Shown: one piece after another, positions 1 through 40,681 of the stretch
Layout of the letters: every line of letters starts with the position of its first letter
How positions within the stretch are numbered: position 1 is the stretch's first letter
Assembly: GCA_043750875.1 (NCBI GenBank)
Contig: JAYVAQ010000479.1
Span: 1 to 40,681 of the forward strand
Length of the DNA: 40,681 nt
From: Rhodanobacteraceae bacterium
GTDB taxonomy: Bacteria > Pseudomonadota > Gammaproteobacteria > Xanthomonadales > SZUA-5
Direction of reading: 5' to 3'
Notes under the pieces: generated by a model
What the model was told of the DNA's origin: nothing
What the model saw: the letters and a program-made list of their open reading frames with translations, nothing else
The model's database searches: none
Made by a program: the position numbers and the translations under genes

Positions 1-731
1 GAAACACCGACGAGAAAAAGCGGTAGCAAAGCGATCAACGGGTGCGCCAATTTTTCACCAGAAAATGCGGCCGGCTCATTAATTAGGTTGCTACCATAAC
101 CTTCACCGACTGCCACAGCACAGCGCCGCCGCCATTCCAAATAGCTCATGCCCGCAATAAAAATAATCACGCCGCCTAGGCTGCCAAGAATCGGCGCGGC
201 CCAGGCATTGGTGCCAAAAAATGCCGCTGGGATAATGTTTTGAATCTGCGGCGTGCCGGGCAAAGCATCCATCGTAAAAGTAAATGCGCCCAAGGCGATC
301 GTGCCGGGAATCAAGCGTTTTGGGATGTCATTTTGGCGAAACAGCTCGGCCGCAAATGGATAGACCGCAAACACCACGACAAACAGCGACACGCCGCCGT
401 AAGTCAGCAAAGCACACACGGCAACGATCGACAGCATCGCGCGCTGCGGGCCGAAAAGACGAATGCTGGCCGCCACGATTGATTTGGAAAATCCGGAAAT
501 CTCGATCAACTTGCCAAAAATTGCACCCAACAAAAACACTGGGAAATACAGCTTAAGAAAGCCGACCATCTTGTCCATAAACAAGCCGGTAAACATTGGT
601 GCCACCAAGCTTGGATCGGTCAACAACACCGCAGCCATCGCTGCAATCGGCGCAAAGATAATCACGCTGTAGCCGCGATACGCGACGAACATGAGAAAGC
701 TCAGTGCCGCGAGCACGATCAGGAAAGTCAT
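1..731 (-). CDS. GntP-family permease (H+:gluconate / D-beta-hydroxybutyrate permease type), 5' part only; C-terminus lies beyond the left edge
   Basis: Absent from the ORF track because it runs off the window. The reverse complement from ATG at 731 reads without stops to position 1: MTFLIVLAALSFLMFVAYRGYSVIIFAPIAAMAAVLLTDPSLVAPMFTGLFMDKMVGFLKLYFPVFLLGAIFGKLIEISGFSKSIV... It is very hydrophobic and multi-TM, a typical GntP permease N-terminus. Confidence 0.8.
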   Translation of the reverse strand, partial: MTFLIVLAALSFLMFVAYRGYSVIIFAPIAAMAAVLLTDPSLVAPMFTGLFMDKMVGFLKLYFPVFLLGAIFGKLIEISGFSKSIVAASIRLFGPQRAMLSIVAVCALLTYGGVSLFVVVFAVYPFAAELFRQNDIPKRLIPGTIALGAFTFTMDALPGTPQIQNIIPAAFFGTNAWAAPILGSLGGVIIFIAGMSYLEWRRRCAVAVGEGYGSNLINEPAAFSGEKLAHPLIALLPLFLVGV

Positions 732-873
732 TCGCGATGGACCTACGTAAAGTGCAAGCGCTCAGTTTATTTGACACGCGCCGTGCCGCCATCGTACCAA
801 GGTACAAGTGTGCAACCCTGGGGCGGCACTTTATGCTGATGCCAATTTCCAAGCCATCAACGAAGGTAGAACC

Positions 874-3144
874 ATGACCCGCAATCAACTGAGCCTAGCC
901 ATTGGCCTATCGCTCCTCGTAGGTGCGCCATTTTTCAGCGGCACCTCTAAGGCCTTTGCGCAGGACGCAGAGCAAGCCAATGAAAGTAGCGATGTGACTT
1001 TGGATGAGATTAAAGTGACCGCGCGGCGTCGGGAAGAAACCTTACAAGATGTGCCAGTCGCGGTCACTGCGTTTACGCCAGAAACCATCGACAAACTCAA
1101 CGTGCGTGATTTAGGCGATCTAGATGCGCAGGTTCCTAACTTAACCATTTATGCCGCGCGCGGCTCGAACAGCACGATCACTGCCTATATTCGCGGCGTG
1201 GGTCAGTCTGATCCGCTCTGGGGCGTGGATCCGGGCGTTGGACTGTATTTGGATGATGTTTACATTGCCCGGCCACAGGGCGGCTTGCTAGACGTGTTCG
1301 ATATCGGGCGCTTAGAAGTATTGCGCGGGCCGCAAGGAACGCTGTATGGCAAAAACACTATTGGCGGTGCGATCAAATATATTTCGCGCGACTTGCCGAC
1401 GGAATTAGAAGGCTCGGCGCAGATCGGTATCGGCAGCTACAGCCAGAGAGATTTTAACGGCGCAGTCGGCGGCCCGGTCGGTGAAAACGTGCGCATGCGA
1501 ATTGCCGCCGCCAGCCTCAATCGCGACGGCTTTGGCGAAAATATTGTGACTGGTGAAGATGTCAGCGACAAAGATATTCAAGCGGTGCGCTACAGCGCAG
1601 GCTATTTTGCCAATGACAGCAGTTTCGATATCCGCTTTAGCTTGGACTACAGCAAAGATGCCTCAGGCGTGCGCGGCGCGCAAATGCTCAGCACCAATTT
1701 TCGCGATCCAACAAATCCTGATCAATTGCCGCTAACTGATCGCTACGATGTCCGCAATGGCATGCCAAACGTCAATGAGACCACCTTGAGCGGCGCTTCG
1801 ATCATTGCCAATTGGCAGATCAATGACAATTGGCTGCTCAAATCGGTGACCGCGAAACGCAAGTCCGACACCGCCACCTATATCGACTTTGACACGCTGC
1901 AGCAGCAGCTTACCGATGTCAAAGCGTTCTACAACGATGATCAGCTAAGCCAAGAATTCCAAGCCAGCTTTGATGCCGCTGGCAACCACCGTGGCGTGTT
2001 GGGCGTGTATTGGTTCAAAGGCGAGGCCGGTGGTTTGGTGCAAAACGTGTTCTTAAAAGGCGCCGATATCCCACCGTTCTTCGCCGCACCTCCAGGTCCA
2101 GGTTTTGCCGGCCAATTTGGCGAAACCCGCGGTGATGTCGACACCAAAAGCATCGCGGTCTATGGCGACTGGGTTTATGACTTCACTGATAAATTTAGCG
2201 TCAATGGCGGCTTGCGCTACACCAAAGAAGAAAAGACTGCGCTAGTAAATAACCGCAGTTTTGCCAACGACAGTTTTGGCACGCCAACAGCGACGGTAGG
2301 TTTTAACAAATCAAAAACCTTCACCAACTTGTCGCCAAAAATATCGCTGGACTACAAGCTAAGCGAAGAAACTTTGCTATATGGCTTGTTCGCACGCGGC
2401 TTCAAATCCGGTGGCTATAACATTCGCGCCAGTGTGTTGCCGAATTCGCAGGAACCGTATGAAGACGAACAGGTCGATAGCTTGGAAGTAGGCAGCAAGA
2501 TGTCCTTCCTAGACCAACTCATGTTCCTGAACTTGGCGTATTTTCATAACAAATACAAAGACATCCAGCTGTCGGTATTTACCTCATGCAACGTGGGCGG
2601 CGTGGCGTCTTTCTGCGCCGACTTTACCAATGCGGGTAAAGGCACGGTTTCAGGTGCAGAGTTAGAACTGCAGCTGCGTCCAAGCGAAAACTGGTTTATC
2701 AGCGGCAATATCGCCACGCTCAACGCCAAATTCGACGAATACCTGTTCAAAGGCACAAATATTGCGGGTAACCAAGAATTCACCAATGCCCCTGACTTTT
2801 CTGGCGCGCTGAATGTTGAATATATTCAACCACTTAACGTGGGCGGGCAGCTAAGCTATCGAGTAAGCTATTCCACCCAAAGCGATGTGACCGCGACCAC
2901 GGAAGTGGTGCGTGACCCGGTGACCGGCGTAATTACGAACCCGATCAAACAAAACGGCTATGGTTTGCTCAGTGCTGGTGTGCAGTGGAAAACCGCGAGC
3001 GACTGGTTGCTTTCGTTGCAAGCGAGCAACTTGACGGACAAGAAATACCTAGTCACTGGCTATGTGATTCCAGCGACCGGCGTGCGCACCGGCTTTTATG
3101 GCGCGCCTAGACAAATTAGCCTGACCGCGCGCTACAGTTTCTAA
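874..3144 (+). CDS. TonB-dependent outer-membrane receptor
   Basis: The ORF is 808..3144. The likely true start is ATG 874, giving a signal peptide MTRNQLSLAIGLSLLVGAPFFSGTSKAFAQ, with GAAGG upstream. It has a TonB-box-like DEIKVTA, plug motifs (LEVLRGPQGTLYGKNTIGG), beta-barrel repeats and a terminal ...LTARYSF (C-terminal Phe). Confidence 0.9.
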   Translation: MTRNQLSLAIGLSLLVGAPFFSGTSKAFAQDAEQANESSDVTLDEIKVTARRREETLQDVPVAVTAFTPETIDKLNVRDLGDLDAQVPNLTIYAARGSNSTITAYIRGVGQSDPLWGVDPGVGLYLDDVYIARPQGGLLDVFDIGRLEVLRGPQGTLYGKNTIGGAIKYISRDLPTELEGSAQIGIGSYSQRDFNGAVGGPVGENVRMRIAAASLNRDGFGENIVTGEDVSDKDIQAVRYSAGYFANDSSFDIRFSLDYSKDASGVRGAQMLSTNFRDPTNPDQLPLTDRYDVRNGMPNVNETTLSGASIIANWQINDNWLLKSVTAKRKSDTATYIDFDTLQQQLTDVKAFYNDDQLSQEFQASFDAAGNHRGVLGVYWFKGEAGGLVQNVFLKGADIPPFFAAPPGPGFAGQFGETRGDVDTKSIAVYGDWVYDFTDKFSVNGGLRYTKEEKTALVNNRSFANDSFGTPTATVGFNKSKTFTNLSPKISLDYKLSEETLLYGLFARGFKSGGYNIRASVLPNSQEPYEDEQVDSLEVGSKMSFLDQLMFLNLAYFHNKYKDIQLSVFTSCNVGGVASFCADFTNAGKGTVSGAELELQLRPSENWFISGNIATLNAKFDEYLFKGTNIAGNQEFTNAPDFSGALNVEYIQPLNVGGQLSYRVSYSTQSDVTATTEVVRDPVTGVITNPIKQNGYGLLSAGVQWKTASDWLLSLQASNLTDKKYLVTGYVIPATGVRTGFYGAPRQISLTARYSF

Positions 3145-4226
3145 TGCGCGCGTCTCAATCGGACTTACGCCCAGCGTTTGCGCAAGCACACCTGGGCGGC
3201 TTTTTCGCACTGTTGTTGGGTATAAATTTAATGGGCTTGAGCGCGTGCCACAAAGCGCCCGTGGCTGAACTTCCCAAGCTCAACATTGACCCCAACCGCA
3301 TCGCAGTTGCAGGCATGTCATCGGGCGCTTACATGGCGACCCAGGTGCACCTCGCGTTTTCTGATCACCTAATCGGTGCGGGCCTGGTGGCGGGCGGGCC
3401 GTATGGCTGCACCAAAGGTGATCTGGACACCGCGCTCAGCACTTGCATGAAGGGCGCGCCCGCAGCACCAGATGCCGCAGGCTTGGCGGGGGTTGCAGTT
3501 GAACGCGGTGTTACTCGGCACTTGGCACCGATTGCGGGCTTAAACGGTGATCGCGTGCTAATTGTGCATGGCGCACTAGATCAGATGGTGGCAAGTTCGG
3601 TGGGGACGGCGAGTTACGACTTTTATGCTGCTTTGGCGCGCCTGCCTGAGGCAAAGGACTTGAAGCTACGCTTGGATGCCGAGCGCAAATTTGCCCATAC
3701 CTTTCCTACGCAAGCCAGTGGCACAGAGTGCGGGGTAAGTGTTTCGCCGTATTTAGGAAGCTGCAAATTTGATGCTGCAGGCGAAATCATGCGCGAAATA
3801 TTTGCCGCGCCATCACTTGATGCAGCACCAGCGGCAACGGGGGAATTACGCAGCTTTAACCAGGATGCGTATCTAATCGACGGCGCAGATGCGTATCTGG
3901 CCAGCAGCGGCTATCTCTATGTTCCGAAGGTTTGCAGCGATCCACTAGCACCGGCCTGTGGCCTGTTGATCGCGTTCCATGGCTGCGAACAAAACGCGGA
4001 TAAAGTGGGTGAGGCGTTTGTGCGCGATGCTGGATTTAATCGCTGGGCGGATCAGCTGCAGGTGGTGGTGCTCTACCCACAAACGCGGGCGAGCTACTTT
4101 CCACTGAATCCTAAAGCCTGTTGGGATTGGTGGGGTTTTTCCGGTAAGGATTTTGATGTCCGCAGTGGCGTGCAGCCGCGTTGGGTAGCGCGTGCCAGTG
4201 CGGCATTGGGTGCGCCGCTAGAGTAG
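3144..4226 (+). CDS. PHB-depolymerase-family esterase: lipoprotein, catalytic domain only, type-2 motif order
   Basis: The ATG overlaps the TAA of the receptor gene (TAATG at 3142..3146). There is a lipobox LMGLSAC. The lipase box AGMSSGAYMA is near the N-terminus. The motif LLIAFHGCEQN...NPKACWDWWG (the esterase_PHB oxyanion-type motif) is near the C-terminus. No linker or substrate-binding domain is present. Confidence 0.75.
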   Translation: MRASQSDLRPAFAQAHLGGFFALLLGINLMGLSACHKAPVAELPKLNIDPNRIAVAGMSSGAYMATQVHLAFSDHLIGAGLVAGGPYGCTKGDLDTALSTCMKGAPAAPDAAGLAGVAVERGVTRHLAPIAGLNGDRVLIVHGALDQMVASSVGTASYDFYAALARLPEAKDLKLRLDAERKFAHTFPTQASGTECGVSVSPYLGSCKFDAAGEIMREIFAAPSLDAAPAATGELRSFNQDAYLIDGADAYLASSGYLYVPKVCSDPLAPACGLLIAFHGCEQNADKVGEAFVRDAGFNRWADQLQVVVLYPQTRASYFPLNPKACWDWWGFSGKDFDVRSGVQPRWVARASAALGAPLE

Positions 4227-4266
4227 GCTCTGGTATTAGCTTAAGGCGCGCGAGTTTGGACCACGA

Positions 4267-7200
4267 ATGTTGACCGACACCTTTGTCGTAATCGCCGGTT
4301 TACTTTGGCTGGGCCTACTGTTTGCAGCAGCGCTTTGGGCCGAGAGACGCCCCAATTTTTTGGCCAAATACTGGTCTGCGGTTTACAGCCTTTCGCTGGC
4401 GGTGTATTGCACATCATGGACCTTTTACGGCACCGTGACCCAAGCTAGGCGCTCGGGTTGGCCGATTCCACCGACTTTTGTTGGCAGCATTTTGCTGTAT
4501 GCCTTCGGCTTTGCAGTATTGCGCAAACTGCTGCGGCTAGCGCGTGAAAATAACTCAACCTCGTTGGCGGATTTAATTGCGACGCGCTTGGGTAAGAATT
4601 CTTGGCTGGCGGCGGCGGTAACCTTTGTCGCGGTGCTGGGCATCATTCCCTATATCGCGCTGCAACTAAAAGCGGTGGCGATGAGCTACGGCTTATTGAC
4701 GCGCGCCACCGATTTGACACCGCCCGCGTGGCAAGATAGTGCGCTGTACGTCGCCTTGGCGATGGCGCTATTCGCGATGCTGTTTGGTACCCGGCGCGCC
4801 TCAGCGGCCGAGCACAACCGTGGTTTGGTGCTGGCGATGGCGTTAGAAGCCTTACTAAAACTGAGCGCGATGTTGGCGCTGGGCGCGTTCGTATGGTTCG
4901 GCCTGAAATTGCCCGCCGCAGCGAACCTGCAATTGCCACTGGCTTTACAAAACGAGGGCGCAAGCGGTTTTCCGGCACTGATTGCGCTCGGCGCATTGGC
5001 GATGCTAACGCTGCCACATCAGTTTCATGTGGGCGTTGTTGAATGTCGGGATGAGGCGAATTTGCGCACCGCGCGTTGGCTGTTTCCCCTGTACTTGCTG
5101 CTGATTGCGCTGCCAATTTTGCCGCTGGCACATGCAGGTGATGCGTTACTTGCGCCACTGGGTGTGCCATCGGATATGTATGTTTTGGCACTGCCGCTGT
5201 CGCAAGGTTACGACGCGCTGGCGCTGTTTGCATTCTTAGGCGGCCTGAGTGCCGCCACCGGCATGGTGATTATCTCGACCTTGGCGCTGAGCGTGATGAT
5301 TGGCAACCACTGGCTTACGCCGCTGATGGTGCGCCGTGCTTGGGCGCAGCCAGCGGTGGGCGACTTGCGTGGCGCGGTGCTGATGCAGCGGCGCGTAGGG
5401 ATCTTAGGCGTGGTTTTGCTGGCCTGGGGCTACAGCCGCGCGATTGCCGGTAGTGATGCCTTGGCCGATATTGGCGCGGTGTCGTTTTCGGCGCTGGCGA
5501 CTTTGGCCCCGGCATTGGGATATGCGATTTGGCGCCCACAAACGCCGCCAATGGCGGTGTTGTTGGGTTTGCTGAGTGCCGTGCTCATTTGGGCCTGGGC
5601 ACTGCTGGTGCCCTCGTTAGTTGAAGCCGCAGGCGGTGGTGTTTGGCTGAGCCAAGGGCCGTTCGGCATCAGCATTTTGGCACCGGATTTGCTGCTCGGC
5701 TTGGAGAGTTGGAGCCGCCTAGGCCGCGCGGTGTTGTTAAGTCTGCTGGTCGGCACGGGTGTTACTGCATTCGCTGCGGTAAAGCTGCCTGAAAATGCAA
5801 CCGCACTGCGCAGTGGCGCACTATCGATTGCGGCATTGCGGGATTTAGCGCTGCGATTTTTGCCCGCCACCGAGGTGCAAAACCTACTCAGCGATGCCAG
5901 TGAAAATAGCGCCGAGCCCAAAAGCAACCCGGTGCGTGCATTGGCGCATCTTGAGGCGCGAATCGAGCGCGAACTAGCCTCCGTGCTGGGCTCTGCATCG
6001 GCCAGATTACTGCTCAACGCCGCTCGACGTGAGCAGGGGCGCGATTTAGATAGCGTGGCGGAAATTGTCGGCGAGGCCTCGCAAGCGCTGCGTTTTAATC
6101 GGCGGGTTTTGGAAGCGGCACTGCAAAATATGTCGCAAGGAATCAGCGTTGTTGATGCCAGTTTGCGCCTGATGGCGTGGAACCGCCGCTACGCCGAACT
6201 GTTTGAATATCCGACTAGTTTGCTGCATGTGGGCGTGCCCATAAGCGAACTGGTTCGCCACAATATTCGCCGGCGTCTAGCCTCTGAAAACTTGAGCGAG
6301 CAAGACATTGCCAGCGAAGTAGACAAGCGCGTGCGCCACATGCGCGCCGGCACACCTTATGTGGTCGAGCGTAACTTCGAGACAAATCCGGCCGAACAGA
6401 CGACACGGCAGGCAATCGTCGTGGAGATTCGCGGCAACCCGATGCCGGGCGGAGGCTTTGTCGCCACCTTTACCGACGTCACCGACTTTAGGCGCGCCGA
6501 AACCGAGCTCAAATCCATCGCCGAATCGCTAGAGCAACGCGTCGCCGAACGCACCGCGCAGCTGGCCGGTGCGATGACGATTGCCGAGCGCGCGAATCGC
6601 GCCAAGTCGCGCTTCCTGGCCGCCGTGAGTCATGATTTAGCACAACCGCTCAACGCCGCGCATCTATTCACGCACGCGTTGGCACAGCGCTTACAACATG
6701 AAGACTATCGACAAGAAATTAACAACATTGATCACGCGCTAAACTCCGCCGAAGGATTGCTGTCGGGCTTGCTCGATATTTCCCAGCTAGACGCGGGCGG
6801 CATGACGCCGAAAATTCAGGCCTTTTGCATTGCTGAGCTTCTGCAACATTTGGCCGCCGAGTTTCGCGTAATTGCCGAAGCGAAGGGTTTGATTTTACGC
6901 TGTGTTGGCAGCCAAGCCTGGGTGCGCAGCGACCCGCAACTCCTTCGTCGGGTGCTGCAAAATTTTCTGACCAACGCGGTGCGCTACACCGCCTCCGGGC
7001 GTGTATTACTGGGTTGCCGCTTGTTGCACGATCACATTCGCATTGAAGTTTGGGATACCGGCGTTGGCATTGAAGCCGCCGATCAAAAAGTCATTTTTGA
7101 GGAGTTTCGTCGGCTAGGGCACGGCGGCTTGGGGCATGGCAGCGCGCAGGGCATGGGCTTAGGGTTATCGATCGCCGAACGCATCGCACACCTGCTTGGG

Positions 7201-7686
7201 CACAGCATTAGCCTGCGCTCGCGCATTGGCGTCGGCACCGTATTTGCGCTGAATGTGGCGCGCGCGCCAACGGAAATCGTGGCCACAATTCCGCTGCCAA
7301 AAGTGCTGGAACATACGCCCAGTAGCCGCGTTTTAGTTGTGGACAATGACGCAGATGTACTGCGCGCAATGCAGGCGCTATTGAGCACCTGGCAGTGCGA
7401 AGTTCAGGCTGCGCGTACCTCGGCCGAGGCGCTGCGTTTGGTCGATGCGGCAACACCCGATTTGCTGCTATTGGACTATCACCTGGACAGCGAACTAACC
7501 GGTTTAAAGCTTAGGCTAGATCTTATTGCCCGTATCGGGCCACGGCCGTGCGTGATTATTACCGCGGATCAAAGTGAAGCCCTGCGTGATGCGGTAGCCG
7601 ATGCGGGCTGTCAGCTGTTATACAAACCACTGAAGCCACTGGCATTGAAATCGATGATGGCGCGTTTGTTGGCGGCGGCGGAATAG
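4267..7686 (+). CDS. Hybrid sensor histidine kinase with an N-terminal sodium:solute-symporter-like (SLC5) membrane domain, PAS, HisKA, HATPase_c and receiver domains (CrbS/MxtR-like architecture)
   Basis: 1139 aa. About 500 aa of multi-TM N-terminus resembles SSS transporters. A helical linker follows (candidate STAC region). The PAS-like region reads GISVVDASLRLMAWNRRYAELF. The H-box is FLAAVSHDLAQPLNAA, the N-box LQNFLTNAVRYT, G1 VWDTGVGI and G2 GMGLGLSIA. The receiver reads VLVVDNDADVL...DLLLLDYHL...YKPLKP. Confidence 0.85.
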   Translation: MLTDTFVVIAGLLWLGLLFAAALWAERRPNFLAKYWSAVYSLSLAVYCTSWTFYGTVTQARRSGWPIPPTFVGSILLYAFGFAVLRKLLRLARENNSTSLADLIATRLGKNSWLAAAVTFVAVLGIIPYIALQLKAVAMSYGLLTRATDLTPPAWQDSALYVALAMALFAMLFGTRRASAAEHNRGLVLAMALEALLKLSAMLALGAFVWFGLKLPAAANLQLPLALQNEGASGFPALIALGALAMLTLPHQFHVGVVECRDEANLRTARWLFPLYLLLIALPILPLAHAGDALLAPLGVPSDMYVLALPLSQGYDALALFAFLGGLSAATGMVIISTLALSVMIGNHWLTPLMVRRAWAQPAVGDLRGAVLMQRRVGILGVVLLAWGYSRAIAGSDALADIGAVSFSALATLAPALGYAIWRPQTPPMAVLLGLLSAVLIWAWALLVPSLVEAAGGGVWLSQGPFGISILAPDLLLGLESWSRLGRAVLLSLLVGTGVTAFAAVKLPENATALRSGALSIAALRDLALRFLPATEVQNLLSDASENSAEPKSNPVRALAHLEARIERELASVLGSASARLLLNAARREQGRDLDSVAEIVGEASQALRFNRRVLEAALQNMSQGISVVDASLRLMAWNRRYAELFEYPTSLLHVGVPISELVRHNIRRRLASENLSEQDIASEVDKRVRHMRAGTPYVVERNFETNPAEQTTRQAIVVEIRGNPMPGGGFVATFTDVTDFRRAETELKSIAESLEQRVAERTAQLAGAMTIAERANRAKSRFLAAVSHDLAQPLNAAHLFTHALAQRLQHEDYRQEINNIDHALNSAEGLLSGLLDISQLDAGGMTPKIQAFCIAELLQHLAAEFRVIAEAKGLILRCVGSQAWVRSDPQLLRRVLQNFLTNAVRYTASGRVLLGCRLLHDHIRIEVWDTGVGIEAADQKVIFEEFRRLGHGGLGHGSAQGMGLGLSIAERIAHLLGHSISLRSRIGVGTVFALNVARAPTEIVATIPLPKVLEHTPSSRVLVVDNDADVLRAMQALLSTWQCEVQAARTSAEALRLVDAATPDLLLLDYHLDSELTGLKLRLDLIARIGPRPCVIITADQSEALRDAVADAGCQLLYKPLKPLALKSMMARLLAAAE

Positions 7687-7718
7687 TTCAGGAGTCTGAT
7701 GCCATAGAGATCAACCTA

Positions 7719-7745
7719 GTATTACAATCACGACCACTGTAATAC
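7719..7745. promoter_or_regulatory. Inverted repeat GTATTACA-N11-TGTAATAC upstream of vapB; candidate antitoxin operator overlapping a TACAAT -10-like hexamer
   Basis: Perfect 8-bp arms lie at 7719..7726 and 7738..7745, ending 15 nt before the vapB ATG. TACAAT lies at 7723..7728. Type II antitoxins usually autoregulate through palindromes. Confidence 0.35.
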
Positions 7746-7760
7746 AAACGGAGCTAAACC

Positions 7761-8000
7761 ATGTCGACTACCCTCACCAGTAAAGGCCAAGTCACCATCC
7801 CCAAGCAGATTCGTGACGCCCTAAGCATGACCCCCGGCTGTTCTGTGGATTTTGCTGTGAACGCGCAGGGCGATGTGGTGATTCACAAAGTCGGCGTCCA
7901 TACAAGCCAGAAGCCGGATCGCTTCGACGCCGCACGCGGCAAGGCTGACTTAAAGTGGCGCACTGACGATTTAATGGCGATGCTGCGCGGTGAGGGTTGA
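7761..8000 (+). CDS. vapB: AbrB/SpoVT-fold type II antitoxin (VapB-type)
   Basis: 79 aa. MSTTLTSKGQVTIPKQIRDALSMTPGCSVDFAV is the SpoVT/AbrB looped-hinge-helix signature. GGAG lies 9 nt upstream. The stop overlaps the start of the PIN gene. Confidence 0.8.
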   Translation: MSTTLTSKGQVTIPKQIRDALSMTPGCSVDFAVNAQGDVVIHKVGVHTSQKPDRFDAARGKADLKWRTDDLMAMLRGEG

Positions 8001-8410
8001 TGCTGCTCGTTGACACCAATGTGCTCGTCGACGTGCTTGAGGATGATCCGCAATGGGCGGACTGGTCCATCCGGCAACTGCGCGCGCAAGCCAAAATTCA
8101 TCGGCTGGCAATCAATCCCATAATTTATTCCGAACTATCGCTGACATTCTCCACCGTCGAGGCACTCGATCAAGCCGTAACGGACTTGGACCTAGTCGTA
8201 CTCGAAATTCCTAGACCCGCGCTATTTCTGGCCGGCAAAGCATTTGTTCGCTACCGCCGTCAGGGTGGAACCAAGGGCAATGTCTTGGCGGATTTTTATA
8301 TTGGCGCGCATGCTGCGGTGTCAGGGCTTACGCTGTTGACGCGCGATACCCGGCGATATAAATCCTATTTCACCGGCGTGAATTTGATTGCGCCGGAAGT
8401 TGCGAATTGA
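8000..8410 (+). CDS. vapC: PIN-domain ribonuclease toxin (VapC)
   Basis: MLLVDTNVLVDVLE...YSELS...LADFYIGAHA...LLTRDTRRY supplies the conserved acidic PIN residues. The ATG at 8000 overlaps the vapB TGA (TGATG); the ORF track starts one codon earlier, at TTG 7997. Confidence 0.85.
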   Translation: MLLVDTNVLVDVLEDDPQWADWSIRQLRAQAKIHRLAINPIIYSELSLTFSTVEALDQAVTDLDLVVLEIPRPALFLAGKAFVRYRRQGGTKGNVLADFYIGAHAAVSGLTLLTRDTRRYKSYFTGVNLIAPEVAN

Positions 8411-8844
8411 ATGGCATTGCCGTTGAAAAAGGAGGTCGTTGCCTTTCTCAATTCGGCCAAAGGCGGTGATCTTTACATTGGGTTCGATGACGATGGCGAA
8501 GTGGTGGGGGTTGCGGATGTAGATGCCCAGATGCTCAATAGTCACGGCCTGAGTCACGGCCTGAGTCACGGTCTGAGTCACGGCCTGAGTCACGGTCTGA
8601 GTCACGGTCTGAGTCAGGGGCAGAGCCGCTGGCACAGAAATTACTGTTTCTATTGCGCGCCGCGCCATTGTCCAAATCGGACCTAGCCCTTCGGTCAATG
8701 TCTTGCTGGAACAAGCCATGATCGAGAGATCCCTGCCCGACAAACCCCAAAGCAGCCTGCAAAAATATCGTCTGACTCAGGCCGGGCGGCAGTGGCTTAA
8801 ATTGGGTGGAGCGCAGAAAGCAACAAGCGGGAATTTAGAATGAG
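8411..8844 (+). pseudogene. Decayed remnant of an AlbA_2 (Schlafen-like) / ATPase / winged-helix putative transcriptional regulator
   Basis: One frame reads LKKEVVAFLNSAKGGDLYIGFDDDGEVVGV, which is the AlbA_2 core motif but lacks the usual N-terminal ~25 aa. It then reads through the tandem repeat and terminates at 8686. A different frame is open from 8542 to 8844 and reads AEPLAQKLLFLLRAAPLSKS...LLEQAMIERSLPDKPQSSLQKYRLTQAGRQWL, the typical C-terminal wHTH tail of the same family. The ~350 aa in between are missing. Confidence 0.55.
8540..8617. repeat. 12-nt tandem repeat AGTCACGG(C/T)CTG, six full copies plus a partial seventh
   Basis: Read directly. Units lie at 8540, 8552, 8564, 8576, 8588 and 8600, with partial AGTCAG at 8612. 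Only one position varies (C/T at position 9 of the unit). Confidence 0.95.
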
Positions 8845-9009
8845 TAAGGTTTTTACGCTGGAGCGCGCGGTAATTGAGGAGCTACCAGAAAGATTAGCTC
8901 TTTAAAGAGAGCTAAAAGCCCCGGCCTTCTTAAAGCGCAGCGGGTTTTGGTGACGAATGCCCAGCGAATCAAATCTGCCTTACATACCGGCTACCGATGC
9001 GAATTAGCT

Positions 9010-9702
9010 CTATGAAGCGCTCGCATCACTGGAACTCTGGGTATCCAACGAACGCGCCGGATCACTCAACTCCAGCGTGCGCAATAAAACCCCCGCTTGG
9101 GTGCGATTGCGCACCGCCAATTTCTCGAAAATCGCGCTCATATGCGCTTTCACAGTGCGTTCTTGAATGTTGAGCTCATCGGCGATCTGCTTATTCAAAC
9201 GCCCATTGGCAACACGCACCAGCACTTTAAATTGCTGCGGGCTCAGGCTTGCTAGGCGCGCTGCGTTTTGTCGGTCACTGGCATCAATGCGCGCGCTGGC
9301 TACCGCATCACGCAACTTCGGCGGCACGTATTGCTCACAGTCCAACACCGCGCGAATACCGGCTTGTAACTCCGTTAAATCGGCGCGTTTGGTCAGATAG
9401 CCCGCAGCGCCATAAGCCAAAGCCCGTCGAATCGTTATCGCGTCATCGTGCGCGGAAATCATCACTACCGCGACCCCAGGATGCTCTGCACGCAAGGCCG
9501 CTAAACCCATTAGCCCGTGGCTTCCGGGCATATGCAAATCGAGCAACACCAAATCGGTATCGGGGTATTTGATCAGCGCAGCACGTGCCGCATCCAGATC
9601 GTGCGCTTCACTCAGTTCTGCCTCTGGCATAACCCCACGCACCGCTTGTACCAGCGCAAGCCGATACAGCGGGTGGTCGTCAGCGATGAGTAAGCGGGTC
9701 AT
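9010..9702 (-). CDS. LuxR/FixJ-family (NarL-type) response regulator; likely partner of the hybrid kinase (CrbR/ErdR-like)
   Basis: MTRLLIADDHPLYRLAL...DLVLLDLHMPG is the receiver domain. LSPQQFKVLVRVANGRLNKQIADELNIQERTVKAHMSAIFEKLAVRNRTQA is the LuxR HTH. The ORF-track start at 9774 is a TTG; ATG 9702 gives the canonical receiver N-terminus. Confidence 0.9.
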   Translation of the reverse strand: MTRLLIADDHPLYRLALVQAVRGVMPEAELSEAHDLDAARAALIKYPDTDLVLLDLHMPGSHGLMGLAALRAEHPGVAVVMISAHDDAITIRRALAYGAAGYLTKRADLTELQAGIRAVLDCEQYVPPKLRDAVASARIDASDRQNAARLASLSPQQFKVLVRVANGRLNKQIADELNIQERTVKAHMSAIFEKLAVRNRTQAGVLLRTLELSDPARSLDTQSSSDASAS

Positions 9703-9803
9703 GCACTGATGGTATGCCACCCGCGTCGCCGGTGGTATCAAACTGATGGCGCAGTGGACCAAAGTACAATGCAAACGCCAGCATGGATTGTTATCGTCTA
9801 GGC

Positions 9804-11717
9804 ATGAAAAACCTTTCTTTTTTAGCCGTTTCCCAGCGATTGACGACGTTGTTGTTTGTCAGCCTGGCCGTCACCGGCTGCGCGCGCACCCTACACTCTG
9901 GCCACCCCAAACTTGACACCGTTGGAGCGCCAATGATTCTTGAGCTAATCGCCAGTGAAACATCTGAGCATCGTGGCAGCGATGATCTTTTAAGCGCAGG
10001 CTTAGGCGCTGCGGGCCTGCGTAATCCGGTTGCGCCGGCTTTTGTTGCGCCGGAAAAGCCTAGTGCTGCAGAGCTGCGTCGTCGCGCGATTTGGACCAAT
10101 TGGCGCGGCATCGCCGATTTGAGCGTAGGCGGTGGTTACGGCGAATTTTATGGCTCGCTGACTGCAGTGCCGGGGCGCGAATTTCATGCTTTGGCAATTC
10201 TGCCGAAGACAAAGCAGCCGCATCGGGTGCTGGTGCAATTGCCGGATGCATTTGATTTGGCAAAAAGGTGCGTGGTGGTCACTGCCTCGTCCGGCTCGCG
10301 CGGCATTTACGGCGCGATAGCGCTCGCCGGCGGCTGGGGGCTGCCGCGCGGCTGTGCCGTGGCTTACACCGATAAAGGCGCGGGAACGGGCTATGTCGAT
10401 ACCGGCAACCCGCAGCGTATGACGCCTAGCGGCACAGGCGCGATGAGCTGGGAACCGACAGAATTTAACGCCGAGCCATTTTCCGGCGAGGGCGCTGCGC
10501 CAATTGCAATAAAACACGCGCATTCCGGTGATAACCCTGAAGCCGATTGGGGCAATCACGTGCGTCAAGCCGCCGATTTCGCGCTAACGACGCTGAGTGC
10601 TGCGTACCCGAATGAAAGCGCGTTTACCCATGCCAATACCAAAATCATCGCGGTCGGCGTTTCCAACGGTGGCGGCGCGGTGCTGCGTGCGGCGCAATTG
10701 GAAGAACCTTGGCTGGACGGCGTGGTCGCGGTATCGCCTAATATTTGGGCTGCTGACAGCACGGGCGCACGCCCGCTTTATGATTACGCCACCGAAGCCG
10801 CGATTTGGTTGCCGTGCGCGCTGAACGCTACTGCGTTTGACAAAGTGCTGCTGGCACGGCCCGGCGGCGTGAAATCGCCGGTCGGCGCCAGCCGTTGTGG
10901 TGCACTGCATAAGTTGGGTTGGCTGAAAACGACGACATTGGAGGAACAGTACGAGGAAGCGTATGGCTACCTCAAAGGCTTGGGCTGGACCGATGTCGCG
11001 CTCAGCGCAAGTGCGCTCAGCACCAGCTTTGATTTGTGGCGCGCCGTGGCGGTGACCTATGCCTCCGCCTACGCGCGCAGCGATGCCAGCCGCATGCCTT
11101 GCGGCTACGCTTTTCACGCGCTCGGCAGTGACGGCAAAGCGCGCGCGCCAACATTAGCCGAGGCCGTTGCATGGAGCAGTGATGCATCGGGCATCGCACC
11201 TGGCGCAGGGGTTTTTATAACTGATTCGCTCGCGCAAACGCCTGCGGCAAATGCCGCAGATCCAGCACTTGCTGGGCTGCTTTGTCTGCGTGCGTTATGG
11301 CAGGGCAAAAGCGAAATCGCCACGACGGTAAACACCAGCATCGCAGCGACGGCAGCAAAACCGCCGCGGGTTGGCCTTGCCACGATTGTGATCCATGGGC
11401 TTGACGACGGTTTAATTCCGGCCGCCTTCAGCAGCGCGCCCTATGTCGCACACGCCAAATCGCAGGGCCGCAATGTGCGCTATTGGCGCGTGCACAACGC
11501 GCAGCACTTTGACGCCTTTATTGGGCTGCCGGTTTGGGCTAGCCGCTACGTGCCGCTGATGCCGTATGCCTATCACGCGCTCGATGCGATGTGGTTGCAT
11601 GTATCGCAAGCGGCTGAATTACCGGCGGATGCCGAGCTGATGACTACACCGCGTGCGCTGGGTGCGGCGGGGGTTAGTCCGTTGACGGCGGCGAATTTGG
11701 GTTTGTTGCCGCAGTAG
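9804..11717 (+). CDS. D-(-)-3-hydroxybutyrate oligomer hydrolase family protein, lipoprotein
   Basis: MKNLSFLAVSQRLTTLLFVSLAVTGC is a signal peptide with a lipobox. GSDDLLSAGLGAAGL...PSAAELRRRAIWTNWRGIADLSVGGGYGEFYG matches my recollection of the 3HB-oligomer hydrolase family N-terminal signature. GVSNGGG is a nucleophile-elbow-like motif. An alternative start is ATG 9783. Confidence 0.8.
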   Translation: MKNLSFLAVSQRLTTLLFVSLAVTGCARTLHSGHPKLDTVGAPMILELIASETSEHRGSDDLLSAGLGAAGLRNPVAPAFVAPEKPSAAELRRRAIWTNWRGIADLSVGGGYGEFYGSLTAVPGREFHALAILPKTKQPHRVLVQLPDAFDLAKRCVVVTASSGSRGIYGAIALAGGWGLPRGCAVAYTDKGAGTGYVDTGNPQRMTPSGTGAMSWEPTEFNAEPFSGEGAAPIAIKHAHSGDNPEADWGNHVRQAADFALTTLSAAYPNESAFTHANTKIIAVGVSNGGGAVLRAAQLEEPWLDGVVAVSPNIWAADSTGARPLYDYATEAAIWLPCALNATAFDKVLLARPGGVKSPVGASRCGALHKLGWLKTTTLEEQYEEAYGYLKGLGWTDVALSASALSTSFDLWRAVAVTYASAYARSDASRMPCGYAFHALGSDGKARAPTLAEAVAWSSDASGIAPGAGVFITDSLAQTPAANAADPALAGLLCLRALWQGKSEIATTVNTSIAATAAKPPRVGLATIVIHGLDDGLIPAAFSSAPYVAHAKSQGRNVRYWRVHNAQHFDAFIGLPVWASRYVPLMPYAYHALDAMWLHVSQAAELPADAELMTTPRALGAAGVSPLTAANLGLLPQ

Positions 11718-11721
11718 CGCC

Positions 11722-12318
11722 TTAAAGCAACTGTTGCGACAGCGCAAACAAAGCTTTGGCGCGATGACTACAGACGTTTTTAACGCTCGAATCCAGTTCG
11801 GCCGCACTTTTTCCTAGGCTGACGTCGAAAAATATCGAGTCATAGCCAAAACCATGGCTACCACGGGGCGCTGAAAGAATTTCGCCGCGCCATTCGCCCT
11901 GCGCAATCAAGGGCAGCGGGTCCAACTCGTGGCGTACCAACACCAGCACGCTGATAAATCGTGCGCTGCGATTTTGTGCGCCACGCATGTCTGCCAGCAA
12001 TTTCGCAATATTTGCTGACGTATTCCCATGCGCGCCAGCGTAGTGCGCGCTAATCAAGCCGGGCGCGCCGTCCAGCACGTCCACGCATAGGCCCGAATCG
12101 TCCGCGAGGGCGGCCATGCCACTTAATTTGGCCGCGTTGCGCGCCTTGATCAGCGCGTTTTCGACAAACGCGATGCCGGTCTCCGGCGGGTCGGTGATGC
12201 CTAATGCGGTTTGACTGATCACCTGAATGCCTAGCGGTGCCAGTAGTGCATCGAACTCCGCCAGCTTACCCGGGTTGCCGCTGGCGATCACGAGCTTATT
12301 AAAGCCGAAAAACAACAT
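11722..12318 (-). CDS. rdgB: Non-canonical purine NTP pyrophosphatase (RdgB/HAM1 family)
   Basis: LVIASGNPGKLAEF...EDSGLCVDVLDGAPGLISAHYAG...FGYDSIFF are classic RdgB motifs. The gene lies directly downstream of rph, as in many proteobacteria. Confidence 0.9.
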   Translation of the reverse strand: MLFFGFNKLVIASGNPGKLAEFDALLAPLGIQVISQTALGITDPPETGIAFVENALIKARNAAKLSGMAALADDSGLCVDVLDGAPGLISAHYAGAHGNTSANIAKLLADMRGAQNRSARFISVLVLVRHELDPLPLIAQGEWRGEILSAPRGSHGFGYDSIFFDVSLGKSAAELDSSVKNVCSHRAKALFALSQQLL

Positions 12319-12331
12319 GATCCGCTCCGTG

Positions 12332-13054
12332 TTAGCGCCCTAGCGCCGCGCGTTGCGCTGCGCAAAGCTGGGTGATGCCGATGCCCGCCAAATCCAGCAA
12401 GGCATTGAGCTCGGCGCGCGAAAACGCGTGGCCTTCGGCGGTGCCTTGCACTTCAATTAAGCCACCGGCGTCGGTCATCACCACATTCATGTCGGTATCG
12501 CACTGGCTGTCTTCAACATAGTCCAGATCCAGCACCGGCTGACCTTGATAAATGCCGACACTGACCGCCGCCACTTGCCCATGCACCGGGTCTTTTTTGA
12601 TCGCGCCGGTCTTGAGTAGCTTCTGACACGCATCGACGAGCGCGACATACGCGCCGGTAATCGCTGCGGTGCGCGTGCCACCATCGGCCTGCAGTACGTC
12701 GCAATCGAGCTTGATCTCGCGCTCGCCCAGCGCTTCAAAATTCATCACCGCACGCAAAGAGCGGCCGATCAAGCGCTGAATCTCATGCGTGCGCCCGCTT
12801 GGGCCGCGCTGGGTGTCGCGGTTGCCCCGTGTGTGCGTGGCGCGCGGCAGCATGGAATATTCCGCCGTCACCCAGCCCTTGCCGGTGCCGCGCCGATGCG
12901 GTGGCGAACGGTCATCAACGCTAGCGGTGCACAGTACCAAGGTGTCACCAAAGCCCACCAGCACGGAGCCTTCCGCATATTTCGTGTAGTTGCGCTCGAT
13001 GCGCACGCTACGCAGCTGATCCGCGCTGCGGCCAGAAGGACGGGGTTTAGTCAT
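12332..13054 (-). CDS. rph: Ribonuclease PH
   Basis: [42 protein letters not shown]...[17 protein letters not shown]...[22 protein letters not shown] is near-universal RNase PH sequence. Confidence 0.95.
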
Positions 13055-13147
13055 AGCGAATCACTCAATAATTTTGTGGCGCGATGCTACACGTAGTTGT
13101 TGGTTGCGCCTGAAAGAATTGACGTTTAAATCAATCTGATCAATGCA

Positions 13148-14377
13148 CTAACGTAATAGTGGCGACTCCAAAACTTTAGACGGCCGCCCCAATACTTTTG
13201 CCGCAATCGCTTTGAACTCTTCCGTCGATATCCGCTTACGTGCGGCCACTACAATTTGCACGACGTTGTCGATGTTGCGTTTACCGCCGCTGGCACGGCG
13301 AATTTCTTGGTCTAGCTCGTTCATCAAAATCACGGCCCTTGCGGTTATTTCGCCTGTAGAGCGCGGCACGGTGATCGTTTTTACGGCTTTGCTCCAAGCT
13401 TTGAGCGTGTTCAAAGTGTCGGAAAAACGTTCCTCAGTCATGCCACCGGAGCGGCGAATGACTTCAACACCATAAAATTCTGCCAAGCCTTCGGCGATCC
13501 AGTCGCTGCGTTTGGCACCCCGAATGCGGGAAATGGAGTGCGACAATTCATGCAACAGTGAAGATGTGCCATTTTCGCTGATCATGGGTCGATCCATATG
13601 GATAAACAGCGAATTCGGCGCTGAAAGTCCACCGCGCCACATTGGATCTGGCCCGGTGACAATCAACAAGCGCTTCGGCATTCTGCCAAATGCTCGCTTA
13701 AGTTCGGGCAAGGTGTAATTGAGCAGTGCCAACATATCTTGGCGGCGCACGCCCAAGCCTTCGGGGCCTGCGACAAAAACCTGGCAACCCGCAATTGTTT
13801 CAATGCGATTCGCAATTTCACCGGCAATCATCCAGCCTTTGGGTACGTCAAACTTGCGTCGCACGTCTTTTAAGTTGAAGCGATACTGCGTTTCACTGGT
13901 ACGGTCGTAGCCAGTATTGATATGCCAACCTTTCGCCATGGTCAGCACCAGCTCGCTATCCGAGTGGCCTTTTGCCGTCACTCGGGCTTTTGGAAAGGCA
14001 TCGTCGCCACGAAAGATTGCCCAATTCGCGCCAACCAACGCATCAAAGCCACCATCCGCGCGTTTGTGGTTGATCGCCACCGAATAGCGCAATGTGCCGC
14101 CGGCTTGCGGTGGCGTCCAAAAAACTTTGTCGCCAACAATTTTGACGTCGCCATCGCCAGTAATGTTGCTGTAGCGGCTAACCGGCATGCTTAAGCGCAT
14201 TTTTGCGACGTAGCCAGTGCCAGATGTAAGCGCAAGCGAGCCTTTGGCGGATTGACTTGAGGGTTGCAGATCTAGGCTAAATCGCGCTTGATAGTGTCGA
14301 GATGCGTGCGCTCTTTCGCCAAAAAGGCAAAGCGCAGCAAGTACAACAGTCAGCGCGAACCCAAAATAATGTCGCAT
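13148..14377 (-). CDS. Secreted zinc metallopeptidase, gluzincin type (HExxH followed by WIAEGLAEFY), family not resolved
   Basis: The signal peptide is MRHYFGFALTVVLAALCLFGERAHA. LLHELSHSISRIRGAKRSDWIAEGLAEFYG gives HELSH plus a downstream Glu in an M1/M61-like WxxEG context. Confidence 0.55.
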   Translation of the reverse strand: MRHYFGFALTVVLAALCLFGERAHASRHYQARFSLDLQPSSQSAKGSLALTSGTGYVAKMRLSMPVSRYSNITGDGDVKIVGDKVFWTPPQAGGTLRYSVAINHKRADGGFDALVGANWAIFRGDDAFPKARVTAKGHSDSELVLTMAKGWHINTGYDRTSETQYRFNLKDVRRKFDVPKGWMIAGEIANRIETIAGCQVFVAGPEGLGVRRQDMLALLNYTLPELKRAFGRMPKRLLIVTGPDPMWRGGLSAPNSLFIHMDRPMISENGTSSLLHELSHSISRIRGAKRSDWIAEGLAEFYGVEVIRRSGGMTEERFSDTLNTLKAWSKAVKTITVPRSTGEITARAVILMNELDQEIRRASGGKRNIDNVVQIVVAARKRISTEEFKAIAAKVLGRPSKVLESPLLR

Positions 14378-14519
14378 AGAATTCCTTCGTTATTCATCGA
14401 ATTGCCAATGCTAACGTGTTGCGCGTGGAATTCGCGAACTCAACGAACTCGTTTGGGGCCCGGAACTTCCGCCAAAACCGCCGGTCAAGCCTAGCCTGAT
14501 AAACAAATTTGAGCGCGCA

Positions 14520-15284
14520 ATGCGAATTTTACAACCTTTTTCCTACTTGTTCGCAGCCGCGCTAGTAGTCAATGCTTGGCATAGCGCCGCGAACGCGGTG
14601 GCAACGAACAGCAACCCAGAAATCCATGCGGCAGTCGCGGCTTTGAATCCGCAACTTAAAGTATCCAGCATCAAAGATTCCGCTATTCCCGGCGTGAAAG
14701 AGGTCATCGTCGGCTCAGAAGTCCTTTATTTTAGTAGCGATGGCAAACATTTGATTCAAGGCACCATGTTTGAAACCAGCACCAAGCGCAATCTGACTGA
14801 CGACGCGCTTGCGGGCATTCGTGTGAACGCGCTAAAAGGCGTCGTTGCGAAAGACATGATCGTCTTCCCGGCCAAGGGTAAGCGCTTGCATTCGATTAAA
14901 ATCGTGTCCGACATTGACTGTGGCGTATGCCGAAAGCTGCATTCTGAGATCGCACAATTTACCGATGTCGGTATCGAAGTGCAGTATCTGATCATGCCGC
15001 GCAACGGTTTGACCGATGATTCGGCGCGCAAAGCGACTGCGGTGTATTGCGCCGCTAACCCGCAAAAGGCGCTTACAGAAGCGAAAAGTGGCAGCGATCC
15101 CGGCAATGCTAACTGCCCGAATCCAGTTGCACGCAATGTTGCACTTGCGAGTGCGCTAGGCATCAATGCCACACCCACATTAGTGTTTGCAGATGGCGGC
15201 ATCACGCCTGGCTACTTACCGGCGGCGGCACTACTCGCTGAGCTTGATCGCCGCGCCGCCATCAGTGTTAAAAAGCCGCTCTAA
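14520..15284 (+). CDS. Periplasmic thiol:disulfide interchange protein, DsbC/DsbG family (paralog 1, CGVC active site)
   Basis: It has a signal peptide, an N-terminal dimerisation domain, the thioredoxin-fold motif DIDCGVCRKLH, a second Cys pair (VYCAANP...NANCPNP) and a cis-Pro region GINATPTLVF. Confidence 0.8.
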   Translation: MRILQPFSYLFAAALVVNAWHSAANAVATNSNPEIHAAVAALNPQLKVSSIKDSAIPGVKEVIVGSEVLYFSSDGKHLIQGTMFETSTKRNLTDDALAGIRVNALKGVVAKDMIVFPAKGKRLHSIKIVSDIDCGVCRKLHSEIAQFTDVGIEVQYLIMPRNGLTDDSARKATAVYCAANPQKALTEAKSGSDPGNANCPNPVARNVALASALGINATPTLVFADGGITPGYLPAAALLAELDRRAAISVKKPL

Positions 15285-15386
15285 AGGACGCTCGCCCTTC
15301 GCGCAATCGCAAAGTACACTCAGCTCCCTGAAAAAATCCTCATCCTTGTCAAAACTTTTTTTGCAATTATCTACTCTGGAAAAACC

Positions 15387-16145
15387 ATGCGCTTTTCGAC
15401 TTCATTTGTTTCGCGGTGTCGCCTTCCGGCGAGACTACTCGCCACCGCTATCTTGGCTGCTACCTCCTTTGCACAAGCGGGTGAAGCACAAGTGCGTGCG
15501 GCGATCAAAATGTTAAATCCTTCAGCGGTCATCGACTCGGTCAAAGCCACGCCGGTCAAGGGCTGGATGGAAGCGACATTGGGCGGGCAAATTATTTATT
15601 TCAGTGAAGACGGTAAATATTTGCTACAGGGCGCACTGGTGGAAACGGCCACGCGGCGCAATTTGACCGAAGAATCGCAGTCGGTGGTGCGCGTTGCGGA
15701 ACTGGCCAAGATTAAAAAGAAAGACATGATCATCTTTCCGGCCAACGGCCCGACTAAACATGTCGTTAAAGTATTCACCGACATTGATTGCGGCTACTGC
15801 CGCAAGCTGCACACAGAAATTAAGCAATACAGCGATCTGGGCATAGAGGTGCAATATCTTTGGTTCCCTCGCGCCGGCGTTCCGAGCGAATCTTCCCGCA
15901 AAGCGATCGCTGTTTTCTGCGCTAAAGATCAGCGTAAGGCGATGACGGATGCCAAAAACGGCACCGATCCAGGCAATGCAACCTGCATTAATCCAATTGA
16001 AGCGGATTACAACATGGGTCAACGCATGGGCGTGAACGGCACCCCGGCGTTACTGCTAACCGATGGCACTTTGATGCCCGGCTACTTGCCAGCGCCGCAG
16101 CTTTTGGTGGAGTTGGACAAACACGCGGCGACGAAGAAGAAGTAG
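15387..16145 (+). CDS. dsbC: Periplasmic thiol:disulfide interchange protein DsbC (paralog 2, CGYC active site)
   Basis: It has a signal peptide, TDIDCGYCRKLH (the canonical DsbC CGYC), a second Cys pair and GVNGTPALLL. By eye it is roughly half identical to the upstream paralog. Confidence 0.85.
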   Translation: MRFSTSFVSRCRLPARLLATAILAATSFAQAGEAQVRAAIKMLNPSAVIDSVKATPVKGWMEATLGGQIIYFSEDGKYLLQGALVETATRRNLTEESQSVVRVAELAKIKKKDMIIFPANGPTKHVVKVFTDIDCGYCRKLHTEIKQYSDLGIEVQYLWFPRAGVPSESSRKAIAVFCAKDQRKAMTDAKNGTDPGNATCINPIEADYNMGQRMGVNGTPALLLTDGTLMPGYLPAPQLLVELDKHAATKKK

Positions 16146-16155
16146 TTTCAGCCCG

Positions 16156-16187
16156 AAAAAAAACCCCGGCTTGCTGGGGTTTTTTTT
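16156..16187. terminator. Bidirectional Rho-independent terminator between dsbC and the convergent lipid operon
   Basis: The structure is A8, CCCCGG, loop CTTG, CTGGGG, T8. The GC stem (one G-U pair) is flanked by an A-run and a T-run, so it works on both strands. Confidence 0.8.
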
Positions 16188-16209
16188 CGTATTATTTTTG
16201 ACGGCGCGA

Positions 16210-16824
16210 CTAGCGCCCGATCCAAAGCAACCAGCGCCACAACCCTAGGCCTGAGTGTTGCTCGTGCAGCTCGATGTGCGGGAATTGCTGCTGCAGCAAC
16301 GTAGCCAGCGCCCCATCCATCCGCACGTGATTGACGCCCATCCAGCGCGCGAACCAACGCGCCCGGGTGTTATCAAAGTCAACAATCGCTAATCGGCCGG
16401 TGGGCGTTAGCAGCTTTTGCAGCTTTTGCAGCGTTTGCGCAAGCTGATTGCCGGTCATCGATAACATGTAAGAACACACGATCAGATCGTATTGCATGCC
16501 TGGCATTTGCGCGATATCGGTGTTGCGTAAGCTGATGCGCGCGCGCGCATTAGGATCCAATTTTTGCACCAAATTTCGCCCTGCCTGCGCCAACATCGCG
16601 GCAGAAAGGTCAACGCCGGTAATTTGTGCCTGCGGAAACGCCTTTGCTAAAGCGCAAAGATTTTTGCCGGTGCCGCAGCCTAGATCGAGGATCTGTTTTG
16701 GCGCACCGGATGATCTGCTAAGCACCTGAATCAGGCGCGTGCGGCCGAACAAGAATGCCCAGCGAGTGGCATCATAAATCGGCGCATGTAGGCGGTAATA
16801 GCGCTTTAACGCTTCCGTACTCAC
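16210..16824 (-). CDS. Class I SAM-dependent methyltransferase, BtaB-like (candidate DGTS N-methyltransferase)
   Basis: The SAM motif I is ILDLGCGTGKN. At 204 aa it is about the size of BtaB. Its GTG start overlaps the TGA of the upstream BtaA-like gene (GTGA at 16821..16824). Confidence 0.65.
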   Translation of the reverse strand: MSTEALKRYYRLHAPIYDATRWAFLFGRTRLIQVLSRSSGAPKQILDLGCGTGKNLCALAKAFPQAQITGVDLSAAMLAQAGRNLVQKLDPNARARISLRNTDIAQMPGMQYDLIVCSYMLSMTGNQLAQTLQKLQKLLTPTGRLAIVDFDNTRARWFARWMGVNHVRMDGALATLLQQQFPHIELHEQHSGLGLWRWLLWIGR

Positions 16825-18035
16825 GCCGCCACCGCCATCATTTTAAGCGGGGTTACGGTGTTGGCGAAATTTAGCGCGGCATGCGGCTGCAGCTCGGCGA
16901 GCCAGGTGCAGCCATAGGTTCCTACGCGATCTAGCTCATGCCAATGCTTTGCAAGCGGTTGGTCTTGCACCAGATTTGCGGCAACAAATTCCGGCAGAAA
17001 ATCTACCGCAAGCCCGGCGCTGCGCAGCAGCACCTTGGCCTTTGGCGCGCTGCGCGCGAGGATGTAGCGCCATTCGCTATTTAACGCAATCGGCAGGTGC
17101 GCAGCCATCCAATCTTGATGATCCAACAAAACAAAGTGCGTGATCGTATCTGGGTAGCTAATCAGAAACTCTTCAAACGTGCCGGTGTAAATGTGGAGGC
17201 GCTCCACGCGCGCTTTCAGGGTGTCGAAGTGCTCAGCTTTGAGATAATTCGGGCAACAGTGCTCGCTATACTGGCCGGTCAAATACACCCGCCAAAAATA
17301 ATTGTTGCGCAACGTCGTTTGGGTAAATACATAGCGCAGTTTTGCCCGCACATAGCTGGTAACGCCGCCAGGAAACTGGCGCTCGATCAAATCGCGCTGT
17401 GCGCGCGGCACGCCCAGCAAGCTCAGCAACATCGGTTGGCGCACCAGCCAACGCAACATCGGGCCAAATATTTTCGGCTCAATCGCTTCATAGCGCTGGC
17501 ACTGTATTGCCAACGTTTCGCTGTCCAAAAGTTCAAGCAGCGCGCGATGTAGTTTAGGCCGCAAGATTTTTAAGCTACTGCCTACGCCCCAAGCCACATC
17601 GCCGGATGCGCCCTGAAAATACAGGCTGCCACGGCCGCCAGTGGTGCTAAAAAAGTGCGCGTTCGCGTCCCAAAAAAGCTGCGCGCTTGCGCTTAATCGT
17701 GGCCGCAGTTGCGCCATATACAGCGCCCTAAAATTACGATGCGCGCCGAGCCCAAACAATTGGAAAAACTCCTCATGTTTCAACTCCGAAATCGCCGCGA
17801 TTTTTAGCTCAAGCAGGGCGTTTTGACGGCTATTGACGTCAATCGTATGTATCGCTTTAGGATCATCCAGCAAGTAGTCCAAGGCGTTGCAACCGGCGCT
17901 GGTAATCATCGCGACTTTTGAGTCGGGCCCTAGTTTCAACATTTCGCGATCTGCCGCTGGATCTTCCCAACAGGTGTTGTAAATCAGCCGACTGCCGTGC
18001 GTGGCTTTGAAAATTCGGTCGTAAATTCCTAGCAT
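16821..18035 (-). CDS. DUF3419 / BtaA-like protein (candidate S-adenosylmethionine:diacylglycerol 3-amino-3-carboxypropyl transferase)
   Basis: LIYNTCWEDPAADREMLKLGPDSKVAMITSAGCNALDYLLDDPKAIHTIDVNSRQNALLELKIAA matches the N-terminal signature of the BtaA family. AAGGAG lies 6 nt upstream of the ATG. Confidence 0.7.
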   Translation of the reverse strand: MLGIYDRIFKATHGSRLIYNTCWEDPAADREMLKLGPDSKVAMITSAGCNALDYLLDDPKAIHTIDVNSRQNALLELKIAAISELKHEEFFQLFGLGAHRNFRALYMAQLRPRLSASAQLFWDANAHFFSTTGGRGSLYFQGASGDVAWGVGSSLKILRPKLHRALLELLDSETLAIQCQRYEAIEPKIFGPMLRWLVRQPMLLSLLGVPRAQRDLIERQFPGGVTSYVRAKLRYVFTQTTLRNNYFWRVYLTGQYSEHCCPNYLKAEHFDTLKARVERLHIYTGTFEEFLISYPDTITHFVLLDHQDWMAAHLPIALNSEWRYILARSAPKAKVLLRSAGLAVDFLPEFVAANLVQDQPLAKHWHELDRVGTYGCTWLAELQPHAALNFANTVTPLKMMAVAA

Positions 18036-18062
18036 TCTGAACTCCTTAAAATTCGCATGCGC

Positions 18063-18614
18063 CTAGATGGCGCTGGCTTCGATTAACCAACCCAGCGCAA
18101 GCCAATACAGCCCTGCCCCCATCAACACGGCCGCCGCGACATCACTGGGATAGTGCAAACCCAGCACCACGCGTGAGATCGCAATGCCCATGCTCAGCGG
18201 CACCAACACGACCGCGAGCCAAGGGAAGTAATGGCAGGCCACCAGTGAAAACGCGACCGCGTGCAGCGTATGGCCTGAGGGAAAAGAAAACTCATCCAAC
18301 GGTGCCACGCTCAAATGCAGGCCCGCGCGACGCATCAATGGCCGCGGCCGTTTGCTGAGTGACTTGACGAGTTTGTAAAGCACTAGTGATGCCAAACCCA
18401 GTGCTGCCATGTGCAGCGCCGCAACCGCGCCGCGTGCGCCACCAAAAGCCACCAGCAGCGCCATCAACAAATACCAAACCGTACCGTCGCCAATACGGCT
18501 GATGAAGCCAAAAAACGGTACCCAACGCGTGCCGTGCGCACGCTTATTTGCGCGTTCACACCAAGACCACTCGTGCGCTGCGAATGCTTTAAACACGTTT
18601 GTATTCAGGTGCAT
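18063..18614 (-). CDS. PAP2-family lipid phosphatase, integral membrane
   Basis: The acid-phosphatase motifs are KSLSKRPRP ... FPSGHT ... SRVVLGLHYPSDV. The preferred start is ATG 18614, preceded by AAGGAG with a 6-nt spacer. The ORF-track start 18647 is a GTG with no SD. Confidence 0.8.
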   Translation of the reverse strand: MHLNTNVFKAFAAHEWSWCERANKRAHGTRWVPFFGFISRIGDGTVWYLLMALLVAFGGARGAVAALHMAALGLASLVLYKLVKSLSKRPRPLMRRAGLHLSVAPLDEFSFPSGHTLHAVAFSLVACHYFPWLAVVLVPLSMGIAISRVVLGLHYPSDVAAAVLMGAGLYWLALGWLIEASAI

Positions 18615-19815
18615 CTTGGGCTCCTTGGACTTGCGTGATTTGGGCACTGGCGGTGTGGGCGGGCTTTAGTTTTTGTAAAAGCTCGACCAGTGCGCCAGCG
18701 ACATTGCTGGGATTGAGATGCTCAACGCTGCCCCGGGCGAAATGGCGCATCCTGATCGGATCGCGGTGCATGGCATCTACCAAAAGCAGCGCCTGCGCGA
18801 GGAATTCGTTTTCATCGCCGAAGCGCGCTAGCTGGCCATTGCCGCCGCTGACAACAAATTCTTCCGCCGCACCGTAGTCGAACGCACAAACCGGCAGGCC
18901 GCTCGCTAGCGCCTCAAGCGTTACGTTGCCAAAGGTTTCGCTCAGGCTTGGAAACAGAAATATATCCGCGCTGGCATACGCTGCAGACAAAGCGGAGCCG
19001 CGCAGCATGCCGCAGAACACGTGCCTAGCATCAGCGCCTAGGTTGGCTTGCAACGCGGCATTTGCCGGGCCATCGCCCACCCAAATCATGCGCGCACCGG
19101 GATATTTTTCGCTAATGGCGTTAAACGCAAGCAAGGCCAGCGGCAAATTTTTCTCGGCGGCAATGCGCCCCACGAACAGCACGGCCGGTGCCCAAGCGGT
19201 TTCGCTATTTGCTGCGTTAAAGCCCCACGCGCTACGCAAGCTTTCGCTCCGGTGTTCCGGGGCAAAAGCGCTGGTATCGACGGCGCGTTCGAGTCGTTCA
19301 ACGCGATTGAAGCCGCGCGAATTCAGTAAGTTTTGCAAACTCTTGGTGGGCACCAAGGTCGCCATCGCGCGGTTATGAAAAGCACGCATAAACGCAAAGG
19401 CAGGGCGGCGCATAAAACTTAAGCCATAGTGATCCATAAAATCATCAAAGCGCGTGTGCAAGCCTGTTACGACTGGAATGCCAAGCTGTTTGGCGGCCGA
19501 AACTGCAGTCCAACCCAGTGGGCCTTCCGTGGCAACATAAACGCCCTGCGGCGGTATTTTTTGCCAATGTTTGAGCAAGCGCCGTTTCGCCGGCAGGCCA
19601 AAACGTAGGCCAGCATAAAAGGGCAATTGCGCGCCGGGCACCAGCATCTCAACGACCAAACGCTCGCGTGCCTTCAGCGCATCACTTGGCTGCTCTGGGC
19701 GCACTACTTCGACGTGGTGGCCGAGTTTGCGACAATGCTGCACCAAGGACAGCACCGTCAGCGCAACCCCATTGATTTCAGGTGGGTAGGTTTCGGTGAC
19801 GAAAGTGATTTTCAT
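18589..19815 (-). CDS. GT4-family (GT-B fold) glycosyltransferase, candidate diacylglycerol glycosyltransferase
   Basis: MKITFVTETYPPEINGVALTV is the typical GT4 N-terminus. The C-terminal half has the E-x7-E-like region FPSLSETFGNVTLEALASGLPV. It is the first gene of the four-gene operon. Confidence 0.85.
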   Translation of the reverse strand: MKITFVTETYPPEINGVALTVLSLVQHCRKLGHHVEVVRPEQPSDALKARERLVVEMLVPGAQLPFYAGLRFGLPAKRRLLKHWQKIPPQGVYVATEGPLGWTAVSAAKQLGIPVVTGLHTRFDDFMDHYGLSFMRRPAFAFMRAFHNRAMATLVPTKSLQNLLNSRGFNRVERLERAVDTSAFAPEHRSESLRSAWGFNAANSETAWAPAVLFVGRIAAEKNLPLALLAFNAISEKYPGARMIWVGDGPANAALQANLGADARHVFCGMLRGSALSAAYASADIFLFPSLSETFGNVTLEALASGLPVCAFDYGAAEEFVVSGGNGQLARFGDENEFLAQALLLVDAMHRDPIRMRHFARGSVEHLNPSNVAGALVELLQKLKPAHTASAQITQVQGAQDAPEYKRV

Positions 19816-19867
19816 GCGCGTCCTTCTGGCCTTTCCTGAGCCTTAAGGTTGCGCACCAAGATGATGT

Positions 19868-19889
19868 TGGTAGGTCAAAAAAATGACAG
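19868..19889 (-). promoter_or_regulatory. Pho-box-like element (CTGTCAT TTTT TTGACCT ACCA on the coding strand of the lipid operon)
   Basis: The first 7-mer is an exact match to the E. coli PhoB core CTGTCAT, followed by a 4-nt AT spacer. The second 7-mer matches 4 of 7. A third, weaker unit ACATCAT follows in 11-bp register. The element ends 52 nt upstream of the GT4 ATG. Confidence 0.3.
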
Positions 19890-19925
19890 TTTGGTTAAGC
19901 TTGTACGGTTCAAGTAACCATAGCC

Positions 19926-20948
19926 TCAGCTGGTTAAACTAAATTTGATGCGCTGGCGCAGCACGCTGCTGACGGGTTGATCATTGACAAGTTTCGGACT
20001 GTAGCGCCAACGCATCACCGCACGGCGCGCCTCAACATCAAAGATGCGCGATGGCTGCGCGCCGAGCACCAACGCCTCAGTGACGCGGCCGCTGGCATCT
20101 ACGACGACTTGCAAGTCAACCCATCCTTCGATTTTTTGGCGCCGCGCTTGGGCTGGAAAAACTGCACGCGCGGTACTCAAGGCCCGTGCTTCTACCACAC
20201 GGTTTTGCGCCGGTGCCACGCTGGTACTCACCGGCGGTTCGGGTTTGCTTGCCATCCGTGTCGGTGCCACTGTTGCCACTGTCACCGGCGAAGCGACGGT
20301 TTCGGCGCGCTGAGCAACGGGCTTTGCCGTCTCAACGTCGGCTGGTACTTGAACTTCCGGCGTACGCGCCGCAATCACGGGCGCGGCTTGAATCGGTATC
20401 TGCGCCGCTGCGGTGCGAATTGCGTCCGCCTCATTACTAGCTTGTTGCGCGACACTTTCCTGCCAGCGCTTTTTCAGCGCCGCTACCCTGGATGCGCTCG
20501 GATCGGCGCGTTCAAGTAAAACAATTAAGCGCCCGACTTCCTCAGACGCATTTGCGGCCATAGCGGTTTCCAGCGCGGTCATTGCCACGGGCACCAGCTC
20601 CAAGATCGCTTCCTGCGCGCCAAAATCATCAGGCTTACTTTGCAACGCGGCCAAATAATGCTCAAGTGCGTTTTCACCCGCAGGTGCGACCAATTTGTCT
20701 GCGCCATAAGCGCGCATGGCAAGCTCTAAATGCTTTGCGTGGCTAGCATTATCAAGGCCACGTTCGTCGCGCTCGCTCGGCGCTAGCATGCCAGTTTGCA
20801 GCGTGGCATCGGCGGCAGTGCTGGAGCGCTTGCTCAGCAAATAAGCGCCAGTCGACAGCGCGCCCAAAATCGCCGCGCCCACACATAAATAAATGATGAC
20901 GCGACTTGCTCCGGGTGCGCTAACTTTGCTTGAGCCAATGGTTTTCAT
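19926..20948 (-). CDS. TonB-family protein with an atypical long helical periplasmic region
   Basis: It has an N-terminal TM anchor (VIIYLCVGAAILGALSTGAYLL). The C-terminal TonB_C-like domain reads FPAQARRQKIEGWVDLQVVVDASGRVTEALVLGAQPSRIFDVEARRAVMRWRYSP. There is no (EP)n/(KP)n proline spacer. Confidence 0.65.
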   Translation of the reverse strand: MKTIGSSKVSAPGASRVIIYLCVGAAILGALSTGAYLLSKRSSTAADATLQTGMLAPSERDERGLDNASHAKHLELAMRAYGADKLVAPAGENALEHYLAALQSKPDDFGAQEAILELVPVAMTALETAMAANASEEVGRLIVLLERADPSASRVAALKKRWQESVAQQASNEADAIRTAAAQIPIQAAPVIAARTPEVQVPADVETAKPVAQRAETVASPVTVATVAPTRMASKPEPPVSTSVAPAQNRVVEARALSTARAVFPAQARRQKIEGWVDLQVVVDASGRVTEALVLGAQPSRIFDVEARRAVMRWRYSPKLVNDQPVSSVLRQRIKFSLTS

Positions 20949-21073
20949 GGAATGCAGCCATCATGGAATTGGCATCCAGGCTAGCGCTGCTTGATGACTA
21001 ATTCGTGTCAGTGCTGACGCGCGTTCATCGAGACGCGACCGACCGCTATCTCGAGCGCCTGCCCGCACTAACG

Positions 21074-21163
21074 CTAGGCGCAGGCGTTACGCCTCGCGGT
21101 GGTATGCGTCGACATTTCTGCTCGAAATGCCGCAAGCAACACGTTGGTATCGGCAACAATCAT
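21074..21163 (-). pseudogene. Truncated PIN-domain toxin (VapC remnant, 29 codons)
   Basis: The ATG overlaps the antitoxin TGA (ATGA at 21160..21163). It translates MIVADTNVLLAAFRAEMSTHTTARRNACA then TAG. This is the typical PIN N-terminus only, and only ~125 nt remain before the next gene. Confidence 0.5.
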
Positions 21164-21411
21164 GTCTTAGGTATTTTGGCTGTTTGGTCCTGCACAAATT
21201 CAGTATCGGCCGATTGTATGAGAGCCAAGACATCTAAATTTCGACCTGCGCCGCTATCAAAAACGGGCAACGCAGTAATTCGACTCGATACCGAACTCAA
21301 GCGTATTTGCAACGCGGATTCAATAAATCGCGTTAGTGTAATGCCCTCGCGCGCTGCGGCAGCTTTGGCGTCGCGGTAAAGATTCGGGTCCACACGTAAA
21401 GTGGTTTGCAT
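21160..21411 (-). CDS. Ribbon-helix-helix type II antitoxin (VapB-like), apparently orphan
   Basis: MQTTLRVDPNLYRDAKAAAAREGITLTRFIESALQIRL is an RHH antitoxin N-terminus, followed by a C-terminal toxin-binding tail. Confidence 0.65.
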   Translation of the reverse strand: MQTTLRVDPNLYRDAKAAAAREGITLTRFIESALQIRLSSVSSRITALPVFDSGAGRNLDVLALIQSADTEFVQDQTAKIPKT

Positions 21412-21599
21412 GACAGATAGCTTGCATTTGAAAGAATTAAAATACTACTAAGCACATGTGGCTGGCAAAGAACTTGCTGGCAGCAGAGGAAAGCGATTGC
21501 ACTAATTGTCGACTCACAGAGGAGCCTAGAATTCGAACAAAAAATTATGTTTACTGCGTTGACTCGGGCGTTGTTAAGAAGATCCCAGCCCGCCCGCGA

Positions 21600-22448
21600 C
21601 TAACTCTGGCGCGGTATAGCGCGGCCCTGACCCGTCAATTTGCGCCACAGCCAGCGCCAAATCAGCGCAACTGGGAACATCGCGAAAATAAGCGGCAGGA
21701 TATAGACCAGCACCAAGATGATTTCGGAAAGTGCTTCGGCCACGGTGGCGTCAAAGCCCTCAAAGGCGGCACTGAAGTTTTGCCAAAAGCCCGGCGCGGG
21801 TTCGTCGAGTTGCAGAGCACTAAATCTGATTCGCAGAAAATTGGTTTCAACGCGGCGCAATAACACTGCACGATCCCGCGCCCCAGTTTGGCTTGCCGCT
21901 TCTAAATCGCTGAGCTCGCGCGCTAAGGTAATGGCGTCACTAACGGCAAGGTCAGCACGCGAAAGCAAGGCTTTGAACTTCTCGTGCTGTAGCGTTAGCG
22001 ATTCTGCAGCCAGCGCGTTGTCAGCCAAAGCTTGGCTTAAATCTTCGGCTTTGATTGTGCGTTGCACTACATTGCCGTTTGCGATCGCTTGACTAGTCAG
22101 CACCTCAATCGCAGCAGGTGCGGCGCGCATTTCAATGCTGCCTTGTTCCTGCTGTTGTTCGATGCTGAGCAAAGAACAGCTTTGTGTTGGCGCCTGCGCC
22201 TCACAGGCTTGACGCAGCGCTTCCAAGCGCGCGGCGATTAACGCTGCCGGTAGCGTAATCTGCAAATCGATCTCGTAAGCAAGCTGACTACCTGGACGCG
22301 CCGCGACGCCGCTGGTGCTTTCAGAGCTGGCGGCGGGCTCAGGCGCGTCGGCGAGCTTTGCACTTTTCTTGCATCCGGTGCCGAACAGAAGCACCGCACT
22401 AAGCAGGATAAAGCAATAAATCCGAACGGGCTGGGTGGAGGCAGTCAT
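21600..22448 (-). CDS. DUF4349-like lipoprotein with a C-terminal membrane anchor
   Basis: The lipobox is LLFGTGC. There is a central coiled-coil region (KAEDLSQALADN...LQHEKFKALLSRADLAVSDAITLARELSDLEA) and a C-terminal TM segment ILVLVYILPLIFAMFPVALIWRWLW. This architecture is typical of DUF4349. Confidence 0.6.
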   Translation of the reverse strand: MTASTQPVRIYCFILLSAVLLFGTGCKKSAKLADAPEPAASSESTSGVAARPGSQLAYEIDLQITLPAALIAARLEALRQACEAQAPTQSCSLLSIEQQQEQGSIEMRAAPAAIEVLTSQAIANGNVVQRTIKAEDLSQALADNALAAESLTLQHEKFKALLSRADLAVSDAITLARELSDLEAASQTGARDRAVLLRRVETNFLRIRFSALQLDEPAPGFWQNFSAAFEGFDATVAEALSEIILVLVYILPLIFAMFPVALIWRWLWRKLTGQGRAIPRQS

Positions 22449-22558
22449 ATTGAATCGATCCCGAAACGATTGGCGTTAGCAAGACTTGCCGATGTGCGAC
22501 TGACCAATGCTGAACGCATACGCCAAGCCCAGAATTGATTTACTGCGGATACATTCTT

Positions 22559-22592
22559 TTGACCAAATTGCCGTCTGTTGACCAAATTGCCG
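22559..22592 (+). repeat. Direct repeat of the 15-mer TTGACCAAATTGCCG (two copies, 19-nt period), in the promoter region of the DUF2157 operon
   Basis: Identical copies lie at 22559..22573 and 22578..22592, about 140-170 nt upstream of ATG 22729. Each copy begins with a -35-like TTGACC. Confidence 0.9.
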
Positions 22593-22728
22593 CTTTGAAT
22601 CCGTATTTGAGCGCGCCCCTTTAAGTCTCAACACATAATACCGCGCGGCCAAAACTAGGCCGCTTCCACACATCAATAAGCACCCGCTTGCAACTTTGCT
22701 AGCATCCAAGGATTAATTAGGAGCTGGC

Positions 22729-23700
22729 ATGGAACGATTAGAGCTAGATCGATTTGCTGCGCACTATCGGCTTAGTCCGGCTGCTGCACGTGCCGTGCTG
22801 GTGGATAGTCACGCGCTGCCCACACCGCAGCAATGGCGGCAATTTGGTGTGCGTGTGCTGCGCGGCGTGGGCATCACATCACTCTGCGCAGCGGCGGTCT
22901 TTTGGATCGCGGCAAATTGGCAGCATTTTGGCGCGATGGTCAAATTTTTAGCGCTTGATGCGCTGTTGATCGTCTGTATCGGCTTGGCTTGTTGGCGGCC
23001 ACCCATGCACGTGCTTGGGCGCTCGGCGTTGACGGTCGCGTTTGTGTTGACTGGCGCGCTGCTGGCGCTTTTTGGCATCACTTATCAGACCGGTGCGAAT
23101 ACCTATGAGTTGTTTTTCGGTTGGGCGCTACTCGGTGTTCCGCTGGTTTTACTAGCGCGCACGCTGTCAGCTTGGTTGCTGTGGTGGGTAGTGTTGGTCG
23201 TGGCTTTAGTGCTGTATGCGCCTGCCCGCCTTGATCTGGTGTTCGGGTTTTGGCCTACACGGTCAGGCCAGCTACAGCTGCATTGGCTTGCACCCGGCTT
23301 AATTTGTATAGCAATGGCGGCGCTGTTCGCTTATCTGTCCAATCGCGTCGTGCCGGCAGATGTGCGCGCGCGCATGACGCAAATTGCCATCGCTAGTGCG
23401 ATCACATTTGCCACATTAGACGGTGTGCATTTGGCGCAGCGTGGGCCGGGGGCCGCATTCTTGCTGCACACTGCGGCTTATGTTGCCCTTGCCTATTGGG
23501 CACATCGAAAACAAGCATTAGCGGTATTGGCCATGTTGGCGGCAAGTTGGATTGTGCTCAGCACCGTTTGGTTGGTGCGTGTTGTGCCGCATTTTGATGT
23601 GGGCGGCGCGCTGCTGACGGGGATATGGATTTTGCTTAGCGGATGGGCCGCAGTTACTGCGCTAAGCCAATGGCATCGGGCTTGGAGTGCGAGGTCATGA
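22729..23700 (+). CDS. Polytopic membrane protein, DUF2157-like
   Basis: 323 aa. A short cytoplasmic N-terminus is followed by about 8-9 hydrophobic helices. It is the first gene of a translationally coupled triad that ends with a GDYXXLXY protein, the genomic context I recall for DUF2157. Confidence 0.6.
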   Translation: MERLELDRFAAHYRLSPAAARAVLVDSHALPTPQQWRQFGVRVLRGVGITSLCAAAVFWIAANWQHFGAMVKFLALDALLIVCIGLACWRPPMHVLGRSALTVAFVLTGALLALFGITYQTGANTYELFFGWALLGVPLVLLARTLSAWLLWWVVLVVALVLYAPARLDLVFGFWPTRSGQLQLHWLAPGLICIAMAALFAYLSNRVVPADVRARMTQIAIASAITFATLDGVHLAQRGPGAAFLLHTAAYVALAYWAHRKQALAVLAMLAASWIVLSTVWLVRVVPHFDVGGALLTGIWILLSGWAAVTALSQWHRAWSARS

Positions 23701-24710
23701 TCAGCGATGCGAATAAAATTTGGCAGGATTGGGTCGAGTACTTGCGCACCGCAGGCCATACGCTTGACGCGCTGCCATCATCGCTGCCCGCTGCCGTTGA
23801 ACGGCCCTGGTATTTGACGCTCATTTTAGTGCTAAGCGCCTGGTTCTCGGCGCTGTTTTTACTGTTCTTTGTTGCGCTCGCGCTTAGCCCTGATACCGCA
23901 GGTGCGGCGGGCGCAATTGCGATTTTTTTGTTGTCTGTTGCAGCGCTGCTTATGTATCAATTGCGCAGTATTTTTTTCTTGCAGCAGGTGGCATTTGCGC
24001 TCAGCTTGACGGCCCAAGGTTTGTTATGTTGGCCGATGTATGAATTTGCAGGCGAAAAGCAGCCGGGTTTGTTTTTTGCGCAGCTACTTGCACTGCAGCT
24101 GGCGCTGGCGATGTTGTTGCCGTATCGAACCCACCGCATTTTAAGTTTTTTGTTTGCCGCTTCCGCATGGATGTGTGTCGTGCGTTTTTGGCAATATGAT
24201 TGGGATGTTTTGATGCGTTCGATCAGCATCGCTGCCACCTACTTTCGCATGGGAGTCGCACTATTGCCGATACTGGCGTTGCTGGGCTTCGCACTAAAGT
24301 TCGAGTCGGATTGGATCGCCAAAGGCCGCGCAGCAGTTATGCGCCCTTTGACCCAGGCGCTAGTGATCGCCCTGGCATTGCTGCCCGGGTGGCTGTTTAT
24401 GCCGGTAGAAATTTTTAGCGCAACTCAGCATCGCAGTAGTGTCGTACCAGTCATAGGCATCCTTTGTGCACTAATGGCTGCCACAGCGGCGTATCGATTG
24501 CGCAGCCACTGGCTGATGGCGTTCGCTTTTATATGCGCATTTTTGAATTTGTTGAGCTTGTATTACGCGCTTGGCGAGAGCCTGCTGCAAAAATCCTTGT
24601 GGGCGGCGGTAATCGGGGTGCTGGCACTCATGCTGTCTTTCGCATTAGCGCGCGGCAGCCAGTCATTCACCTCGGAACCTGAAAGCGTGCAAAAAAAGGC
24701 GGCGGTATGA
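23697..24710 (+). CDS. Polytopic membrane protein, DUF4401-like
   Basis: The ATG at 23697 overlaps the upstream TGA (ATGA). The soluble N-terminus MISDANKIWQDWVEYLRTAGH is followed by about 9-10 TM helices. The ORF-track start at 23643 would overlap the previous gene by 58 nt. Confidence 0.6.
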   Translation: MISDANKIWQDWVEYLRTAGHTLDALPSSLPAAVERPWYLTLILVLSAWFSALFLLFFVALALSPDTAGAAGAIAIFLLSVAALLMYQLRSIFFLQQVAFALSLTAQGLLCWPMYEFAGEKQPGLFFAQLLALQLALAMLLPYRTHRILSFLFAASAWMCVVRFWQYDWDVLMRSISIAATYFRMGVALLPILALLGFALKFESDWIAKGRAAVMRPLTQALVIALALLPGWLFMPVEIFSATQHRSSVVPVIGILCALMAATAAYRLRSHWLMAFAFICAFLNLLSLYYALGESLLQKSLWAAVIGVLALMLSFALARGSQSFTSEPESVQKKAAV

Positions 24711-25192
24711 ACCTCAATTTGATGCGATTGAGCATTATTGCTGCCGGCTTGTTGGTGCTAGGGCAAGTGCATTATTTAATTGCCCACAAAGAAGGCATAC
24801 GCACCCACGGGCAGCTGATTTTTCTGGCGCTGGCACCGGTGGATCCTAGATCACTGATGCAGGGCGATTACATGACGCTGAACTTTGATTTGGCGCGCAC
24901 CTTAAGTGCCAACATGACCGACGCCCAGCGGCAATTGGGCGGAACATTCCGTGCACCATTGCAAATTGATCAGCGCGGTATTGCCGTGCTCGCTAAAACT
25001 GCAAATGCCGAGCCGGCGCTACGCTACAAATTGCGCGGTCAGCAGATTTGGTTGGGCACAAATGGTTATTTTTTTGAAGAAGGCAGTGCGAAAAAATTCG
25101 AGGCGGCGCGCTTTGGTGCGTTTCGCATGGACCGAAAAAGTGGCGAGGCGGTGTTGGTTGCGCTAGCAGATGAAAATCTAAATTTACTGTAG
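24707..25192 (+). CDS. GDYXXLXY-domain protein, membrane-anchored periplasmic
   Basis: It has an N-terminal TM anchor (LSIIAAGLLVLGQVHYLI). The motif PVDPRSLMQGDYMTLNF is GDYxxLxF, a variant of GDYXXLXY. The ATG overlaps the upstream TGA (ATGA at 24707..24710). Confidence 0.75.
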   Translation: MNLNLMRLSIIAAGLLVLGQVHYLIAHKEGIRTHGQLIFLALAPVDPRSLMQGDYMTLNFDLARTLSANMTDAQRQLGGTFRAPLQIDQRGIAVLAKTANAEPALRYKLRGQQIWLGTNGYFFEEGSAKKFEAARFGAFRMDRKSGEAVLVALADENLNLL

Positions 25193-25234
25193 TAGTGCCG
25201 CCGCATTGCAAATTTCTCGACCTCGATAACAAAT

Positions 25235-26437
25235 CTAGCCCAACTCAGCCTTCGCCAAACTAACTAAATGCACTTCATCTGGGCCGTCGGCCAAACGCAG
25301 TGAGCGCGCGGCAGCGTAGGCGTGCGCTAGGAAAGTATCTTGGCTAACACCCATGCCACCATGAATTTGTATCGCGCGATCAATGACTTTGCACGCCATT
25401 GATGGCGCAACAATCTTGATCATCGCGATTTCCTTTTTTGCAAGTTTCGCGCCGCCCGTATCGATCATCGCAGCGGCCTGCAAGGTCAGCAAACGCGCTT
25501 GATCAATCTCACAACGCGATCGCGCGATCGCTTCTTGCGCCATGCCGAGCGCAGAAATCGGTTTGCCAAAGGCAATGCGGCTACGCGCACGATTTACCGC
25601 CAATGCTAGTGCACGCTCAGCCAAACCAATCAAGCGCATGCAGTGATGAATTCGGCCCGGCCCTAAGCGCGCTTGCGCAATCTCAAAGCCCCGGCCTTCC
25701 CCCAAAAGCAGGTTGGATTTGGGCACTAGAACGTCATTGAAATGCACTTCGGCATGGCCATGTGGCGCATCGTCAAAGCCAAACACAGTGAGGGGCCGAA
25801 CAATTCGCACGCCGGGCGTATCCATCGGCACCAGCAACATCGATTGCCGTTGGTGCGCATGCGCTTCCGGGTTGGTTTGCCCCATGACGATCATAATTTG
25901 ACAGCGCGGATCGAGCGCGCCGCTGGTCCACCACTTTTTGCCATTCACCCGATAATGATCACCGTCTGCTTGCATCGTCAGGGCGATATTGGTGGCATCT
26001 GATGAAGCTACATCTGGCTCAGTCATCGCGAATGCCGAACGAATATCGCCGGCCAGCAATGGCGCTAGCCACTGTGCTTTTTGGGCGTCGGTGCCGAACA
26101 AATGCAGCACTTCCATATTGCCGGTATCAGGCGCTGCGCAGTTAAATGCCTCGGGCCCGAACAAACTTTGGCCCATAAGTTCGGCCATCGGCGCGTAGTC
26201 CAAGTTGCTTAAGCCTGAAACTGAGCCTAAAAAAAGGTTCCACAAGCCTGCTGCCTTGGCTTTGGCTTTTAATGCTTCCATCAATGGCGCAACCGCCCAG
26301 CGTGGATTCGGCGCTTGAATGAATGCGGCAAGTTCTGGCTCTGCTGGAAGCACTTGCGTGGCCATAAATTCGGCGACTTGCGCATGGATATCGGCAGCGC
26401 GCTTAGATTGGAAAAACAGCATATTTGGCAAGCTCAA
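25235..26437 (-). CDS. Acyl-CoA dehydrogenase family protein
   Basis: [16 protein letters not shown]...GKKWWTSGA...[21 protein letters not shown]...[10 protein letters not shown] are ACAD N, M and C domain signatures. Confidence 0.9.
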
Positions 26438-26490
26438 AAAGTCGGTGGCAGGTAAATGTATTTACGCCGGAAAATCGCGCGTGGTTGAAG

Positions 26491-26511
26491 AAAAGCGTCT
26501 AGAACGCTTTT
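26491..26511. promoter_or_regulatory. 21-bp palindrome AAAAGCGT-CTAGA-ACGCTTTT between the divergent ACAD and lipoprotein genes; candidate operator
   Basis: It has perfect 8-bp arms and lies 54-74 nt upstream of the ACAD ATG (26437). A terminator makes no sense between divergent starts. A second palindrome, GTAAAT-GT-ATTTAC, lies at 26452..26465. Confidence 0.35.
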
Positions 26512-26669
26512 ATACAGGATGTTGCGCAACGCTGAATCGTGCTGATACAAGCAACTCAGCGCCCAACTTCTTGCGCTTGCAGGGCAGGAATGCCTGGCCT
26601 AGAGTTCTGCGGGCACTTGTCACTCCGCTTACACGTGTACTTATCGCTTGACTCACAAAGGATTTCCGT

Positions 26670-27608
26670 ATGTTAAAGAATAAACTTTCCCTGGCTTTAG
26701 GTGTGGTGTTAGCGCTCACCTTAAGCGCATGCGGTGGCGAGGAGCCTACCGCTACGGCAAAAGCGACCGGCATGATCGCAGCGCCAAAAGTTGCGCAAGT
26801 CGCCGCGGCGGTGTCCAGCAGCAGCATGGGCCCGGCGCAAGTCACGATGGAATTGGCGCACCTTGCAAAAATCAATGATCTAAAAGGCATGCTGACGCTA
26901 GCAATGCCCGCTGCGCAAATGAAAAAAATGGTCGATTCTTGGGAAGCCAAGCGCAAAGAGCCAATCAGCGAGAGCGACCGCAAAGAATTTGCCGATGGCA
27001 TTGCAAAGTTGATTGCGCCCGGCGCGATAGACGAGCTAATGGCATTAGCTGAGCCGGAAATGGCGGCGCTAAAGCCACAAATGGCCATGTATTCCGCGAT
27101 CGGTATTGGCATGGCGCAACAGGCGATTACGGCAAATGCAGACATGTCGGAATCACAAAAGAAACAAGCGACCGAAATGGTCGGCGCACTGCAAGGTTGG
27201 GCAACGAAAACTGATTTCACCGACCCGAATCGGCTTCGCAAGGCGCTTACCGAACTTGCCACGGGTGTGCGTGCGACTAACATCACTACCTTAGATCAAT
27301 TGCAGGGGCTGTCTTTCGATCAAATGTTGGGCAAGGGCGGTGTGCTATTTGGTTCTATGAAACGCGCATTCAACGCCTATGATTTGAACATGGATTCAAT
27401 GTTCAGCTCGGTAAAAGCGGAGCAGTTGAGTATGTCCGGGGATACTGCGGTGGTGAAAACCAGCATGACATTTTTAGGCCAGCCTATGACTTCGGAAACG
27501 CAAATGGTCAAATCAGACGGACGCTGGTATAGCAAAGACAGCATTGACGCATTGAAGAAGGCCGAATCGGCGATGGCCGAACGTGAAGAAGACAGCAAAG
27601 GCGGTTGA
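26670..27608 (+). CDS. Lipoprotein of unknown function
   Basis: MLKNKLSLALGVVLALTLSACGGEE is a signal peptide plus lipobox. The body is helical and Met/Ala/Lys-rich, with a beta-rich C-terminal ~70 aa. I recognise no family. Confidence 0.6.
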   Translation: MLKNKLSLALGVVLALTLSACGGEEPTATAKATGMIAAPKVAQVAAAVSSSSMGPAQVTMELAHLAKINDLKGMLTLAMPAAQMKKMVDSWEAKRKEPISESDRKEFADGIAKLIAPGAIDELMALAEPEMAALKPQMAMYSAIGIGMAQQAITANADMSESQKKQATEMVGALQGWATKTDFTDPNRLRKALTELATGVRATNITTLDQLQGLSFDQMLGKGGVLFGSMKRAFNAYDLNMDSMFSSVKAEQLSMSGDTAVVKTSMTFLGQPMTSETQMVKSDGRWYSKDSIDALKKAESAMAEREEDSKGG

Positions 27609-27622
27609 TATTCAGTTGCTAT

Positions 27623-27664
27623 AAAAAAAAGCGCGTTGATTGATTTCAACGCGCTTTTCTTTGA
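27623..27664. terminator. Bidirectional Rho-independent terminator between the lipoprotein gene and the convergent pilE
   Basis: The structure is A8, stem AAGCGCGTTGA, loop TTGATT, stem TCAACGCGCTT, then TTTCTTT. The 11-bp stem is flanked by A and T runs on both strands. Confidence 0.8.
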
Positions 27665-27759
27665 AGAAACTTCGTTTCTGCTTCGCAATTAGTCCGCCTT
27701 TGGCGGATTGCTACGCCAACAAAAACGTAGTAATTAAATTCTAGACGACCAAAATCAAA

Positions 27760-28191
27760 CTACCAGCATTTGCCATTAGTCTCATTACCACTAAAAGCCT
27801 TGTCGCCAGAGTCTGTCAGAGTTAGGTTGCCACATTTATCCACCGCCTGCGAAAGTTTTGGTGTCAGCGTAACCGTAAATGTTCGCCTATCGTCTGGTGA
27901 AACGTTCGTGGCATCGTAGTAACAATTTGTAGAAGACACAGCCGCACAACGGGCTGCGCTAAATCCTAATGTATCCCGGCCGGCCCCCGTCAATTCCCTC
28001 GCGTAACGATTGTAAGTTGCGAAATGGCGTTCCTGCGCTTGTGCAATCGTATTTGCCAATATTTGCCCCTCAACTCGCCTAGAACGCAGCACGTATTTTG
28101 AGTAGGCAGGTACAGCAATCGCTGCCAATATTGAAATGATTGCAACGACGGTTAACATTTCCATCAAAGTAAAACCAAGTGTCTTTCGCAC
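27760..28191 (-). CDS. pilE: Type IV pilin-like protein PilE
   Basis: The prepilin leader and class III signal read MRKTLG/FTLMEMLTVVAIISILAAIAVPAYSKY, with Glu at +5. There is a C-terminal Cys pair (DKCGN...NGKCW). It is the last gene of the minor-pilin operon. Confidence 0.85.
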   Translation of the reverse strand: MRKTLGFTLMEMLTVVAIISILAAIAVPAYSKYVLRSRRVEGQILANTIAQAQERHFATYNRYARELTGAGRDTLGFSAARCAAVSSTNCYYDATNVSPDDRRTFTVTLTPKLSQAVDKCGNLTLTDSGDKAFSGNETNGKCW

Positions 28192-28203
28192 AACCTGCCT
28201 CCT

Positions 28204-31200
28204 CTAGTTTCGGTCGTTTTGATCAAACGCCGGTAATTCGCGAGTCGAATGCCGCCGCCAAACATAATCAGGAATTGCAAGCGTGCTGATCGCTGACCCG
28301 GTTCCGGCGCCCGGCGGCGTAGGTAGCAAAATAGCACCTTGCCCACCGCCTGCTTGAGTAATGGGTGTTGCACCGGCAACAAATCCCGGAACCCGAATTC
28401 CTGAAATCAACTTATTGTCCGAGCCGTTGATCACGCCATCGCCATTAACATCAAATGCGGCTAGCTCAGCGCTAGAAGCGGCACCACCGTTAAGAGGATC
28501 TAAGAAATACAGCACGCTGGACGAATCATCAACGCAAGGATCGTTAGCCAGCAATGGATTAATCGTAGGAATAAACGTTGGAACAATTATTTTACGTGTC
28601 GACGCGAGAAATGAAGCTGCCGCAATAGCACGCTCGCCATTCGGACCTAAATCAAAATACCAACCTAACTTATTCGCTGGTATGGCGGCATCACCTGTCG
28701 TCAGCAATACTTTGCTACCCACCACAGATTCGGTGCGCGACTGTTGCACTAAATCAATTTGTTCCAACGGATACCCCGTGTAATTGGGGCCCGGATCATA
28801 AATGCCATACAGCGACTGTTGACTATTGTCACCGCGATCAGGCGTTGCAACATATCGACCTGTGCCGAAAACCACCACGGCCAAGTTTTGGCCCGTCACA
28901 GGATCGTATGAAGGTACGATGCGGGGCTGAGCGGTTATTTTTTGTACCGGCGTCACGCTTGGTGCCACGATAGGCGCTTGGAAAAACTTTTGAAATGTCC
29001 AAGAAGCCGCGCTAGTGGCTTCCAGATTAAAGCGCCACAAGTTGCCATTATCATCCCCAGCAAAAGCGACTTCGCTGACTTCGTCGAAGGATGGGACGCC
29101 TGAGTTATACGCTGCCCGCCCGGAAACCGCACCCGCCGCAAAAACGTAGTCACCTGCGATTACCGATGACAACCCGCGGGTGCCAGCACCTAAATCAAAT
29201 TTTCTCAATACACTGCCGTTACTCGCGTCAAGAACAAACATGACAGCGTTACCCGTACCTAATTTGGTATCGCGCCCGGAATCGTTATCTGAGGAATTAT
29301 AACCGCCTGGAACTAACACCACCCAACGGTTACTTGCTCTAACCCGAGTGATTAGCGGGCGCCCATAGGTATAGCCCAAATCTAAACCGAGGCCACCCAG
29401 GATAGAATCGTCATTGAACTCCCACAGCACTTTATTTGCCGCCCCGTTAGGGTTGGGATTGGTTACATCTAGGGCAAATATGCCTTGACCACCCAAACGC
29501 ATACTGCCAACCAACATAGTTCTCCAGGCGCCGTTGGTATAAACCTCTCGCATTGAAGGCGTATTATCGACGGAACTTTGGGTAAACAAGTTGAACTTGG
29601 ACGTCAGTCTAGAAAGATATCTAAAACCAGTATTAGGCACATAGGCCCAACGTTCTGCGCCAGTATTTGCGTCAAAAGCGTGCAGCATCCCATCGTTCGC
29701 ACCTACGTAAAGAGTCGGTGGACGATTTTTGATCGCGTCGGTATGCGCGATAAAGCTTGTCTTGTTCTCCAGGCCTCCGGGAAACAAAACCCGATTGGTT
29801 TTGGAATTTCTTGTCCAATATTCGTCGGCGGCACCAGCCAAAAATACCGCGTTGGAATTTACTACGGCACCCAATACAGACTCACGTGAACGCAGCAACA
29901 AGCCCTCTTCCGTCCTGACTCCGCGCAAAAATTCTAGGCGTTTCTCGCCACCTGTCTTTGTCTCTGGTGCAATCGGCGCTGGATCCGCTGCCCCTGTGTC
30001 CCAATTATAATTAAGCTGTGCTCTTTGGGCGAAGGTTAACTGATCCCACAAGAAGTCTACCCCGACAGCAGCCGTTCCCGTAGTGCCTGTGCTAGTGGCG
30101 GTATAAATTCTCCTACCCGTCATCGGATTGGGTGCGGTGAAAGTTCCAGCCGCAGTAGTACAAGCACCGCCGGTAAGTAAGCAGCCCGCGTCCCAAACAA
30201 CGGATAAATTACCCGAGTTGCTAAAGGTTGAGGCCTGTACGGAACCGGACCAAGCGCTTGCGTTAAAGAAGGTTCGATAGGCAAAAGTATTCGTTGAAAG
30301 CAAGCTCGCCGCTACCGAAACCGCCGAAACAGAAGCTGTGCGGGCGGAAATGGCCTGGAAAACAGAGTTCAACTGCTGCACAACTTCTTGCGGGTTACTA
30401 GCGGCCAACAACTCGCCCCGGCTATTCAACGCGGCGTGCCACGTGTCATCAACCTTATTCGATGGATCTGAGTTTTCGTTTCCTGACCAGTCGGTCCACA
30501 CTAAGGGCCCTTTGCGTAAGTTATTTAGATCGCCAGGAAAATTAAGCTGGCTTTGCAGCCCAAATGCGACAATGTACTGGACTACATGTTGCCATGTGGC
30601 AGGGTCGTTTTTCGGGTTCCAATAGACTTCAGGGTCATCAAGTGGGTTCTGCGGTAACGCGCGCGGTGTTACATCGGTAACTCCAATCGTGCGGTCATCA
30701 ATAAACGGCGTAACGTTGTTTTTTAAGTTAGATAAATCTGTGGCCCAGTAGTAGAAGGCACGATCAGCGTAACCATCGATTTGATTTTGGTTTGGCCCAT
30801 TCCAATACAGGCGGCTGTTCGGATCCGTCAAGCTGTAGGGTGGCCCAGGCGTTAACACATCTTGTGGGGCGGGTAATGGCAGCGGATTTTGCGACCATGT
30901 GGGTGGCAAAGTTCCAATTGCCGTCTGGTCGGTGTTTCGATTGTTATAAAGACCGATATCGTCTTTCCAGCCGCCATCGGTGAACAGCAAATGATAATTT
31001 TGCCGACAGCTAATCAGCGTCGCCGGGGACGAAGCGTTCCCGATCGCTAACCCTAAGTCAAGGTCGTAATAAGGATTACTCTCAACATAATCAGCGGTGG
31101 TACGCGTGAAATAATTGCCCACCCGATCCGTTGCAGTACGTGAAGGGGTGCCAGAGTTTGCAGGTACGTTGAAAAGATAGCTGTAAAAATTAGTTCGCTG

Positions 31201-32190
31201 GGTGTTGTCTTGAATTTTCTTTATGACAAAAGCATTAGTTAGCTGGGTGCCGGTGAGACCTTGCCAGCCGATACGCACATTGCGCGGCAGTTGGGAAAAA
31301 GCGCGGGTCGCGGCAGTTCTACCCATAATTTGCCGGGTGCGATAATAGCTCCACCAATTCGCGAAGTTGGTTTCTTGTGCGGCAGTTACAAGGAATGGCC
31401 CAAGATAGTTTGCCCGATTGTAGTTATTCCCCACATTGCCATAAAGTTGGGCAGTGGTAGGCTTAAAACGTTTTCCAGTCGTTGGATCAATTGGATTGGC
31501 GTTATTGTAGGTAAAGTAAAACGCACGCTTATTGTTCGGTGCTGGGAATAACTCTAGTCTCTCGCCGCCTTCGCCAGTAAAGGCCCGATTGGCACCGTCG
31601 CTGCATCGTTGGTAAGTTTGCGAGAACGAACAAGACGCCTGACTTGCTGCACCAAAAGTAATTAAATTACCGTTGGAGCCAGCATTGGTTCTTGGCGCGG
31701 GCTGGGCTGGAACACAAGCAGTAGGCGCAAATGGCGGTGCGGTACCGTAAATACTAACTGCATAATCGGTCGCTAAATTACGTTTTGGGCTGGTGGTAGT
31801 TTCCGTACCCGTTTTGTGTGCTAAAAAACCATCATAGTAGGCACCCGTGAATACCGCATCTGGAAATGTATTTCCGTTGGCGTAAATTGGCGGCGCATAA
31901 ATAACGAGCGGATCAAAAAACTGGTTATTAGATTCAGCAGCATAAAAGTGCGGTAAATCACGCCAGTAGCACTGGTTCGCAGCGTTGTTTCTAGGCAGAT
32001 AAGCGCCGCTGGTAATTTCATTGGGCGTACCACCCTCATTCATTGATCCTGAGTCGTCAAAACTCAAAATGATATTTGGATCAACCGGCGGGCGAACAAA
32101 TAAAGGCGAACGGCTCAATGGTATTATTTGGGCAAAAGCCAGCACACTAAAGCTGAGGCTGGCTAGGGCAATTAAATATTTGGCTTTCAT
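28204..32190 (-). CDS. pilY1: Type IV pilus tip-associated adhesin / biogenesis factor PilY1 (PilC family)
   Basis: 1328 aa. It has a signal peptide, an N-terminal DDSGS MIDAS-type motif (vWA-like) and C-terminal beta-propeller signatures (LYVGANDGMLHAFDANTGAERWAYVP, GDDNGNLWRF). An EF-hand-like loop DVNGDGVIN lies at 28426..28452. Confidence 0.9.
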   Translation of the reverse strand: MKAKYLIALASLSFSVLAFAQIIPLSRSPLFVRPPVDPNIILSFDDSGSMNEGGTPNEITSGAYLPRNNAANQCYWRDLPHFYAAESNNQFFDPLVIYAPPIYANGNTFPDAVFTGAYYDGFLAHKTGTETTTSPKRNLATDYAVSIYGTAPPFAPTACVPAQPAPRTNAGSNGNLITFGAASQASCSFSQTYQRCSDGANRAFTGEGGERLELFPAPNNKRAFYFTYNNANPIDPTTGKRFKPTTAQLYGNVGNNYNRANYLGPFLVTAAQETNFANWWSYYRTRQIMGRTAATRAFSQLPRNVRIGWQGLTGTQLTNAFVIKKIQDNTQRTNFYSYLFNVPANSGTPSRTATDRVGNYFTRTTADYVESNPYYDLDLGLAIGNASSPATLISCRQNYHLLFTDGGWKDDIGLYNNRNTDQTAIGTLPPTWSQNPLPLPAPQDVLTPGPPYSLTDPNSRLYWNGPNQNQIDGYADRAFYYWATDLSNLKNNVTPFIDDRTIGVTDVTPRALPQNPLDDPEVYWNPKNDPATWQHVVQYIVAFGLQSQLNFPGDLNNLRKGPLVWTDWSGNENSDPSNKVDDTWHAALNSRGELLAASNPQEVVQQLNSVFQAISARTASVSAVSVAASLLSTNTFAYRTFFNASAWSGSVQASTFSNSGNLSVVWDAGCLLTGGACTTAAGTFTAPNPMTGRRIYTATSTGTTGTAAVGVDFLWDQLTFAQRAQLNYNWDTGAADPAPIAPETKTGGEKRLEFLRGVRTEEGLLLRSRESVLGAVVNSNAVFLAGAADEYWTRNSKTNRVLFPGGLENKTSFIAHTDAIKNRPPTLYVGANDGMLHAFDANTGAERWAYVPNTGFRYLSRLTSKFNLFTQSSVDNTPSMREVYTNGAWRTMLVGSMRLGGQGIFALDVTNPNPNGAANKVLWEFNDDSILGGLGLDLGYTYGRPLITRVRASNRWVVLVPGGYNSSDNDSGRDTKLGTGNAVMFVLDASNGSVLRKFDLGAGTRGLSSVIAGDYVFAAGAVSGRAAYNSGVPSFDEVSEVAFAGDDNGNLWRFNLEATSAASWTFQKFFQAPIVAPSVTPVQKITAQPRIVPSYDPVTGQNLAVVVFGTGRYVATPDRGDNSQQSLYGIYDPGPNYTGYPLEQIDLVQQSRTESVVGSKVLLTTGDAAIPANKLGWYFDLGPNGERAIAAASFLASTRKIIVPTFIPTINPLLANDPCVDDSSSVLYFLDPLNGGAASSAELAAFDVNGDGVINGSDNKLISGIRVPGFVAGATPITQAGGGQGAILLPTPPGAGTGSAISTLAIPDYVWRRHSTRELPAFDQNDRN

Positions 32191-32207
32191 GTGAATGCTC
32201 CGTTTCC

Positions 32208-32831
32208 CTATCTGGAAACTAAAAAGAATGATTCAGCGGCGCGAACGTAATCATCGGTTCCACCTGTTGCACGTGAAGTAATTCGATACATATAAAGCTT
32301 GCCCTTGGCGCCACCCGTAGAGCTATTACCAGTATGCGTTTCAAGTAAGTTTTCCGTGCTTACAGAAATTGGCCCTTCTATGACATAAGCACCACTTTTA
32401 GATAACGTGCTTTTGTCATCTGCAATATTTTGAAATGGCGTAGAAATAAGTGCTGGCTGAAACGCGGCTGCCGCTACTGCCGCCCCCGGATAACCAGACC
32501 CAGTTCTGAAAGAACGCACTATCGGATTAGCGGGGACTGCTTCGTCACCGTCAAGCACTGCTAAGCCGTTAAAATCAACTTCACCGTTCGAGGCGACGAT
32601 GTTGTCGAATATTCTGGATTCGCCATTTCGCAATAAAGATTCGGACGATGATTCTGCTAAGGACTGATTTCGGAATGAGCCAGACATGCGTTCCTGCATC
32701 AACACATCACGCAGGCTACCCAAAACAAATAAAGTCAGAATAATCAAAAAAATTAAACCCACAATTAGTGCAACGCCTTTTGGTTGACGTAAATTGGGTT
32801 TTCTTGGCCGTGCTATGTGTAACTTGCTCAT
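32208..32831 (-). CDS. pilX: Minor pilin PilX
   Basis: The PilX_N-type N-terminus is QPKGVALIVGLIFLIILTLFVLGSLRDVLMQERMSG. Its position between pilW and pilY1 also fits. Confidence 0.7.
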   Translation of the reverse strand: MSKLHIARPRKPNLRQPKGVALIVGLIFLIILTLFVLGSLRDVLMQERMSGSFRNQSLAESSSESLLRNGESRIFDNIVASNGEVDFNGLAVLDGDEAVPANPIVRSFRTGSGYPGAAVAAAAFQPALISTPFQNIADDKSTLSKSGAYVIEGPISVSTENLLETHTGNSSTGGAKGKLYMYRITSRATGGTDDYVRAAESFFLVSR

Positions 32832-32884
32832 TTTGTCACCTTAAAAAACGTTGCCCATATCTCGAAAGATTGCAAAGCCTGCAA

Positions 32885-34237
32885 CTAGCGCGTCCAAGAT
32901 TTTATCGGCACCACAAATCTAAATTCCCGGTGCACCATTCGATCGGTCGCTACGACTTCCCGTTGGTTTTCCATCGCGTAGGTAAGCCGATCATCATTGA
33001 TGGCGGTTTGATCTACGGTGTTTACCATCATTCCAACTTCAACCGCGGTTACAGAACGCCACAGACAATTTGCCTCAACGGTGTCGGTCGCCACAGGCGG
33101 GCAGGGAATAGCGCCACCATTTGCACTATTGACTTGGTCTGCCGTCAGCCAAGTCACATTATTCTCTGGGTTTGCTCCTGCAACCGTGCGCGCATTTACC
33201 GCATACCGGAAATCTAAGCGTTCGACGCCGCGTGCAATTTCCTCCAGTGGCCGACCGTTTTCACGCCGCATTAAAGCTGGAATCAGTCGGTTGGCACTAT
33301 TTGGATCTGCGATAAATTGCAAAAAGTAGGTGACCGTTAACCACTGGTTTTCCATATCAAAAACGCGCGCATTGTTGTCTGGCCCAAAATTGGCTGTCAC
33401 TGGCCCAGGCGCGTCCAACGTTAAAACATTACCCGCAAACGAACCGCGATAAATCTCGGCTTTGTCGCAATCGGCGAGCATCACCAAACGGTTGGTTAGC
33501 CGCGCGGCAGACAAGCCATCCAAGCCAAGTCTTGCAAGTGAATTGGGCGCTAACGTCAGCCCATTAAGAATGGATGCGCCGTTGCCTACCAAAGTACGAA
33601 CCGTCAGTACATCGGCACCAGGCACGCGCTGCCCAGCAACATTTCCGACCAACGCTGTGGCTGCGGTAGCGCCAGTTTCCGTACGGCCAGCGCCGACAGT
33701 CGTCAGAGCCGGCGTACAGACATTTCCTACGCATTCATGCCCTTGGATAGCAAAGCGGGCACTAATTAAATAAGGCGCACCCACTGCAGGAAGCGGGGTC
33801 GCAGGCGTTGGGGGAATAGTGGGGGCAGGCGCAGGGAAGGCCGCCATGTCTGCGCGCGTTATAAGGCCATAAAATAGCCCACCGGTGGCCGCTGAACCCG
33901 TCGTTGCATAGTTTACGGAAAGATCATCGTTGCCTTTAACTTGAAGCAATGGATTAACTGTGCTTCGTATCGGCCGCTGCGGGGTGAACCCATCAGTTGC
34001 GAGTTGGATGTTGATTGCTGAGCAATACTGACTGCCAGCCCCGCCAATATCACTTGATAACATATCGACCGCAATTCGCCCGGTTTCCTGAATCGTGGCA
34101 ATGCCTCGTTGAAGGCGAATGTTGTTCGTCGTGTTGGTGAATATTGTAGCGATCCCCAAAATTAGGATCAGTCCGATCGTCATCGCAACCAATATTTCGA
34201 TCAACGTGAAACCCTGATGTGTCGTTTTCGTATTCAT
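32885..34237 (-). CDS. pilW: Minor pilin PilW (unusually long, about 450 aa)
   Basis: MNTKTTHQG/FTLIEILVAMTIGLILILG is the prepilin signal. The ATG at 34237 overlaps the pilV TGA (ATGA). The ORF-track start at 34252 is 5 codons upstream. Confidence 0.8.
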   Translation of the reverse strand: MNTKTTHQGFTLIEILVAMTIGLILILGIATIFTNTTNNIRLQRGIATIQETGRIAVDMLSSDIGGAGSQYCSAINIQLATDGFTPQRPIRSTVNPLLQVKGNDDLSVNYATTGSAATGGLFYGLITRADMAAFPAPAPTIPPTPATPLPAVGAPYLISARFAIQGHECVGNVCTPALTTVGAGRTETGATAATALVGNVAGQRVPGADVLTVRTLVGNGASILNGLTLAPNSLARLGLDGLSAARLTNRLVMLADCDKAEIYRGSFAGNVLTLDAPGPVTANFGPDNNARVFDMENQWLTVTYFLQFIADPNSANRLIPALMRRENGRPLEEIARGVERLDFRYAVNARTVAGANPENNVTWLTADQVNSANGGAIPCPPVATDTVEANCLWRSVTAVEVGMMVNTVDQTAINDDRLTYAMENQREVVATDRMVHREFRFVVPIKSWTR

Positions 34238-34773
34238 GGCTGAAACACCCAAGATCTAGAAGTCATTGTGCCAGTGCGGTCTATCGGCCAATTCATCGTA
34301 AGTATGCAACTACCGACATATGGCGGCCTAGTTCCTGGCCCAGCTAGCCCGGTTATCGTGGGGAAAATCCGCTGCGCGTCGCAGCGAACAGCCGCAGTAG
34401 CGCCAACTTGTAGGTATTGGCCCATGAGTAGCGCAACTTGATTTAGGTCATCTACCGCTTGCGCTGCACCGGTGCAAGCATTGCCGGACAGACATGACCT
34501 TACTAAAGGCGGCGCACCGGCATAGATATCAATCGCAGTAATCGGCCCGCTGTAGTTATTTTGAAATACGCCCAAAGAATTGCGGCGCATCGCTCCCATT
34601 AGGTATTCCGCAATATTGACGACTTGCGTTCCTGTATAGGCTTCCGCATTCGTACGTATTGCAAGTGCGGCGGCGGAAAGCAGACCAAGCAGACCGAGGC
34701 TAAACACAACAATTGCAATGAGGATTTCGACTAGCGTGGCGCCTCGCGCGCTTGACGCAAAACTTAAGCGCAT
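34234..34773 (-). CDS. pilV: Minor pilin PilV
   Basis: MRLSFASSARG/ATLVEILIAIVVFSLGLLG is a prepilin-type signal with Glu at +5 but Ala at +1. Its position between fimU and pilW also fits. Confidence 0.75.
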   Translation of the reverse strand: MRLSFASSARGATLVEILIAIVVFSLGLLGLLSAAALAIRTNAEAYTGTQVVNIAEYLMGAMRRNSLGVFQNNYSGPITAIDIYAGAPPLVRSCLSGNACTGAAQAVDDLNQVALLMGQYLQVGATAAVRCDAQRIFPTITGLAGPGTRPPYVGSCILTMNWPIDRTGTMTSRSWVFQP

Positions 34774-35348
34774 GCTGCCGCTCCTTTAGCTACAAAGATT
34801 CTCCCGCTTTGCGACACACAAACTTTACGCGTTGAAGAAACCTCTGCATTGGGTTTAGTAACTTCAAAACTCACGAACGCGTCGGCAACGTTACTCCTGC
34901 GACGGCCATTGGAATCAAACAACACAAAGATCGGCGCGCCGTTTATGTCGACTGTGTACCGTTTGCCTGAAGGTTCTTGTGGATCATCCACATAGCCGAC
35001 GCTGTTTCCCTCGCGCAGTACTTCCGTTGCAGGCGTAACAATACCCGTTCGGGCGGGATCAACAAACGCCTCCCAGCCGTCTTGCCAAGTATCACCTTTC
35101 ATTCTGACTGATATCGGTCTAGATCGACGTAATGCCTCACCCCGCGCGAAGTTCAACGCAACCAATATCTCATTGGAGGCAGCAGTAAACCGGCTTTGTT
35201 CGATTTGATTTTTGAAATTCGGAACTGCGGTTGCCAGCAAAATAGCCGCGATGGCCAGAGTGATCAATATTTCCATCACCGTAAAGCCTTGACTTGCCTT
35301 TCGACTGCGTCGATTCCGTCCCGAATGCTTCATTTCAATTTTCTGCAT
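34764..35348 (-). CDS. fimU: GspH/FimT-family minor pilin (FimU position)
   Basis: ...RKASQG/FTVMEILITLAIAAILLATAVPNFKNQIEQSRF is a prepilin signal plus the GspH/FimT N-terminal helix. It is the first gene of the operon. An alternative start is ATG 35333. Confidence 0.75.
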   Translation of the reverse strand: MQKIEMKHSGRNRRSRKASQGFTVMEILITLAIAAILLATAVPNFKNQIEQSRFTAASNEILVALNFARGEALRRSRPISVRMKGDTWQDGWEAFVDPARTGIVTPATEVLREGNSVGYVDDPQEPSGKRYTVDINGAPIFVLFDSNGRRRSNVADAFVSFEVTKPNAEVSSTRKVCVSQSGRIFVAKGAAACA

Positions 35349-35444
35349 AACGCCACCATTTGGCCAATGGAACTACTTCCAGTCTATAAAAACACACCCA
35401 CCAAACCGCTACAACCCAGCACCGCTGACCGGCTTGAAGGTACA

Positions 35445-35453
35445 GACGAACGG
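35445..35453 (-). promoter_or_regulatory. Exact AlgR-type 9-mer CCGTTCGTC upstream of fimU
   Basis: The + strand reads GACGAACGG, so on the operon strand it is CCGTTCGTC. This is identical to the P. aeruginosa AlgR core site as I recall it from algD RB1. It lies 97 nt upstream of the fimU ATG and abuts the stop of the upstream peptidase gene. Confidence 0.35.
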
Positions 35454-37769
35454 CTAATGCGGGCCGAGCTCGCGCGCGAAAAACGACTCAATGCCACGAT
35501 AGATATGGAGCTTTGTCTTCGGATTTGCCGGGCCGTGGCGCATGCCCGGATAGGTCATCAGATCAAATTCCACACCACGCGTTTGCAACTCGCTCATTAG
35601 CGTGGTGCTGTTGGTAAACAAGACATTGTCGTCCGCCATGCCATGAATTAGCAGCAGGCGTGCGCGTAGGCCGTCCAAATGGGTCGACACTGTGGCGGCT
35701 TTGTAGCCAGCGACATTGTCAGTCGGTGTAGCCATGTAGCGCTCGGTGTAATGCGTGTCGTACAAAGCCCAATCTGTAACGGGGGCGCCTGCGGCTCCGG
35801 CTTTTACCAGATCGCCACCTTGCGTCAGAATTTGCAGCGTCATGTAACCGCCATAACTCCAGCCGTAAACCCCGATGCGGGCCTTATCTACATAGGATTG
35901 CGCGCCCAACCAACGAATACCTGCGAGTTGATCGTCTACATCCGGGCCGCCCATTTTTCGGTAGATGGCGGCTTCGAATTTTGCCCCGCGCCGCGCACTG
36001 CCGCGGTTGTCCAGGCTAAAAACTAGATAACCCTGCTGCGCGAAAACTTGCGGCAAAAGATCGCCGAATTTACGCTGCAATACCTGCACGTGTGGGCCGC
36101 CGTAGGTGTAAACCAAAGCCGGGTAGCGCTTTGTTGCATCGAAATTAGCTGGTTTGAAGATGCGGTAGTTCAATGGCTGGTTTGCCGTGTCGCCTCCCGG
36201 CGAGACTTGTACGCCATTGTTTAGCGTGCCGTATTCGGGTTCGACCAAGCCTTTTTGATAGGCAAACAAGGGATGACCGGGCTTTATTTCATTGGCATCC
36301 AGCACTGCCTGCACGTGCCCGTCGCTGCTGTGTAAGCGCACTTGCGGCGGTGTCAGTACGTCGGAATAAGTGTCCAGAAATTGCTTGGCGTTTTCACTAA
36401 AGGTGCTGACATGCGTGCCAGCACCCTGCGTTAACTGACGTGGCAAACTTTTGCCATCTATCGCCACGGCAAAGGTCTGCATCTGGATCGGATCGTGCAA
36501 ATTACCAGAGAAATACGCGGTCTTTGCGGCCTCATCAATGCGTAACAGCTTATCTACAAGCCAGTTTCCCTGCGTTACTGTGCCCAGTAATTTCCCTGTT
36601 AAATCATAGCGATACAGATGGTTAAAGCCAGTGCGCTCTGATGCCCAGATAAATTCAGGCGCCGATTTTAAAAACGTCAGCGCGTGATTGAGATTTACGA
36701 ACGACTCACTTTGTTCGGTTAAAAGGACTTTTGCCATGCCTGTCTTGGCATCACAAATAAGCAAATCCAGCGTTTTCTGATCGCGGCTTTGTCGTTGCAC
36801 TGCAACGCGCGCGCCGTCGGGCAGCCAATTTACCCGCGCCAAATACACGTCTGAATTGTTGCCTAGATCGATTTTCACCGCCTTTTCCGGCATTGCAATT
36901 GGCACCACGAATAAATCAACGACGGCATTCGCTTGGCCGGACGCTGGATAGCGCTGCTCGACCACCTCGGTGCGATCCGCATAGATCTCAAAGCGTTTTG
37001 CCAAATTCACCTTTGCCACGTCAAAGCGCTGCATGGCAATGTGGCGTTCATCCGGTGCCCACCAATAGCCGGTGAAGCGATCCATTTCTTCTTGCGCAAC
37101 AAATTCGGCACTACCGTAAGCGATGGTTCCGCCACCCTCCTTGCTCAGCGTAATCAAGCGCTTCGTTGCGAGCTCAACCGCATACAGATTGCTTTTCCGC
37201 ACAAAGCTTACATAGTTTCCAAGCGGTGAGAACTGCGGGTCGCTAGCCGCGCCGTCTTTGACGTCAGTTAGGGTTTGCACAGCTGCGGTGTCTAAGTTGT
37301 ACAAATACAGCGCGCCGCTCAGTGGGAACAGTAGCTGCTTGCCATCGTTGGAAAAATGGTAGTCGACGATGCCGCTTAACGAGGCAATGCGCATACGCTC
37401 GCGGCGTGACTTTTCCTCTTCCGAAATGGTTTCGGGCGCGCCGGTAATTTTTGCAGAGTCCACCAAAAGCGCGGTCTTTTTGCTGCGAATGTCGTAGCTC
37501 CAAAGGTCCAGCGCGAATGAGTTTTCCGGCTTGCCACGCAAAAACGTCACACGTGAACTATCCGGGCTGAGTTTCATGCTCAGCGGCGGCTGGCCGCCCA
37601 GTGCTGGCTCCGCGTAAAGGCGTTCCAGCGTCAGTTGCGCCGAGTCCAATTTCGCGTCGGTTTTTGCGGGCGCAGCGGGCATAAATGGGCTCCAGGTCAG
37701 ACAAGTGATTACTAGCGTGGCGTGCAAGATGGCGCGCATAGGTGCCAGACAAATCGTAGGAAGTCGCAT
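35454..37769 (-). CDS. S9-family serine peptidase, dipeptidyl-peptidase IV-like
   Basis: It has a signal peptide and a DPP-IV N-terminal beta-propeller region. The C-terminal catalytic domain reads VYGWSYGGYMTL (GxSxGG nucleophile), with IHGMADDNV (Asp) and YPGMRHG (His). Confidence 0.9.
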   Translation of the reverse strand: MRLPTICLAPMRAILHATLVITCLTWSPFMPAAPAKTDAKLDSAQLTLERLYAEPALGGQPPLSMKLSPDSSRVTFLRGKPENSFALDLWSYDIRSKKTALLVDSAKITGAPETISEEEKSRRERMRIASLSGIVDYHFSNDGKQLLFPLSGALYLYNLDTAAVQTLTDVKDGAASDPQFSPLGNYVSFVRKSNLYAVELATKRLITLSKEGGGTIAYGSAEFVAQEEMDRFTGYWWAPDERHIAMQRFDVAKVNLAKRFEIYADRTEVVEQRYPASGQANAVVDLFVVPIAMPEKAVKIDLGNNSDVYLARVNWLPDGARVAVQRQSRDQKTLDLLICDAKTGMAKVLLTEQSESFVNLNHALTFLKSAPEFIWASERTGFNHLYRYDLTGKLLGTVTQGNWLVDKLLRIDEAAKTAYFSGNLHDPIQMQTFAVAIDGKSLPRQLTQGAGTHVSTFSENAKQFLDTYSDVLTPPQVRLHSSDGHVQAVLDANEIKPGHPLFAYQKGLVEPEYGTLNNGVQVSPGGDTANQPLNYRIFKPANFDATKRYPALVYTYGGPHVQVLQRKFGDLLPQVFAQQGYLVFSLDNRGSARRGAKFEAAIYRKMGGPDVDDQLAGIRWLGAQSYVDKARIGVYGWSYGGYMTLQILTQGGDLVKAGAAGAPVTDWALYDTHYTERYMATPTDNVAGYKAATVSTHLDGLRARLLLIHGMADDNVLFTNSTTLMSELQTRGVEFDLMTYPGMRHGPANPKTKLHIYRGIESFFARELGPH

Positions 37770-37925
37770 CGCAAAACCAACTCAGTTGGATAAAGTCGGG
37801 ATTTAAACACGCCTTGCCTGCGCGCAACACTGAATCTAGAGGCGATTGCGCTCGCGGGACGCTAGAACTTCCGGCACCCAAGTGATACTGTATAACATCT
37901 ACTTTGTATCGCCTTCGTTCTGGAG

Positions 37926-38453
37926 TTGCGCGTGTCTGGAATTTCTTTATCTGCAATCGCTGTGCATGATGCTGTTCCTCAGCGTCGCAATAAAATTGTG
38001 GTGCCAAGCATTGGCAGTTATTTTGCCCGCGCGTGGCTGCTGCTTAGCGGTGGTTTATCGCTCGCGTGCGCAATCCACTGCGCGCTGGTGCCTTTTCTAT
38101 TTGTGCTTATGCCAACTTTGAAAATGGCGCTGTATTCAGTGCGCGATCCGCAGCACCACATTGCGATTTTTTTGTTGCAAAGCGTGCGATTCGAGCAGCC
38201 ATTGGTATTTGCCGGCCTCATTTTGACCGCTTTGACGCTGATTCAGGCGCGCTTGCGCGGCAAAATTGGTGGCGCGGCTCAACAAAACGTTTGGTTGCTA
38301 TACGCCTTGGGCGCGACGTTGACGCTTACTGGCGCATTTAGCCCGGCGCGTGCGGTAGTTCAGCATGCGGTTTTAATGGTTGCTGGGGGTTTATTTTTGG
38401 TATCTGCGAGTATTTTGAACGCGCGTCGGGTGAAAGCTGCGAGCGGCTGTTAG
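37926..38453 (+). CDS. MerC-domain membrane protein
   Basis: LLLSGGLSLACAIHCALVPFLFVLMP is the CxxHC-type MerC N-terminal helix, followed by 3 further TM segments. The start is uncertain: the track start is TTG 37926, and in-frame GTGs lie at 37997 and 38000. Confidence 0.6.
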   Translation: MRVSGISLSAIAVHDAVPQRRNKIVVPSIGSYFARAWLLLSGGLSLACAIHCALVPFLFVLMPTLKMALYSVRDPQHHIAIFLLQSVRFEQPLVFAGLILTALTLIQARLRGKIGGAAQQNVWLLYALGATLTLTGAFSPARAVVQHAVLMVAGGLFLVSASILNARRVKAASGC

Positions 38454-38474
38454 CTAGGGCCTCCCTAAAAAAGC

Positions 38475-39218
38475 TTATTCCAGCGCTGTCAAAATTGACT
38501 TCACGTCCGCCATCCCTTGCGCCAAATTGGCGAATATTTCCGCCATCGTAATTTCACTCTGATCACCGCAACCGGCAGCCCAATTCGCCACCACGGCAAT
38601 ACAACCGTATTCAATGCCAGCTTCCCGCGCCAATACCGCCTCGGGCATGCCGGTCATGCCGACCAAATCGCAACCGTCACGCTTCATACGCGCGATTTCT
38701 GCTTTGGTTTCTAGCCGCGGGCCTTCGGTACAGCCGTAGCAGCCGAATTCTAATGCTAAGACTTTGGCTTTTTGTGCAGCTATTCCAAGCGCTTTACGCA
38801 TGCTGGCGCTGTAGGGCTCGGTGAAGTCGATATGGACTACTTTTTCCCCGGCCACATCGGAAAAACTACTTAAACGCCCGTGCGTATAGTCGATCAACTG
38901 GTCGCAAATCGAAATCGCTTTCGGCCCCATATCTTGATGAATTCCGCCGACCGCGTTTACCGCAACAATTCTGCTTACGCCAAGATCTTTCATAGCCTGG
39001 ATATTCGCGCGGTAATTAACCCGATGTGGGGCTATGGTGTGATCGCCGCCGTGGCGCGTTAAAAATGCCACTCGACGTCCGTGCCATAGGCCAGTGGTAA
39101 TCGCGCTGCTAGGGGTGCCGTAGCGGTTCGATTCGGTGTGCTGCGCAATATCCTTGAGTTCATCAAGAGCGTACAGGCCGGTGCCGCCAATAATGGCAAA
39201 GTCGATTTCAGATTTCAT
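38475..39218 (-). CDS. S-methyl-5'-thioadenosine / 5'-methylthioinosine phosphorylase (MTAP family)
   Basis: FAIIGGTGLY...FLTRHG..H.IAPHRVNYRANI...VNAVGG...YGCTEGPRLETKAEI...GCDLVGMTGMPEAVLAREAGIEY are MTAP/PNP-family signatures. Confidence 0.85.
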   Translation of the reverse strand: MKSEIDFAIIGGTGLYALDELKDIAQHTESNRYGTPSSAITTGLWHGRRVAFLTRHGGDHTIAPHRVNYRANIQAMKDLGVSRIVAVNAVGGIHQDMGPKAISICDQLIDYTHGRLSSFSDVAGEKVVHIDFTEPYSASMRKALGIAAQKAKVLALEFGCYGCTEGPRLETKAEIARMKRDGCDLVGMTGMPEAVLAREAGIEYGCIAVVANWAAGCGDQSEITMAEIFANLAQGMADVKSILTALE

Positions 39219-39363
39219 CGGGGCTTAAATCAAGTATTAGATGCCAAAATCATAGCACCGGGCGTGCCCTGATTGACCGTACCGGTGCTGCATCGTAGAG
39301 TCTGGGCGTAGCTGGCCGATCCAAACTCCAAAGTCACCGCCGCACTTTTTTACTGGATTAAAC

Positions 39364-40521
39364 ATGCGCTTTCGTCGAGATGCACCCGTCGCAATTATTG
39401 GTACTTTGGTGCTGGTGATCGCCGCGTTGACTTGGGCTTCGAACGCGATGTTTGCCTCGCAAATGGCAGAAGTCGAGGCGACGCAGTTCAAACAAATGCG
39501 GGCGATTTTAGACACCAGCTTGCGCGCTGCAGAAGACCGGGCTTTGGCGCGCGCTGAGCTGGTTGCTAATCTGCCAACGGTGCGCGCCGCGTTTGCCGCC
39601 GGGGATCGCGAGAAGTTATTGGCGGAATGTAGCGAGATGTTCGCGATTCAACGCGACAAACACGGCGTGGATCAAGCGCAGTTCGCAACGCTGGCAGGAA
39701 TTTCATTCTTACGATTAAATGCGCCTAGCAAATTTGGTGAAGATTTATCCAGCTTTCGCCCGGTTATCGTTGCGGTCAATCGCGATCAGGTGGCGCGCAA
39801 GGGCCTGGCGCTAGGGCGATCTGGACCGGCATTAATGGGCGTGGTGCCAGTATTTGACTTGGAGCGAAAACCTTTAGGTATCTTCGAAATGGGCATGGAT
39901 TTCGCACCGATACTGGATAAATTGAAAGCGTCCTATACCTTTGATGCCAGCTTTTTCGTGCGTGAGCGGCAGTTGCGCGAAATTGCCACGAATGTCAGTC
40001 CGGAAGTTCTTGATGAACATAATCGCGTCGGGGAGTTCCTAAAGTTTAGTTCGACCAATACCACGCTGATCAAGACCTTGGTGGACGGCAGCGATCTGGC
40101 ACGCGTCAATGGTGATCCGGTGCAATACACGCGCGTGGTTTCCAGGGTGACCTATGGCGTGATTTTAGTTGCGCTGCGCAATGCGGCAGGCGAATCTTTG
40201 GGCATTATCGCCACGGTTAGCGATTTCAGCACCACGCGTGCGGCAGCCGGGCGTGCGCTGGTGCTGCAGCTTGCCCAGGGTTTGCTGGCGTTGGTATTGC
40301 TGAGCGGCGTGGTGTTGGTAGTCATACGCGGATTTTTGCTGCGGCCACTGGCGGCTTTAAATCAGGGCTTTGAGCACCTAGGCACGGGCAACACCGATTC
40401 CGCGTCGGTGCCGAGCGAGACACTGTGTGAGGAGCTAGCAGCATTGGCTCAGCATTACCAACGTTTAAGCTCACATGACCGAGCTGGCACGAACACCATG
40501 GCAGGCAAAGACAGCAAATGA
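39364..40521 (+). CDS. Cache-domain / HAMP-domain transmembrane sensor with no recognisable output domain
   Basis: TM1 is VAIIGTLVLVIAALTW. About 270 aa of periplasmic Cache-like region follows (FLRLNAPSKFGEDLSSFRP, GVVPVFD). TM2 is LLALVLLSGVVLVVI. The HAMP-like region reads IRGFLLRPLAALNQGFEHLGTGN, and the protein ends about 45 aa later. Confidence 0.7.
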   Translation: MRFRRDAPVAIIGTLVLVIAALTWASNAMFASQMAEVEATQFKQMRAILDTSLRAAEDRALARAELVANLPTVRAAFAAGDREKLLAECSEMFAIQRDKHGVDQAQFATLAGISFLRLNAPSKFGEDLSSFRPVIVAVNRDQVARKGLALGRSGPALMGVVPVFDLERKPLGIFEMGMDFAPILDKLKASYTFDASFFVRERQLREIATNVSPEVLDEHNRVGEFLKFSSTNTTLIKTLVDGSDLARVNGDPVQYTRVVSRVTYGVILVALRNAAGESLGIIATVSDFSTTRAAAGRALVLQLAQGLLALVLLSGVVLVVIRGFLLRPLAALNQGFEHLGTGNTDSASVPSETLCEELAALAQHYQRLSSHDRAGTNTMAGKDSK

Positions 40522-40681
40522 TCGGGCACCTGCAGCGCCTAAGCTTACTTCTGCTTTGGCTATTGGCTTTTTCGTTTGCTGCGCACGCGGCTGAAACTGA
40601 GCCAAAGTCGAAGTTAGACTCAGACTCCGTACTCACCACACTGCCCACCGGCACCGGTTTGCCAGTCGTGGCCCGAGTTGG
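40518..40681 (+). CDS. Secreted protein of unknown function, 5' part only (runs off the right edge)
   Basis: Absent from the ORF track. The ATG at 40518 overlaps the upstream TGA (ATGA). It translates MIGHLQRLSLLLLWLLAFSFAAHA/AETEPKSKLDSDSVLTTLPTGTGLPVVARVG, which has a clear signal peptide with an AHA-A cleavage site. Confidence 0.5.
   Translation, partial: MIGHLQRLSLLLLWLLAFSFAAHAAETEPKSKLDSDSVLTTLPTGTGLPVVARV

Follow-up and report, generated by a model that had tools for sequence, protein, structure and literature searches.

The stop codon of a gene for a TonB-dependent receptor (TBDR) that runs into the start codon of a gene for a predicted polyhydroxybutyrate (PHB) depolymerase raises the question of what is imported by such a locus and in which compartment the polymer is cut. 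The locus covers positions 1..11717 of the window (the whole stretch of DNA analysed, 40,681 nucleotides) and contains genes for a permease, the TBDR, an esterase, a sensor kinase, a LuxR-type regulator and a 3HB-oligomer hydrolase (3HBOH; 3HB, 3-hydroxybutyrate) (Table 1). The features that had been listed in a preliminary description of this DNA were each found in the sequence and at the positions given for them. Judged from gene content and sequence comparison, the locus probably scavenges PHB fragments by means of an energy-driven outer-membrane importer and exported PHB-cutting enzymes, and the cluster is conserved in many soil and water bacteria. The reading preferred here, with a probability of about 0.6, is that it would represent a widespread gammaproteobacterial regulon for the scavenging of exogenous PHB breakdown products, with import by the TBDR followed by periplasmic digestion.

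Table 1. Features of the locus and their positions in the window
Feature	Position	Strand	Basis or remark
Inner-membrane permease, N-terminal 243 aa, distantly GntP/CitMHS-like	1..731	-	gene runs off window; proposed 3-hydroxybutyrate importer
Palindrome CATCGTACCAAGGTACAAGT, core GTAC-N4-GTAC at 794..805	790..809		142-bp divergent permease/TBDR region; putative LuxR-type regulator site
TBDR, 756 aa	874..3144	+	signal peptide, TonB box, plug, 22-strand-type barrel; proposed 3HB-oligomer importer
Type-2 PHB depolymerase/esterase, single-domain, 360 aa, lipobox	3144..4226	+	NF050059, 2D80 homology
Hybrid sensor kinase, SLC5/STAC 'transceptor' type (CrbS/MxtR/CbrA-like)	4267..7686	+	Pfam, NF041832
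Pathway-unrelated insert	7761..8686	+	VapB/VapC pair and Schlafen/AlbA_2 remnant, between kinase and regulator
VapB-like antitoxin	7761..8000	+	MazE/PrlF match
PIN/VapC toxin	7997..8410	+	PIN match
Truncated Schlafen/AlbA_2 ORF	8411..8686	+	SLFN_AlbA_2 match
NarL/LuxR-type response regulator, 230 aa, ATG at 9702	9010..9702	-	REC + GerE
One-mismatch palindrome copy GGACCAAAGTAC	9756..9767		regulator/3HBOH intergenic region
Lipobox-bearing 3HBOH	9804..11717 (alternative ATG 9783)	+	PF10605

Products of the locus

The esterase matches the NCBIfam model NF050059 ('extracellular catalytic domain type 2 scl-PHA depolymerase') with 297.1 bits (cutoff 280), and its residues 43-349 align to profile positions 1-299 of 305. 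With the profile covered almost completely, neither a linker nor a substrate-binding domain can be accommodated, and hence the earlier assignment to type-2 PHB depolymerases devoid of both is borne out by the profile search. The motifs GMSSG (57-61), HGC (279-281, oxyanion) and CWDWWG (326-331) are invariant in 16 homologues, and the catalytic residues of the Ser59/Asp146/His185 triad are likewise invariant in the alignment. Homology extends to the Penicillium funiculosum PHB depolymerase (PDB 2D80/2D81; E 1.9e-44 over residues 43-346, 29% identity), and the AF2 model (pLDDT 80.3) retrieves 2D80 in Foldseek with E 2e-28 and TM 0.75/0.84. Both enzymes are single-domain proteins with the type-2 (circularly permuted) order, a Ser-Asp-His triad and HGC, whereas the fungal enzyme is freely secreted and the window esterase carries a bacterial lipoprotein signal and is encoded in an operon with the TBDR. 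The 3HBOH matches PF10605 with 425.8 bits over residues 59-639, nearly the whole profile, which confirms the family signature noticed before. The founder of this Pfam family is reportedly the extracellular 3HB-oligomer hydrolase of Ralstonia pickettii; like that enzyme, the window protein, with its strong PF10605 match, is predicted to be exported, whereas lipoprotein anchoring and linkage to a TBDR are features of the window locus.

A lipobox is present in both hydrolases (LMGLSA-C35 in the esterase, where the lipid-modified Cys is separated from the catalytic domain by only ~8 residues, and AVTG-C in 3HBOH), and it is common, being carried by at least 88 of 120 esterase homologues and by most 3HBOH orthologues. 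However, it is not universal, with ordinary signal peptides found in about 7-9 of the 120 closest esterase homologues, in a few 3HBOH orthologues and in the one Alteromonas esterase examined (L075). Thus, the claim that both hydrolases are lipoproteins stands for the window but not for all orthologues, and degradation at the cell surface, which had been suggested on this ground, cannot be deduced from the lipoboxes; a periplasmic location of the hydrolases is at least as likely as one at the cell surface. The lipoprotein or export status of both enzymes depends on the use of upstream start codons. In a related metagenome contig, the esterase of which is 99% identical to that of the window, a gene caller placed both starts further downstream, with the loss of both signal peptides; the long forms of both proteins are supported by homologues in which the N-terminal extensions and the lipoboxes are conserved.

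In the TBDR, the TonB box reads VTLDEIKVTA, and the plug and beta-barrel (TonB_dep_Rec_b-barrel) profiles score 66.6 and 137.8 bits, respectively. The TAA at 3142-3144 and the esterase ATG at 3144 have one base in common (ttcTAATGcgc), as had been described. None of the NCBIfam models reaches its cutoff with this receptor, and neither a close characterised TBDR nor a close solved relative was found. Since the score with the SusC/RagA-type model is 31 bits (cutoff 368) and a SusD-like partner is missing, the earlier designation as a Sus-type locus is not upheld. Permease orthologues have a full length of 465-467 aa, are 77-86% identical and lie divergently beside the TBDR in about 50 genomes. 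The orientation of the window permease gene, on the minus strand and divergent from the TBDR, is as previously stated, but its assignment to GntP is weak, with the fragment present in the window scoring 13.8 bits against PF02447 (E 0.024; cutoff 22.5). GntP_permease/CitMHS matches are on record for the orthologues of L085 and L088, and the Alteromonas orthologue matches TIGR00791 (5e-9). A distant GntP-like permease is proposed, for which the genomic context suggests 3HB import.

Conservation and modularity across genomes

A survey of gene neighbourhoods, as proposed in the preliminary description, revealed that the pair of TBDR and type-2 depolymerase recurs, with the TBDR directly upstream of the esterase and on the same strand in 54 of the 80 esterase-carrying genomes. 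The TBDR stop lies within ~370 nt of the catalytic domain in 53 of these 54 loci, the stop/start overlap of the window being found in three, and in 15 further loci the TBDR is located 2-5 kb from the esterase; this linkage is beyond chance. Permease, kinase, regulator and 3HBOH co-occur at esterase loci, and in almost every locus the kinase gene comes after that of the TBDR or esterase. Gene order is conserved in Lysobacterales (Xanthomonadales) and Steroidobacteraceae and rearranged in Alteromonadaceae, whose set comprises kinase, regulator, TBDR, permease, esterase and BdhA. Arenimonas, Silanimonas and L001 have a 3-hydroxybutyrate dehydrogenase gene (bdhA) within the locus, and in Alteromonadaceae such a gene comes immediately after the esterase gene, with none found in the window's own locus.

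Manck et al. 2020 (PMC7190382) predicted 'polyhydroxybutyrate' as the substrate of the carbon-limitation-induced TBDT MASE_06600 of Alteromonas macleodii ATCC 27126, on the grounds that a predicted PHB depolymerase is encoded next to it. The idea of PHB uptake is thus not wholly new, and the earlier remark that TonB-dependent uptake of PHB oligomers is not an established function holds insofar as a literature search found no experiment showing it, but has to be amended by this one neighbourhood-based prediction, which included no survey, regulator/operator or oligomer hydrolase. The Alteromonadaceae loci found here resemble the MASE_06600 neighbourhood in gene set, with the order rearranged and orthology to MASE_06600 presumed. 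Their TBDRs (clade C) are ~33% identical to that of the window, and the Alteromonas locus L075 differs further in having a non-lipoprotein esterase and, instead of 3HBOH, an E22 MetX-like esterase.

Using a search from the TBDR side, with a sample of six clade-A orthologues from other genera, the order of divergent permease, TBDR and kinase was found to be kept and the esterase to be absent in all six. The regulator and an exported 3HBOH are present in five of these loci, in four of which an SDR (bdhA-like) gene separates the two, while 3HBOH is also absent from L085. Because five of the six TBDR loci lacking the esterase contain 3HBOH, the depolymerase is, as judged from gene content, an accessory inserted between TBDR and kinase, the core being made up of TBDR, permease, kinase/regulator and 3HBOH (± BdhA), and the pair of TBDR and depolymerase, to which the preliminary description drew attention, is not that core. 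This search also strengthens the case that the receptor may import 3HB oligomers, since TBDR orthologues stay linked to an exported 3HBOH even without a depolymerase, and from the export of an oligomer hydrolase it follows that oligomers get into the periplasm. In 35 loci, the slot of the TBDR is filled by orthologues that are 46-62% identical, and such orthologues are found in six other genomes without the esterase. The TBDRs of this slot fall into at least four clades, mutually ~32% identical, and congeneric species differ in clade, so that a single conserved ligand is an assumption. Dimers and trimers of 3HB, about 190-280 Da, could cross porins, and hence the TBDR would not be strictly needed for them.

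The same loci bear on the site of digestion. In a surface-digestion model, which takes up the suggestion of surface degradation in the preliminary description, a lipoprotein depolymerase that is exposed on the cell, released on vesicles or secreted would attack extracellular PHB, whether solid or amorphous, with import of the products formed beside it by the TBDR and completion by 3HBOH in the periplasm. The esterase could act at the surface in this manner, given its full-length homology to a fungal single-domain enzyme that needs no binding domain for its attack on solid PHB; the operon-like arrangement of the esterase and TBDR genes resembles the enzyme/transporter pairs of polysaccharide loci, and in a 2026 study a lipoprotein polyesterase with a TBDR gene beside its own is argued to be surface-exposed. 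Surface digestion is nevertheless considered rather unlikely in view of the missing SusD-like partner, a receptor that is not of the SusC type, the short tether between Cys and catalytic domain, the esterase orthologues that are not lipoproteins and the absence of the esterase from all six sampled TBDR loci, five of which retain 3HBOH.

The conserved palindrome and the regulatory pair

The exact motif GTACN4GTAC occurs once in the 40.7-kb window (0.11 expected), and the palindrome TGTAC-N4-GTACA is found in 56 of 60 orthologous permease/TBDR intergenic regions. Its density, with 57 matches in 12.3 kb of these regions as compared to 17 in 1.09 Mb elsewhere, amounts to ~300-fold enrichment over the rest of the loci. 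The one-mismatch copy next to 3HBOH is weak alone, the window containing 15 such palindromes where about 6 are expected. At the equivalent promoter, exact copies of GTACN4GTAC are found in six loci (L001, L004, L009, L010, L011 and L016), and the bdhA/3HBOH intergenic region of L083 and L084 contains an exact GGTACsAAAGTAC. A candidate operator common to the permease/TBDR and 3HBOH/bdhA promoters is proposed, with the LuxR-type regulator as its putative binder. Because gene order is conserved, bdhA joins the locus in several lineages and the palindrome is common to both divergent promoter regions, these comparisons support the view of the locus as a unit for PHB/3HB utilisation to which the TBDR is functionally tied.

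The presence of a transporter-like sensor kinase and a LuxR-type regulator between the hydrolase genes is confirmed by domain matches. The kinase consists of ~13 transmembrane/hydrophobic segments followed by PAS_7, HisKA, HATPase_c and REC, and scores 411 bits with NF041832 (cutoff 400). Its residues 3-456 match PDB chain 10ed_A ('histidine kinase'; E 3e-42), which we assume to be the CbrA transceptor of PMC13488458. The start of the regulator was set by homology to a 230-aa call in L081. Assignment as an ErdR orthologue was rejected at 210 bits with NF041830 (cutoff 390), leaving it as a member of the ErdR/CrbR family only. The domain architecture of the kinase is like that of CrbS/CrbR (MxtR/ErdR), which also has a LuxR-type partner, and of other SLC5/STAC kinases (CbrA, RpuS). 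In its TAC-N4-GT(A/C) geometry, the palindrome agrees with the ACTU motif that has been defined experimentally for CrbR, and the half-sites resemble each other, being GTAC in the window and (C/T)(G/T)AC...GTC in ACTU. However, CrbS/CrbR controls acs/actP, whereas the window system is proposed to control TBDR, permease and PHB hydrolases.

This kinase/regulator family senses acetate, pyruvate or histidine, and the pair could be a general carboxylate sensor here. Extended to all genes, such a view would make the region a general small-carboxylate locus (acetate, pyruvate, 3HB monomer) under CrbS/CrbR-type control, with a TBDR ligand unrelated to polyesters and with the hydrolases as passengers. 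It appears improbable, given that 3HBOH and/or BdhA accompanies the TBDR in most loci with the esterase and in five of the six without it, that the palindrome is common to both sets of promoters, that the regulator falls far under the ErdR cutoff and that molecules of the size of acetate have no need of a TBDR, for which there would also be no precedent, even though the known regulons of the CrbS/MxtR-ErdR family are those for acetate, propionate and pyruvate, and the set of TBDR, permease and kinase is retained in loci devoid of the esterase and, in L085, of 3HBOH as well.

Proposed route of PHB fragments and related systems

According to the preferred scavenging model, extracellular 3HB oligomers would be released from the PHB of lysed cells by depolymerases of the community or of the cell itself, and the TBDR would move them across the outer membrane. 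In the periplasm, the imported oligomers would meet the two exported and usually outer-membrane-tethered hydrolases, the single-domain type-2 depolymerase cutting longer chains and 3HBOH cutting short oligomers to the monomer. The GntP-like permease would import 3HB, which may be oxidised by BdhA, where present. Expression may be controlled by the SLC5-type transceptor kinase and its LuxR-type partner via the TGTAC-N4-GTACA palindrome, with a monocarboxylate product as the most likely kinase signal.

Alternatively, the exported enzymes might turn over the cell's own envelope oligo-PHB, or PHB of prey or neighbours in the periplasm, with the TBDR not serving as the substrate source. A precedent may be seen in the periplasmic, type-2-like PhaZ1 of Rhodospirillum rubrum, whose physiological substrate is still called unclear in the literature and for which membrane-associated PHB has been proposed, and class III PHA synthase genes follow the locus in two of the six esterase-less genomes. 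Such turnover is held to be highly improbable, as it leaves unexplained the near-obligatory TBDR and permease, their common palindrome-bearing promoter region and the operon coupling of TBDR and esterase. PhaZ1, likened here by description and not by sequence, is exported as the window esterase is predicted to be, whereas it is alphaproteobacterial and no TBDR linkage is reported for it. Handrick et al. 2004 reportedly describe PhaZ1 as also being without a substrate-binding domain.

Returning to the scavenging model, proteobacterial TBDT-centred utilisation loci, which serve polymers or oligomers too large or too scarce for porins, seem a better analogy than Sus-type loci. The sphingomonad PEG locus with PegB and the carbohydrate loci of Alteromonas and Xanthomonas likewise combine a TBDT with degradative enzymes, an inner-membrane transporter and a regulator, and the window locus differs by its presumed polyester substrate class, PHB-family esterases and the SLC5-type transceptor kinase with a LuxR-type regulator. 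Bacteroidota Sus-like loci resemble it in having a lipoprotein hydrolase gene beside that of an outer-membrane TonB-dependent importer, whereas the window locus comes from another phylum, has neither a SusC/RagA-type barrel nor a SusD-like lipoprotein, and surface exposure is not assumed for it.

The VapB/VapC pair and Schlafen/AlbA_2 remnant inserted between kinase and regulator had not been mentioned in the preliminary description. This insert is missing in most orthologous loci and present in the related metagenome contig with the 99% identical esterase, and a 12-nt tandem repeat (8540..8616) lies inside the truncated Schlafen/AlbA_2 ORF.

Gene content of the locus and its predicted hydrolases

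The genes listed for the locus in the preliminary description were confirmed by ORF listing and profile searches (see the table), as was the overlap between the TonB-dependent receptor (TBDR) and the esterase, the TAA of the former and the ATG at 3144 having one base in common (ttcTAATGcgc). Scans for sigma-70 promoters and terminators across the locus gave results at chance level only.

Features of the locus: position in the window, strand and content
Feature	Position	Strand	Content
Permease	1..731	-	first 243 residues, polytopic
TBDR	874..3144	+	756 aa; plug and barrel domains, signal peptide, TonB box
Esterase	3144..4226	+	360 aa; NCBIfam NF050059
Hybrid kinase	4267..7686	+	1139 aa; transporter-like N-terminus, PAS_7, HisKA, HATPase, REC
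Insert between kinase and regulator	7761..8686		VapB-like antitoxin, PIN/VapC toxin, truncated Schlafen/AlbA_2 ORF
Regulator	9010..9702	-	REC-GerE
3HBOH-family protein (3HB-oligomer hydrolase)	9804..11717	+	PF10605, 426 bits

The family assignment of the esterase was upheld by its match to NF050059 (extracellular scl-PHA depolymerase, catalytic domain type 2; DED superfamily) at 297.1 bits, above the cutoff of 280. Since residues 43-349 span positions 1-299 of the 305 in this profile and only 11 residues follow the catalytic domain, a linker or binding domain cannot fit, in line with the earlier observation that neither is present. The protein consists of the catalytic domain only and lacks the linker and C-terminal substrate-binding domain typical of canonical bacterial extracellular enzymes. 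Type-2 enzymes are defined by a GxSxG lipase box that precedes the oxyanion-hole His, with a hydrophobic x1, and by a Ser-Asp-His triad (Knoll et al. 2009), and the esterase has the type-2 order read previously from the sequence, with G57-M-S59-S-G61 located N-terminal to H279-G-C281. Its residues S59, D146 and H185 align with the triad of the Penicillium funiculosum PHB depolymerase (PDB 2D80) and are invariant in 16 diverse homologues, as are the HGC and CWDWWG motifs. Alignment with the fungal enzyme, which likewise comprises the catalytic domain only and is represented also by 2D81 with a bound 3HB trimer, runs end to end (E 2e-44), and the AlphaFold model of the esterase (pLDDT 80, pTM 0.83) gave strong structural matches to 2D80 and 2D81 only (E 2e-28, TM 0.75/0.84). 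A database search retrieved 1248 homologues at E <= 1e-10, and the best 120 of them, one truncated hit aside, are mostly 328-383 aa long, which indicates a large family of catalytic-domain-only enzymes. The predicted activity of the window esterase is hydrolysis of PHB or 3HB oligomers. For the 3HBOH-family protein, the expected profile match was obtained with PF10605 at 425.8 bits against a gathering cutoff of 27, residues 59-639 spanning profile positions 26-664 of 688, and the predicted activity is cleavage of 3HB dimers and oligomers to the monomer.

Lipoboxes are present in both hydrolases (LSA-C35 in the esterase, VTG-C in 3HBOH). In a related metagenome contig, which encodes an esterase with 99% identity to that of the window, a gene caller set downstream starts for both proteins with loss of both signal peptides; the long forms carrying the signal peptides are favoured, since the N-terminal extensions and lipoboxes are kept in homologues. 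Among the 120 closest esterase homologues, at least 88 have a lipobox by a strict pattern and about 7-9 have an ordinary signal peptide without cysteine; the sole Alteromonas version examined, from Alteromonas sp. 4B03, is not a lipoprotein.

The permease fragment matched PF02447 under the Pfam cutoff (E 0.024, 13.8 bits, cutoff 22.5), no match to the GntP family profiles PF02447 and TIGR00791 was obtained for the full-length orthologues from Dokdonella and from L001 (the locus with the nearest relatives of the window's esterase and kinase), and the Alteromonas orthologue matches TIGR00791 at 5e-9, far under the cutoff. Precomputed GntP_permease/CitMHS matches are available for the orthologues in comparison loci L085 and L088. 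Judged by these profile scores, the permease is only distantly GntP-like. The toxin-antitoxin and Schlafen/AlbA_2 insert is missing from most orthologous loci and looks like a mobile insertion; its truncated Schlafen/AlbA_2 ORF contains 6.4 copies of a 12-nt tandem repeat, AGTCACGGCCTG, at 8540..8616, giving an (HGLS)n stretch.

Conservation of the linkage and apparent exchange of the receptor

Recurrence of the TBDR and type-2 depolymerase pair in other genomes, which the preliminary description had proposed to survey, was observed when the window proteins were mapped onto 80 esterase-encoding loci, one genome being taken per species. A TBDR is encoded directly upstream on the same strand in 54 of the 80, with no more than about 370 nt from its stop codon to the catalytic domain in 53 of these 54, and the stop/start overlap of the window is found also in three Arenimonas loci. 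The 54 loci belong mostly to Lysobacterales/Xanthomonadales (Arenimonas, Dyella, Rhodanobacter, Dokdonella, Aquimonas, Silanimonas and others), together with one Steroidobacteraceae genome. In the usual order, the permease and TBDR genes are divergently oriented, the kinase gene comes after that of the esterase, and the genes for the regulator and 3HBOH are found a few kb farther on; in L001, Arenimonas and Silanimonas, BdhA, scoring above its NCBIfam cutoff, is encoded between these last two. Fourteen Alteromonadaceae genomes exhibit a rearranged locus, composed of kinase, regulator, TBDR (-), permease (+), an E22 MetX-like esterase, the type-2 esterase and 3-hydroxybutyrate dehydrogenase. 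One further locus, L071, has its TBDR some 2 kb upstream and in opposite orientation, and no TBDR is encoded nearby in ten or eleven loci, among them those of Rheinheimera, a cyanobacterium, a betaproteobacterium and Methyloceanibacter. That the TBDR and esterase genes adjoin by chance was ruled out, as the arrangement is conserved across orders and the loci have an operator-like site in common. Upstream of the L001 permease, where thiolase or acetoacetyl-CoA synthetase genes had been expected, unrelated genes were found instead (pgk, GNAT, Sua5 and a DUF3857 gene).

The E22 family MetX-like putative esterase of Alteromonas sp. 4B03 (L075:8499-9890; NF005262, 615 bits) has an N-terminal extension and is encoded between the permease and the type-2 esterase. 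3HBOH was not found within the flanks fetched for the Alteromonadaceae loci, and the E22 protein may take the place of the oligomer hydrolase without being homologous to it.

In a search from the receptor side, six TBDR orthologues, 58-61% identical, were selected from genera outside the first survey (Pseudoxanthomonas, Lysobacter yangpyeongensis, Alkalisalibacterium, Cognatiluteimonas, a JGI genome and Rehaibacterium). All six loci have the divergent permease and TBDR followed by the kinase, 3HBOH is kept in five and SDR/bdhA in four, and the esterase is absent from each of them, as determined by tblastn for three and from gene tables for the other three. A TBDR-depolymerase pair as the unit of conservation is thereby ruled out. 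These results indicate that the conserved core consists of the TBDR, the permease, the transceptor kinase and regulator, and exported 3HBOH, with or without BdhA, and, by the same comparison, that the depolymerase gene, placed between those of TBDR and kinase, is accessory. The earlier interpretation is partly borne out and refined: its PHB/3HB observation stands, and both the Sus-type classification and the treatment of TBDR plus depolymerase as a unit had to be given up. The best available argument that the receptor cargo would be 3HB oligomers is the lasting linkage to the TBDR of an exported oligomer hydrolase.

Class III PHA synthase genes follow two of the six loci (L087:19670-22176 and, in Rehaibacterium, L088:21297-22184), with PhaE and, after it, a PhaC-like gene of the alpha/beta-hydrolase type coming shortly after 3HBOH (one gene intervening in L087), so that in some Lysobacteraceae the uptake/degradation locus adjoins PHB synthesis genes. 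In Rehaibacterium, a group II intron-type reverse transcriptase (RVT_1 and GIIM) is inserted between TBDR and kinase (L088:12635-13987), and the Pseudoxanthomonas kinase is in two frames (L083:12909-16147), owing to a frameshift or sequencing error.

As anticipated from the sequence, the receptor matched both PF07715 (plug) and PF00593 (22-strand barrel) above cutoffs, and its translation has a signal peptide (...AFA|QD) and a TonB box (VTLDEIKVTA). Against the SusC/RagA-type model TIGR04056 it scored 31.2 bits, the cutoff being 368.25; profile searches revealed no SusD/RagB family match anywhere in the locus, the gene that follows the TBDR being the esterase. The Sus-type polymer utilisation locus (PUL) of the preliminary description is hence ruled out, given a receptor that is not of SusC type and the absence of SusD. 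A PDB search for the closest characterised TBDR gave only generic matches such as FyuA, PhuR and BtuB; a siderophore or metal receptor is considered unlikely, as it does not fit the context, and no NCBIfam TBDR model came near its cutoff. A TonB-domain protein of 340 aa, with C-terminal PF03544 and a long Ala/Pro-rich spacer, is encoded at 19926..20948 (-); it is a possible energiser of the TBDR, located 16 kb away with no adjoining exbBD.

The TBDR position is occupied by members of at least four clades, about 32-37% identical between one another: clade A in 35 loci including the window, clade B in 17, clade C (Alteromonadaceae) in 14 and clade D in three. Clade B is found in Arenimonas malthae and A. 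caeni and clade A in A. donghaensis, the Rhodanobacter genomes are similarly split, and L001 has a clade-B receptor, as does L071. The flanking permease and kinase are orthologous throughout, whatever the TBDR clade. As congeners differ in clade while the flanks stay orthologous, the receptor appears, from these comparisons, to be replaced like a cassette. Such swapping may stem from differences in the oligomers recognised, or from phage or bacteriocin pressure that diversifies an exposed protein.

Transceptor kinase, regulator and a candidate operator

Residues 3-456 of the kinase matched PDB 10ed_A ('histidine kinase') with E 3e-42, and the protein scored 411 bits with NF041832, above the cutoff of 400; no Pfam SSF or STAC match was obtained for its N-terminus even at E 0.1. 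Together with the Pfam domains, these matches define an SLC5-like membrane domain fused to PAS, HisKA, HATPase and REC. The 10ed_A entry is, we infer, the Pseudomonas CbrA transceptor of PMC13488458. Acetate, pyruvate and histidine are the stimuli known for kinases of this family, and 3HB is not mentioned in the literature searched on MxtR/ErdR targets. The kinase of the locus may reasonably be regarded as a putative 3HB-responsive member of the family. The regulator scored 210.3 bits with the ErdR model NF041830, under the cutoff of 390, and by this score is probably a paralogue within the ErdR/CrbR family with its own specificity, not an ErdR orthologue.

Screening of 60 intergenic regions between permease and TBDR yielded the palindrome TGTAC-N4-GTACA, which has the conserved form AGTAC-N4-GTACT in Alteromonadaceae. 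Its core, GTAC-N4-GTAC, is present in 56 of the 60 regions, giving 57 matches in 12.3 kb, compared with 17 over the other 1.09 Mb of locus sequence, and many of these 17 are in the intergenic region between regulator/bdhA and 3HBOH (L001, L004, L009, L010, L011, L016, L083 and L084). In the window, the core occurs once in 40.7 kb (794-805; 0.11 expected), midway between the divergent start codons, and a copy of the palindrome with one mismatch, weak evidence if taken alone, lies between regulator and 3HBOH (9756-9767). The ACTU motif, established by experiment as a target of CrbR (e.g. TACGAC-TAAA-GTCTAA, TACTAC-CATC-GTCGAA), has the same spacing and similar half-sites, and the palindrome is a candidate operator.

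Proposed route of PHB oligomers and relation to known systems

The best-supported reading of the locus is a scavenging regulon, with each functional step being putative: the TBDR would import oligomers, the outer-membrane-tethered esterase and 3HBOH would hydrolyse them, the permease would import the monomer, and the transceptor kinase and regulator would exert control via the palindrome. Four points favour action of the hydrolases in the periplasm over action at the surface: some lineages do without the anchor, the tether, at about 8 residues, is very short, the esterase is not a fixed member of the locus, and no Sus-like partner accompanies the receptor. Since the esterase is homologous to a fungal PHB depolymerase able to erode the solid polymer, its action at the cell surface is a live alternative. 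A probability of about 0.45 is assigned to the overall proposal that TonB-dependent uptake of 3HB oligomers is real and widespread in Gammaproteobacteria, that it feeds periplasmic, outer-membrane-tethered PHB hydrolases, and that it is run by a previously unrecognised 3HB-responsive branch of the SLC5/STAC transceptor kinases through the GTAC-N4-GTAC operator.

PHB is one of the main carbon stores of bacteria and ranks among the leading biodegradable plastics. To our knowledge, secreted depolymerases and cytoplasmic 3HB catabolism are described in this field, with the crossing of the outer membrane by the products in Gram-negative bacteria being almost undiscussed. The words 'uptake' and 'outer membrane' are absent from a 2025 review of PHA biodegradation, and no experimental demonstration of TBDR- or TonB-dependent uptake of PHB or 3HB-oligomer products was found in literature searches. 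The locus is similar to TBDT-centred utilisation loci of proteobacteria, among them the PEG system with PegB, and a 2026 paper discusses a lipoprotein polyesterase encoded beside a TBDR. PHB was listed as the predicted substrate of a carbon-limitation-induced TBDT of A. macleodii, on the grounds that a PHB depolymerase gene adjoins the TBDT gene (Manck et al. 2020; PMC7190382). New beyond that earlier prediction are the breadth and modularity of the locus, the conserved ACTU-like palindrome, the swapping of receptor clades and, as gene linkage suggests, 3HBOH instead of the depolymerase as the constant enzymatic partner of the TBDR.

If the proposal is true, PHB oligomers would be a contested resource, captured directly and not solely as monomer. 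The TonB-dependent oligomer route would also account for exported 'periplasmic' PHB depolymerases without binding domain and give them a plausible substrate supply, e.g. for PhaZ1 of R. rubrum, a periplasmic type-2-like enzyme whose role is still described as unclear. The TBDR, permease, transceptor kinase, 3HBOH and palindrome would serve as metagenome markers for PHB scavengers, and the sensor with its promoter would be a candidate 3HB-responsive pair for biosensing. Cultured carriers exist in Dyella, Rhodanobacter, Arenimonas, Lysobacter and Alteromonas.

In the rest of the window, two tandem paralogous ORFs (14520..16145, +) encode proteins of 254 and 252 aa, the first with DsbC_N and thioredoxin-like domains and the second DsbC-like by eye. 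Four genes at 16210..19815 (-) encode a SAM methyltransferase, a DUF3419 protein, a PAP2 phosphatase and a GT4 glycosyltransferase; DUF3419 is presumably the BtaA-like family, and the block may serve the synthesis of membrane lipids free of phosphorus. At 22729..25192 (+), three genes that overlap or adjoin one another, encoding DUF2157 and DUF4401 membrane proteins and a GDYXXLXY protein, look like one module. An apparent type IV pilus minor-pilin cluster extends over 28204..35348 (-), its last gene encoding a 1328-aa PilY1 (PF05567) and the FimU/PilV/PilW/PilX-like ORFs upstream of it being assigned by eye, and is followed by a DPP-IV family peptidase (35454..37769).
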